Shown here in pieces: positions 1 to 64,000 of a stretch of 64,000 nucleotides of DNA. The stretch comes from Monocercomonoides exilis PA203. Its lineage: Eukaryota; Protista; Preaxostyla. Location: assembly GCA_001643675.2 (NCBI GenBank), contig LSRY02000014.1, forward strand, positions 1,612,001-1,676,000, given 5' to 3'. Made by a program: the position numbers and the translations under genes. The notes under the pieces were generated by a model, which was not told where the DNA came from, did not search any database, and was given only the letters and a program-made list of their open reading frames with translations. Every line of letters begins with the position of its first letter. Positions within the stretch are counted from its first letter, which is position 1.

Positions 1-3000
1 GCCTCCACTTCTCCTTCTCCTCTTCGTCTCCGTCGTTCAGACATTTCACCTGTTTTGCAATGAGCACAGACGAAACAAGCTCCACAGCTCCATTCACAAT
101 CAGCTGGTGGTGGAAAAGCGGGTGCAAAGAAAGCATCGAAAGCAAGTCAAGCACATTCCGCGCGATCAAATGAGAAAAAGATTTGGAGAAAGAAAGGGAA
201 GATGGTTGGAAAGAAGAAGGATTAGACAAAGAAGACAAAGAAGATGAGGAGGAGGAGGAGGAAGAAGAGGAAGAGGAAAGCTCTTCATTGGAATCATCAC
301 CAGCAGAAGAAACAGTAGAGGAAGCAAGCAAAGCAGAAATAACGTTCATTAGCTTTCTTGGCACGCTTCTGATGAACATTGGGCAAAGAGACATCAAAAC
401 AGCAACAACATCAGCATTCAGCCACTCGATGGGGTTGAAAGCAACCTCCTTCGACACATTCACAAGAACAGAGAGAAGCTTGACTGCAATTGAGTCAATG
501 CTGTTGTTATTATTGGAATTATTGGAATTAATATTACTTGTACTAACACTTCTATTAATATTACTTGTGCTATTCATACCGCTATTGATATTGCTATTGC
601 TATTACTGGCATTAATCACTTCATTTCCGAAGCCAGAAATAAGCAAGCTTTTCAATGCAAAAGAGATTGTGAAGATTCCGTTCTCGTTTCGGATGGCTTT
701 GCAGTGTTCTGAGCGACGAGAAAGAGAATAAAGACAATTAACACACAAAATAGAAAGAGCAAAGTTAGACTGGCAATGCTGGAGGAGAAGATGGAGGAGG
801 AGAGGAATAAACTGAGAGAGTTGAGTGGAATGGGGGATTGGAAGGCTCAATGAATCAGAGGAAGAAGAAGAAGAAGGATTTGCAGTGTTATCATTTCCTT
901 CTCTTTCTCCTTCACCTTCACCTCCTTCTTTCATCTTCCTCATTGCTTGAACAGCTCTTGGGTCGTACTTCATCAACTCCACTGCCACCTCATCCGTTCC
1001 TTCTCCTTCGCTTCTCCCTGTTTTTGACATTTTCCTTGTTTTTCCTAATTTTCTGTTGAAATTTTCTTTCAATTTCTGCTCCATTGGCAAAAGTGCTTCA
1101 ATTAGGTCGATTTCTTCTTCATGGAGCGAACAATTGAGAACAAACTGAACGGCATTTTTGAGCAAATATGAAGATTTTTCTCGTTCCTTCTCTCTTTCAA
1201 TGAACGCACGGGTGATGAATTGTGAGGTTATTGTTGGAGGTTGGAGAGAATTAGAAGATGAAGAAGCAGAAGAAGAAGAATAAGCTTCTTCACTTTCTCC
1301 TCCTTCTCCTCTTCCTTCTCTTCCTTCTTTCTCCATGCAATTCGTCATCATCTTCATCACAAATTGGATTGCTCCGTTTTTCACCAGTTTGATTCGGATG
1401 TCTCGTGTCGAAGACAAATTGCTGATTATTTCCAGCATCGCCACTTCATTCAGCTTCGGAGAATTAGTTCGGAGAAACTCGCAAAGCAAATTTACAGCAC
1501 CGTATCGGGTGAAAGGGAGGTGGTTGATTGGAATGTGAGAGAGAACGGCTAATGTTGGAGTGATGTCAAAGAAGAATGAAGAAGAAGAGGAAGAAGATGA
1601 TGATGATGAAGATGATGATTGATCAATAGAACTTCCATTGTCTTCTCCTTCTACTTCTCCTTCTCCTTCTTCTTGTTCATTCGCCATCACACTCATCAGC
1701 ATCCTCACAAACATTGGATCTCTCAAACAAGAAAGCTTTGCAATGAAATTCTGCTCGTTTCCAATGGAAAGCAAGAAAAATGACTGGATTTTGGCTAATT
1801 GAGCAGAATTGCCTCGTTTCAGGACTTCTTTGAAGAAGGAGATGAGAATTTGGAGCTGAGATTCAGAAGAGATGGAGAAAGAGGGGGAAAGAGAAGAAGG
1901 AAAAGAGAAAGATGAGGAAGAAGAAGAAGAAGAAGAAGAAGAAGCTGAAGATGACAATAAATAAGAAGATGATGATGAAGATGATAAATATGAAGAAGAA
2001 GAAGAAGAATATGAAGAAGCAGAAGAAGAAGAAATATCAGTATTTAACTTCGCTAATTTGTGTTTATGATCCAAAGAGAAATCAACTTCCAAAAGATGAG
2101 AAGGAGAAAGGTATTTCAATGGATGTGAATGTTGCATAGAAGAAGGCAAAGATGAGAAGGAAAAGAGAGAAGAAGAGGAAGAAGAGGAGGAGGAAGAAAG
2201 GGAAGAAGAAGAATAAGAAATAGATTGCATTTCATCCATTTCATCCAATTGAACAACGTTTTCTTCTTCTTCAACAGCTTTTCTAATGTCTCTCAGCTTC
2301 CCTTCTTCTATTTCTCCGAAGCTTCTTATTTCTCCGAAGTTATTTTTCTTTCCTCTCCATTTCTCGATCTTCTTCGTCTTCTCCACAACTTTCTGTTTTA
2401 TTTCTGCTATTTCGACCTCAGAAAACAAATTTGATGAAGAAAACCCTTTTTTCATCTGTGAAATTAGCAACGTTAATTCTGAAGTTAAGTCTTCTTCTTC
2501 TTTTCCTTCTCTTTCTCTTCTTTCTCCTTCTTTCTCTTCTTCTCCTCTTTCTTTTTCTTTTTCTCCTTCTTTTTCATCCAAAATTTCAATTTTCTTTCTT
2601 TTTTCTCGTTTCATTTGTATTTTGGCTCTGTTTTCTTGTTTCGAAAGAATAAACTTCATAATTTTCTTCGCAATTTTCAGGTTTGCTCTTTTTTCTTCTT
2701 TTCCTTCTTTTCCTTCTTTTCCTCTTCTTTCTCCTCTTTCTCTTTCTCTTGATTCAGTTTCATTGTTTTCTTCTTCCTCTCTTTCTTCTTCTTCTTCTTC
2801 TTCTTCCATTTCTTCTTCGTTTAACATTGCTATTTCATCTTCTTCTTCTTCATCTTTTTCTTCTTTTTCTTCTTTTTCTTCTTCTTTTTCTCTAACTTTC
2901 TCTTCTTCTTCTCTTTTCTTCATAACTTTTATCTTTCTTATTTCAATATAACCTTCTTCTTCTTCTTCTTCTCTTCTTCCTTCTTCTTTTCCTTCTTTTT

Positions 3001-6000
3001 CCTTCTCCAAAACGAAAATTTCGCGTTTTTCTTCAAATTTTTCATTGTTTTCTGCTTCAAATTCATCAAAATATTCTTCATTCAATTTATATTTCGCTTC
3101 AATCTTCGTTTTTCTCTTTGTTTCTTCTCTTTCTTCTTTGATTTCTTCTTCTTCTCTTTCTTTCTCTTCTTCTTCTTCTTTCTTCACAAATTCCTTAATC
3201 TTCTTCATTCCCTTCAAAAACATTGAAAATTCTTCATTTATTGTTATTTCTTCGTTTTCTCTCTCTTTCTCCTTCTCCATCTTCTTCGTTATCTCCTTAA
3301 TCTTCTTCTCTTTCTTCTTCCTTTTTTCTTCTACTTTCTCCTTCTTCTTCTTTCTTCTCTTTCTTTCTCTTTCTTTTTCTTCTCTTTCTCTCTTGATTTT
3401 CTTCTTTTCTTTCGAAATTTTCACTTTTTTCGCTTCTCTTTCTTTTTCTTTCTTTTCTTCCGGTTTTTCGAACAGTACCTTATTTAGGAAGCGTGAAACA
3501 ACCTCGTTTTCTAACATAATTCGTTCATTTGCTTCATCTTCTGCCTCTTCTAATTCGATTTTTTCGATTTCTTTCCATTTTTCTTCAATTTTTTGTTTGT
3601 TTATTTCTTTTTCCTCTTCTTTCTCTTCTTTCTCTTCTTTCTCTTCTCCTCTTTCTTCTTCTCCTTCTCTTTCTTCTTCTTCTTCTTCTTTAATAATCAA
3701 ACTTTCTCTTAATTCTTTCAATTTCTTTTCTCTTTTTTCTCTTTCTCTTTCTTTTCTTTCTCTTTCTTTTCCTTCTTCTTCTTCTTTCTCCTTCATCTTC
3801 TTCAAATACATTTTTATTTCTCTTCTTCTTTCTTCTTGTTCTTTTTTCATTTCTTCTATAGAGCATTCGATTATTCCTTCTTCATCCATCTTCATTAGCT
3901 TTTTTATTTCTTCTTCTTCTTCTTCTTCTTCTTCTTTCTCTTTCTCTTCTTCTTCTCTTTCTTTTCCTTCTCTTTCTTCTTCTTCTTTTTCATTCATTGG
4001 TATTGGAGGAGGAAGAGGAGAAGAAGAAGAAGAAGAATCATAAACAAAATCATTATCTTCTTCTTCTGATGAAGAATATGAAGGAACTTCAGGTATTTTT
4101 GGTTTTTCTTCTTCTCTTTCTCCTTCTTCTTCATTCATTTCAAACCCAAAATCAAACTCATTTACTTCTGAATCATTCGAAAGAGAATGAGAAGAAGAAG
4201 AGGAAGAAGAAGGTGAAAAAGGAACAGATGGAATAGCTGGAGCTTCTGGTTCACTTTCTTCTTCTTCTTCTTTTTCTTCTTCTCTTCTTTCTCCTTCTTT
4301 CTCTTCGTTTTTCTTCATCTTCTTCTTCAATTCTTCATTCAACCTCAAACTGAACTCACTTCCCATCATTTGCCCCATCCCGACTCCAAACTTAGGTTTT
4401 TTAGCTTCTTTCTCTTCTTTCTCTTCTTCTTCTTCTCTTTTTTCTTCTCTTTCTCTTCTTTCTCTTTCTCTTTCTTCTTCCTCTGATGATGAAGATGAAT
4501 CCATATCTGGAATTGCTGGCACAGCTGGAATAGGAGGTGGGACTTCTCCTTCTTCACTTTCTTCACTTTCTTTTCCTTCTTCTCCTCGTTCTTCTTCTTC
4601 TTCTTCTGTATCACTTGCCGGAATAATTGGCACTGCAGGAATTTCTTCTCCTTCTTCTGAACTGTCGCTTTCCGGCACTTGCGGAATTTCCGGCGCCTTC
4701 GGAGAAATTGGAGACTTCGGAGAAATAGGAGCTCCTCTTTGAGAGCTCTGAGACGTATAAGATTTGTAAGACTTCGGAGAAATAGGAGCGTTCGGAGAAA
4801 TAGGAACAGTCGGAGGGGGAATATCGTCTTCGCTTGAGGAAGATTCGTATAATGGGATCATTGGTGGTTTTGAAGAGGAAATATCTTGTTCTTCTCCTTC
4901 TCCTCCTCTTTCTTCTTCTTCTTGTTCTTTTTCTTCTTTTTCCTCTTTTTCCTCTTCTCCTCCTTCATTATCTTCTTCTTCTTCTTCTCCAAACGAAATA
5001 TCAATTTCATCTGGAATAGCAGGAGGATGTTGTGTGTTTTCTTCTTCCTGTTTAAGCTCCTTATTTTCTTCTTCTTCTCTTTCTTCTCTTTCTTCTTCAT
5101 TTCGTTCTTTCTCTTCAACATTTGAAATTTCTTCTTCTTCTTCTTCTTCTTCTTCATTCATTGGAATTGGAGGAGGCGAGGAAGAGGAAGAAGAAGAAGA
5201 ACTTTTATCTTTCGAATGAGAAGAAGAAACAGATTGAGAAGGAGAAAGAACAGAAGAGGGAGAAGGAGAGGGAGAAAGAGAAATATGTTGAGAAGAAACT
5301 GATTTTGGAGAAAGAGGAAAAGAAGTTGACGTTTTTGGGGAGAGAAGAGAAGAAGAAGGCGAAAGAGAAGGAGAAAGTGAAGATTTTCGTGATGTATGTG
5401 ACATCGGTGAAATTGGAGTGATCGGAGAAATCGGAGAAATCGGAGAAACAGAAACTTTTTGGATTTCTCCGTTCTCTTCTTCTTCTTCTTCTTTCTCTTC
5501 TTCCTTTCCTTCTTCTTTCTCTTTCTCTTTCTCTTCTTCTTCTTCGATTTCATCTGTAATTTCATCTAATTCTTGTTCAATGTCAAAAGATATAATGCTT
5601 CCTTCTATTTCTTTTTCCTTTTCTCCTTCTTCTCTTTCTTCTCTTTCTCTTTCTCTTTCTCTTTCTCTTTCTCTTTCTCTTTCTCTTCTTTCTTCTTCTT
5701 CTCTTTCTCTTTCTCTTTCTCTTCTTTCTCTTCTTCTTTCTCTCAATTTGTTCATTTCTTCTTCTCTTCTTTCGTCTTTCTCCCTTTTGCTCTGCAATAT
5801 CAAGCTAATCGTTGCTGACAACTGAACTATGTCTTCTTCTCTTCCTTTTCTTCTTTCTTCTTCTTCCTCTTCTTCTTCTTCCTCTTCTTCTCCTTCTCCT
5901 TCTCCTTCTCCTTCTCCTTCTCCTCTTCTCCCTTCTCCCTTCCTCATCCTCCTCAGCAATTTCTCCTTCTTCTTCTTCTCCTCCATCATCTTCTTCTTCT

Positions 6001-9000
6001 CCTCTTCCAGATACATCAGCCGTTCTCTCACTTCTTTCTCAATTTTCTCTTTCCTCTTCTTCTTCTCTTCTTCTTCTTTCTCCATTAATTGTTCTGTTTT
6101 ATGCTTGTATTGCTCCTTTAACCTTCTTAACTCTTCCCTTTTCCTCTTCTTCTCCTCTTCTTCTTCTTTCTTTCTTCTTTCTTCGAATTCTTCCCTTCTT
6201 TTCGCTTCTTCTTCTCTTCTTTCCCTTTTCCTTTGCTCATTTTCGATTTTCGCCATTTCTTTTCTTTCTTCACTTTCTCGCCATTCTTCGTATTCCTTTA
6301 GTTTTCTTTCTCTTTCTTTCTTCTTCTCTTCTTTCTTCTTCTTCATTTCTTCTTTCTTCTTCTCCTCTTCCTCTTTCTTTTTTTCTTCTTCTTCTTTCTC
6401 CTTCTTCTCTTTCTCTTCTTCTTCTTCTTTCTTCTTTCTTTCTCTTTCCTTTCTCCTTTTCTCTTTCTCCTTCTCTTCCATCATCTTCTTCTTCATCTCT
6501 TCTTTCTCTTTCTTCTTCTTCTCTTTCTCTTCTTCTTCTCTTCTAATTTTCTTCTCTTTCAAACATTTGAGTTCTTCCATGGCTTCTCTTCTTCTCAAAC
6601 ACGACAAGTAGATTTCTTCTATTGTTTTGACCGCTTTTTTGTACTCTTCTTGCTCTTTCTTCTTTTCTATCTTGTCTTTTATCATTCTTCTCATTTCTTC
6701 TTCTTCTTCTTCTTTCCTTTCTTTCGCTTCTTCTTCTCTTCTTCTCTTTCTTTCTTCTTCTCTTTCTCTTCTTCTCCTTTTTCTTTCTTCTTCTTCTTCT
6801 CTTTTTTTTCTTTCTTCTTCTTCTTTCTTCTTTCTTCTTTCTTCTTCTTCTCTTTCTTTCTCTTTCTCTTCTTTTTCTTTCTTTTCTTCTCTTTCTCTTC
6901 TTCTTTCTTCTTCTTCTGCTTCTCTTATCAACTGAATTTCAATTGCTTTTTTCATTTCTTCGTTTAATTTCTTCGTTTTCTCTTCTTTCTCTTCAAATGG
7001 AGGAAGAAGAGGGCGAAGATGAAGAGCAGAAAGAAGAAAAGAAGAGGAAGAGGAAGAGGAAGAGGAGGAAGAAGAGGTAGAAGAAGAAATTTTACCTATT
7101 TCTTTTTCTTTCTTCTTTTTTCTTCCGCCTTCTCTTTCTCCTTCTAAAACACCCATTGAAGCATAATAAGTAGGACGAGAAGAAGAAGAAGAAGAAGAAG
7201 AAGAAGAAGAAGAAGAAGAAGAAGAAGAAGAAGAAGAATTAAAAGAAGAAGAAGAGAAAGAAGAAGAAGAAATTGCGTTATTCTTCATCACCATATTCAA
7301 CATACCTATTGCTGTTGAAACATCTTCTTTCTTCTTCTTCTTCTTCTCTTTCTCTTTTTCTCTTTCTCTTTCTCTTTCTCTTTCTCTCTCTTTCTCCTTC
7401 TTTTCTTCTGTAACATATTGATTTCCCCCTTCCATGCGATTTCGTATCATTTCTTCGTTTTTTTGCTTTTCTTCTGCTTCCATTCGAACTTTTATTGCTA
7501 TTTTTTCTTTCTCCTTCTCTTTTTCTCTTTCTCTTTCCTTTTCTCTTTCTCTTTCTTTCTCCTTCTCTTTCTCTTTCTCCTTTTCTCTTTCTTTCTCTTT
7601 CTCTCTCTCTTTCTTCTTCTCTTTCTCTCTCTGCACAACATAATTTCTTCTTTCGATTGCTCCTCTTATTTCCTCCTTCATTTCTTCGTGTTTCTTCTCG
7701 ACTTCTTCTTTCTCCTTCTTCAGCTCTTCTAACATGCTTCTTCCTCTTCCTTCTTCTTCTTCTTCTTCTTCTTCTTCTTTCTCCAACAAATTCTCGCTCA
7801 CAATCGTTTCTTCTGTTATAACATCTCCTTCTGTAGCTGTTTCAATCACATATTCATTTTTTTCTCTCTCTTTCTCTTTCTCGTTCTCGTTCTCTTTCTT
7901 TAATAATAATGATGAAGATAATGATGAAGACAAAGATAAACCAAAAGTATTATTTAGTTTTCTTTCTTCTTCTCCTTCTCCTTCTCCTTCTTTCCTTTTC
8001 TTTTCTTCTCCTTCTTCATTCTCCTTCTTCTTCCTCCTCCTCACCTCTTGATGCACAATCTTATGCTTCTTCACCAATTTCTTCACTTTCTCCTTCACTT
8101 TCACTTTTTTCATCGTTTTTCTCTTTAATTTTGAAACGTTTGGATTTTTGACATTATTTTGACATTTCTCCGTGTCGTTCGTGTTTTCCCCTTCCTGTTT
8201 AGTCTCCCCTCTCTTCATAAACATCTTGTTTAATTCTGCCGCTATATTATTCTTCATGTTATTTGTATTATTTTTGTTTCCTTCTCTTCTTCCTTCTTCT
8301 CTTCTTTCTCCTTCTTCTCCTTCTCCTTCTCTTTCATCCAATGAAGAAGTTATCTTTCCCTGTGGAACAGGAACAGGAGGAGGCGGCGGTTCATCTGAAT
8401 CACTTTCGCTTTCATTTTCATTTTCTTTCTTCTTCTTCTCTTTCTCTTTCTCTTTCTCTTCTCTTTCTTTTTCTTCCCTCTCTTTCTTCTCCTTCTCCTT
8501 CCTCTTCTTCCTCTTCTTCCTTCTTGCTTCTTCTTTCTCCTTCTCTTTCCTTTCCTTCTTCTCCTTCACTTCCCTCATCTTCCTCCTCCTCTTCCATTCC
8601 TGATACTCATCTTCTTCTCCTTCTCCTCTTTCTCCCTTTCCTTCTCCTTCTTCTTCTTCGCTGCTTGTGTCATACATCAACGGAATCGGAGGAGGTTTTG
8701 TGCTGTCATCGTCATCATCATCTTCTTCTTCCTCTTCCTCTTCCTCTTCTTCTCCTCCTTTTTTCTTCATCATTTTCTTCTTCTTCTTCTCTTCTTCTTT
8801 CTTCTTCTTCTTCTCCTCTTTCATCCTTTGCTCGCTTTGCAATCTTCTTCTTTCCCATTTCTCTATCTTCTTCCTCTTCTTCTCTTTCTCACTTAAAATT
8901 TCTTTTTTCCCTTCTCCTTCTTCTTCTTCTTTCTCTTCTTCTTCTTCTTCTTTATTTATTCCTCTTCCTCTTGGGATTGGAGGAGGAGGTGGTGGTGGTG

Positions 9001-10325
9001 AAGAAGAAGAAGAAGAGGAAGAAGAAGAGGAAGAATTATGAGAAGTAATTGAATAAGAAGAAGAATTTTCAGAAGATATAGAAGATTGTGATGATGTTGA
9101 AGAGGTAGAAGGCGAAGAAGGGATTGGAGGAGGTTTAATTGAACGTGAAGATATTTCTCTTTCTCTTTCTCTTTCTCCCTCTCCTTCTTCTTCTCCTCCT
9201 TCTTCTTCTTCTTCTCCTTCTTCCATTTCCATCTCTTTCTCCGCTTCTTCTGTGACTTCTGTTTCCGTTTCGGTTGTAACCTCAACTGATTCTATTGCTA
9301 TTTCGTAATCTTCGTCATTATCATTTTCTTCTTCCTCTTCCTCTTTCTCTTTCTCTTTCTCTTTCAATTGCTTGCTAGAAAACATGTATTGTTCTTCATC
9401 CTCCTTCCCCTTCTCCCTCTCATTCAAATAAAACTCCCCTTTTTTGTTCTTCCTTTGTTTTTGCTTCATTTTCTGCCTCTCTCTCACTTCTTCGACTTCT
9501 TCTGGTGGAATTGTCTGTTTGAAATACGTCCATTCAGAATCGAACGAAGCACCTTTCACATTCTTCTTCTTCTTCTTCTTCATAATCACATGCTTCTTCA
9601 CCGTCTTGTACGTCTTCGAGCGCATTATCAAATCATCAATTTCTTGTGCCCGTTGAAGCAGCGCTTGGTCCTGTTTTTCCATTGCTTCTAATTCCTTTGA
9701 AAATGCTAGTTCTTCTGCTTGCTTTTTGTTTCTTTTCATTTGAAGCTCATATAATTTTATTCGTTCTTGATCAACTTTAATAATCTCTTTGTCTTTTGTA
9801 ATTGAAAATGGCCAATAGTCTGGCTTGTATTCCTTTGCAAAGGCATTTGAGCTTAACTTATGAGTTTTAAGTTGAGGAGGGCGTAAATAAGTGCCTTTTT
9901 TGTGATTGAAGCTTTCTATTACTTGTCGAACCGCATCCCCTTTCTTTGATGTTGGAATTTGACCTAAGGTAGCTGGTTTTGATGGAGATGGCTGAGTTGA
10001 TCCCTTGATAAAAATATGCAAATTATCAAAAATTACATATTTATAATAAAGATTAAAAATAAAAATGTCACACATTAAACTGCATTTCCCTAGTTTGTAT
10101 ATATGATTTTTGAAGTGGACTTGAAAGTTTATGTTGAGGAAAAGATAAGCTAGAAGCCGGAGAAGTTTCTATTTGTGTAATGATCTTTTCAATGTCGTTG
10201 AGCATGAAGTGACTCGAAACCTTTAAAAAATAAATGCGAAAAATAAAAATTAGCTATATCATTCAAATATTATCGAAAGCAACCTTCTCAGGTACTCGAT
10301 AAAGTCTTTGAGTTTGATCACTCAT
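1..10325 (-). CDS. Giant (>3,390 aa, runs off window) low-complexity E/K/S/P-rich protein; exons 10325-10284, 10220-10074, 10003-<1
   Basis: ATG at 10325 (MSDQTQRLYRVPEK). Two phase-0 GT-AG introns lead into one frame (GSTQPSPSKP...) that still reads sensibly at ~9.7 kb, ~8.05 kb and the window start (...PLFHHQLIVNGAVELVSSVLIAKQVKCLNDGDEEEKEKWR). The ORF track lists no terminated ORF in this frame. Spot-checked, not read codon by codon. Confidence 0.8.
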
Positions 10326-10491
10326 TAACTTATAAAATGTTTGGTAAATTTGATCGTGTTAATTTTTCAATCATTTCATTAGTATTATATACAATCATAA
10401 AGATTGAAGAAGATGAACATGAAGAAATAAAAAACAAACAACCATAACAGTATAGAATATTTATTGTTTTTTGATTTACGCACTTTACAAA

Positions 10492-11016
10492 ATGAGTTGC
10501 GTAATTTCAATATTGGCCTTATATTATTCTTTTTATTATGTATATTCGGAACCAACTTTGTACGACTATTTAGGCGTTGAAAAATCAGCTTCAGATGAAG
10601 AAATCAAAGGGGCTTACAAGTTTCTAGCTTTAAAATACCATCCTGACCGCAACAATGGAGATGAAGCTTCGCATGATATTTTTAGGAAGATTACCAACTG
10701 TTTGCACATTTTTTGTCTTTGGATGAAAAAAATTTTTTTAAAAAAAATGAATTTGTTTTCAGCTTATGAAATATTGTCGAATCCAGAAAAGCGAAAATTG
10801 TATGATAAAGCTCTATTCAATCATGCTAGTGAAAGTGAAGGTCATAACGTTTATCATTACAGTGATTATGACTTTTCACAAAAAAAACAGTCAGATGAAG
10901 AAAAAGATAAGAATTCAGAGATAATAGTTTTTAACGATGAATATGATGAATTGTTGATAAGCTACTTCCCTCTAAAGTTAATTTTCTTACTTTTTGCATT
11001 TTTGTTACAACTTTAA
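10492..11016 (+). CDS. DnaJ/Hsp40 J-domain protein with N-terminal hydrophobic signal (3' end uncertain)
   Basis: [32 protein letters not shown]...[14 protein letters not shown] with intact HPD motif; 63-nt GT-AG intron at 10700-10762. Confidence 0.85.
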
Positions 11017-13847
11017 GTTTTGGTTTCTTTTTGTGATTTGAAATAATCAAATGTTTCATCAGATAATTTTTGTTCATGTTTTGGGTGCACTGTTAAAAAC
11101 AAACTTTATATAAATTTGGTTCGATTATAATTAACAAAATATTCCATTGAACCTGTTTCAACTTTTTGTCTGACAATTAATTAATTGGTATTTTTTATAA
11201 CTAACTATCAAAGGTGTTGAAAGTTGCACAGAAAATAAAACAAAACAAAACATTCACTTTGAATAAATAATTTTGCAAACAAAATACCTATTTTTATTTT
11301 TATATTTTTGATTTCTTTAATGAAAAAAAATTTTACAAACAAAAATCGAAATTTTTTCATTATTTGCAACTCATTCAACAAGTTGAAAGCTGCACTGTTA
11401 TAATAACAAAACCAATAGTAATGATTTGTTAAATATAAATTCGTTTATGATTATTACCAAAATTTCGTCGGTTTCAAATCAACGGTTTTTTTTCAATTAT
11501 GGAACTCATTTTGAATGATTTTTGGTCCGATGGAGATAATAAGAAAAGAAATGAATAGCATTGTTTTGTTCTGTTGAAATCTTATCTTCACTGTTTGTTT
11601 TTCATTTCATTCAATTTTGGTTATTATTTTTTCAACACAACTTATTTTAGATTGTTGACTGATAAAAAAAATACTATCATTAATTGAACAGAAAAGTTTA
11701 TTCAACATGGAAAAATCAAAATAACTATCTTGAATGTTGATGTTACATCCGAATGCATTATTAAAAAAATACCTGCATTTTGCGTTATCGCTTTTTAACG
11801 ACTTGAAAATTATTTTTAATACATTTTCAATACGAATATTTTGACAGAATAAATAAGGTTTTAAAAATAAATCACACATTTGTTTGAAAAATGATGAACT
11901 TTTTCGTTAAATCATAAAATAACATTTTTCTTTTTCTTTTCTTTTTTCACAAATAAACTTCCTGAAATTGAAGTGGATGATGACCATTGAAATATTTGAA
12001 CACAAACAAAAATGAAGGAATTTTCGTTTTTCTTTCAATTCGAAGAAGTTTTCATCACATTGCAATGTTTCGTTCTTTTCGCTCGAATTTGAATGGAAAG
12101 AAACATTTTTTAGTGTGAACAATAAATTACAACGTCTTGAGACAAAACAATCCGCAAATAATATTTTTATAATCATTTTCCTGATAATTAATAAAAAAAT
12201 AATATTTTTTATATTTCCAATTTGTGTGATTATTCATAATGTCATATTTGAGACGATAATTTGATATTTATGAATTTTATTCCATTCTGGATTTTTGAAC
12301 AAATTTCTCATTTTTTTTATTTTTGTGAACATTTTTTCAGAAGAATGTCCTTCTTGTTGCGTAATGAACGAAGAAAATGTTCGGTAAAAATCGTTGTTTT
12401 TTTCATAAAAAAATAGAATATTGTCCCATTTTTTCTGTCAAAAAATTCGGAAAGAACATTTGTATTTAATATGGGACAAAATATACAACTTCAAGCATTT
12501 TCATCAAAAAATTATTCACTTTTCATTGACTTTTTGTGTACAAAAAATTAGGTAAAAAACAGGATTATTTTTTGAAATACGTGTGAGGTCGCAAAACATA
12601 ATGTTAATATATCAATGCTGTTTGCTTACAGTAATGAAAATCAAATTGTTTTTGAAATCCGGTAAAGTGTAAAAATGTTATAAGTCAAACATTTTTTTTA
12701 TGCTTTGTGCATAAAAAGCTTGTAAGTTTGTATTTCCCCCCAAATGAACACCAAAAATCTTTATTCCATTTGTTGATTATATAGCAATGGACAAATTACA
12801 AACATTTTTTCATGCAAGATATGGAAAACATTTTTCTTTTGAATGAAAAATTTTCAATCAAAGACGAACAACCTTTGAAATATCAATTCACCGAAAAAAG
12901 TTTTAATTCCAAAAATATACACCCATATCTGAACGAAATAAAATAATAATATCTACATATTGTTTTACACTTTCTGACAATCAAAAAGACTTTTATTACT
13001 TAATATGAATATGGGTGATAATTTTTGAAATCATATCTTTTTTCGGGGTGTTGTTTTTCAAAGATTGTCATTTTTGAGAAGAAAATTTCAATTCATAAGA
13101 GAAAAAGTGTGATTAATGTTTTTAAAACAAACGGTATTTCGGAATCAAAGATAAAAATATTTTCATTAAGCCTTTTCACTTTTCGATGTTCATTTTGTTA
13201 TATGCAATATCATTTAAAAAACCGAAAACTATGTTTGAAAAAATATGATTTTAAAATTAATCACCCATATGAATATTTTATCTTATTTTATCTTTGTTTT
13301 TTAAAGTGACTATCAAAATTTTCGAACATCAGAAAATCTTGGTTATCTATACAATGTTTAAAACAGTGACATTTGAATTACACGCTTTTATCCTTTTCAA
13401 CAAGTGTTTGAAAGGTCAATAATTTCAAAGCATTTAACATGCCGAAAGAATTTCTCTCTTCAATTACAAAAAAACTTCGAAAATATTATTATTCCAAAAA
13501 TTATTATGGCTAAAGCAATCATAGTAGAAATTTCATTTATTCTTCTATTCGTTTCGAATTATGTTATTCTCTCATTGTTTGAACAAAAGATCGATAACTG
13601 AATAATCATTCATGCTTTTCCACACCTTTTTCCGAATTAGCATTCCGAATATAAAAATTGTTGCAATCGATTATGCAAGATCATACAAAACAGAAATTTA
13701 ATTTTTAGTGAATGCACAATTTCTCAAAATACTTCCAATTTCAAGGTTTCTTTCTTTTTTAAGAAATTCAAAAAGAAGAAAAAAAAATTTACTTCTGGTG
13801 AAATGCTATTGAGAATTTCTTAAATGACAGACAAGATTTAAAGTCTG

Positions 13848-17086
<3,239 letters not shown>

Positions 17087-17415
17087 TATTTATTGCGGTC
17101 AAGATCAATTTTTTCTCACTTTTCTTTTGAGATAAAAAGGGATAAAGTCGTTAGTTTATTTGTGCTTGCGTTTAATTTATCTAATGCTGCATAATTTATC
17201 TGTACTTTGCTTAATTTTGCAAAGGTTCACGATACGTACACAAAAAATGACATGATTGTTGTTAACAGTTGTTCTCATTGTTAACAAGCTTGTTACAACA
17301 GATACACGGACAATGAGTTCGTTTTTCATTATCTTATTTGTTTTGGAAAATGTTATTAACATCGCCGAATCAGTGGTTTGAGTTGTTTAACAATTTCAAT
17401 TATTTTTTTCATTAA

Positions 17416-17787
17416 ATGAAAATATATAAAACTATTCAGTCAACAAGAGCTGATGCTTATGAGCAATACAAAAGAGATGCAAAAATGAAAGATAAGAAAA
17501 GATGCTCTACAGACTATCGGCCACAATATGATTCACATCAATATATAAAGGATTGCTCTGCTCGACCAGAGATAGAGAAATGTGATATCGATAGATTTCA
17601 CTACGATGTATGGCAAAGTCCTTAATTCAATAAACTATCTCTTTATATTATATCATTAACTTTCATTTGTTTTTGCTGATACTTATCCTTCTTTTTCCTT
17701 TAAAGGACGAAGTCGGACCTGGACGTATTTACAAACTGACAGATTGTCATAATTCTCCAAGAAGCCGACGCTCTTCGAGATATTGAT
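17416..17787 (+). CDS. Small hypothetical protein, at least two exons (5' end uncertain)
   Basis: ...CDIDRFHYD|gtatgg...aaag|DEVGPGRIYKLTDCHNSPRSRRSSRY* joins in phase across an intron; no recognisable domain. Confidence 0.4.
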
Positions 17788-20669
17788 CGTTGTGTTTGTT
17801 TTGTTTTATCATGTCATTTGCTTATGTTTCTATTAACCATTAAAAAAAAATATACAACTGATTCTTAAAATGTGCCTATAAATGTTTATTTCAATCGGAA
17901 ATAACAATAAAAAATGCACATTTTCAACAAAGAAAATGGAGAACCAATAAATATTATGTTTTAATAAACACACAAAAAGAAAACAATGAACAAAAAGTTA
18001 TGTAACTTACTGATTAACTGAATTGGCAAATTGAGCTGTTATCATTGCATTTTACGAAAAACCAATATTAAACTGCGTGTATGTGTTAAAGGAATACAGT
18101 TTTAAAAAACAAATCAAAACAAATGAAAATCATATCCAAAATGAACAGAAAATATGCACCAGATTTTCGATTAGATAATAAATAATAAACAAATTGAGAA
18201 GTAGCAGTAGAAGAAGAAGATGATGATGGGCAAACCAAAATTTGATAAAAGATATTTCACAAATCAAATTAGGTTGAAGTATCAAGAAAGATGTTGAATA
18301 GAAACATGACTATAAAAAAAACCATCGAATTTTCACAGTTCACACAAAGAAAAAAAAAAGCAAAGAAAAAGAAAAATGCGAGGTACAAGTGAAAAGAAAG
18401 AAATGCTCAAATAACCTTTGCTTTTTGAACTCAAGCAAAAAGAAACAGAAAAAGAGATAGAAAAACAGAGAAAAAGAAAAAGAAAAAGAAAAAGAAAACG
18501 TGAAAAAAAGAGGGGAAAAAGTTACATTTGCAGTTTTGAAAACGCAAGAATAAAAAATAAACTTACTTAAAAAAACAGCAAAATAACCGAAAGAACTTAC
18601 GGAATATTATCAAAAAAGAAAGAGATTAAAAAGCGAATTAATAGAATTCTTATATTTAAGAATATATTTATGTCATTTTTCATTTCATTTCAAAAATTTG
18701 CATAAGAAATAGAGAAAAAAAGTCAATAAACATTGAAATTTACACTGCATGAAAATCTGAGAAAGCAATAAATGAAATACAAAAAAGTATAAACATCACA
18801 TACATGCTTTCATTGAAAGTGATCTTTGAAATAACATCAAACTGAATACAACTTATAATTATTCATAAAAAACGATTAATAATTCATTGAGGAATAAATA
18901 TCTTTATATACTTCAACCAAACAACCATTCATTTTCTTTTTTTTTTTTTCAAAGCCAAACAACATTTTCTCTCAAAAAAAACTAATGTTAAGACGGGAAA
19001 ACTATTAATAAAAGAGGCAGAAGAATATATTTATCATTACGGTAAATACAAAAAAGAAAATTAGCTAAAAAAATATCAAAATAAAAGAAATTACAAATGA
19101 AGCAAATGGAAAACAGAAGACGAAATAATAAAAACGATATCACAATATCACTTTGATTGGCTAACCATTCAGATAAAAAGGAAAACAAAAACATCATTCG
19201 ATCAATAAATAAAAAGAAAATTAAATTAAATAAAAGAAAAGAAAAGAATAGAAAAGAAATACATTTTCCTTCCAATTATTAATATCCAAAAGCAATTGAT
19301 AAAAGGAAAGAATGCTTAAGGAATGCAACATTCATACAAATAACTAGCTGTTAATTCAATCAGGGAAAATGTTCCATTCAACAATGCAAAAATTGCTCCT
19401 TTTTTTTCTATCCAAAAAATATTGTTTCTTTCTTTCTTTTTTGAAAGGAAAATTTCATAATAATTATATAATAACCACAAAAATAAAAAACGGGATGTAC
19501 AAAATTTAAACCTCCATATTTCGAAAAAACAAAAATAACCTAACAATTCGTGAGATACACAAAATGATGATACAAATATTTACAAAAAAAGAAAAAGAGA
19601 AAAAAGAGAGGAAGAAAGAATGAAAGATTAAGAATTCTGAAACAAATTCCTAAACAGTCAAACTTTCTGCAAAAAATTTGTGAAATCAAATAAAAATGAA
19701 AAATCACCAAGATTAGTAATTACTTCGAAGATTAAATTATATATTAAAAAATAATTTTTTTTTGAAGTTAATCATCACAGAAAACAAACACACAATAAAT
19801 TCATTAATAAAAGACAATTGAATTGCATTTTCTACTACAAGCAAATACAACCAAAAAAACAACATTAATTCAAATTTTAATTGATACAATAAAAATTATG
19901 AAGAAAGAAAGCAAATAAGAAAGTCAGAAAGTCAGAAAGAAAAGAATGAAGAATAAAGAAATGAAGAATGAAGAATGAAGAGGGAAGAAGGAAAAAAAGA
20001 AATAAAGAAAAAACAGAGAAATAAACGAATGAAAGCTGAACTCAACCTGCAACATAGAAAGAAAAGTCAAAAAAAAAGCATTATGAATATAAGTACATCT
20101 GGCAATGATATCAGCCCACAAAGAAAAAATAAAAAGAAAGAAAGAAAAGATCAAAAAAACAAAAATTGAAAAAGATTAAAGATTATGATAACGATCATAA
20201 AAATTCAAACGTGCAACAAATTTACAATATTGATAGAAGAACAAAACACAAAAAAGTTAAAAATTTGTTCTTAAAATAAAACAAACAGGACCAAATTTTC
20301 GTTTGCCAACAATTAAAAAAAATATTCCCCTTTGATGAATTGCAATGATCCAATATCTTCCATTTCCTAACAATTAAAAAAATAAAAATTGCAATGGAAA
20401 ATCAGTTTTGTAGCAGTAAGAATAATGTCTGGAAGGAAAGCGCGTAAATATGTTTGTTAAACAATCTGTTTAACATTGTTTGTGCTCTTGTTATCTGGAT
20501 TATCAAATTATACGATGAAAGGAAATGCACATGAATAATGCAAGCAAACTGAAGAATAACTAAATGGCTATTGAATGGAAGGGGAAATAGTCAATGTGAA
20601 TGTTAAAAAGAAGGCATGAGTGTTTGTGTATGGCTGTGTGTGAATGTATTTTTGACTAATGTGTGTACA

Positions 20670-20850
20670 ACGATGAGTGAATGAGTGAATAAATGAATGA
20701 ACGAGCAAGTGAGCGAATGATCGAATGGTTGAACTAATGAGTAAATGAATGAAAAATTAAATGAAAATTTGAATGAATGGATGTATGAATGAACGATCGA
20801 GTGAATGAACGAATGAACGGACTAATGAATGAATGGATTAATGAATGAAT
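20670..20850. repeat. Degenerate (GAAT/GAGT)n tetranucleotide array; a similar one at ~21590-21680
   Basis: Runs of gaatgaat/gagtgagt. Confidence 0.75.
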
Positions 20851-21967
20851 GGCAAAAACGTTAATGATGATTGTTATGTTGATTTACAAACTGAGTACGT
20901 ACTTGAATGCAAAGCGGTGAATAGCATATACAAATGCAAAGGAGAAACTCAAATTGGTCAAAAATGATGAATGGTCCAGTATGAATCGAATGAACACCCT
21001 TTACACGTTTATCACATTTTTTCTTACAGAAAAAAAAAAATAATTCTTAAAATAAGCTTAATAATGCAAAAAAATGAAATTCACAGGTTCTGTAAATAAA
21101 ATGCTCCTCCAACACATTTCCATTTCTCAATCCTAAATAAACAATAAGATTAAGAATCATCAGGCTCTGCTCCTTCGAAACAATAACTTTCAAGTCTATC
21201 TTATAAATGAATGTAATTTACTCCTCAAACAAACTTAACATCATAACTGATTATGAATTTACTAACTTTCCAAAAGGATTAAAATGATGAACAAATCTAA
21301 CCTGCCTCCCAAATTTTCACTATTTATTTGAAACAAGCTATCATAAGATATTTCTGATGATAACGACTCAAATAATTACGCAAACTTGACCTACTGAAAA
21401 CATCGTGAATCAAATTTCAAAACTCTCTGGTGAAACATCTGAAATACGTTGTAATTCAATTTACAAGTTTACAGTTGAATAAATGCCTTGCAAATATTTA
21501 GCAGAACCACAAGAATAAGCATGAAAATGAGAATAGCATGAGCAGAAGCATGAGAAGCATATAAGTATGAGTACGAAAGAGATGGTGAATAAGTGAGTGA
21601 ATGAGTGTGCGTGAGTAAGGGTGTATGCATGTGAGTGAGTGAGTGAGTGAGTGTGAACAGTGATTCGATGGCATGTGAATGAATAATATTCAATTAATTT
21701 GTAAATGAATAAATAGATAAATACATATATTACTTTCAGGTTGATAACGGAAAAATAAACAAGATTGCTGTCCGTTATTATAAAAAAGAAGGTGAAAGAT
21801 AAGTGCTAGCAGACAAATGAAAATGGTCCGATAAAAAATGGTTTTGAACAAACTAACTTCCAACCATTCTTTCCATCAAAATTCTAATGTATAATATCGC
21901 AAAGCTGCAAAAGACCAATGCATAAAGCTAAGTCTCGTTACAATTCCAAAAATTATCGAAGAACTGC

Positions 21968-22959
21968 TTAAGCAGTCACATTACACGTTGCAGTTTCGGG
22001 GCATCTCTGAAGAGAAGAAATTGCCAAGGAATTATCAGACGAAATGATAGTGTGAGTTTTTTTTGATGTTGGCGCGGTAGATTTGATGTGAGATAAAGTT
22101 TGAGAATGAGTTCGCATTGAATATTCTTCCAACTCACTTTCATCAACTGGATATACACGAAGTAATTCTGTAACAATCTTCATATATTGCTTATATTCAA
22201 GAACAAGTGTGTAGTGAATGCGCTGTAGAAATACAATTTCCGATTGATTGATTATGCTTATTGGTATGCCAATAGCAGCCGACCACCAACCATTGCGATA
22301 AGGCGTATCTCGATTCATTTTTACGGACGTCATAACAGCAATAAGGAGCAAAGTCCCTAGATTGGCTTCTGTAATTACGCCTGTCCATTTTTCTCTGCGA
22401 GACATTCTTTCTGATTGAATTAACAGATCAATAAGGTAAACAACATGAACAAGTTCTGCCACATTCAAATAAGCAGCTGTTCGGACTGCTTGGAAAAAGT
22501 GATTTATTTTGCGATACAGTTGAGCAAATCGAAGATATGATGCCTCTTGAAATAGTTTTTCGTTCGGATACTCCGACGGCAAAGGTTGTGATAAAACCGA
22601 TTGAAATTGAATGCACAGCCATTTCACAATTCGCGTTAAATAATGGTCGTTCATTACCGAACGCGAAAATTGTTGTAACGGTACAATTTGAAGTTTTGCT
22701 AACGAATGATGATCAGTTGTTATTTCCGAAACTGTTTGGTGGCAATTGCACTCTTTCAAGTCTGAACCGCACTCTGGTTGAAGTTGAACTAATTGTTGTT
22801 CTGCTTGTTTCTTTGTTCTGCTTAAATCAAAATTAATATCAATATTTTTTATGCAAAACAGAAATATTCCAAAACATACTCCGAAAACTTATTTTCATAT
22901 TGGCCTTCCGATTGCGCACCTTGGATATGATTACTTTCAAAAATAGGTGTCGAAATCAT
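21968..22959 (-). CDS. Cyclin, PHO80/U(P)-type family, two exons
   Basis: VYLIDLL...ITEANLGTLLLIAVMTSVKMNRDTPYRNGWWSAAIGIPISIINQSEIVFLQRIHYTL matches the PHO80-like cyclin box. Exon 1 (MISTPIFES...) splices in frame via gtatgt...ttaag. Confidence 0.85.
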
Positions 22960-23083
22960 AGTATCAATTATTATCAGCAATTTATTGAAAATTCTAGTTT
23001 TTCTTAAATTAGAAGTTTAAAATTCATTGGGTTCGATCAAAGCAAACCGCTGTTCGAATCATATTCAAAAAGATAGCATTTTC

Positions 23084-24249
23084 ATGGGCTGTGGTTCATC
23101 CGTTCCAAAGTTTATACCAGATAAATACAAGACGATAAGCGAAGTATGATTTGAAACGAGAAGTTCTGTCTTGCTTTATATTCAGAAAAATATTTGAATG
23201 AAGGTGCAAAAAGCAATTCGTGAAGCCGGACTTGAAAGTTCAAATCTTATTTTTGGAATTGATTTTACAGGTTCAAATGTGTCAACGGTTTGCGGTTATA
23301 TTTTCTATTCCATGCATCAAGCTTGAATCATTTTTTGTCTTTAGGGATATAAAACGTTTCAGGGCCGAAATTTACATGATATCACAGTAAAGAATCCTTA
23401 CATGGAAGCCATAGAAATTATTGGAGAAACGCTTGAAGTCTTTGATGGTTTTCCTATCATACTCTATGAAATATATATTTTTTTGACTCTTTTAAAGATG
23501 ATCATCTTATTCCTGCTTTTATTTTTGGAGATGCAATATCAAGGTATGATTTTTTTTTTTGTTTTTCGTAATTTGGCATGCTTTTTCTATGAATTTTTGA
23601 AGCGATCGAACTGTGACTCCGTTTTTCCCTGACAGACCGTGCAGAGGCTTTAAAGAAGTGTACTTTTTTTCCCCCACAACCTGACGTTTAACATTTAAAT
23701 TTTGATTGTCATTTTTGTTTTCCTTTTTCTTTTGAAAGGTCATTGAAAGATATGTTCAGCTTGTCCCAACAATTTCATTAAGTGGTCCAACCGATTTTGC
23801 TCCATTAATAAATGAAGCAATTAGAATTACTGAAAGTTCAAAATCTGTATGTGCATTTGATTAATTTAATGCGATTTATTATTTTCATGCGAAATATTTT
23901 GTATTTGAACTTCTTATTTTTCTTTCATTTTTTTTTCATATTCAATTGTTATTTTGCTGTTCAAATTGTGAAGTATCACATATTGATAATTTTGACTGAT
24001 GGACAAGTGAATCAAGAGGATAAGACAGTTAAAGCAATCGTCGAGGCGTCAAAGCATCCCCTTTCAATTATTTGCATCGGGGTTGGAGATGGACCTTGGT
24101 TTGAGGCATTGTATCTTTTTCAAAAAAAATTAATTATGAGTGAATGAATAAAAATTAATGATAATGATAATGATAACGATAACATCTTCATGCATTATCA
24201 TGAATGAATAATTTTTAATTCGTAACTTTCTTTTTGTTTCCGATTTATC

Positions 24250-24280
<31 letters not shown>

Positions 24281-24779
24281 GTTTAGGGGCACAATGGAAA
24301 CATTTGATGATAGAGTTCCACATAGAAAATTTGATAATGTTTGAGAAACTTCAAAATAGATTTATTTTCATTTTATTCCACTGTTTCTTTTATCACTTTT
24401 TCTTTTTCTTTCTTTTTCTTTTTTAAAATAAATAAATAATTTTCCTTTCTTTTTATTTTCATTCCGTTTCAGTTCCAATTTGTAGCATTTCATCCACTTC
24501 GGAAAAAATATTGCGAAACATTTGCCCCAGCTTTTGCGATAGCTGCTTTGCAGGAGGTTCCTGATCAGTATGATTTATGTATATTTATCATATGAAGATT
24601 AATTAATTAATTCGTTCAACTTTTCTTTTCTTTTCTTTTCTTTTCTTATTGCGCATTTGGGTGAACATTACTTATGCCACCTATGGGAAATAACATAATG
24701 GACATTTTATTATTGAAGATACAAAGCGATTCGGAAACTTGGGTATCTTGACACATCTCCTGCTGGAGGTCAAGTGTAA
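23084..24779 (+). CDS. Copine/RGLG-type vWA-domain protein, ~10 exons, N-terminal MGCGSS acylation motif, no C2 or RING domain
   Basis: Spliced product has [72 protein letters not shown]...RKFDNFQFV and [13 protein letters not shown]. Confidence 0.92.
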
Positions 24780-25834
24780 CTGTAAAAGAGTTTTTCTTTC
24801 TTTCTTTTTTTTCTTTCTTTTTTTTTCCTAATATTTTTCTTATGTTTTTAAATGTTCGAATAACTTTTCATCTGTTTTGTATGAAACTAAATGTTATAAG
24901 GAAAAAAATTTTTTCGTTAAAAGTTTATAATACCATTTGAATTGTTATTAATGCAGTTTTGTTTTAAATTTAACGTTCAAATTTTTGTTCAACTCTTTTA
25001 TTTGTTAACATGTTTGGGATAAAAAAAATTTGTTTTTAACATTTAATAACTCTTATTTGTATGAAATATTTCTCTGTTCTTTTTCAAATCAAAGCTTCAA
25101 GATTTATCAATAGGTAAATTTTCACAAAAATGTTCACGCACTTTTTGAAAATCGAAACAAAAATTTATGATACCGAAGTTTAAAGGCTAACGGAAAATGT
25201 AGCCGAATGTGGGACTTTTATTTTTTAGCTGGTTTTGAATGCAGAAAAAAGATGAACAATGAGCATGAGATTTATGCTTGATGCAAATGTGCAAAAAAGT
25301 GTAATTAATCAATTCTTTCAAAGTGCAACAATGATGAAATCAAAAAAGTTTTTCTTTTTTCCAGTGTATTCTGAGATTGACCATCACTATCTGCTCTTTA
25401 TTCATCAATTCATGTTTGTGAGCTATGCACACAGTTATTCTCAACAACAAACAAATATATATTATTACAAGACTTTTTCATTATCAATATGTATATTTTT
25501 GAAAAACCACCAATGTTATATTTATTATTGTGAAAATTGAAATCGATTATTTCAGTTTTCAAGATTAGTTTTCACTCACCTCAATTCACAGGAGCTGAAT
25601 CAAACACTTGTCAATGAAAATTTTTTCCTTTTGAAATTTAATTTGGTGAGTTGAAACAGAAATTTTACTAAAAATATGCTAATTTAGTCACAGCCTGAAC
25701 ATTTAGGAAAAATACTTTTCAATGATAAAAAAAGTATTAATATTAGGAATTCATATAAAACGCTTTATTTAAAAACCAGAAATGATCACATAGGGGTGTT
25801 CACATTTTCGATGTGACAATTAAGATAATAAATA

Positions 25835-26285
25835 CGGTCTAAACCGGATATAATCACATCGGGTTTTGCACAACTTTGTGTGACTATATCCGATTGTGTG
25901 ATTATACGATGCTGCTTAACACAGAAAAATAAAAAAATTTAATTATATTTTTATTTAATTTTGGGTCGATTTTTGTATTTTTGAAATTTCTTTATCAAAA
26001 TACATTTTTCACTTGCGAAAACAATTTTTATTATTTATACACATTATTCAGGCCTTTTTCATCATTATTTTGAAAAATCAAAAATTTGAAAATTTTGATT
26101 AAAAAATTAATAATTTATTGAAAAAAATACACATTATAATAAAAAATGTGATTATATAAATTTTGCCCTGTGATTATATGCGATTGAAAATTAATGAAAT
26201 ATAGGTCTGAAATGTCGGTGCATCGAAAAATTTGACTAAAACCGATGTTGATTTTGTTGGATGAGAATATATCCGGTTAAGACTG
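25835..26285. mobile_element. MITE-like non-autonomous Tc1/mariner(pogo)-type element, ~450 bp
   Basis: 26-bp TIRs CGGTCTAAACCGGATATAATCACATC / revcomp CAGTCTTAACCGGATATATTCTCATC (4 mismatches), TA on both flanks, internal TGTGATTATA repeats, no coding capacity. Confidence 0.65.
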
Positions 26286-26298
26286 TATTCCACTTTTA

Positions 26299-26675
26299 CA
26301 GATATCGCAAAAAATTCCGGACATCGCACAAAATACCGGACAAGATCGATTTCACAATAACTACAGGAGGAATAATTCTGATAATTTTCCAAAAAACACA
26401 CGTCATCAATGCAAACTCATTTGAAATACAAAACTTTCAAATCTTCTTCATTTGTGTTCAGAGAAAATTATTTTAAAAATCTCGGAGAAACTCAAAATTT
26501 TATTTCTCCTTGAATCAAATAATAATTTTTACTGAGTACAAATGAAGTCTTTTTGAAAGTTTCATACATGTATTGAGTTTGCATTGATGAGAAATATTTT
26601 GAGGAAAAGTGTCAGAATTATTCCTCTTGCAGTTATTATGAAATCAATCTTGTCCTGTATTTTATGCGATATCTG
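26299..26675. mobile_element. Second MITE-like/foldback element with ~100-bp diverged inverted arms
   Basis: 26299-26419 is an imperfect inverted copy of 26574-26675; ends are TA|CAGATATCGC...GCGATATCTG|CA. Confidence 0.55.
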
Positions 26676-27646
26676 CATATCAAAACAAAGAAAATTGTTT
26701 TTTTTTTTATTTTGAAAACAATAATTTTTTCTGATTAAAGGAATTATTAGCTTTATTGCAATGAACAATAAAATGATATGAATATTCGAATTATATTTCA
26801 TGATATCATATTTTGAAGGAAAGCAGAATTCAGGTTGACTCCGAGATAATGAGTGTTGATCACGATCTATGGGCGGTTTAAGTGAGAACTTCGCCCTCCA
26901 AAATATGACGTGGAAAAAAAAGGGAAAGATGAAGATGCAAAACAATAACATCAATAATTGAACAATGAAATATTGCATTGTCCGCTTCACTTCACCACCG
27001 ACTTCCTTTTCGCCTTGGTCACGAAGGCCAGAGGGCAGGGGACATTGCCCCTCGGAGCTCTCACCTGCAGGCCGTGCAAAGATCCGGTGAGGCGAGTATT
27101 TTTGGAGCAGAAAGAAAAACCACTCTCGCTTTCACGAGTCGTGGAAAAGAAAACTGCTTGTGCAGTGCTCTGCCTCCCGCTCTTCTGCTGCTTTTGCAGA
27201 GCAACCCCAAAACATCACACACTGCATATTGAGAGTCTTGTTATCTTCTATGCGAATCATTCATGATCGATATCAGGAGTGCGCTCTCGATATGAGCAAT
27301 TTCTTCATCCCTGTGTATCTGCGTCGTTGATAGGTGTAGAAAAATCTCATCGGGCAGTTGATCTTTTGTCTTTCATTCTCTGTCTCGCCATTTTTTTTGT
27401 CATCTCACCAAAAACTTCTATCTCGCCTTCGCATCCAGCCGCCTATCTTCTCTCCATCTGCATTTCTGTCATCTCTAAGCAAACCTGTCTCACTGCGTAC
27501 TATCAATTCGCAATAGAGCGAATCAATGAACGCAAAAAGCAGGTTTGCTCCTCAATAATGAGTACTGAAATCCCTTTTTTAATATTTATATTCAAATTTT
27601 AATTTTTATTTATTCATTTATTTCTAATGATCTTAAACCCTCCTGC

Positions 27647-29600
27647 CTAGCACATCATCGTGCGGAGGATGAATAGAGAGCGTACGGATGAAGGTGCTGC
27701 TCCTGTCTCCACTCCCTCCCTTTCTTGGGGTGTTTCCCAGGCGTTCACAACCAGGAATTCGTTTCTCTTGAGTTCTTTAACATCAAACCAAGACTTCTCA
27801 CACAACGCTTCCTCCGGTCTGTGCCCTTCTTTCTCTGTGAGGCAGTGTGTTTGCCTCCAGTCAGCTCGCTTACGCTGCTGGGAATTATGAGGGATGTTCT
27901 CCGCCACTTGAGTGATCGGAATAAGTTGTGTTGTGGTTGAGTGATTTCTCATTGCTTTCTCTCTTCTCTAAGCCATAAGTCTCGTTTCTTTAGCCACTTT
28001 CTCCTTCCTCATATCTTCTTCTCCCCCAGCATCTGATGTCTTTTCAGTGCAATTTTTCATCTCTGAATTTGCTTTCTCGATTTTCATTTCCTTCCTAACT
28101 CTATCACTATCCAACTTTTCTTCTTCTCCACGAGGGGGTTCTGGGAAGTCGATCGTCAACAGGATCTATTTCATATTTTGAACAGGTTAAATGTTTTTAA
28201 TTTTTGTGCTTCTCTTGATCATGGCTCCCCTTTGGTGCACGAATTGCTCTCTTTCCAAACCTAACCTTCTCATCTTGATATGAGTATTATAACTTTATGT
28301 CTTATCGAGAACTCGGTCAAATGTTTTGTATTTCATACTCTCTTTGAATAGCTTCTAACTCTTCTTTTATTCTCTGCATATTTGCAGGCTGACCTTCTCT
28401 AATATTAACCGCACATGTTCAAATTTAAAAGTTGTCCTGGAAAAATCCAACCAACGTTGGAGCGTTTCTTCTGCATCGATGAGTGCGTTTGAATGTTTGT
28501 TAATATCGATTTTAATAGTCTTCCTTAATGTTATCTTTATCTGCACTTCTATTAATACGGTATTCTTTTTCAATATAGAACACTCACTTCTCAATCTCTC
28601 CAGCTCAGCTGGCTCTAATGTTACAAAATTTCTGTGAGGATAGGGGCTATCCTCTGTCGTGCTAGTGTATCTGTTGAGTAATATGTGGTGTCTTCCCCCT
28701 TTTGTTAAAATTGTTAATTCCTGCATTGATTTATATTGTTTTCCTTTTCTCGGCTTATCTCTAACATGAATTTAAGGAGATGAATCAAGATCTTTCCCAT
28801 CCGTCTAAATTTCTTTGAAAAAGTTAATTGACTCCAATGCTTTAAGTTCAGCTCTGTTAATCTCTCCACTCAAAGCGTTTGTATTGGATAGAGTTTCAAT
28901 AAATTCTGTCATTATCCATTTGGTATCTTTCTCCATGAGGGGCCTGTTTCATCAATTCTTTCTCTCTCCAAAAATTGTATAAATTTGCGCAGCGCTCTCC
29001 ACGTATCTCTCTCGCTCTTTTGATTTCTCGACATTGCTGCTCCTATGTCCTTCACTCCAACGTATTATCCCCATGTTTGAAAAAGGTCCCTTCTTCGACA
29101 TTCTCCTCTCCAGTCAAACACTTATGACGTCTCATGGGTGTAACTTCGAGTTATCATTTCTCACCTCTTCAGAGGTCAATCTGATGTTTCTCAGGCACGG
29201 ATGGACAAGAATTATCATGTTCAACAACAGCTCATTCCCTCTCTTTTTTTCTCAGAGAGGATAGTTTTTAAATAGTTCCGCAGAACAGCGGAGCAATCGG
29301 GTCTGAAATTGTATCAAGTCTTCTCGGTGCGATTGTTTGAAATATCTCTGCGATCTTCTCCACCCTCAGTGCACAGTCACGATTTTTATTAGTCAGGCAA
29401 AGTGCGTCTATCAGCATATTCGCTGAGTAATGCAGAGTCTTCTCCTTGTTTCATCATGCTATGCAAAGTGGCTCATTCCTGAATCCGCTTCTCGCGGTCT
29501 TCCACGGTCTCAGACTTTATCTTCTCCTCGCGTTTTTTTGCGGTTTTCACTTCTTCAATTTTCTCTCGGTCAAGTGATAAACGCGATTTTGTTTTTTGTT
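27647..29600 (-). pseudogene. Decayed coding-like region, possibly an old mobile element
   Basis: Higher GC than flanks; purine-rich minus-strand ORF fragments (28367-28726, 27968-28159, 27647-27952) broken by stops; no domain recognised. Confidence 0.3.
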
Positions 29601-32600
29601 TTTATCTCTCAGTCATGAAAAGCTTCTTTTCAATATAATATTCCTTAACTGTTATGAAATTTCTTTCTTTCAAAGTCTCGCTATCATATGTGTAACTTTC
29701 TTATCAATTATTCTTTCGATATTATGTAGATTCTGCATTTATCTATATCTCGCGGCTATGCGCGGCCATTTTTCCTTTGTTCGGTATATGTTTTTTTTAT
29801 TATAATGTTCCTTCATTCTTTGGAAAAATATTTAAAGAATGCACTGCTTCACTTCAAAAAATATCTTTCAATTGAAATCATATTTTTTTTCTAAAAATAA
29901 TCTCACTGCAACATGTGGATCAATCTTCTTAAATTCTTGCGATATCAAGCAATTTCTTAATATATATATATCCAGCTGCAATAGGTAGTTCTTATTCCTA
30001 ATAAATAAAAGAAATATTATGTAGTTTTATTCTTTTTTAAAAGTCTATAAAATATCATATCTTCATTTTGTTTTAATATCTCACGATTTCTCATGGTTTC
30101 AGTTTCTGAAATTGTCTCGCGGAACAACGCGGCAATATATTAAATAATTATCTCACTGTGTTTTGCAGCTTTTGTTATTGATATTATCTCTTCATAATGT
30201 GCGGCTTTCTGTTCAATTCTTTCAGCTGTGCACTATCTTCTATTCCGGGTGATGTCAAACATGTTCAGATCCTGGAAATTCTTCAATAATAATTTTCACT
30301 CTTTCCAGTTTCAAAAACAGATCTAATTCTTTTCCATCACAGTCTCTGTGTTTTATTATAACAGGTTGTAGCTTCATTTTCATTGCGGACAATTAGGATC
30401 AACTTTGAATTTGAGTATTGGAGAAGTCAGATCTTAAACCACACATTAATCGCGACCAATACTCATTATCGAGGAGCAAACCTGTTTCTCCTCGTTCTAT
30501 CAACTCAAAAATGTAATTTTTACAAAATTTGTTACAAACTCTTGAAAAATCAGAAGAATAAAAATCAAGAGAAATAAATGTTTTCATCATTATGATTCTT
30601 GCTTTGATGTGAAAAATCAATGAAAGATTTATTGATTTCTACAAACTGTTTATTCTCTGACAAATGATATTTTTCCAAAGCTTTCTTTAATTCAGAATTT
30701 GAAAAATTGGATCTTTTTTCATATTTTTAAAAATTATGAATAAATTTTTTTCCATCTGTCATGTTGATATTCAGGTTCATGAAGAATATATATTTTTGAT
30801 TCAAAAAATGGAATAAAGAAAATTGATATTTGTTCTCTTTTTCTCTTCAAATTCTTAAAAAAAACCTAAATCGAAAAGTTCATAAATAAAATAACTTGTT
30901 CCTTTTGTTTGAATCAAATCCCGCTCTTTGAGAGAGAAGTGATATGAAAATGAATAAAGATACGATAAAAAATTTCAATCAAAAAATTATCAAAAACATA
31001 GATTTTTCTCATTAATCCACATAAATGAGCTTTGCCAACAATTTCACTTTCGGGATTGTTGATTTGGTGACCTTTCTGACATTTTTGTTTCCGATTTCCA
31101 TATTGAGCATCTTTTGTCTTTTTCTCTCTCTTCTTTTCTGCGATTCAAAACAGTTATTGCGAAAAGAGAATACGAAATGTCAATTAACAGACATGTCATT
31201 TGTTTGCAATTGTGTGTTTGTAATTTTGAGTGAATTTTTATTTAATCCAGAGAAACATCAAACTTCATTTGTTGCTGAAATGTTTGTTGACCCAACAATA
31301 TCGCTCCTTCCATCCTCATTCTCGTCTTCCACATCAATTGCATCTGAGACTGTCATGATCACCCCACCAACTGGAAACTTCTGAATGAATTCCCTTTTCA
31401 TCTCAACCAGTGAAGGGCGGTTGAATGGTTGGGGAGAAAACGCATGATGCACCATTTCTGTGAATGATGTTCCCATTTCCCTTTCCAAGCTTGGCCTCTC
31501 CCCTTTCGATATCTTATCTCCTGCCACCTCTGCCTCATACTCCCCAAACGGGATATCCAGTGTCAGACACTCCCACACCATCATCCCAATCGAGAATGCC
31601 ACCGACTCCTTTGTTGCTCCCATCTTCTTGTTCATCAGCAGCTCGGGTGCCTTCCACCTCAGACACTCCTTCCTGTTGTCTTCACTATCCTCAAACGCTG
31701 ATGAAGGTGGCGGTGAGTCGGTGAATCTTTCACTCATCACTGAAATATTTGACGAGGATGAAGAAACCATGGACATCGAACAGATGGATGATGAGTCGGA
31801 ATCATCTGAAGATGAGCAGTCGGAGTGGAGGGCAATGCAGATCACCATGTGCTCCGAGAACAGCACAATGTGAGGACTCAGGTTGGCCAGCGAAGGCAAT
31901 TCTTTTTCTTCATCAAAGGAGTGAAGTGCAAGATTGGCCACCCAGAACAGGATCTGTGCAGCTGTCATCTCCCTCTCCTTCAAACTCCCAATTGCCATCT
32001 CCTTCTTCTCGTTCCTCCCATGAAGCAGCATGAACAGTGAATCCCTCAGATCCACAATCAGCTTCTCATGAGGCGATGAACAGGCCATTGCATCCACCAA
32101 GTTCGACATCGATGAGGTGGTTGGACACAGATCCCCCCCCCACGAACAAATGTTGAATCTGAATCAGTTGTTGAAGTGGATGAAGTGGATGAAATGGATG
32201 GCGATGTAGTTCTCTTCCTTATCTCTTCTTCTTTTTCATCAACCTTCTCCAGCATCCATTCTGGGATCTTGTCCGAATCTCTCCCCAGGATGTATTTGGT
32301 TGAGCCACTTTCAGACAGAAGATGCTCTGATGACTCCGAATGTTCCATATTCCTCTCATACACCCTCTTCTTTATCCTTTCTTCGTTCTTCTTCTCTGCC
32401 TCTCCCTCTGCCCTCCTCCACTGCTCCTCAGGTGACATCTCCATCGTCACCATCTCAAATGCCTTCGGATCTTTTCTGATGTTATCATTCACAATCACTT
32501 CCAATTCCTCATTTCTTTCCTTCACTTTCCTCCACCGAACAACAAATAAAATAAATCCAATCAGAACAATCAACAATATCACAACAAGCACAATCACAAT

Positions 32601-35600
32601 CAACAACCAATAAGATTTTCCTTCTTTTCCTCCTTCAACAATTCTGTCATCTCCCTTTCCTTGGGTTTCGCTTCTGTTCTTCAAGATGAAAGAATCAGTC
32701 GATGAAGGAGATTCTTTCTTTCCAAACAGAACACTCACACTCACTTCTGTCTCTTCTCCTGCATTGTTTATTGTTTCAATGGGGACTTTTCCATCCACTT
32801 CATTTTCGGAGACATATCCTTCTTCATTGAATTCATATCTTTCCACAACATCTTCATCACCAACTTGTTTCACAATCTTGAACGATATGTTGCATGGAAG
32901 CAACAGCTTTCCCTTGAACCTCAGAAGAAGTTCTGCTCCCATCTCTTCTATTTCGACGATTTCCAACTCTGGAACGAAGAAGGATGTCAATCTCTCGGTA
33001 ACAATCCCGCTCAATTCACATCCTTCATTCAATATCCAAAGAGATGAATCATCCTTCAATCCATCTCCTCCTTTCAGACTCATCACGTTCAACACTCCTG
33101 AATCCGAGCAGATAATGTTTCTTCTGATTGAAGGATATTTTTCAATAAATGGATTATTGTTGTCAAACTTGCCATCTTCAATCTCCACACTTCCTCCGCT
33201 AATTGCAAGTCCACCTTCTGGTGTATTTGTTATTGTTGTATCTTTCATTTTCATATTGCAACTTATTGCTTCCAAAGCTGATCCATTCCATTTGCATATC
33301 TCATTCTCGTTGTCATTTTCATTCAAAATTCTTTCCTTCATAAATTCTCTTTCATTCGTGTTACCATCAAAAAGGCAGCTCTCAATCACTGTATTTGCAC
33401 TCTCCTTCACAGAAATGCATTTTCCCTTTCCTTCTCTATTTGTGACAAGAATATTTCTCAATGAACAATTCGTTAGCTGCACCATCTTTTTCATTTTCAA
33501 ACATGATATCAACGATGCCCAATTTTCAGTTGAAGTTATATTTGTTGCACTCATTTTTTCTATAGTCAATTGCTCTCCTTCAACTGTATTAACAAGGTTT
33601 GTCCCCATCGCGAGATCGAAAAAGTCACACGAAATCAAAGAAAGGATTGCAGATTGAAACATACAGACAGCCGAATCAGACAGTGAAAGATCTGACACCA
33701 TACAGCCCTCAAGCATGCATTCACCTCTCTCAATTCGCACAATGCAAAATGGAATATTCGCTTGTGCTTGATCTCCCATTCCCTCTGTGACTTTGGTGCT
33801 GAATGTGCAGTTTGTCACTTCCAGCAATCCTCCTTCAGGGAAAAGAAGAATAGAATGAAATGAAGCAAACTCCGGCTCAAACACAAATTTCAGTCTTGAC
33901 ATTGACACAGCGCCTGTTGTTTCTATCAGAGCCTCTCGGGAACATTCGATCGCAGGACACACTTCCACAACGCACAATCCTCGACCTCTCGAACTCAGAC
34001 TCATCTCTTCCAGCTGCAGCTCCCCGTTGATCACACTTGCTCCATCTGCAAACACAAGGCTCATGAACTCTGATGTCAGGTGCATCAGCCCATAATCAAT
34101 TGAATAGCACGGAAGAGTGTACGTGCCACACTGGCGCTCATTCGACCCATTCTCGCTCGACACAATAATCGTATCGCTCTGATGGATCGTGATGAAATCG
34201 ATCAAGTTTGTATCTCCAGTGTGCTCAGTCACATCAGCCCCATATATCGCATTCAGCTGAACATAATACTTCTCTCTCAGATCGAAATGAAACTGAGTTT
34301 CATTAATCTGGCTCGTGATGTTATAGCACTTGATAAAAATATCGTTTCCCACGCCTGCTGTGTTTGCACTCCAATTCATCTTCTCAAACACAAAATTCAG
34401 CCTTCCTGTTTCTCTGCTTCTCAAATACACTCCTCCTCCTTTCCCTTTCTGGCTGCAACAGCACCGACTTATCGTAGACTTCGAAATGTGAAATGCCCCA
34501 GACCCACTTAACACAAATAGCATCACTCCGCCTTTCTCGCATGCTTCTGCTTTGTTGTCCACAAACAAACTGTCCTCAATCCTCAGCTCAATCCCGCTCT
34601 CTCCTTTCATCTCACACACGCTTGCTCCATCATCGCTTCTTTTCATCCCCACAAAAGAGCAATTCTCAATCAAAATGCTGCTCATTTCTTTCCCATAGTT
34701 TGTGCATATTTGCTCCTCAGTTTCCTTCACTGTGAAAACACATCCTTCTGTTTCATTCAGAGATGAGCAATGAACACTCTCCATTGTGCAAGCAACACCA
34801 ACTTCATTGATCACAAAAACACTGCTTCCAACACTGCTGGAGTCCATCAACAAATCTTTCTCAACCAGTTCTCCTGCGCCCATCGCCACAAACACGCATC
34901 TGCTTGGAGTGCTTTGCTGAGCATCGGAGCGAAATGAGCATTCAGTCATTTCCAACTTCCCAGCTCTATTTGCAACTGCAGTTCTGCAAACATTATCAAC
35001 TCCAGTTCTCAAGTGAAGTGCAATGAATGTGAACGAAAGTGATTTCTGATTCACCAAATAGCAATCCAGTCCATCTTCAACTGCCTTCTCCAAAAACAGC
35101 ACAGCCTTTTCATTTTCTTCACCCATTGTCCCCGCTTTTTCAAACTTGAAGCTGGACGCATTGAATGAATCTTGAATGATGGTTGATCCTTCAATCTGAA
35201 TTGTTTTCATTTCTTCTCCGTCTTTCATGTTTTTCATTCCTTTCCAAAGTGTTCTGCATGGCTCTTCCTTGCTTCCACACCTCTCCACATCAAATCCATT
35301 CGATGAGATAAATATCTCAAATGAGTTGTATGGAACGAGGAACATAAATAAATCTTTGTCTGCATGAATGTTGTCGCTCCCAACAAACAGCAATCCGTCT
35401 TCCTTCATCGACTCATAATCAAATCTGAATGTATCTTCCCTCACTGTGCTGTTCAAATCAGCTGCCAAAATAAACATATTCTTTCCTATTTCTGCTCTGT
35501 TCTTGTCAAACTTCACACCAATATCCAGAAGCAAAGGCATGCTGTTGCTGCTGCTGCATTTCTGGCAATTCAAAAACAAAAACCCTCCTCTGCTGCGATC

Positions 35601-36771
35601 AGCTGATAGCGAGCAGACTGACGTATTAATATCCTTGATCGCAACATATTCTTCTTCTTTCAATATCACGTTCATCACACCCCCTTCATTGCCTCCGGTA
35701 TTCTCTAATTGAGAGAAGTTGCAGCGTTCAAGCTCCAGCGAAGATGAAGCCACAAACGGAGAAATAGCAAACAGACAACATTGCAGTGAGCACCCTATCA
35801 TCGAGCATGTCCCATTCGTTGTTTTCACAAGCGAGAATTCAACCACGTCTGCCACCATCACAGCAAAAGAGCAATTCTCAAATCGAAGCTTTCCGCTCGA
35901 CAAGATAAGTGACATCAATTTCGCCTCAAATGATGAAGGAATTTCAAGCTTCAGAGAAAGCAAACTGAGTGAATTGCTCGAAGCAATCACTGAAGTCATG
36001 CCACTTCCAGTTGTTGAGCTGGCAAAGTGAATGAGCTTCCATTTCACCTCTTCCTCTTCATTCACATGACCATCAAAAGCCACCTCTTCATCAAACATGA
36101 AGCAATCTTCAACTCTGCTTTCATCCATCACAACCAGTCTCCTTTCAGTTCCCTCTTCATTCCCACAAATATGGTTAATCCCACTCCACACAGAACAACA
36201 AGGAAAAATCTCGCTTCCACACCCAGCTGCATCATATCCCTCCGAAGACACAAACACTTCCTCCGCCTTTCTTTCAACAAGAAACAACCGAAGATCCACA
36301 CTTTCTTCAAACCGATCTCGATCCCTTCCTTTCATATCAACAAACACTCCTTCTTCGTCTTCATACTCAAATCCAAACCTCGCGCTTGTCACCGTTTCGT
36401 TCAGTTTCTTGCATGAGACAAACAAATCCTTCCCTTCAAACGCTTGGTTGCCTTTGAATCGCACTTCTGAAAATCTGATGTTGTTCTCGCTTTCATCCAA
36501 CACATCCAAATACACTCCTCCTCCTCTTCCTTCATTTTCATCTGCTGCACATTTCAGAAATGATACAGCTTCAACTTTGATTTGATCATTCATTCCCAAT
36601 TCGCATCTGATGCATCCACCTTGCATGCTTTCAGTTTGAATATCCTCAAAAGAGCTCTCTTCATTGATGCTCAATTTGGCTCCTCTTTTCGACACAAAAC
36701 ATGAGCTCAATCCCACAATGCATTTCGTAACTGTTGAATTTTGCAAGGACACATCAGATCCTGCTTCGTTC

Positions 36772-36842
36772 ATTGAAAAAGAAAATGTGAATCTCACTTC
36801 CTTCTCTTCTATTTACGAGAGCATCACTTAAGGGTCAGTCAC
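36772..36842 (-). repeat. DIRS 3' inverted terminal repeat (perfect 51-bp core 36792-36842 plus outer end)
   Basis: TCTCACTTCCTTCTCTTCTATTTACGAGAGCATCACTTAAGGGTCAGTCAC is the exact reverse complement of 41382-41432. Confidence 0.97.
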
Positions 36843-37029
36843 CCAACTGATCTGAAATGCAAAAATAGTAATAGATTACAACGGTGATGTGAAATAGCTA
36901 AAAAGGATAGAAACATTAAAAAACATAACAATGTTATGGCGCTCCTTACATATCACGCCTGAAGAAGAAGGAAGATGGGTCATTAACAGAATCTGTTTAT
37001 AATAAGGGTGGGAGTGTATCGAGGCGGGA

Positions 37030-37134
37030 AGAAGAGAAGGAAGTGAGATTCACATTTTCTTTTTCAATCAAAGCGCAAGCACTTTGATTCAAAAGAAAAC
37101 ATTCTCTCACTTCCTTCTCTTCTATTTACGAGAG
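37030..37134. repeat. DIRS internal complementary region (ICR)
   Basis: 37030-37068 = revcomp of 36772-36810 and 37066-37134 = revcomp of 41403-41471; the two halves overlap at AAT (37066-37068). Confidence 0.97.
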
Positions 37135-37185
37135 AGTTCCATAATTGGGAGAATACTCTGCTGTTGTTATTATTTGATTGACCTC

Positions 37186-40100
37186 TTATTTGTCATCCCT
37201 CAGCAATTGTTCGAGCTGCTCACGTTTGGCTTGCGCTCTGGTTTTAATTGTTATCTCAATTGTTTTCTTCTGGACAACTTCTCTAACTAGTCTTTTCTCA
37301 CGAAAATTCCTTCTTTCATACTCTTTATTACTGTTCTCGTCTGGCTCCTCTACGTAGTCTGGCTTTGATGGTTCTTCTTCGTCGTTGTAGATCGTTTGGC
37401 TTCTGTTGTCATATTGCAGATTAGGTTTTCCCAACTTGATCCTGATTCCTTTTTCGCTCTCGATGTTGTCAGACTTTGAGTTCAGACTGTAGTCCTCCTC
37501 ATCTTTCTCTTCGTCAGTTGACGAAGAGTCCTCAATATCTTCTGAACTTGAATTGTCATCAAAAGTAATTTTAGGTTTGCGAAGAGTTTGCAGACTTAAA
37601 GGTGATGACTGGGTCTGGGAGGAAGTTGCATTAATAGCCGCTTGATCTGCAATCACTTTCGCACAGGATGTGGCGATATCTTTTTGAAAATAGTAATTGA
37701 TAATGGTATCGCTTCGTGGAGACAGCCTTGCGAACTTTGCCACTTGCGCTATTGGTAGTCCAGCCATTGTCAATGCAGATATTGAGGCATGCTTTATCGA
37801 GTAAGGACCGAAATAATTCGGTATACCTGTCTCGTGAAGGAGATTTGCAACAAGTTTTCTCAGCACTCTTGCGGAAAGTGGAATCTTTGTGCGATCGTTA
37901 ATAAACAAGTGGTCAGGGTTGTCTTGAAGTTTGCTTATTCTGGACCACAATTCACACACTGCTGAGGCAGGACATATTGAAGGAGTATCTGTGAGAAACG
38001 GTATTATTATGTCTGTTCTTTCGGGCCCTGTTTTCAGCGAAGTATCCAATGCAATTGAATCTTCTCTCACTGCAGAATGTTTCAGACTAATCCGCTCGAG
38101 CTCGGTGAACCGGCAGGCGGAGAATAGCATGCAAAGACAAATTGTTTTCTTCGTGAGAGTAGTGAAGGATAAGTTCGCGTTCTCGCCTAGCCCCGATATA
38201 TAATCAAGAAGTATTTTGGGGTTCCATATATCAGGCTTCTTTTTCTTCTTCCTCCTTTCCAATCTTTTAAATGATCGGAAGAGAAGCTTCATAAGCGGGT
38301 AATCTCCCAAACTTCTCTCGAATAATAATTGAGAAATGAGAGAGATGGCAGATCGTATTTTACAAAGGGATTGCTCCTTCAGCCCCTTGTTGAAAAGCTT
38401 AAGGAAAACATCGGCACATCTAACGACCCAATTGAACCAATCTCCAACAGAAAGACCATAGCCGCAGTTTGTCCACTGGTCTCCGAAATGAGCATAACTG
38501 AGTAAGTACCCATGCCACGTCGAAGGCGAAAGACTGGATTTGCACAGATCACATATATCCATTGGAAATCCTCTTGTTTGCAAAACTCCTTTGAACCAGT
38601 GTTCTCCATTGATCGCTAAGGATTCATCAGTACAACTCGAAGCTTCCCTGGTGGCAGGCAAGCATCCATCCTCTTCATCCATGGTCCCGGGGTAAGAAGT
38701 TCGCTCTGGCTCTTCCACATCCATTCTATATGGGTCGTTCTTTTCAACAACGGCTCCCATATTTGTCCCTTCCAATCGGGAAGAAGGAGAAGACCTCGAG
38801 CTTGTTCGAGAATCATTTTCCTGATTGTCGGAAGAATGAGAGGAATTGGAGGATGAGCAAGAACTGTCTCTCCTCGCCAAGGCTGCTGCAGACCGTCTTC
38901 GTTTATCGGGCTTCCTGGCCCGCACCATCTGCTCACTTTCTTGTTTTGTTTTGTGGCGAAAGCGTCCAACGTTATGTTCAATCTCATCTTCGTTACAAGC
39001 TCCTGGTAGGATTCTTGCTTTATCTGATAGTCGCCTCCCCTTTCTAGCCTGGAAAGAGAATCGGCCCTTTCGTTTCTTTGACCGGGGATGTGTTGCGCTT
39101 TCACTTGAATCTGCATCGTGTGCGTTTGTTTCCAAATCTTTAATAGGAGTCTTCTCAAATTCGCTCCTGCCCGCCACCTGTTCAGGTTGAACACCGATGT
39201 TGAGTTGTCCGATCTGATAAGTAGTTTGTGGATGCGATTGGATAACAGAATTGGGGAAAAGTGAGTTAGAGCAGACAAAATTGCGAACATCTCCCGATAG
39301 TTTGAACTTTGGTTTCTTTGCCAATAGGGGAGTCTGCGATGAAAATCCAAAATACTGTTTCCGATTCTTAAATAAGCTCCCACAGCTTTTCTGGAAGCAT
39401 CCGTCGTAAGTGTTGCATCTGGAAGAAAGAGTGGGCACAGTTGCCTTGGTGTGTTGGTTTTCAATCTCGACATCCATTTGGTTAGATTGTGGAGTATGGA
39501 CGGGTTGATCCTCATCTTCCCTCTCCATCCTACCATCGAAACCATTTTGTTTAAGGTGCGATAAAGATCTGAAAGAAACAGAGAAGCTTCTCGAACCACG
39601 AACCTTGTAGCGTTCAGCTTTCCAATGAACGCTGCAAGGTCTCTTACTCTCACTTCTTTCGCTCTGAGGGACCTCCTCCTCCATCTGGTACATTCCTTTA
39701 TAAGTTCTTTCGTTCTCCTCATTTCCAGAGCTACATTGAACTGGTGCGTGTTCCAATCGAAACCCAAATAGGTGAAAGTTTGCGAGGGAATCAAATGACT
39801 CTTTTCTGTATTTACCAGAAGACCAAGGCTTTCGAAAAGAGAAACGACTTTCTGAGTTATCCATTTTAATTTCTTTTGATCTTGGTGAAGAAGAATAATA
39901 TCGTCGAGGTACGCGATTGCTCTTACGTTCCATCGCTCCCGGATGAATTGTATCACCTTCCTCATGATTTTTGTAAAGATTCTTGGAGAATCTTTGTATC
40001 CAAAAGGCATTCCGTTGAAACAGTAGTAATTTTCGTTGAATTCGAACGCAAGAAACGGCTTGAAGTTGTCGTCCACTTTCACTAAATAGTAGGCCTGGCT

Positions 40101-40659
40101 TAGGTCTAAAGTTGTTGCATAATCTCCTCTTGTTATAATTCGTTCTAGTGACCTGTAATCCTCCAGTTTGAAATGGATTGACTTCGTTGCATTGTTCAAC
40201 GCTCTGCAATCGATAATTTGTCTCCATCCCCCTTGTTTTTTCTTTATCACAAACACTGGATTTAAATGTTTCACCTTTCTTTTCTGTATTTTTTGTATTA
40301 TGTTCGTTTCGAGCTGATTCTGGATCAGCTTTGCCATCGCTTTGGTAGCTTCCCCTGATTGATGGGGGCTGTATGTTTCCATTTTTGAGTTTAGTAATTT
40401 CTCCCTGGCTTTCCTGTTTTTCCAAATTGGAATGACGCCTCTTTTTACCAACTTCTCTCCATCTATCATTCTCCACGCTTCTCGAAAATATTCCGTTCTT
40501 CCTCCAACAATTGAAGGTGACTGGCTTAGTTGGTTCTCGTTCCCCTGGATCGCGGTTGAGAAGGACTTCTGCTGTATGTATTTGAGGATTTTCTCCCTGC
40601 CCACGACCGGGGACCCGAACGAAAAAACTGAGGGCGTTGGTAGCTTTCATGTTTTCCAT
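37186..40659 (-). CDS. DIRS ORF3: tyrosine recombinase (C-terminal part, ~38600-37650) with a long N-terminal extension overlapping the RT ORF
   Basis: SLSPSTWHGY, LTKKTICLCMLFSACRFTEL, SLKT, CPASAV, PYSIKHASIS, ARLSPRSDTIINYY; first ATG at 40659. Confidence 0.9.
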   Translation of the reverse strand: MENMKATNALSFFVRVPGRGQGENPQIHTAEVLLNRDPGEREPTKPVTFNCWRKNGIFSRSVENDRWREVGKKRRHSNLEKQESQGEITKLKNGNIQPPSIRGSYQSDGKADPESARNEHNTKNTEKKGETFKSSVCDKEKTRGMETNYRLQSVEQCNEVNPFQTGGLQVTRTNYNKRRLCNNFRPKPGLLFSESGRQLQAVSCVRIQRKLLLFQRNAFWIQRFSKNLYKNHEEGDTIHPGAMERKSNRVPRRYYSSSPRSKEIKMDNSESRFSFRKPWSSGKYRKESFDSLANFHLFGFRLEHAPVQCSSGNEENERTYKGMYQMEEEVPQSERSESKRPCSVHWKAERYKVRGSRSFSVSFRSLSHLKQNGFDGRMEREDEDQPVHTPQSNQMDVEIENQHTKATVPTLSSRCNTYDGCFQKSCGSLFKNRKQYFGFSSQTPLLAKKPKFKLSGDVRNFVCSNSLFPNSVIQSHPQTTYQIGQLNIGVQPEQVAGRSEFEKTPIKDLETNAHDADSSESATHPRSKKRKGRFSFQARKGRRLSDKARILPGACNEDEIEHNVGRFRHKTKQESEQMVRARKPDKRRRSAAALARRDSSCSSSNSSHSSDNQENDSRTSSRSSPSSRLEGTNMGAVVEKNDPYRMDVEEPERTSYPGTMDEEDGCLPATREASSCTDESLAINGEHWFKGVLQTRGFPMDICDLCKSSLSPSTWHGYLLSYAHFGDQWTNCGYGLSVGDWFNWVVRCADVFLKLFNKGLKEQSLCKIRSAISLISQLLFERSLGDYPLMKLLFRSFKRLERRKKKKKPDIWNPKILLDYISGLGENANLSFTTLTKKTICLCMLFSACRFTELERISLKHSAVREDSIALDTSLKTGPERTDIIIPFLTDTPSICPASAVCELWSRISKLQDNPDHLFINDRTKIPLSARVLRKLVANLLHETGIPNYFGPYSIKHASISALTMAGLPIAQVAKFARLSPRSDTIINYYFQKDIATSCAKVIADQAAINATSSQTQSSPLSLQTLRKPKITFDDNSSSEDIEDSSSTDEEKDEEDYSLNSKSDNIESEKGIRIKLGKPNLQYDNRSQTIYNDEEEPSKPDYVEEPDENSNKEYERRNFREKRLVREVVQKKTIEITIKTRAQAKREQLEQLLRDDK
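38616..40646 (-). CDS. DIRS ORF2: reverse transcriptase - RNase H - Dam-like methyltransferase domain
   Basis: RT: VGGRTEYFREAW, PVFVIKKKQGGWRQIIDCRALN, LDLSQAYY, MPFGYKDSPRIF, YLDD. RNase H: TTDAS, NYREM, IRSDN, HIPGQRNERADSLSR. MT: LDAFAT...DGLQQPW...AHPPI. The frame opens at 40646; first ATG at 40469. Confidence 0.97.
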   Translation of the reverse strand, partial: KLPTPSVFSFGSPVVGREKILKYIQQKSFSTAIQGNENQLSQSPSIVGGRTEYFREAWRMIDGEKLVKRGVIPIWKNRKAREKLLNSKMETYSPHQSGEATKAMAKLIQNQLETNIIQKIQKRKVKHLNPVFVIKKKQGGWRQIIDCRALNNATKSIHFKLEDYRSLERIITRGDYATTLDLSQAYYLVKVDDNFKPFLAFEFNENYYCFNGMPFGYKDSPRIFTKIMRKVIQFIRERWNVRAIAYLDDIILLHQDQKKLKWITQKVVSLFESLGLLVNTEKSHLIPSQTFTYLGFDWNTHQFNVALEMRRTKELIKECTRWRRRSLRAKEVRVRDLAAFIGKLNATRFVVREASLFLSDLYRTLNKMVSMVGWRGKMRINPSILHNLTKWMSRLKTNTPRQLCPLFLPDATLTTDASRKAVGAYLRIGNSILDFHRRLPYWQRNQSSNYREMFAILSALTHFSPILLSNRIHKLLIRSDNSTSVFNLNRWRAGANLRRLLLKIWKQTHTMQIQVKAQHIPGQRNERADSLSRLERGGDYQIKQESYQELVTKMRLNITLDAFATKQNKKVSRWCGPGSPINEDGLQQPWRGETVLAHPPIPLILPTIRKMILEQARGLLLLPDWKGQIWEPLLKRTTHIEWMWKSQSELLTPGPWMKRMDACLPPGKLRVVLMNP

Positions 40660-41365
40660 ATCTGCTTTTCCCAAAGGATTTGGAATTAAATGAGAACGAA
40701 GTCCATCTTTTCGCTGTTGACTGTGAGGTTTTCCTGACCTCTTCCAATAAATCACTTTGCCTTTTCGTTAAAAGCGGTGATGCTGAATCCTCTTTCATTC
40801 TCGCTGCTTCGGTAAATCCAAATCTCGCTTGGATGCGAGCGTTTCTGGCTTCTTTCAAGGCTTGTGCAAGCAATAAACATGCTTGCGCTACGGCACCCTG
40901 AGCTTCATCATCTTTAGTTTTCGTATGAGCAAATAAAATAAGTTTCATTGCGGGGTAAAGAAACGTCTCACATCTTTCTCCTGCTTGATCTAAGGCGTCT
41001 TTGTACGGACTGGTAGTCCTTACAAAAGGTGGAGGCGCATTAGGGAGGAAAGGGGATAAATCTTCTGTCTTCAACGAAGCAACCAAGTCATTTATCTCAT
41101 GTTCCGGTAATGGAAGATCATATAACGATAATTCCGGGGGTCTTCCAAAAATTTTTAGAAATGAATTTTCCAGTGGAATTTCTTCTTCTTTTTCTTCGCC
41201 AAGGGTGGTAGAAGGTGGGGAGAGTGAGGATGAAAAAGAAGAAGGTTGGGAAGCGGAAAAGGGTCCGGGAAATGTCGGAAACCCGCTTGTTGGACCACCA
41301 GGCAGCGCAGCTGCGCTCGGTTCGGCCGCAAGTCCTGTTCCCAGAGGATTGTTAGGGATCATCAT
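40526..41365 (-). CDS. DIRS ORF1, gag-like protein (279 aa)
   Basis: First ORF just inside the 5' ITR; Pro/Ser-rich N-terminus, helical core and basic C-terminus. Assigned by position. Confidence 0.75.
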   Translation of the reverse strand: MMIPNNPLGTGLAAEPSAAALPGGPTSGFPTFPGPFSASQPSSFSSSLSPPSTTLGEEKEEEIPLENSFLKIFGRPPELSLYDLPLPEHEINDLVASLKTEDLSPFLPNAPPPFVRTTSPYKDALDQAGERCETFLYPAMKLILFAHTKTKDDEAQGAVAQACLLLAQALKEARNARIQARFGFTEAARMKEDSASPLLTKRQSDLLEEVRKTSQSTAKRWTSFSFNSKSFGKSRYGKHESYQRPQFFRSGPRSWAGRKSSNTYSRSPSQPRSRGTRTN

Positions 41366-41381
41366 TTTTTGATCAGTGATC

Positions 41382-41471
41382 GTGACTGACCCTTAAGTGA
41401 TGCTCTCGTAAATAGAAGAGAAGGAAGTGAGAGAATGTTTTCTTTTGAATCAAAGTGCTTGCGCTTTGATT
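41382..41471 (-). repeat. DIRS 5' inverted terminal repeat with terminal hairpin extension (41448-41471)
   Basis: Core 41382-41432; outer 24 nt AATCAAAGTGC-TT-GCGCTTTGATT are self-complementary. Confidence 0.95.
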
Positions 41472-44400
41472 ACAAGTCCAACACCGTTTGTATGCATATC
41501 ATCGATTGTGCAGTTTTCAAAAGCTGTGCTTCCACCGCTGCACACTGCAATCCCACTTCCTGCAAAATGCACTCCTTTCATCACAGCCCTGTCAAAATGA
41601 ACAAATCCTCCTTTCGCAGCAACAATCCATTTCCCACATTCATTTTGCGCACTTCCACAGCCAGAAAATGAACAATCAACAAAAGTGCATTGCCCCACCC
41701 TCACTTCCACAACTGACTGTTTTTCTGCTGGATTTATCGGTGCTCGCGGAAGAACAAACTCAAGAACTGAAAAAATTAAATATGTCAATGCCTCTCCCTC
41801 TGTTTGCTCAAATTTTCCTTCCTCCCCAACAACCATTTTCTGTGCCTCATCATTCCCTTGAAAGGTCAGTGATTTTCCATTTCTATTGATTGTCCCATTC
41901 ACTTCTGCCTCCCCTTCCAGCTGCATGATCGCATGCTCATCCTTCATCCGAGCAAATCCCACATCAACAGACAAGCAAGGGTTTTCCTTCAATCCACAGT
42001 TCTGCCCGTCATTCCCTGTTCCATCCACAAACATATACGATCCCAAAGATGGGAACAAATAGCTTATGATAGACCCTTCCTTGCTTGCATCAGAAAGGTC
42101 TTCAACCCACATCAGCTTCTGAACTGTCGCATTCGTGGCTGTTCCATACCACAATGTCGGAAGAAGCATCAGCCACGGTGACTCACACACCAGATACACA
42201 TCATCTCCCTTTTCTGCCACGCTGTTTCTGAACTCATTGTTTTTCATCGAATATGTGATGTTCGTGCTCTCAAACCTCACATACAGCCCTCCTCCCTTTC
42301 CACTTCCAGATGGCACAGCGCACTTGTCCATCTTATTGCACTCAAACATAAACTTCCCTCCTTCTCTCACAATCATCACCATTCCTCCTCCCATCGAACC
42401 ATCTGCCTCACAACCACACTTCTCAAAAGTGCAGTTTGTAATCTCAATGCATTCTCCATTTTTCACATTCCCATTCATCACTCCTCCATTTCCATTATTT
42501 CTCGTTATCTCCAAAAATGTGTTGTTCCTCATCGTCAGGCTCATTCCACATCCCTCCTCTCCATTTCCAATCAGAATCATATTCCTGTCAGCAAAGTCTG
42601 TTTCTTTCAGCGTTGAGTTTGCAATCACAACTTCCTTCCCTCGCTTCAATTCTACCACACTCCCTCCTCCTTCCCTTGTAGTATTCCTAATTGTCACTTC
42701 ATCAATCAGACCTTCCACACCAACACCATCAATCACAATCATCCCTTTTCCAAGTGTCTCAAAGTTCCCGAATTCACATTTCACCATCTCAATCTTTCCT
42801 CCTTTACAATAAACACATGTTGTCTCAACTATCCCTTCTTCGGCTGCAAATGAGCATCTCTCAATTCTCAAAATGTTGCCACTGCACAGAAACACACTTT
42901 CCTTTGTCGAGTCTGCAAACCTTGAAACAACAAATGCTAAATTGCAAAACTTCACATTTTGCATTGTTTCAATCATGCTTTCCTTTTCCCTATCACCTTC
43001 TCCTGATTCATTCACAACAACTCGTTGCATCTGCATCTCTCCGTCAATCATCATTGCCTGTGAATCAACAACAATTTCTTCTTCAATTGAAAAAGGCGAC
43101 AGCAGACGCAACACAGCCAATGATGTTCCAAACAAGGCTTTCCCTGCATATTTCAGTGTGCTGCACGAAAAATCAAAATACCCACATTTTGCGTGATCCA
43201 TTCCTCCATCTCTCCCATGAACATATCCAATTGTGGGCTTTTCGCGAAACAGCACCACAAGCGGAATCAGCTGTCCGATATTTCTATTTTCCATTCCCAT
43301 CAACTCTTGCAAATCCGGATTCTTGTCAGCATCAATCTCAAACGAAAAATTGAACGATGATTCATTCACAAGCTCTGACAAGCTCTCACACTCTATCATC
43401 ACATTCTTGCCTCCAAAACTTGCTGAATTAGCTGCCTCTTCCGTTCCAAAAGTCAACTTCGTCATTACAAAATCTCTTCCCCCTTCTTCACACCTCAGCA
43501 TCACCCCTCCTCCATATCCCCCAACTGATCCTTCACCAATGGCTGAACACTTCCCAAAATATGTCTCACTCTCCAAACTTCCCAGCCGCATCACTCCTGT
43601 TCCTTTCAGAATCACGCTTATTCCTCCCCCACATCCCTTTGATGTTCTACAGCTTTCAATCTCAACATCATAAATACTCATCATGCACTCATCACCAATC
43701 ACTCCATTCACAACACTTCCATTCCCTTCCAATTCATTCACCCCCTGAAATGAGCTGTTTGCAATCGAAAGATCCCTTCCTTCTCTGTCACTAATGAATC
43801 CGCAATTTTTGTTTCCACAGCTTTGTGCTGTCACATTAGCCAGCAAAAGTGAATTCTCGGAGGTGTACTCAATTAGACCATTTGCGTCCATCATCTGTAC
43901 ATCGCTGATAAAGACATTATTTATCAATGCTTTTCCATTTCCTTTCAAGCACAGGATGGGAGCTGATGCAAACTGCACAGCTTCTATCCTGAATCCGACC
44001 ATTGAAAGACTTCCACTTTGAAGGTGAATGAACGAATAATTGCACCGAGTCACAGAAGGCTCGCACTCAATTGCACATTCTTCAATTTGCAGCTCTCCAC
44101 CAGCTCCTGATACTTGAAATACACTTGTTTGAGCAGATGGAAGCGATCCAGTAAGAATGTGAACAAACAGCTCAAACTTGACTCTCGAAAGCACTTCAAT
44201 CACACATTCACTTTCAGTCTCATTCCCCTTCATTTCCATCCTCGTTCTTGTTGCAACCCCACAAAACTCGTATCCTTCACTTTGGCTCAGTGTCACACTC
44301 TCTGAAAATGAATACGTTGCTCCAAATCGCACTCTTCTTTCTTTCCCCATCACTCTCTTCAATGCATAATCAACTGTTTGGCACCTGAACTCTTCAAATC

Positions 44401-47400
44401 CACACACAACAACATCCACTCCACTGTTGCTCATGAACATCGCCTCAGGATCGTCTGTAAGATAATATTTCAGTGGAATGATTAAGTTTCCCCACTTTGA
44501 GTCAATCCCCATCGCCAACGAGCTGAGATCAGAAATGTGAATTGGAAATTGAATCTGTTCTTTTCTCACACTTGTTGCCAAATCTGGAGATAACACAAAC
44601 AGATCTGCTCCATGCTCTGCCTCGTTCAATCTGAAAACAAGTGTTTTTGACAGCTCAACTCTTGCCTCAGAATCCAAAAGATGAAGCAGCATCCCTCCTC
44701 CTCGCCCATTCGTTCCGCTTTCTGAGGGTGCACTGCATTCTTCAAACGTAGTCGATGAAACATACAACTCGCTCGCCTTTCCCATCACCGCACACATTCC
44801 TCCTCCTCTATTGCCATTTCCACCCACTCTGCATCCTTTCAACGAGCAGTTCTCAATATCAACAACAAACCTGCTTGCCTCATCTGCTTGCATGGAAATG
44901 CTTGCCCCATTTCCAGCTGTTCTCGTGATGTTATCAAATGATGCGTTCTTCAGCTTCAACAATGAGCACGCCTCAATGTGAATAATTCCACTCTTCTCCA
45001 AAGCACAATCTCCTAATGAACTATTTTGTATTGCTGCTGAACTGCTTGTGTCCATTCTGATCACTCCTCCAGTCCCGCTTGCTCTCACATTGTTCATCGT
45101 TAATTGATCAATTGTGCATTTTGTACTTCCATCCACAAGCACAATGTAACTTCCAAGCAACACATCTCTCTCAGCACCACATCTCAGCCTCAGCATCTGC
45201 ATATACCCACCGCTCGCTCTGATAAATGCATACCCAATCTCATTAGCATTGCCCATCCCATCAATCGCACAGTCAATAATTCTCATGTCTCCGGCCAACG
45301 AATGTACAAATGTGGAACGCCCTGAAATCGATTGCCCCAGCTCAAAGGTGATGTTTGTGAGTGTTGTCGTCACATTGTTTTTCACCAACCAGTCATGCTC
45401 TTTTGGTTCTGTTGTCTCCACTCGCAATCCAATAGCTTTGTCACTCGAATCTATCTCATATGACTGCTCGCTCAAAGTTATTTCCTCCTCAAATCCAAAT
45501 ATACCGCAAGCCTCACCACTCGTTTCGAGTTGGGAAACCGAAACTCAGCAGCTTTTTCAATTGTATTGCACGGGTAATCAGCAAAACCGCACAGTCTGAA
45601 ATCATTTCCATTTGCTTTCCCACTCACATATGCAGGTGGCTGAAAAGTTCGCAGAAACAAGGCAAGTGAAATGATCATCTCAGGATTATCTCTTTCAATT
45701 CCGCTCAACTCACTGAAGTCTGTCGCATTAATCCCAATTTGGGGATGAAATCCAATTGAAGCACTGTTGATCACAGTTGATAAATCCTGCGCTTCCACAA
45801 ACACATTCTTTCCTCTCCAGGCATCACATTCATCAAAGACACAAAACTCAATCCTGAAGCTGCATTCGTTGGTCAGGCATGTCAGATGCATCGCCCCTCC
45901 TTTTCCTTTCTTTGATTCATCAGCAGGCGATGAGCACGATTCAAACCCGACATTTGAATTGTCTCCAATTCGCAATTCGCTTCCTGTTTGCATCGAAATA
46001 TGCATCCCTCCACCATTGCCATTTGCACAAGAGCATCTTTTCAGCGTTGTGTTTGATAAGCCAAAAGAGCACCCAGAATCCAATGAACTGGAGAAAATAG
46101 ACCCACTTCCAGTGGTTCTTGTGATATTCTCAAAGGTCACATTCACTATTCTTGGAGAATTTCTCGAAGACAGTTCAACTTCACTGAAGATTGGCGCTGA
46201 AAGAACCATATTCCGAATCTCCACATTTCTCAGTGAAATGCAATTCATATTCAACACAAATGGTGATGTATCTATTTCACTCCCTCCTGACTCAGATCCT
46301 GGGGATAAAATGAGAACATCAGACAAAGAAAGCACTCCTGCGGAAGAGCTCACCACAAAAAGTCGTGGAGATGGAGGTGCTGTTGAATCATGTTGGATTT
46401 GAATTGTTGTTATCATCAAACTCCCACTCGACACGCTGAATAAAACTGAAGAGGCTTCCAACGATTGTGTTCGAACAATTGAGTTAAGATGGTTTTCTCC
46501 AGAAACTTCAATGTGCTTTTCTCCACACTCAATCGAAGCACGTGGAGCAAATGTGGAAGCCAACAGCTTCACTCCTTGAACCGTGGCATATCCTGAATTG
46601 CTCACAGCTCTTTCAATCGTTTTGCAAGGTTTGTCTTCCGATTTCCCACAAAGCAACTCAGCATCACTTCCGTTGCTGGAAACATAACGCTTCAATAACC
46701 CCTTTCCAAGCCAGAAATCATAATCTGTTTGACTGCCATTAAACCAAACTCTTTGGCATTCCGTGGTTGTGAACGATAATTCAAATGGACAGCCAATCAA
46801 ATTTGGATAAACAACGTAAACATCATGACCATTTCCATTTCCTGCAGTGTTTCTATCAAAAAAGCAATATTTCATAAAAATAAAATGTTCGCCTAATTGC
46901 ATGTTTTTGCTTTGATATATATGAAATGCTCCACCATTATTTCCAGCAATATTCCCCTGGAATTCAGATTCTTTCAAAAGAAATGAATTTTCAATTTCGT
47001 CATGAACAAATAAGGCTCCTGCGAAAGATCCTGCTTTGTTCTTAAAAAATGTGCATTTATCAACTAAGAATGGATCAACTTTCTTTCCGTCTCTTCCAAA
47101 AATCGTCACCAACCTCATAGCACCTGCATAATAGTCGCTAGAGTTACAATCATCAAAAAGACATCCAGAGACCAATATAAAACCCTCTGAAAAATTATGA
47201 CATTGAAGAGCACCAACCCCGTTTGAAGTTGAATAGCAACAAGAAAAATTCGAATCTTCGATAATCGCACCAAAAATTGCATCAGTGCAAATTGCACCAA
47301 TATGAGGAGCTGTGCAACTTCACATATGAATACGAATTGTTGTTTATAAACAAATAAAATGAAGAAATACAATAAAATGAATAAAAAGAAATGGAAATAA

Positions 47401-50400
47401 TAATAAAATGAAATTATTAATCTTTATCATTTGTGGAATAATATAAAAAGCATACGAAATAAACTCACTCCTTCGAGCGGTGAGTGTTATTGGTAATATT
47501 GATGCAAGAATTGCTCCTCCACTTTCCGGAGAAATGCATCCATCAAATGTGTCGTCTTCAAATGTTTCTGATTGGGTCAGAACTTGGTGCCCAGATTCTC
47601 CTGAATAGTGTGCATTTGCATTTGCATTTCTGATGCATCGTTGATATGTGTTGTTGGATGAGCACAATGTTGTGCCTTCAGTGTTTATTGATCGAATAAC
47701 ACCTCCATAAAACACATCGCAAACTTCACAGAACGAGCATCCCGAAATCGAATTCAGACTCTCTGAAATAGAAGAAGGAATTCTGATTGTTTGTGCTGAA
47801 GCGATCGAAATGTTGCAAAATGAAGATCTTGCTAAATCCACATTTTCCTTTCCTGATGAAGAAAGAAACGGAGAAGATTGCAGTTGCAGAGACGAAAAAG
47901 CAGAATTCGATATGCTCACTCTGTTTGATGTTTCGTGTGTTAAAAACGCTTCAGTTGGATGGGAAGCTATCAATGAAGGAATGCATTTTTCAGCAGCAGA
48001 TGTTGTGAGTGAAATGTTCTCACAACACAAGCAACCACCAGTTTGCGCGAATGAAGGGATGCATCTTTTTGCTGAATATTTCATCGAGCAGCAGCTCAAA
48101 GACACAGAAGATTCGTTGATGAAAAACACTGAACTTTTCTCTCTTGAATAGATCTCTGTGTTCCACACTGAAAAAGTGGAATTCATTATGTGCATGCTCA
48201 CATCAATTCGAGTCGAACTCCCGCAGCTTTGACTCTCTCTCCCATCATTTTTCTCCATATCCCCTTGTGGATTGCCGTTATTGTGCAGCATCTGCAAAGA
48301 ATTTGGGGGAATAAATAGAAGCAAATTTGATGTTTCCCTTGCTTCCTCACTCTCCTTTGTCCAGAAATTATCCGTCATTCCTCCACATGTTGCCATTTTG
48401 GTAATAAAAGGCAGAAGCACAGCAAAAAGATAATTTGATGCCTTCATGTTCAAGAAAGCGCTCTTCAAAATCTTGAATAATTCTGATCATGCCCATAACT
48501 GCAATTGCGATGTTTTTTCTCCCTTTCTTGCTTCAACAATTGCTTTTGTTGCTTCTCTCTTCAAAAAAGGCAAAAAGGATAAAATGTTATCTTTATGAAG
48601 AAAAAATATATGAAGAATCCAATTACAAAAATGAGTGAATATATGAAAAATAAATAGAAAAGAAAAGAAAAATATTTCCATTGCATACCATTTTAATCCA
48701 CATGAAATGTATTCTGAAAGGATGAGAAATGATCCCAAATCGAAATGATATTGAATAGATTTTGCAAACAAATACTGGAAAAAAACATGGAGGAATTGAA
48801 TTCCATCATAAGAAGCAAACTCTCCAGCAAAAGGAGAGATCATGAGCGTTGAAACAGATGAACAGGGGAAATGTGAGTTGAAAATGAAGATGCGCTTCGA
48901 TTTTGCAAAAGAAACTCAAAGCAGAAAAAAGGCACTGTTGATCGTTCGAAGAAGATGATGATTGAGAAAATTGTGCCTCTTCCGCTCAAATCTGAAAAAA
49001 TGATCTTCTGAAATCACTTTCCTTCAAAATTCCTTTCCATTTATTTTTCAACTTTCAACAGAAATTTTCTTGTTTGACTCTGTATTTTTCTTACTTTCTT
49101 TTTCTGTTTCACTGTTTCTTTTTTCCTTTTTCCTTTCTTCATCAACAATTTGTTCATCTTCTTCACAAGCATTCTCTTCATCATTTGATTGCAATATCTT
49201 CATATTTCAATATCTTTGACTCAATGCCTGCATGTTCTGCTCCTTCCTTCTCTTTCTCTTTCGAAATAAACAGCATCCACTCATTCCTGCAAAAATCATT
49301 TTTTTTATCTCTTTATCTTGATAAAGTGGTGCATTCTCCTTGAATCTTTTTGATGGAGGTGTTCAGAGCATTTTTCTTGCTGAATCTTCCACATCTTAAC
49401 TGAGAGAAAGCTGCTGAAAATCGATGTTCAAATAGCTGGTTGAAGAAATGAAAATGTGAGATGAAACTCGCCAAAAGCAGAAAAAGCAGTCCAAGAAATT
49501 GAATCTCTTCAATGCATCAGCACGAGCCTGCAAGAATGCACAACGACAACATCAAATGTTATTGTCATTTATTCTATTTCTTGGGAAGATAAAATATACC
49601 ACCATGAAAAAGAGAAGGCAATAATGAATAAAATGCGAGGAAATCAAAATTTGAATAAATATTTGAATAATTACTCAAAATGAAGTTCAATACAAACCTC
49701 ACAAGCACTTCAAGCAAACAGTTTCTTGCAAAAGATATTCTAAATTCGGTTTTCTAAAAGCTTTCACCAATGTTGCGATTGAACGGAAATTCAACTTTGC
49801 TGTTGCCTTTTGATTGGCCAATCCTTTCTTATTTTTCTGATATTCTTTTTTATTGTTTTGTTCCGTTTTAAGTTCATTTCTTTCGTCAATTTCTTTGATC
49901 TTCTTGAAATTCAGTCTGCCCTTATGCTTTTTTCCTCGTTCGTCAAACAGCTCCCTTTTCAAAAGTTCTTTTTATCAGATCAATGATTTCTTTGCTTTGC
50001 TTTTCCTTTGCTTTTCCATTCAAATCATAAGCCCATTTTCCAATATCCTCATTTGTCTCGTTTTTTTCTCTTTTGTATCATTCACAATTCTTTTGGAGGC
50101 ATTCCATTCAATGCCCTTCTTCTGTTCAACTTAGCAGCAAGCCTTCTTCGCGAATGACTTTGAGGCGAAATTTGACTTTTCTTCTGAAAAAGAACTTATC
50201 AATGGAATATGAATAAGAAGAAAATATATTGCATTCACCAAAACAGAAAATAAGAAATTGAAAAATAGCAATTAGTTGCAAACTTTGATTTCTCAGCCAC
50301 CAAAGGAAAATGGTAATTTGTTAAAAAAAAATGGTTGTTGTCTGATGAAAATGAATAATGTCAGTGATAAATCCAATGAAGATGGCACGAATCAATAAAA

Positions 50401-51704
50401 CTGAAGTCCTGTGATAAAATAGATTTAAAAGAATGCTGGCGTAAAGGTAATCCCAAGTGTGAATCTGGATGCATAAGCGCAGAAAACGGATGAAATTCAA
50501 GATTCAGAGTTTTGAAGCTTTGATGGATGAGGCTTTCAAACGAATTTAAAAGAATAATGAGCATTTCGTGAAGTCCACTGCTCTTTTGTTGAAAAAACAA
50601 ATGAACTTTCAAATGGTCCGATATGGGTGATTCTGCATCCTTCAATTGAATCACAGACATTTTCCATTTTCCTCATTTAAGTTCGCACTTTTCTTTCTTT
50701 TGAGCACTTAACCCGAAACAAATGTACTATTTTCCTTTTCCTGAGTGTGAGAGACATTTGATTTTTTGTGTGTATTATCGCTCTGAATGATCAAATTGTT
50801 GCTGATGTTAATATCCCTTTCAACAAAAAAATGCAAATTTTGAGTTTTAAGGCTTTGCTCGATTTGAAAATGTTTTTTCCACGATTTAAGGTTAATTGCA
50901 TTCCAGTTTTAAATTTGCTAACAAAGATGATAACGAAAAAATGGAAAAATTTTTAAAATTGGTAAAAGATATCTTTCCACTCAATGTAGTTCACCGAAAC
51001 AAAGTCTATTTATGCGATTTTTGATGGTAACTCCAGTTTCACGTAAAGCAACACTCATTTCCGCTTTAATGACATCGATTTGGTAAATTAATTCTGAATA
51101 AATAATTATATTTTATTATGGGCGGATTATTTTCGACTTTTTCGGAAAAAATTTTGGATAAAGAAATATGTTATATTTGATTTTCTATTTTTTCATTTAT
51201 TTATTGTTGATTTGTTCATAGAAATTAATTCGAAAAATCAAGAAAGAAAGAAAAAAAAAAAATGCTGAAAATTACAAAAACAAAAATTTATTCTGAAAAA
51301 TATTACAGTCGAATTTTTAATTTTTGAAAGATTATTTTTTGAAAAAAATACACTTATTTTATGTTGAATTTTTAAAATTGAAATCAATTGTAATGATTTT
51401 TGCAAAAATAAATCTCACTTAATAAAATAGAAAAGAAAATTTTAAACACTGTAATAATCCAATAATTGAATTAAAAAATTATACAGATAAAACGAACAAA
51501 AAATGCAAAAATTCATATGAAAATTATGAAATTATAAGATATCAAACAGAAAGAAAAGTGCTGAAATGAAGAGAAGTGTTTTCTGTGTGAAACTGAGTTG
51601 TTGCTTGGCTGTTATGGCAAAGCCAATGTTAATTTCTTAATAAAAAAAATGTTTTTCAACTTTTTTCAAAAAATTCACTTTTATTTTTTCCAAAGCAACT
51701 TTTA

Positions 51705-52849
51705 TCATTGTTCTGTTTCGTATTCCTTTTCCATCAGCAAAATTGGAGCATGAACAGGTTGAGGTTTGTACAAAAGCTGCTTCATTTCTTCTTCTTTCCT
51801 TTTTTTTCTTTGCTCTTCAATCTCTCTCAACAGCCTTTTTTCCGTGCTTTCGCTTCTTCTTTCTCCTCCTTCCCCGTCCTCTTCTTCTTCGTCCTCCTCC
51901 TTCTCTGAGCCGATATTCAAGTGAAGTGTGTCATTAATATCGCTAATCCGCTCATAACTCCTATCAACTCCCCTTTCTCTCCCATCTCCATATAGCCCAT
52001 GCCGCCTCTTCCACGCGGCCACATCTGAGCTGTGGCGATCTAATTCTCTTTCCTCCTCTTCGCTCTCCTCATCCGATAATGATTTAATCATCCATTCGCT
52101 CAGTTCTCCTACCCTGCTAACACACCGAACAGAAAAAAATAGCACTTTCTTTGCTTCTTTCTGGTAAAAGAAGTAATTGAATGACCAAATAGTCCCTTCT
52201 TCTGCAAATGGATCCTGCTCTTCTCCATCGTTGCCTGGAACAAATGAAAAAATTTCGCAATTTGACACCTCAACCACTTGATGGATAGCTTTCCATAGCA
52301 AGGTTCTTTTTTAAAAGGGAAAATTAAACATAATAATGAAAAACTCATGACACACTGAAATTCGGGGCAATATCCTTCAACAACCTCTCGCATTTGAGTG
52401 TCTATTGAAACTTGTACAACTGTTGGATCAACTTCCTTAACAAATTGATAAGGCTGAATTTTTCCAAAAGAAAATGTTGGGAAAAGCGTCATTAGCACTG
52501 AAATTAGTGTTAAAAAGGTTTTTTTGTTTGCAGGTAATTCTAAAGGCCTTTATAAAAAAAATTGAAGTTTAATTTATACAAAATAAATATAATATAAGAA
52601 AAAAGAACCCGAATGCTGATGTATCTGTTATATCTTCAGTGTACATATCTTGAATTTCCTTTGCAACTTTTTTTTCTTCTGAAGTATTCTTGCATGAAAA
52701 GCATTCTAGTTGAACATGTATTCTTCAAAAAAAGACAATAAAAACTTCATGCTCTTTTAATAATATGAAAAAAACCTTGAAGCTTGATTTTCTAATCCTG
52801 TAAGCATGGATTGAGCAAACTGAAGGCAAGGATATTCCAGATAACGCAT
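51705..52849 (-). CDS. MAF1: Repressor of RNA polymerase III transcription, multi-exon
   Basis: MRYLEYP..., LECFSCK, KKTFLTLISVLMTLFPTFSF, LWKAI...CEIFSF...DPFAEEGTIWSFNYFFYQKEAKKVLFF and an acidic tail match Maf1 boxes A-C. Confidence 0.93.
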
Positions 52850-53246
52850 CAGAAAAAATTTCTATTAATTATCCGAAATATTCAAAGAAAGTCTTGGTAT
52901 GTCTTGCTTTAGATATCGCTCAATAAAAAATATGCTGCAGGTGATCTAAAAATATTTATTAAATTCCACTATTCATTCAAACAAAAAATAAAAAATCGAT
53001 AAAAACCTTTAATTGTTTGTTTATGGTCTACTTGATCATTCTTCATTTCTGAAATTATTTTCTTGTTCATCCGATTCTTAAATGATGAATGAACTTAACA
53101 ATAAAAAGCAGCATGTTATTTGAGAGGCAATAATTGAAGAAAAACAACATTTTTTTTCCAAAATTGATTTTTGTGAAATGAATTTTTCAAAATGAAGTGA
53201 ATAAATAACTCCAAAAAAATATTTTTAAAATACATTTAAAAAATAT

Positions 53247-54812
53247 TTAATTTTGATCATCTTCTGCTTTCGTCCTTTTCACTTTGTGCTTATTTGCAAC
53301 AAGAGGTGTCTTCGTTTTCTTAAACAAATCTTTTTCCTCTTGCATTCCTTTCTTTTCATTGGATTTTCCTTGGGTATTTTGTTGGCTTAATTCACTCTTT
53401 TTGTTCAATGCTTTCTCTTTCATCATCTTTTCCTTCTTGTTTGTTCCCTTTTTTGGTGCTTTTGCTTCCTCTTTTTTCTCACTTTCTTTTTTATTTCTCT
53501 TCTCTTTCTTCTTTCCTTCTTCTTCTTCTTCTTTCTCCTCCTCTTCCTCATCATCTTCTTCCTCTTCTCCCTCATCACTTTCACTTTCACTCTCATTTTC
53601 TTCAATGATTTCGTGTGCTTCTTCTTCTCCATAGTAAATCGGAACTGCTGGCGCATCTACAGACATCAGATACATCGCTTTAACATTCACATGCAAAATT
53701 TGCTCTTTTTCATTTTCTCTCTCTTCTTTCCCCATCTCTCTCTCTTCCTCCTTCATTTCCTTTGGCTCTGATTTCACTTCTTGTGCTTTGCCAACGGATT
53801 TTTCTTCTTCTTCTTCTTCTCCTTCTTCTCCTTCTTCATTCTTTATCTTTTCTTCTTCACTTTTAACTTTGCCCTTTTTAGCTGCTGATTTCTTTGCTGC
53901 TTTCGCTTTTAGCTCTTCCTCTGTCAAAGGCTTTGGCGGTCTTTCTTTGATAAAAAGCTTGTCTGACGACGTCAAAAGCTGGTTCATAACAGCCAAAACA
54001 TTTTCTCCTAGTTTTTGTGCATCCATTTGGGTTGTTCCAACTTGTATGCTCCTTAAAAAAAGAGAATAAGTTTTATATGATCTAAATAATGTTTAAAAAA
54101 GATCTTGCCAAACCCTCTGACTCCTTTTGGAACCCACATATACGATGATGTTAGAACAGTGTCCACATTTTTTTGTGTTGTTTCTTTTGTTCCAACGCGA
54201 ATTGCAATCGGAACTCTGCAAAAAATACATTCAAAAGCTTTAAAAATGCAAAATGGCATTCTTCATACTTATGACGGTGATAAAATGGCTTTCCAGTTAC
54301 ACGAGGAAGTGCAGGTATAATGCGATCATCAGCAAGAAACAGATCGTAGGATGCAACAAGAATACGACGATCTTCATAAACTTTGTAATTATCTCTCAAC
54401 TTGCGAAGTGGAATGACCTAACAAAGGCAAGCTAAAATAGTTCCACAAACAAAAAAAATAAGAACCTTTTTGATTCCTTCGAGTTGCATTTCTTTTATCC
54501 GCTTTTTATCCTCATCTTTCACAATTAAACAAACATCAAGAGGCTCTCCAAATGGTTTATGTGGGACTTTTCTAAATATCGCATTCGTTCAATGTTACAA
54601 TTTTCAATGAGCACAGCAAGATAAAAAATAAATGATTTATCAACATACAAAATACGAGGCCTTAAAGGTGAAATCAATGGAACTCGATTCAATATGAAAT
54701 CAATTCGAATTGGACGAAATGCAGAAAATAAAGAAGATCCTCCCTTGTTCCCTTTGTTGCAATGTTGTAAAAACGTTTTGCATGTTTTCAGCACAATGGC
54801 TTCATTTTCCAT
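53247..54812 (-). CDS. RSL1D1: Ribosomal L1 domain-containing protein (RSL1D1/CIC1/UTP30 family), multi-exon
   Basis: LRDNYKVYEDRRILVASYDLFLADDRIIPALPRVTGKPFY, SIQVGTTQMDAQKLGENV, and a K/E-rich tail. Confidence 0.85.
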
Positions 54813-55170
54813 TTTTGATAATTTGCAAAATGTGGGTATATCCCAATATCGTACTTTTCGAAAAATTATTTTCAAAAAAAATGTTAACTCTACATAAAGT
54901 TTTCTGTGATGTTCAAACTGAATTAAACATAAACAATATTAACTAACAAAACACTCTGAACTTTTATAATTTTGAAACAAACAAACAAATATGAAAATAA
55001 GCAAACAAACATAAAAAAAAAATAAAAAAAAACTGTATTTAAAACATATTGGATAAAAAAATATAAATAATAATGTATGTTTCAATATTCATTTACAAAA
55101 TGGGAATAATGTGGATTAATTAAAATTAACATTACATATATAAAAAATAATTTAGCTCATTTGAATAAAC

Positions 55171-57383
55171 TCACTTTATTCTCATTTTCTCAATTTTAAC
55201 CAAATCCTTCTTCACTGCTCTGACACCTTCATCGTAACCTCTATCAAAACGTACCCATTTTAGATACGTGAGTAGGTCAACTATATCTGTGCAACCTTCT
55301 TCTTCAAAAAGCTCTGCTAATTTCACACACCGTATAACAGCCATTTTCACTTCATTTGTGCTATATTTTTTAAGAAAGTCATTTTTAAACCGAAAAATTC
55401 CTGATTGCTCATCCGATGAGTTCTTTTCTTCCTCCAATTGATTGCTGAGATACGATAACATTTCCACATACATTTCTGTTAAAGTCGTCACAAATCTTCT
55501 CAGAATATTCAATCGGACAAACAATCCAGTGGCATACAGAACAAAATCGAATGCACCTGAAAATACTTCTGGATGCTTTGAGAGCTCAAACACGGCGTGC
55601 TTTGAATCCAAAATTCCATTCAAAATTACGTTCAAATAGCATTTCCACGAATGCTTTGCATATTTGATTGCAGGGGGCAAGTCATGATTAGACATAAAAT
55701 GTGAAGAGAAATGAATCGTGTTTTTCTTCACAGCACGCAAACAAACAACCAAAAACTCCCGAAACTCCGGAGTCTCCGCAAATCGCACTAAATTCTTCTT
55801 TTTTTCAATCAAAGTGGTTATAAATCTCACAACTGATGACAACGGATCACAATATCCACGCTCTTCTACATATTCAGTGAGTTGAAGGAAGGCCTCGAAT
55901 GACAGCCTTCTTTCAGCATATCCAGAATAGTCAACGTTCACTGGGTTCAAGTAAAACCCTCTTTTCTGCACCAAAAGGGGCTGAATACACACAAACGAGA
56001 GCGGAATAAAACAATAATTTGGAGCTGATTGGTGACGTAAGCAACTTATCCGGCAAACAGGTTTCGTTTGTTTTCTTTCTCTTGTTTCTTTGCCTTTCAG
56101 CTGACGAACTGAAGAATTCACATTCTTTCCAGGATTTTGCAATGAAACAGCTTTGCGCCCAGAAACAATAGATTTTGTGCTTGTTGAGCTTGAAATCATA
56201 ACTTTCGAGATTGTTTTCTGGGGAGACAATAAAACAGATGATGAGCTTGCAGAACTTGTTGGTTTGGCACGTAACACTGAATTTGACGCTGTAGAAGAAG
56301 CAAGAATTGAACTGGTGCCTGATGACGAAGCAAACTGCCCTGATTCGCTGGCATTTAACGAAGAAGATTGCTGAGTACACTTGAAACCATCTTCAGGTGA
56401 CTTGTTGAACCATTCTCTTGCAAGCGAATAACATAATTTCATTATCATTTGAACTCTCTCTTTTCCAAGCAATGCAATTGGCTCATAATCATAACCAAAA
56501 ATAGAATTTAGTGATTCAAGGCACAACCATTGATGCAACGGAGGAAGAGAATATGCATTGCTCAGCAAAGAATCGAAAATTTTATCGCCTTTCTTTTGCT
56601 TTATTAATTCACAAACTGAAATGCATATCAACAGAAATTGATAAATCCAAGTGATCATAAAATCATTAAACAATTACAAACCGTTCCATGAAAAATTCAA
56701 AAAGGAGAAGCACGTAATAAAAGAGTCTTCTTCGTTTAATGGTTTATTCATAAGAATTTCAAAAGTTTCAGCAATTGTACTCGTTTCTTCAAATGACAAA
56801 TCGAAACCAACCATTGCCACAATGCGCGCAATTACGTTTTTCAAGCGCTGAGGCGTTCTTCGCGAAACTATTTGGTTCAGAAGTATTTTTTTCATCTGAG
56901 AACGCTCAAAAATAGATCTAATTTTATCTTCGTAATATAATGAGCACGAAGACGACGCTTTAAAAGCAATAAGCTCCAAAAGGGAAAGAATTGAACTTTT
57001 TAATTCTATTGAAGGATTTTCAATATAAGTTGAAAGCATTCCAAAAGAATTAGTTGTTAATTTTTGAGCTTTACAAAGAGGAATGCTTGCCAGACGCATT
57101 CCAAGCTGCTGAATAATGTCTTGTTGAACTTTTTCAATATTCTTTTGTGTAAAATTATAAATTGTCTCTTCAAAAGATAATTCTTTTGTTGAAGTGCTTT
57201 CAAAATCTTCTTCTTTTTTAGCCCTTCAAATCTATAAAATTATTTTTGTATTTGCGAAAAACCAATATCAAACATTGTATAAATCCACTGGCTGGAAGCT
57301 TTTAACTTTTTATCTCAAAAAAGATCATAAGCATAATAAAATAATTTAACTTTAAGGTTTTGCACATATTTTTTTGCTTTCAT
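55171..57383 (-). CDS. Hypothetical helical (ARM-like?) protein, multi-exon; start uncertain
   Basis: ORFs 56674-57099 and 55171-56673 are joined by a gtttgt...ttcag intron; the frame stays open upstream to ~57230; no diagnostic motif. Confidence 0.65.
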
Positions 57384-58095
57384 AATTGTATTCCACACAA
57401 TAATTTTTTTATCATTTTGTTTATACAATTGTCAACTAATATTTCTTATTCGATGAGCAAAGTTGCAATTACCATAAAAAGATTACAGAAAAAGAAAAGA
57501 AAAGATAATTGATTTTTTGTTAAAAAAGGAAAAATATTATCCACACATAGTTTCTATTGTCGATAAAGATTGTGTTTAATTGAGAAAATAGGAACATTTT
57601 ATTTTTTCTTTTTGAAGATAATTTATGCAAAAATTTTGCAATTTTGAAAAAACAAAGATTTTTTCCAAACTTTTTCTGTAATCTTTTTATTATAAATCAA
57701 CCGAAATAATGTAAAATATTTTTCAAAATTCAAAATTTTCTTTAAAAATTTTAGAAAATATTGAATGGAACAAAATACACAAAGTGAAAAATTACTTCTT
57801 TCTTTATATTTGGATGAAAATTTATGATGGGCAACAAAAAAGAAAAAAAGTTTGCCCTTCGGGGTAACTAACATTTATTTCAATATATTTACCCTTCATT
57901 AACTTGACAATTTTTTCATTGTCTGGTTGCGTGTATAGAAACCAATAATTTAGGGATTTATAAGTTTTAATTTTTTGTTTTTTAATTGATTCAAAACATT
58001 GGGTTTCTCAAACAGTTACATTTTTAAAAACAATTGAACACATAAAGACTGTTTCTGTTTATTAGCTTTTGCATTCTAAAGATAATATATGAAGA

Positions 58096-61000
58096 ATGGA
58101 TTACTCAACTCAACATCTTTTATCGTTTCTAACATTCAAAAAGGGAAAGGAACAGTTTAATACCAAAGATCAGCAATTAAAAGACAATAAATCCACCGCT
58201 ACATGCTTAAAATTTATCGAAGAATTATCATCACTTCTGAATCATTCTTCTCATTTTTACAAGATTCCACCTCTTCAAAAGAACATTGTTGCTTCTGCAG
58301 ATAAAATGACAACTTTTACGCATGGCCAGATGGAATTTTTAAGTAAAGAAAAAATTGAGCCAATAAATTCAATTTGTTCAAAATGTGCTTTTTTTCAATC
58401 TTTATATAAGCCCTGCTCGTCAAAAGATCTTCAATTAAGAATTTTTCAATCAATTTCTTCAAAATCAATTCGCTCGTGCAAATACGCAAAGCACTTTGAC
58501 GGACATATCATAATTGAGGAGGATAATAGATATGGCCCACAGGATCAAAAAGACTTCAAATTGTTTTTGCCGATTCTTTCACAAATCTGGTTTCATTCAG
58601 GGCCGCTGTCTTTCTCTATGTCACCAGTTCACCATGCGAATAAATTGCCATCTGCGCAAGCACTTTCGCTGAATGAACGCTCTTCGTTCAGCAGATACGG
58701 TCCCAGCTACAGAATTCAGATTGAGCAACCAGAAGATGACGACGAAAATGACGAAGTCAGCGAAGAAAAAGAACGAAACGAAATCAAAAAAGAAGGGAAA
58801 AAATCAGAAACAGAACCTGCAAACATTAAAGAAAGAGCCAAAACCCAACGAGAAGCAGTAGAAGACAACCCATTTGCCAGCCGAAGAAGCACCAGCAGCT
58901 CGGAAGCACGTGAAATATGCGACAATTACAGTGAGTTTTTCAACAGCGAATATCGATGTGTCAGAACGGGAAGAGAAGGGAGGGTGCTGCTGCTGAAGAG
59001 GAAGCAGGCAGATGTGTTCCGCACAGAAGAGGAAGACGTCCTCGAGGCAATCGAGATGAAGATACTGTCAGCGGCAACGCTGGTGAACTTGTTCCAGACC
59101 ATATGCAATGTGATAGAGGCGTATGTGGAATTGAAGGGGAGGAAGGAGAAGAAGGAGAAGGAGCAAAAGGAGCAAAAAGAGCAAAAGGAGCAAAAGGAAG
59201 AAGAGGAAGAAGAGGTAAAGAGGAGCAATTGCGAGAATTTTTCTTCTGCTTCTTTGCCTTTTAATTCTTCGACTGAACGAAAGATTTCGCATTCTTTTTC
59301 TTCTTCGTCATTCACAGAACAAAAATTAGAAGAGACCGAAATTTCATCAAAATCAATTTCTTCTTCTTCTTCTTCTTCAATAAAAGAGTTTTCATCATCA
59401 TTATCATCTCTATCTTCTTCCCCTTCCCCTTCTTCTTTCTCCTCCTCTTCTTCTCTTTCTCCACAACCCCCTCATCCCCTCTCCCTCCAGCTCCTCACCG
59501 CCCTCCTCACCATCCCTTCCCTCTCCTCCCTCCACCTCTGCCTCTCCTCTTTCGTCCAAGCCACTTTAACTCCCAACCACCTCCGCTTCTTCCGCGACAC
59601 ACTCCAAAGCGGAAACCGCTTGCTCAGCACCCCCCACGCCGCTTCCACCCTCGCCCGCGCTGTGGAGCTGCTGCAAACAGACCCGGCTGTCATTTCCTCT
59701 GCCTCTTTGTCTCTTTTCCAGGCAGTTCTGGCTGGGTGGAAGAAAGAGCAGAGGATGAGCGCGCTGAGGGCGTCGTACAGGCAGACAGCGGTGTGGGAAA
59801 GAGAAGCGACGCTGGCGCTGTGTTTTCTGAGAGACAGAGAGAAGATGAGTGCGATGGCAGTGAAGAGGGGCCATGTGAAGATGAAGGAGGAGTTTGAGGA
59901 AGAGATGGAGGAGAGCAGGGTGCTGAGGCATTCGTGGGTGAAAGGGCTGATTCGATGGCCTTTCTGTGCAAGTGGAGGGGAAAAGGAGGAAGTGTGTGAA
60001 AGGATTAGGATGGGTTTGAGAGAAGAGGAGGAAGAAGAGGAAGAAGAAGAAGAGAAAAAGGAAGAGGAGGAGAAAGAAATTAAAGAAGAAGAGGAAGAAG
60101 AAGAAGAAGAAACAAAAAAAGAAAAGAAAATGAAAAACAAAAATCAAAAGAAAATTAACAGCAGCAGAAGTAACAGAAGCAGAAAATCAGTTCTTTTCAG
60201 TTCTTCTTCGCCTCCTTCTCATTTGCGACACATTCTCTTTGCCAACATTCCTTTGAAGCAGAAAACAAACCCAAAAACGAATGCTCTTTCGCTCCTTTTG
60301 AAGAAAGAAGCATCAAATTCTTTGATTTCACCTTCAGCATCGACTCAGATGAAAGATATTTCGCCTTCATCCTCTTCTTCTCCTTCTCCTTCTCCTTCTC
60401 CTTCTCCTTCTCCTTCTCCTTCTTCTCCTTCTCCTACTACTTCCTCTTCTTCTTCTTCTTCTTCACATTCATCATCTTTTCCTTCTCTTCCTCTTCCTTT
60501 CACACCAGCACCGTTTCAAACATCAGCATCTTCTTTATCTGCAAAGCCGTTATTTACACCCTCACCTTCTTTTTCTTTTTCTTCTTCTCCTTCTCCATCT
60601 TTAAATCCAACATCTTTTTCCACATCATCATCAACAACGCCTTCTTCATCTTCTTTCATTTCCTCCTCCTCCTCATCATCATCATCAACGTCAACTTCTT
60701 CTTCTTCTTCTCTTTCTATTTCAATACCAACAATTGATTCTTCTTCACATTCGCTTCATTCTTCTTCCTTCTCACTTCAACCTCAATCACAACATTCACT
60801 TCAACGAACACCTTCTCCTTTATCTTCTGATTCACTTCACATTTCATCATCATCTTCTTCATCATCTCCTCCTCCTTCTCTTGCGCCGTGTAGTTCACCT
60901 TCACCTTCACCTTCTTCTCATTCTCCTTCTCCCCATCTCTCACAATCAAACTCTTCCTCTTCCTCTTCCTCTTCCTCTTCCTCTTCCTCTTCCTCGTCTT

Positions 61001-61283
61001 CTTCCTCCTCTTCCTCTTCTTCTCCCCCTCCCTCTCTCGTTCTCTCTTCCCTTCTCAACCAACAAACTTCCACCATCATCACATCTTCTATTTTTCAATC
61101 TTCTCTTTATTCATCTCTTCCTTTCGAACATCCTCTTCTTCCTTCTTTTTCTCTTGTTGCCCATCTCGTTCACGTTTGCTCAAAACAAAGGAAAAGAAGC
61201 GAAAACGAGCTGTTGTGTATTGCTTTGATATGCGATGTTTTGTCTTCTTCATTTTTTGTTTCTCATAATTCTTCTTCTTCAAT

Positions 61284-61314
<31 letters not shown>

Positions 61315-63561
61315 CCTTCTTCACCAAGAAATGTCTTTTCGAAGAACTATATGTATGTTGATGCATCTCTCTATTTGTCTGTTTATTTGTTCTTTTTGGC
61401 AGCACAAAAGTTGGACAAGCTTTTTTCTGTTGTTTTGGATGAAAGATACAAACCTTTTGAGAAGGAAAGAGAAGAATTTGGAAGAAGAGAAGAAGAGGAA
61501 AGAGAAAGAGAAAGAGAAGAAGAAGAAGATAAAAGAGAAGAAAGAGAAAGAGAGAGAGAAAGAAAAAGAGAAGAAGAAGGAAATGAAAATGAAAATAACA
61601 ACAAAAATGAGAAGAAAGATGAATTTTGCAGCATTTCTTCAAGCGACGAAGCAATTTTCAATCAGAAATCTGAATCCAAAATTTCGTCAAAAGAAGGAAA
61701 GAAATTAAAACCCAGTGAAAAGTTCGTTTCTTCATTGAATTCTGTTTGTTGGCCAACAGAAATCAAAGAATTTTCATCAAAAACAACATTTTCAGATACA
61801 ATTTCCTATTTTAACCACAAAAATTACCTCAAAAATAAGCCTTCTTCTTTTTCTTCTTTTTCTTCCTTTCCTTCCTTTTCTCCCTCAGAAATCAAAATTC
61901 GAATCAAAAAAATTGCGAAGGAGGTTGAAGAAGCAATGAAAATGAACAGCATGTGCGAATTGCATCAGATCAATTGCTTGCCAACATTTGGATACAGAGT
62001 AAAAGAGCTAGCTGAAGTTATTGAGATTTTAAGAGAAGCTGAGAAAAAAATTGCGATTTCAGCGAGAAAAAGAACAACTTTGCCACTTTTGAGCTTGTTT
62101 TGCGCTTTTTCTCATTGTTCTGATGATTTCAGGGTTTCTGGCTGTTATGACGATGATTTTGTGTTGGACTACAAGTATTTCTCGTCTCCTTCTTTGCCTT
62201 TTGAAGATAAAATGAAAAAAATTGGTGGTTTTAAAGAAAAAGTTGCATCATCATCATCATCACCTTCTTCTTCTTCTTCATCTTCTTATTCACCTTCATC
62301 ATCATCATCATCTTCTTCTTCTTCCTCTTCTTCTTCTTCTTCTTCACCATCTTCTTCCTCTTCAATGTATTTTGTTCTTTCTTCTCTTCTTCTCTTCAAT
62401 CAACCTGCTTTTCTTCTTTCTTCTTCTCTTTCTGTTCCCTTTTCTGCTGTTGCAATTGACACGAATTTTGCTCTTTTCAATTTCTTTCCTTCTTTTTGTG
62501 CGAATCGCAATTTCTTCAAAGTTGGAATGAGGTTTTTGAATTCGAAAGAAGTGAAGAATTTCAATGGAAAAAAAGGAAAAAGAAAAGGAGAAGGAGAAGG
62601 AGAAGGAGAAGGAGAAGGAGAAGGAGAAGGAAATAAAAATAAACAAAATTCTGCTTTGTTTTCGATGCTTCTCTTGGCATCTTATTTGAACAAACAGAAA
62701 ATGAACGGAAAGGAAAAATGTGAAATAAATGTGAGAAAGAAAGAAATATCAAAGAAAGAGTTACTTTCAATGAAATGGAGAAATCCTAATGAAAATTTGA
62801 AAGAAGATAAAAAGGAGAGAAATGAAGAAAGAGAAGAAGAAAGAGAAAGAGAAAGAGAAAGAGAAGGAAAAGAAGAAATAAAAGAAGAAGAAGAAGAAAT
62901 GAAAAATAAGGAAAAAGAAGAAATAAAAGAAGAAATAGCAATCAAACCCAAAAGAAGAGGAAGGCCGCCAACGAAACAAAAAGAGAGCGGAAAAGAAGTT
63001 TTGTTCAACAAAAAGGGAAAGAAAATAGTTGAAGTCAAAATTAATGATGGAAACTTGGCAGATTTGTTTGCACAAGCAAAAGCAGCGATGATGACGACGA
63101 TGACAGCAACGATGAAGATGAAGGAGAAGATGAAGCAGAAGACGAAGACGAAGGCGAAGAATGAAATGGAAGAAGTGAAAGGAATGAAATGGAAGAAAGA
63201 AGAGAAAAGGAGTTTGAAAAAGGAAGAAGAAGAAGAAGAAGAAGAAGAAGAAAAGGAGGAAGAGGAGAAAAGAGAAGGAGGAGGAAGAGGAAGGGGAAGA
63301 GGGAGAGGGAGAGGAAGAGGAAGAGGGAGAGGAAGAGGGAGAGGAAGGGGAAGAGGAAGGGGAAGAGAAACAGAAAATGAAGAAACAAATGAAATAGTTT
63401 CGAATGAACAAGATGATTCAAATGATTTGAAAGACATGCCAAAAGATGAAGCAAATTCTGATATTTCTAATTCAAACATGCAATCAACAAAGATGAATTC
63501 TGAATTGCCTTCCTCTTCCTCTTCCTCTTCCTCTTCCTCTTCCTCTTCCTCTTCCTCTTCT

Positions 63562-63602
<41 letters not shown>

Positions 63603-64000
63603 TTCTTCTTCTTCTTCTTCTTCTTCTTCTTCTTCTTCTTCTTCTTCTTCTTCTTCCTCCTCCTCCTCCTCCTCCTCCTCCTCCTCCTCCTCTTCTTCTT
63701 CTTCTTCTTCTATTTTCAAATCCAACATTAATCAAAAAACCCCTCAAAATGGCTTATTTTTCGGAAAAGATGAACAAACATCTTATTCGATGAAAGGAAT
63801 AATTGATCCATACAAACACATGCAAACAGAAGAAATGAGGCAAAATCCTTCTTCTTTTGAAGACGAGCATTATTTGCCTTGTTTGAAAGGAAGTTGTTCA
63901 GATTGTATTGTTGATTCTTCTGATGTAATAGAAGAGAAAAAAGTGATTCGAAATGAAGGGAAAGAAGAAGAAGAAGAAGAAGAAGGAGGAGGAGGAGAAA
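58096..64000 (+). CDS. Giant (>1,960 aa, runs off window) low-complexity protein with AT-hook and RG repeat
   Basis: Frame 1 from ATG 58096 (MDYSTQHLLSFL) reads sensibly at all spot checks to the window end, and the track lists no terminated ORF in this frame. KPKRRGRPPTK at ~62944-62976, (RG)n at ~63270-63366. Confidence 0.8.
63511..63711 (+). repeat. Coding (TCY)n tract encoding 67 consecutive serines
   Basis: Tandem TCT/TCC codons in frame 1. Confidence 0.93.

Follow-up and report, generated by a model that had tools for sequence, protein, structure and literature searches.

A DIRS1-like retrotransposon in a predicted surface-protein gene of Monocercomonoides exilis and its junctions with the host sequence

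Of the major classes of retrotransposons, DIRS elements are the least understood. No experiment has yet tested the specificity of their recombinase, and the circular intermediate is disputed (PMC7192593). The same work tested the model proposed by Cappello et al. (1985) for DIRS-1 of Dictyostelium discoideum, the founding DIRS element. Ngaro and VIPER elements lack the methyltransferase-like domain and are usually without ORF overlaps, and DIRS1-like elements could not be confirmed in Excavata, with only degenerate matches in Naegleria (PMC3266345). The genome paper of M. exilis does not mention DIRS elements (PMC8767320). Here we describe an element in a window of 64,000 nucleotides of the M. 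exilis PA203 assembly. It is very probably an intact, recently inserted DIRS1-like element that entered surface-protein coding sequence and belongs to a recently active family, whose copies join the chromosome by exchange at a single A.

Repeats and coding frames of the element

The extent and the repeats of the element are as follows.

36772..41471, minus strand: whole DIRS1-like element, 4,700 bp including the trinucleotide on each side, net gain of 4,697 bp
41403..41471, minus strand: 5' terminus (element orientation), 69 nt, exact reverse complement of ICR 37066-37134
41382..41432, unstranded: 5' copy of the ITR core, 51 nt, 100% complementary to 36792-36842
36772..36842, unstranded: 3' terminus (element orientation), ITR core 36792-36842 plus terminal extension 36772-36791
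37030..37134, unstranded: ICR, in which 37066-37134 complements the 5' terminus and 37030-37068 the 3' terminus

Over 39 nt, the ICR stretch 37030-37068 matches the reverse complement of the 3' terminus at 36772-36810 exactly. The halves of the ICR share 3 bp, AAT on the plus strand, and this is true of all full-length copies. No mismatch is found in the 159 paired terminus, ITR and ICR positions of the window copy. The sole long direct repeat (30 nt, 36792-36821 and 37105-37134) is the ITR core motif repeated within the ICR. Repeat comparison found no split direct repeats of the PAT, Ngaro or VIPER type in the element, the terminal repeats of which are inverted. The same ends recur in about ten full-length copies in the M. 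exilis genome, and the same termini, ICR and ORF layout are observed in these copies and in several diverged subfamilies. Chance is therefore excluded. At one terminal base the window lineage differs from its sister copies; there terminus and ICR change together, and their complementarity is perfect in every copy. Such a joint change fits regeneration of the element ends on an ICR template.

A hairpin with an 8-bp stem and an 8-nt loop lies in the first 24 nt of the 5' terminus (41448-41471; AATCAAAG..CTTTGATT, read directly). A role as a lox-type crossover site, with inverted arms around a spacer, was considered and rejected because the boundary between element and flank lies outside the hairpin.

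Three overlapping frames occupy the interior of the element.

40526..41365, minus strand: ORF1, gag-like, 279 aa, ATG start
38616..40604, minus strand: pol ORF (RT/RNase H/methyltransferase-like), frame -1 relative to gag
~39759-40247, minus strand: RT in pol, RVT_1 at 3e-31, YLDD motif
~39048-39419, minus strand: RNase H in pol, RNase H families at 2e-6
~38619-38978, minus strand: methyltransferase-like tail of pol, Dam at 0.005, LDAFAT..HPPIPLI motif
37186..40755, minus strand: long recombinase frame, +1 relative to gag, 1193 stop-free codons, first ATG 40659
37576..38658, minus strand: tyrosine recombinase proper, two domains, Pfam catalytic-domain match at ~37729-38163

All three frames are stop-free in the window copy. 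The gag-like ORF1, for which no Pfam match was found over its 279 aa, is open in 10 of the 11 copies compared. The named relatives of pol outside M. exilis are animal RT+Dam or RT+Phage_integrase proteins at 25-30% identity, and Ty3-like Pol proteins score far below these; further relatives (P0019, P0020 and P0022) show 35-44% identity. The domain matches point to an RT and an RNase H of DIRS/Ty3-related type. The Dam match of the pol tail is below threshold, yet it is found at the same position in relatives with E-values ranging from 7e-5 to 0.03 (0.0011, 0.026 and 7e-5 in one diverged subfamily and two distant relatives), and the Atlas clusters nearest to pol combine RVT_1, RT_RNaseH and Dam. 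A PDB sequence search with this tail gave chance matches only. A methyltransferase-like domain of the DIRS1-like kind is thus predicted at the pol C-terminus.

The recombinase frame spans the entire pol ORF, and the tyrosine recombinase forms its C-terminal part. This overlapping layout is also present in subfamilies at 76% and 65% nucleotide identity. The Phage_integrase match (4e-6) scores 27.0 bits against a cut-off of 27.1 and is therefore 0.1 bit short. The AlphaFold2 model has moderate confidence (pLDDT 63.5), and in a Foldseek search every one of its best matches was to Cre, XerH, XerA or lambda Int (probability 1.0, E 4e-5). ACRFTELER, LKT, YS(I/L)K and a C-terminal Tyr are conserved, and a Lys takes the expected position of the second catalytic Arg (YSIKH). 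The predicted fold and these motifs argue for a tyrosine recombinase with a putative catalytic tetrad. No rve or DDE domain was found in a Pfam search of the element frames. A PDB sequence search with the recombinase region returned chance matches only, and a word-based protein search found no relatives outside M. exilis, all matches being MONOS_* proteins.

The initial annotation had recognized an intact DIRS1-type tyrosine-recombinase retrotransposon with three uninterrupted overlapping ORFs, identical ITR cores and an ICR without mismatches to either end, in a probable oxymonad genome. The intervals given above bear out each of these points, and the host, M. exilis, is indeed an oxymonad.

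Interrupted host gene and age of the insertion

The element lies between two open frames on the same strand.

41472..45475, minus strand: upstream part of the interrupted host gene, open frame of 1341 aa, beta-helix-like repeats containing GGG(V/M) motifs
32058..36771, minus strand: host gene downstream of the insertion, 1571 codons (of a 1579-aa ORF), transmembrane helix and basic cytoplasmic tail at the end
45478..47175, minus strand: 565-aa ORF of the same family, immediately 5' of the 1341-aa ORF and in a different frame

From its sequence the host gene is predicted to encode a giant surface protein, built of repeats and anchored in the membrane, of a very large family. No stop interrupts the 8.7 kb of host ORF that flank the insertion. 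By codon arithmetic, 41473 and 36770 are codon starts of the two host ORFs, and deletion of 4,697 bp gives GGA CTT GTA ATG AAC GAA (G-L-V-M-N-E), with the 1341-aa and 1579-aa ORFs fused in frame. In five uninterrupted close paralogues (90-96% amino acid identity) these flanks lie exactly 3 nt apart, and the protein reads ..GVGLVMNEAGS.. at this place. Taking out the 4,697 bp thus re-establishes the local frame and joins the two ORFs into one. The continuity of the joined gene was checked by arithmetic, by script and against the paralogues, and each half was searched and translated on its own. The 565-aa ORF probably belongs to the same gene, separated from the rest by a frame break near 45476-45480. 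The exact restoration of the host gene claimed in the initial annotation thus holds at the junction and for the local frame but not demonstrably for the whole gene, because this further break lies about 4 kb upstream. Likewise, the target cttgt-AAT-gaacg proposed there agrees with the protein, which is V-M either way, but it is unproven at the nucleotide level since all five paralogues read TAT, not AAT, at the insertion site. Private differences, which bear on this choice, occur at only ~1% of third codon positions.

The element and its host gene are each members of multi-copy families and the assembly is nanopore-based, so a long-read assembler might have misplaced a repeat copy into a surface-protein gene. 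The window copy is unique, however, and at least 74 substitutions away from every other copy, so it has not been collapsed or borrowed. Furthermore, both of its junctions obey the junction rule of the family (below) to the base, and its flanks continue one frame. We regard such an artefact as highly improbable.

Among the approximately ten full-length copies in the genome, eight differ mutually by 1-5 substitutions in 4.7 kb, and the family is accordingly very young, as the initial annotation had also proposed. The window copy differs from those eight by 74-76 substitutions (1.6%) and represents a separate lineage. Its own recency is suggested by the error-free pairing of its repeats, its stop-free frames and the stop-free host ORF around it. 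Most of the burst copies contain frameshifts, and 9 of 15 indels are homopolymer length changes of 1 nt. Changes of this kind are typical of nanopore assemblies. We compared the window copy with the other intact copy, counting synonymous against non-synonymous differences, for which the neutral expectation is roughly 1:3. The counts are 21:18 for RT and 9:4 for gag; in the recombinase frame they are 13:7 outside the pol overlap and 8:33 within it. The counts for RT, gag and the non-overlapping part of the recombinase frame indicate that the window lineage has diverged under purifying selection.

It is conceivable that the copy is intact but dead, because the family has stopped, the lineage is silenced or the recombinase with Lys for Arg does not work, and that the near-identity of copies comes from segmental duplication or gene conversion. 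The non-canonical recombinase motif would agree with this, as would copies L007 and L010, which are one insertion in duplicated DNA, and the palindromic or inverted duplications around L004 and L009. Against it, nine other copies have unrelated flanks, occupy differing positions in different genes and both orientations, and each has an unoccupied paralogous site. Most of the M. exilis recombinase homologues compared share this Lys (Asn in P0012), and the divergence between lineages carries the signature of selection described above. A dead copy is thus unlikely, and we favour a family that is or was very recently active, of which the window copy may be competent.

Junctions, unoccupied sites and integration

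The window copy has ATT at both 36772-36774 and 41469-41471, as the initial annotation had noted. Across 11 copies the junctions take the form xAT...AAy, and the same form is found in other subfamilies. The junction pairs of other copies are CAT/AAT, CAT/AAG, GAT/AAG, AAT/AAA and AAT/AAG. Unoccupied sites deduced from paralogues read CAT, CAG, AAA, AAG and AAT (twice), and TAT by paralogy for the window copy; targets as a set do not carry the trinucleotide of the circle junction, and element and target all agree at the central A alone. Identity at this single A accounts for the paralogue-inferred empty sites in 6 of 7 copies. The exception is the window copy, provided that its paralogues reflect the sequence before insertion (TAT against junctions AAT/AAT). 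In two near-identical unoccupied duplicates (99.7-100% identity) there are exactly 3 nt between the flanks. An occupied site thus consists of 3 nt, the element and 3 nt sharing one base, and the unoccupied site of exactly 3 nt, so no base other than the shared A is duplicated. By this comparison of sites the element inserts without target-site duplication, as DIRS1-like elements do.

The initial annotation had placed the crossover at a shared AAT trinucleotide. This part is not borne out: tabulation of flanks, the check it had itself suggested, shows that those of the other copies vary and have only the middle A in common, an outcome that it had named as refuting. To be noted, a trinucleotide shared by target and junction belongs to the proposed mechanism and is not a criterion of classification. 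The published model takes the junction to be 3 bp long (PMC3266345, PMC7192593), and an identical AAT in the target could still be required if deviating flanks had arisen by later mutation or through a mismatched 3-nt heteroduplex. AAT is present on both sides in 3 of 10 independent copies, for two of which the unoccupied paralogue is also AAT, and A occupies position -1 in 16 of 21 5' junctions over all subfamilies tabulated, which suggests that similarity to AAT helps. Later mutation would demand seven changes exactly on outer junction bases, which is not credible among burst copies that lie just 1-5 substitutions apart in 4.7 kb, and the bases next to the elements agree with the unoccupied paralogous sites CAT, CAG, AAA and AAG. 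A 3-nt heteroduplex predicts either AAT or the full target triplet at each junction; it fails for L005 (CAT/AAG, target CAG), L011 (GAT/AAG) and L014 (GAT/AAA), which fit neither. A strict AAT requirement is therefore quite improbable. A 2-nt heteroduplex was also considered. It fits these three copies, but the reciprocal class that it predicts (3' junction xAy, with x not A) was never seen, and the window copy is explained by neither heteroduplex model.

With exchange at a single A, the life cycle can be drawn after the Cappello/Goodwin-Poulter model for the DIRS family. A sub-genomic transcript would be reverse-transcribed, and the missing ends would be regenerated on the ICR, the complement of the junction between the 3' and 5' ends (...CTTTTTC-A-A-T-CAAAGCG...). 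The Cre-like recombinase encoded by the element would then join this junction to the chromosome conservatively, without target-site duplication. The junctions of the copies show this exchange to resolve at the single A common to junction and target, giving target x + A + element T at the left junction and element A + A + target y at the right one.

The target sites also share a loose motif, Y-A-A-N-G-A-A (Y at -2, A at -1, A at 0, G at +2, A at +3 and A at +4), which resembles the end-to-end junction of the element itself. Based on 14 sites only, A is found at +3 in 13 (background A 0.295), Y at -2 in 12 and A at -1 in 10. Eight of the ten young copies lie within the same giant surface-protein superfamily. 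We tentatively propose, as a reading that may well hold but falls somewhat short of even chances, that a matching trinucleotide is unneeded and that exchange occurs at the shared A within this junction-mimicking motif, with a preference for genes of that superfamily.

If the single-A reading is true, these loci are the first natural set of exact occupied and unoccupied site pairs for DIRS elements, and the 3-bp model of DIRS integration needs revision. The M. exilis genome offers very young copies, near-identical unoccupied sites that are readable from the same assembly because the targets lie in multi-copy genes, and two or more diverged, putatively functional lineages with joint differences of terminus and ICR. 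Together these make the integration model checkable base by base. On the host side, DIRS elements account for part of the large unclassified repeat fraction and disrupt members of the giant surface-protein family, with an activity that may be ongoing. If the preference for surface genes is true, DIRS insertion would be a recurrent source of knock-outs in the surface-protein repertoire.

Comparison with known systems

The element resembles DIRS-1 in its size (~4.7-4.8 kb), its inverted terminal repeats and the absence of target-site duplication. Both have an ICR just upstream of the 3' repeat and complementary to both termini, and in both gag is followed by a recombinase frame overlapping the RT/RNase H/methyltransferase frame. 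The ITR of DIRS-1 is ~330 bp, whereas here a perfect core of 51 nt lies within ~70-90 nt in all, and the ICR and the 3' repeat are ~190 nt apart. DIRS-1 resides in other DIRS copies and centromeric clusters, and the present element in surface-protein coding genes of a metamonad.

With the DIRS1-like superfamily catalogued by Piednoel et al. (2011, PMC3266345) it shares the order lITR-lICR-rICR-rITR, terminal extensions and the 3-bp overlap of ICR halves. The long ORF overlap is found in about half of the catalogued elements, and the variable recombinase motif has reported variants ending in K, such as 'SDLK' (PMC3266345). It differs in that NTT stands at both ends of 23 of the 28 catalogued elements (PMC3266345), while the coding-strand termini here are AAT and the ICR junction is ATT. 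In addition, unoccupied sites reveal here how far target and element are identical, namely at one base only.

PAT, Ngaro and VIPER elements also combine RT/RNase H with a tyrosine recombinase and presumably integrate conservatively, but they have split direct repeats instead of ITRs and an ICR. From Ngaro and VIPER the M. exilis element further differs by its methyltransferase-like tail and long overlap.

Cre, Xer and lambda-Int enzymes exchange strands across an identical spacer of 6-8 bp. The predicted two-domain fold of the element's recombinase matches theirs by Foldseek, but its second catalytic Arg is seemingly Lys, and the identity required of its target appears to be one base within a loose similarity of 7-8 bp.

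Architecture and reading frames

The element is 4,700 bp long (36772-41471), and its coding strand is the minus strand of the window. Its features are as follows.

36792-36842 and 41382-41432: ITR cores, inverted, 51 nt, perfect
37030-37134: ICR, in two halves
37066-37134: ICR half 1, exact reverse complement of the window-right terminal 69 nt (41403-41471)
37030-37068: ICR half 2, exact reverse complement of the window-left terminal 39 nt (36772-36810)
41448-41471: hairpin in the element's first 24 nt, perfect 8-bp stem AATCAAAG / CTTTGATT, 8-nt loop
40526-41365, minus: gag-like ORF, 279 aa
38616-40604, minus: pol ORF with RVT_1 (E 3e-31), RNase H families and a sub-threshold Dam-methyltransferase match
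37186-40755, minus: recombinase frame, 1193 stop-free codons, spanning the entire pol ORF in another frame

The perfect ITR cores, mismatch-free ICR and three uninterrupted overlapping ORFs of the initial annotation are all present: both terminal matches are exact in the repeat search, and all three minus-strand frames are open in the window copy. Such an ITR and ICR architecture defines DIRS1-like elements (PMC3266345), and work in Dictyostelium has demonstrated that the ICR is essential (PMC7192593). The two ICR halves overlap by AAT. Apart from the outermost base, termini and ICR are perfectly complementary in each copy. The window lineage and the burst (eight near-identical sister copies) differ at one internal terminal base, yet each copy's termini match its own ICR, which is what ICR-templated end regeneration predicts. 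The ICR mirrors the terminal hairpin, and other subfamilies start with the same sequence pattern, with the loop altered. Since the outermost pair of the hairpin uses a target-derived base, it is broken in CAT or GAT copies.

The gag-like ORF has no Pfam match. The pol ORF carries the motifs YLDD and LDAFAT..HPPIPLI; a Dam match is also seen at the equivalent position of the 65%-identical subfamily (E 0.001) and of two distant relatives (E 0.026 and 7e-5), and its closest protein-atlas clusters combine RVT_1, RT_RNaseH and Dam. At the end of the recombinase frame is a domain of the Phage_integrase type (E 4e-6), whose 27.0 bits fall just short of the cut-off of 27.1. The AlphaFold2 model of this region is of moderate confidence (pLDDT 63.5), and its best structural matches are only Cre, XerH, XerA and lambda Int (probability 1.0, E 4e-5). 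The recombinase homologues found are all M. exilis 'uncharacterized protein MONOS_*', and pol has its nearest homologues in M. exilis proteins named 'putative reverse transcriptase'. The layout of gag, +1 recombinase and -1 pol with its long overlap is kept in the subfamilies of 76% and 65% nucleotide identity; long ORF overlaps are known in half of the described DIRS1-like elements (PMC3266345). Three unnamed pol proteins from short contigs (P0019, P0020 and P0022; NCBI, Logan, JGI) are 35-44% identical over 94-97% of pol, whereas animal DIRS-like proteins are far less close (25-30%). The three probably represent related elements of other oxymonads or gut protists.

Copies, selection and age

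In the M. exilis PA203 nanopore assembly (82,301,135 bases, 101 contigs; PMC8767320), a whole-genome DNA search returned about 10 full-length copies that are about 98% identical, another copy without the ICR, and more distant subfamilies (84%, 76%, 73% and 65% identity). The eight burst copies are mutually 1-5 substitutions apart per 4.7 kb; the window copy is 74-76 substitutions from them and copy L006 24. Two of the copies, L007 and L010, are one insertion within duplicated DNA. Among the copies compared, all three frames are intact only in the window copy and L006. However, 1-nt homopolymer length changes, the usual nanopore error, make up 9 of the 15 indels among copies, so the burst copies may well be intact too.

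Between the two intact copies, synonymous and non-synonymous differences number 21:18 in RT, 13:7 in the non-overlapping recombinase and 9:4 in gag, from which it follows that these lineages diverged as functioning elements. The ratio is 8:33 in the overlapping N-terminal part of the recombinase frame, and constraint in the overlap is carried by the pol frame. Within the window copy, the 159 paired terminus, ITR and ICR positions show 0 mismatches, no element frame contains a stop, and the two host-gene halves (8.7 kb) contain neither stop nor frameshift. These clean repeats, element frames and host halves argue for divergence of well under about 1% since insertion.

Rearrangements were observed at three other copies. 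The burst copy L011 (G000:C8:328085-335471) lacks about 313-321 bp including the ICR. The size matches the 313-nt spacing of a 30-nt direct repeat (36792-36821 / 37105-37134), formed by the ITR core motif and its second occurrence within the ICR; the loss looks like a deletion mediated by this repeat and would leave the copy unable to regenerate its ends. At L009 (G000:C1:246824-254518), the 1,025 nt beside the 5' end recur, inverted and 100% identical, at 476-1,500 nt past the 3' end. At L004/L051 (G000:C33:409581-422795), an inverted duplicate about 5 kb off is 99.7-99.9% identical and holds the unoccupied site.

Junctions, target sites and the interrupted genes

Across 11 copies the 5' junction reads xAT-CAAAGCG (x is A in 8, C in 2 and G in 1) and the 3' junction CTTTTTC-AAy (y is T in 4, A in 2 and G in 5), and the same pattern is found in other subfamilies. 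Because the targets lie in multi-copy genes, seven copies can be paired with a paralogue in which the site is unoccupied. In the case of L004 and L008 this is a duplicate that matches both flanks at 99.7-100% over 1.2-1.5 kb and has exactly 3 nt between them.

Unoccupied target triplets and the 5' / 3' junctions of the inserted copies
L002: AAA; AAT / AAA
L003: CAT; CAT / AAT
L005: CAG; CAT / AAG
L004: AAT; AAT / AAT
L006: AAT; AAT / AAT
L008: AAG; AAT / AAG
Window copy: TAT (paralogues); AAT / AAT

In six of the seven cases the left junction consists of target x, A and the element's T, and the right junction of the element's A, A and target y. The central A alone is common to element and target. 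The shared AAT trinucleotide that had been proposed as the site of crossover is therefore retained only in its central base, while the outer bases vary among junctions and unoccupied sites. A looser preference is seen around the triplet in 14 readable target sites.

-2: pyrimidine, 12/14
-1: A, 10/14
+2: G, 9/14
+3: A, 13/14 (background A frequency 0.295)
+4: A, 9/14

This pattern resembles the element's own junction, C-A-A-T-C-A-A-A. With a single common A and a loose target pattern, the M. exilis copies agree only approximately with the proposal in PMC3266345, repeated in PMC7192593, that DIRS elements integrate at a trinucleotide characteristic of each species. A 3-nt heteroduplex model was also considered and is contradicted by L005, L011 and L014, the last a copy of another subfamily.

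The protein interrupted in the window is giant, with beta-helix-like repeats, GGG(V/M) motifs and a C-terminal transmembrane helix followed by a basic tail, and has no Pfam match. Its family is enormous: a search with 300 aa of the protein had 4,917 candidates at first look, and most of the relatives that were scored lie in open frames of 2,500-4,500 aa. By codon arithmetic, codons start at 41473 and 36770, and removal of 4,697 bp yields GGA CTT GTA ATG AAC GAA, fusing the 1341- and 1579-aa frames to 2,920 aa. The five closest paralogues (90-96% protein identity, 2.5-7.6% DNA divergence), all uninterrupted, have exactly 3 nt between the flanks and read ..GVGLVMNEAGS.., so the junction is restored to the codon. 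The earlier claim of exact restoration holds to this extent, but it does not demonstrably extend to the triplet itself or to the whole gene. The triplet is TAT in all five paralogues and AAT on both element sides, with V-M encoded either way. Differences private to the window gene, against all five paralogues, are confined to 5 of 997 sites (4 of about 332 third codon positions); with changes so rare, and a second one only 5 nt away, the pre-insertion triplet is uncertain. Furthermore, directly upstream of the 1341-aa part there is a 565-aa ORF (45478-47175) that belongs to the same family but is in another frame, so the gene has at least one more frame break. This break (45476-45480) could be a real frameshift or a nanopore error.

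Two private positions lie within 6 nt of the insertion (36766-36774, 41469-41473): the base before the A (A versus T) and, 5 nt downstream of this triplet difference, C versus T. A private change is present in L003 as well, 3 nt away from the junction. Such changes may reflect integration-associated repair or the selection of a target with a better match, or they may be due to chance. Upstream of the 565-aa ORF, an AT-rich stop-containing stretch (47176-47343), which could be an intron, is followed by a 374-aa ORF (47344-48468), and the host gene seems to continue in this direction. Elsewhere, the window is pyrimidine-rich with strong strand skew at 2001-10000, especially at 5832-6923 (GC skew and AT skew about -0.5), where a degenerate TCT/TTC-type array of about 1.1 kb is found; long AAT, AAAT and CTT microsatellites lie at 14391-14510, 15772-15908 and 63509-63711.

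The sites of eight of ten independent young copies form a long open frame once the element is precisely removed; in five of them at least 500 codons are open on each side. Homology to the window host protein is seen in the flanks of L002-L007 and L011, at differing positions and in both orientations. Eight of the ten thus interrupt members of one superfamily, which comprises giant (2,500-4,500 aa), repeat-built, membrane-anchored surface proteins without Pfam match and is probably one source of the 35% 'unclassified repeats' in the published M. exilis genome. The enrichment is marked at any plausible genome share of this superfamily (10-30%, assumed). It may result from a target preference, or insertions may be tolerated by a redundant family.

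Comparison with known DIRS1-like elements

The element has all structural and domain features of the DIRS1-like superfamily and none of those that define PAT, Ngaro or VIPER. DIRS1-like elements were unconfirmed in Excavata (PMC3266345), the M. exilis PA203 genome paper makes no mention of DIRS elements (PMC8767320), and our literature search for DIRS in Monocercomonoides or metamonads found nothing; the host group is new for the superfamily. In contrast to the described members, the window element has short ITRs, coding-strand termini of AAT instead of NTT, and a recombinase with Lys at the expected second-Arg position, and it targets genes. It is of value chiefly as a natural set of cases for testing how DIRS elements integrate.
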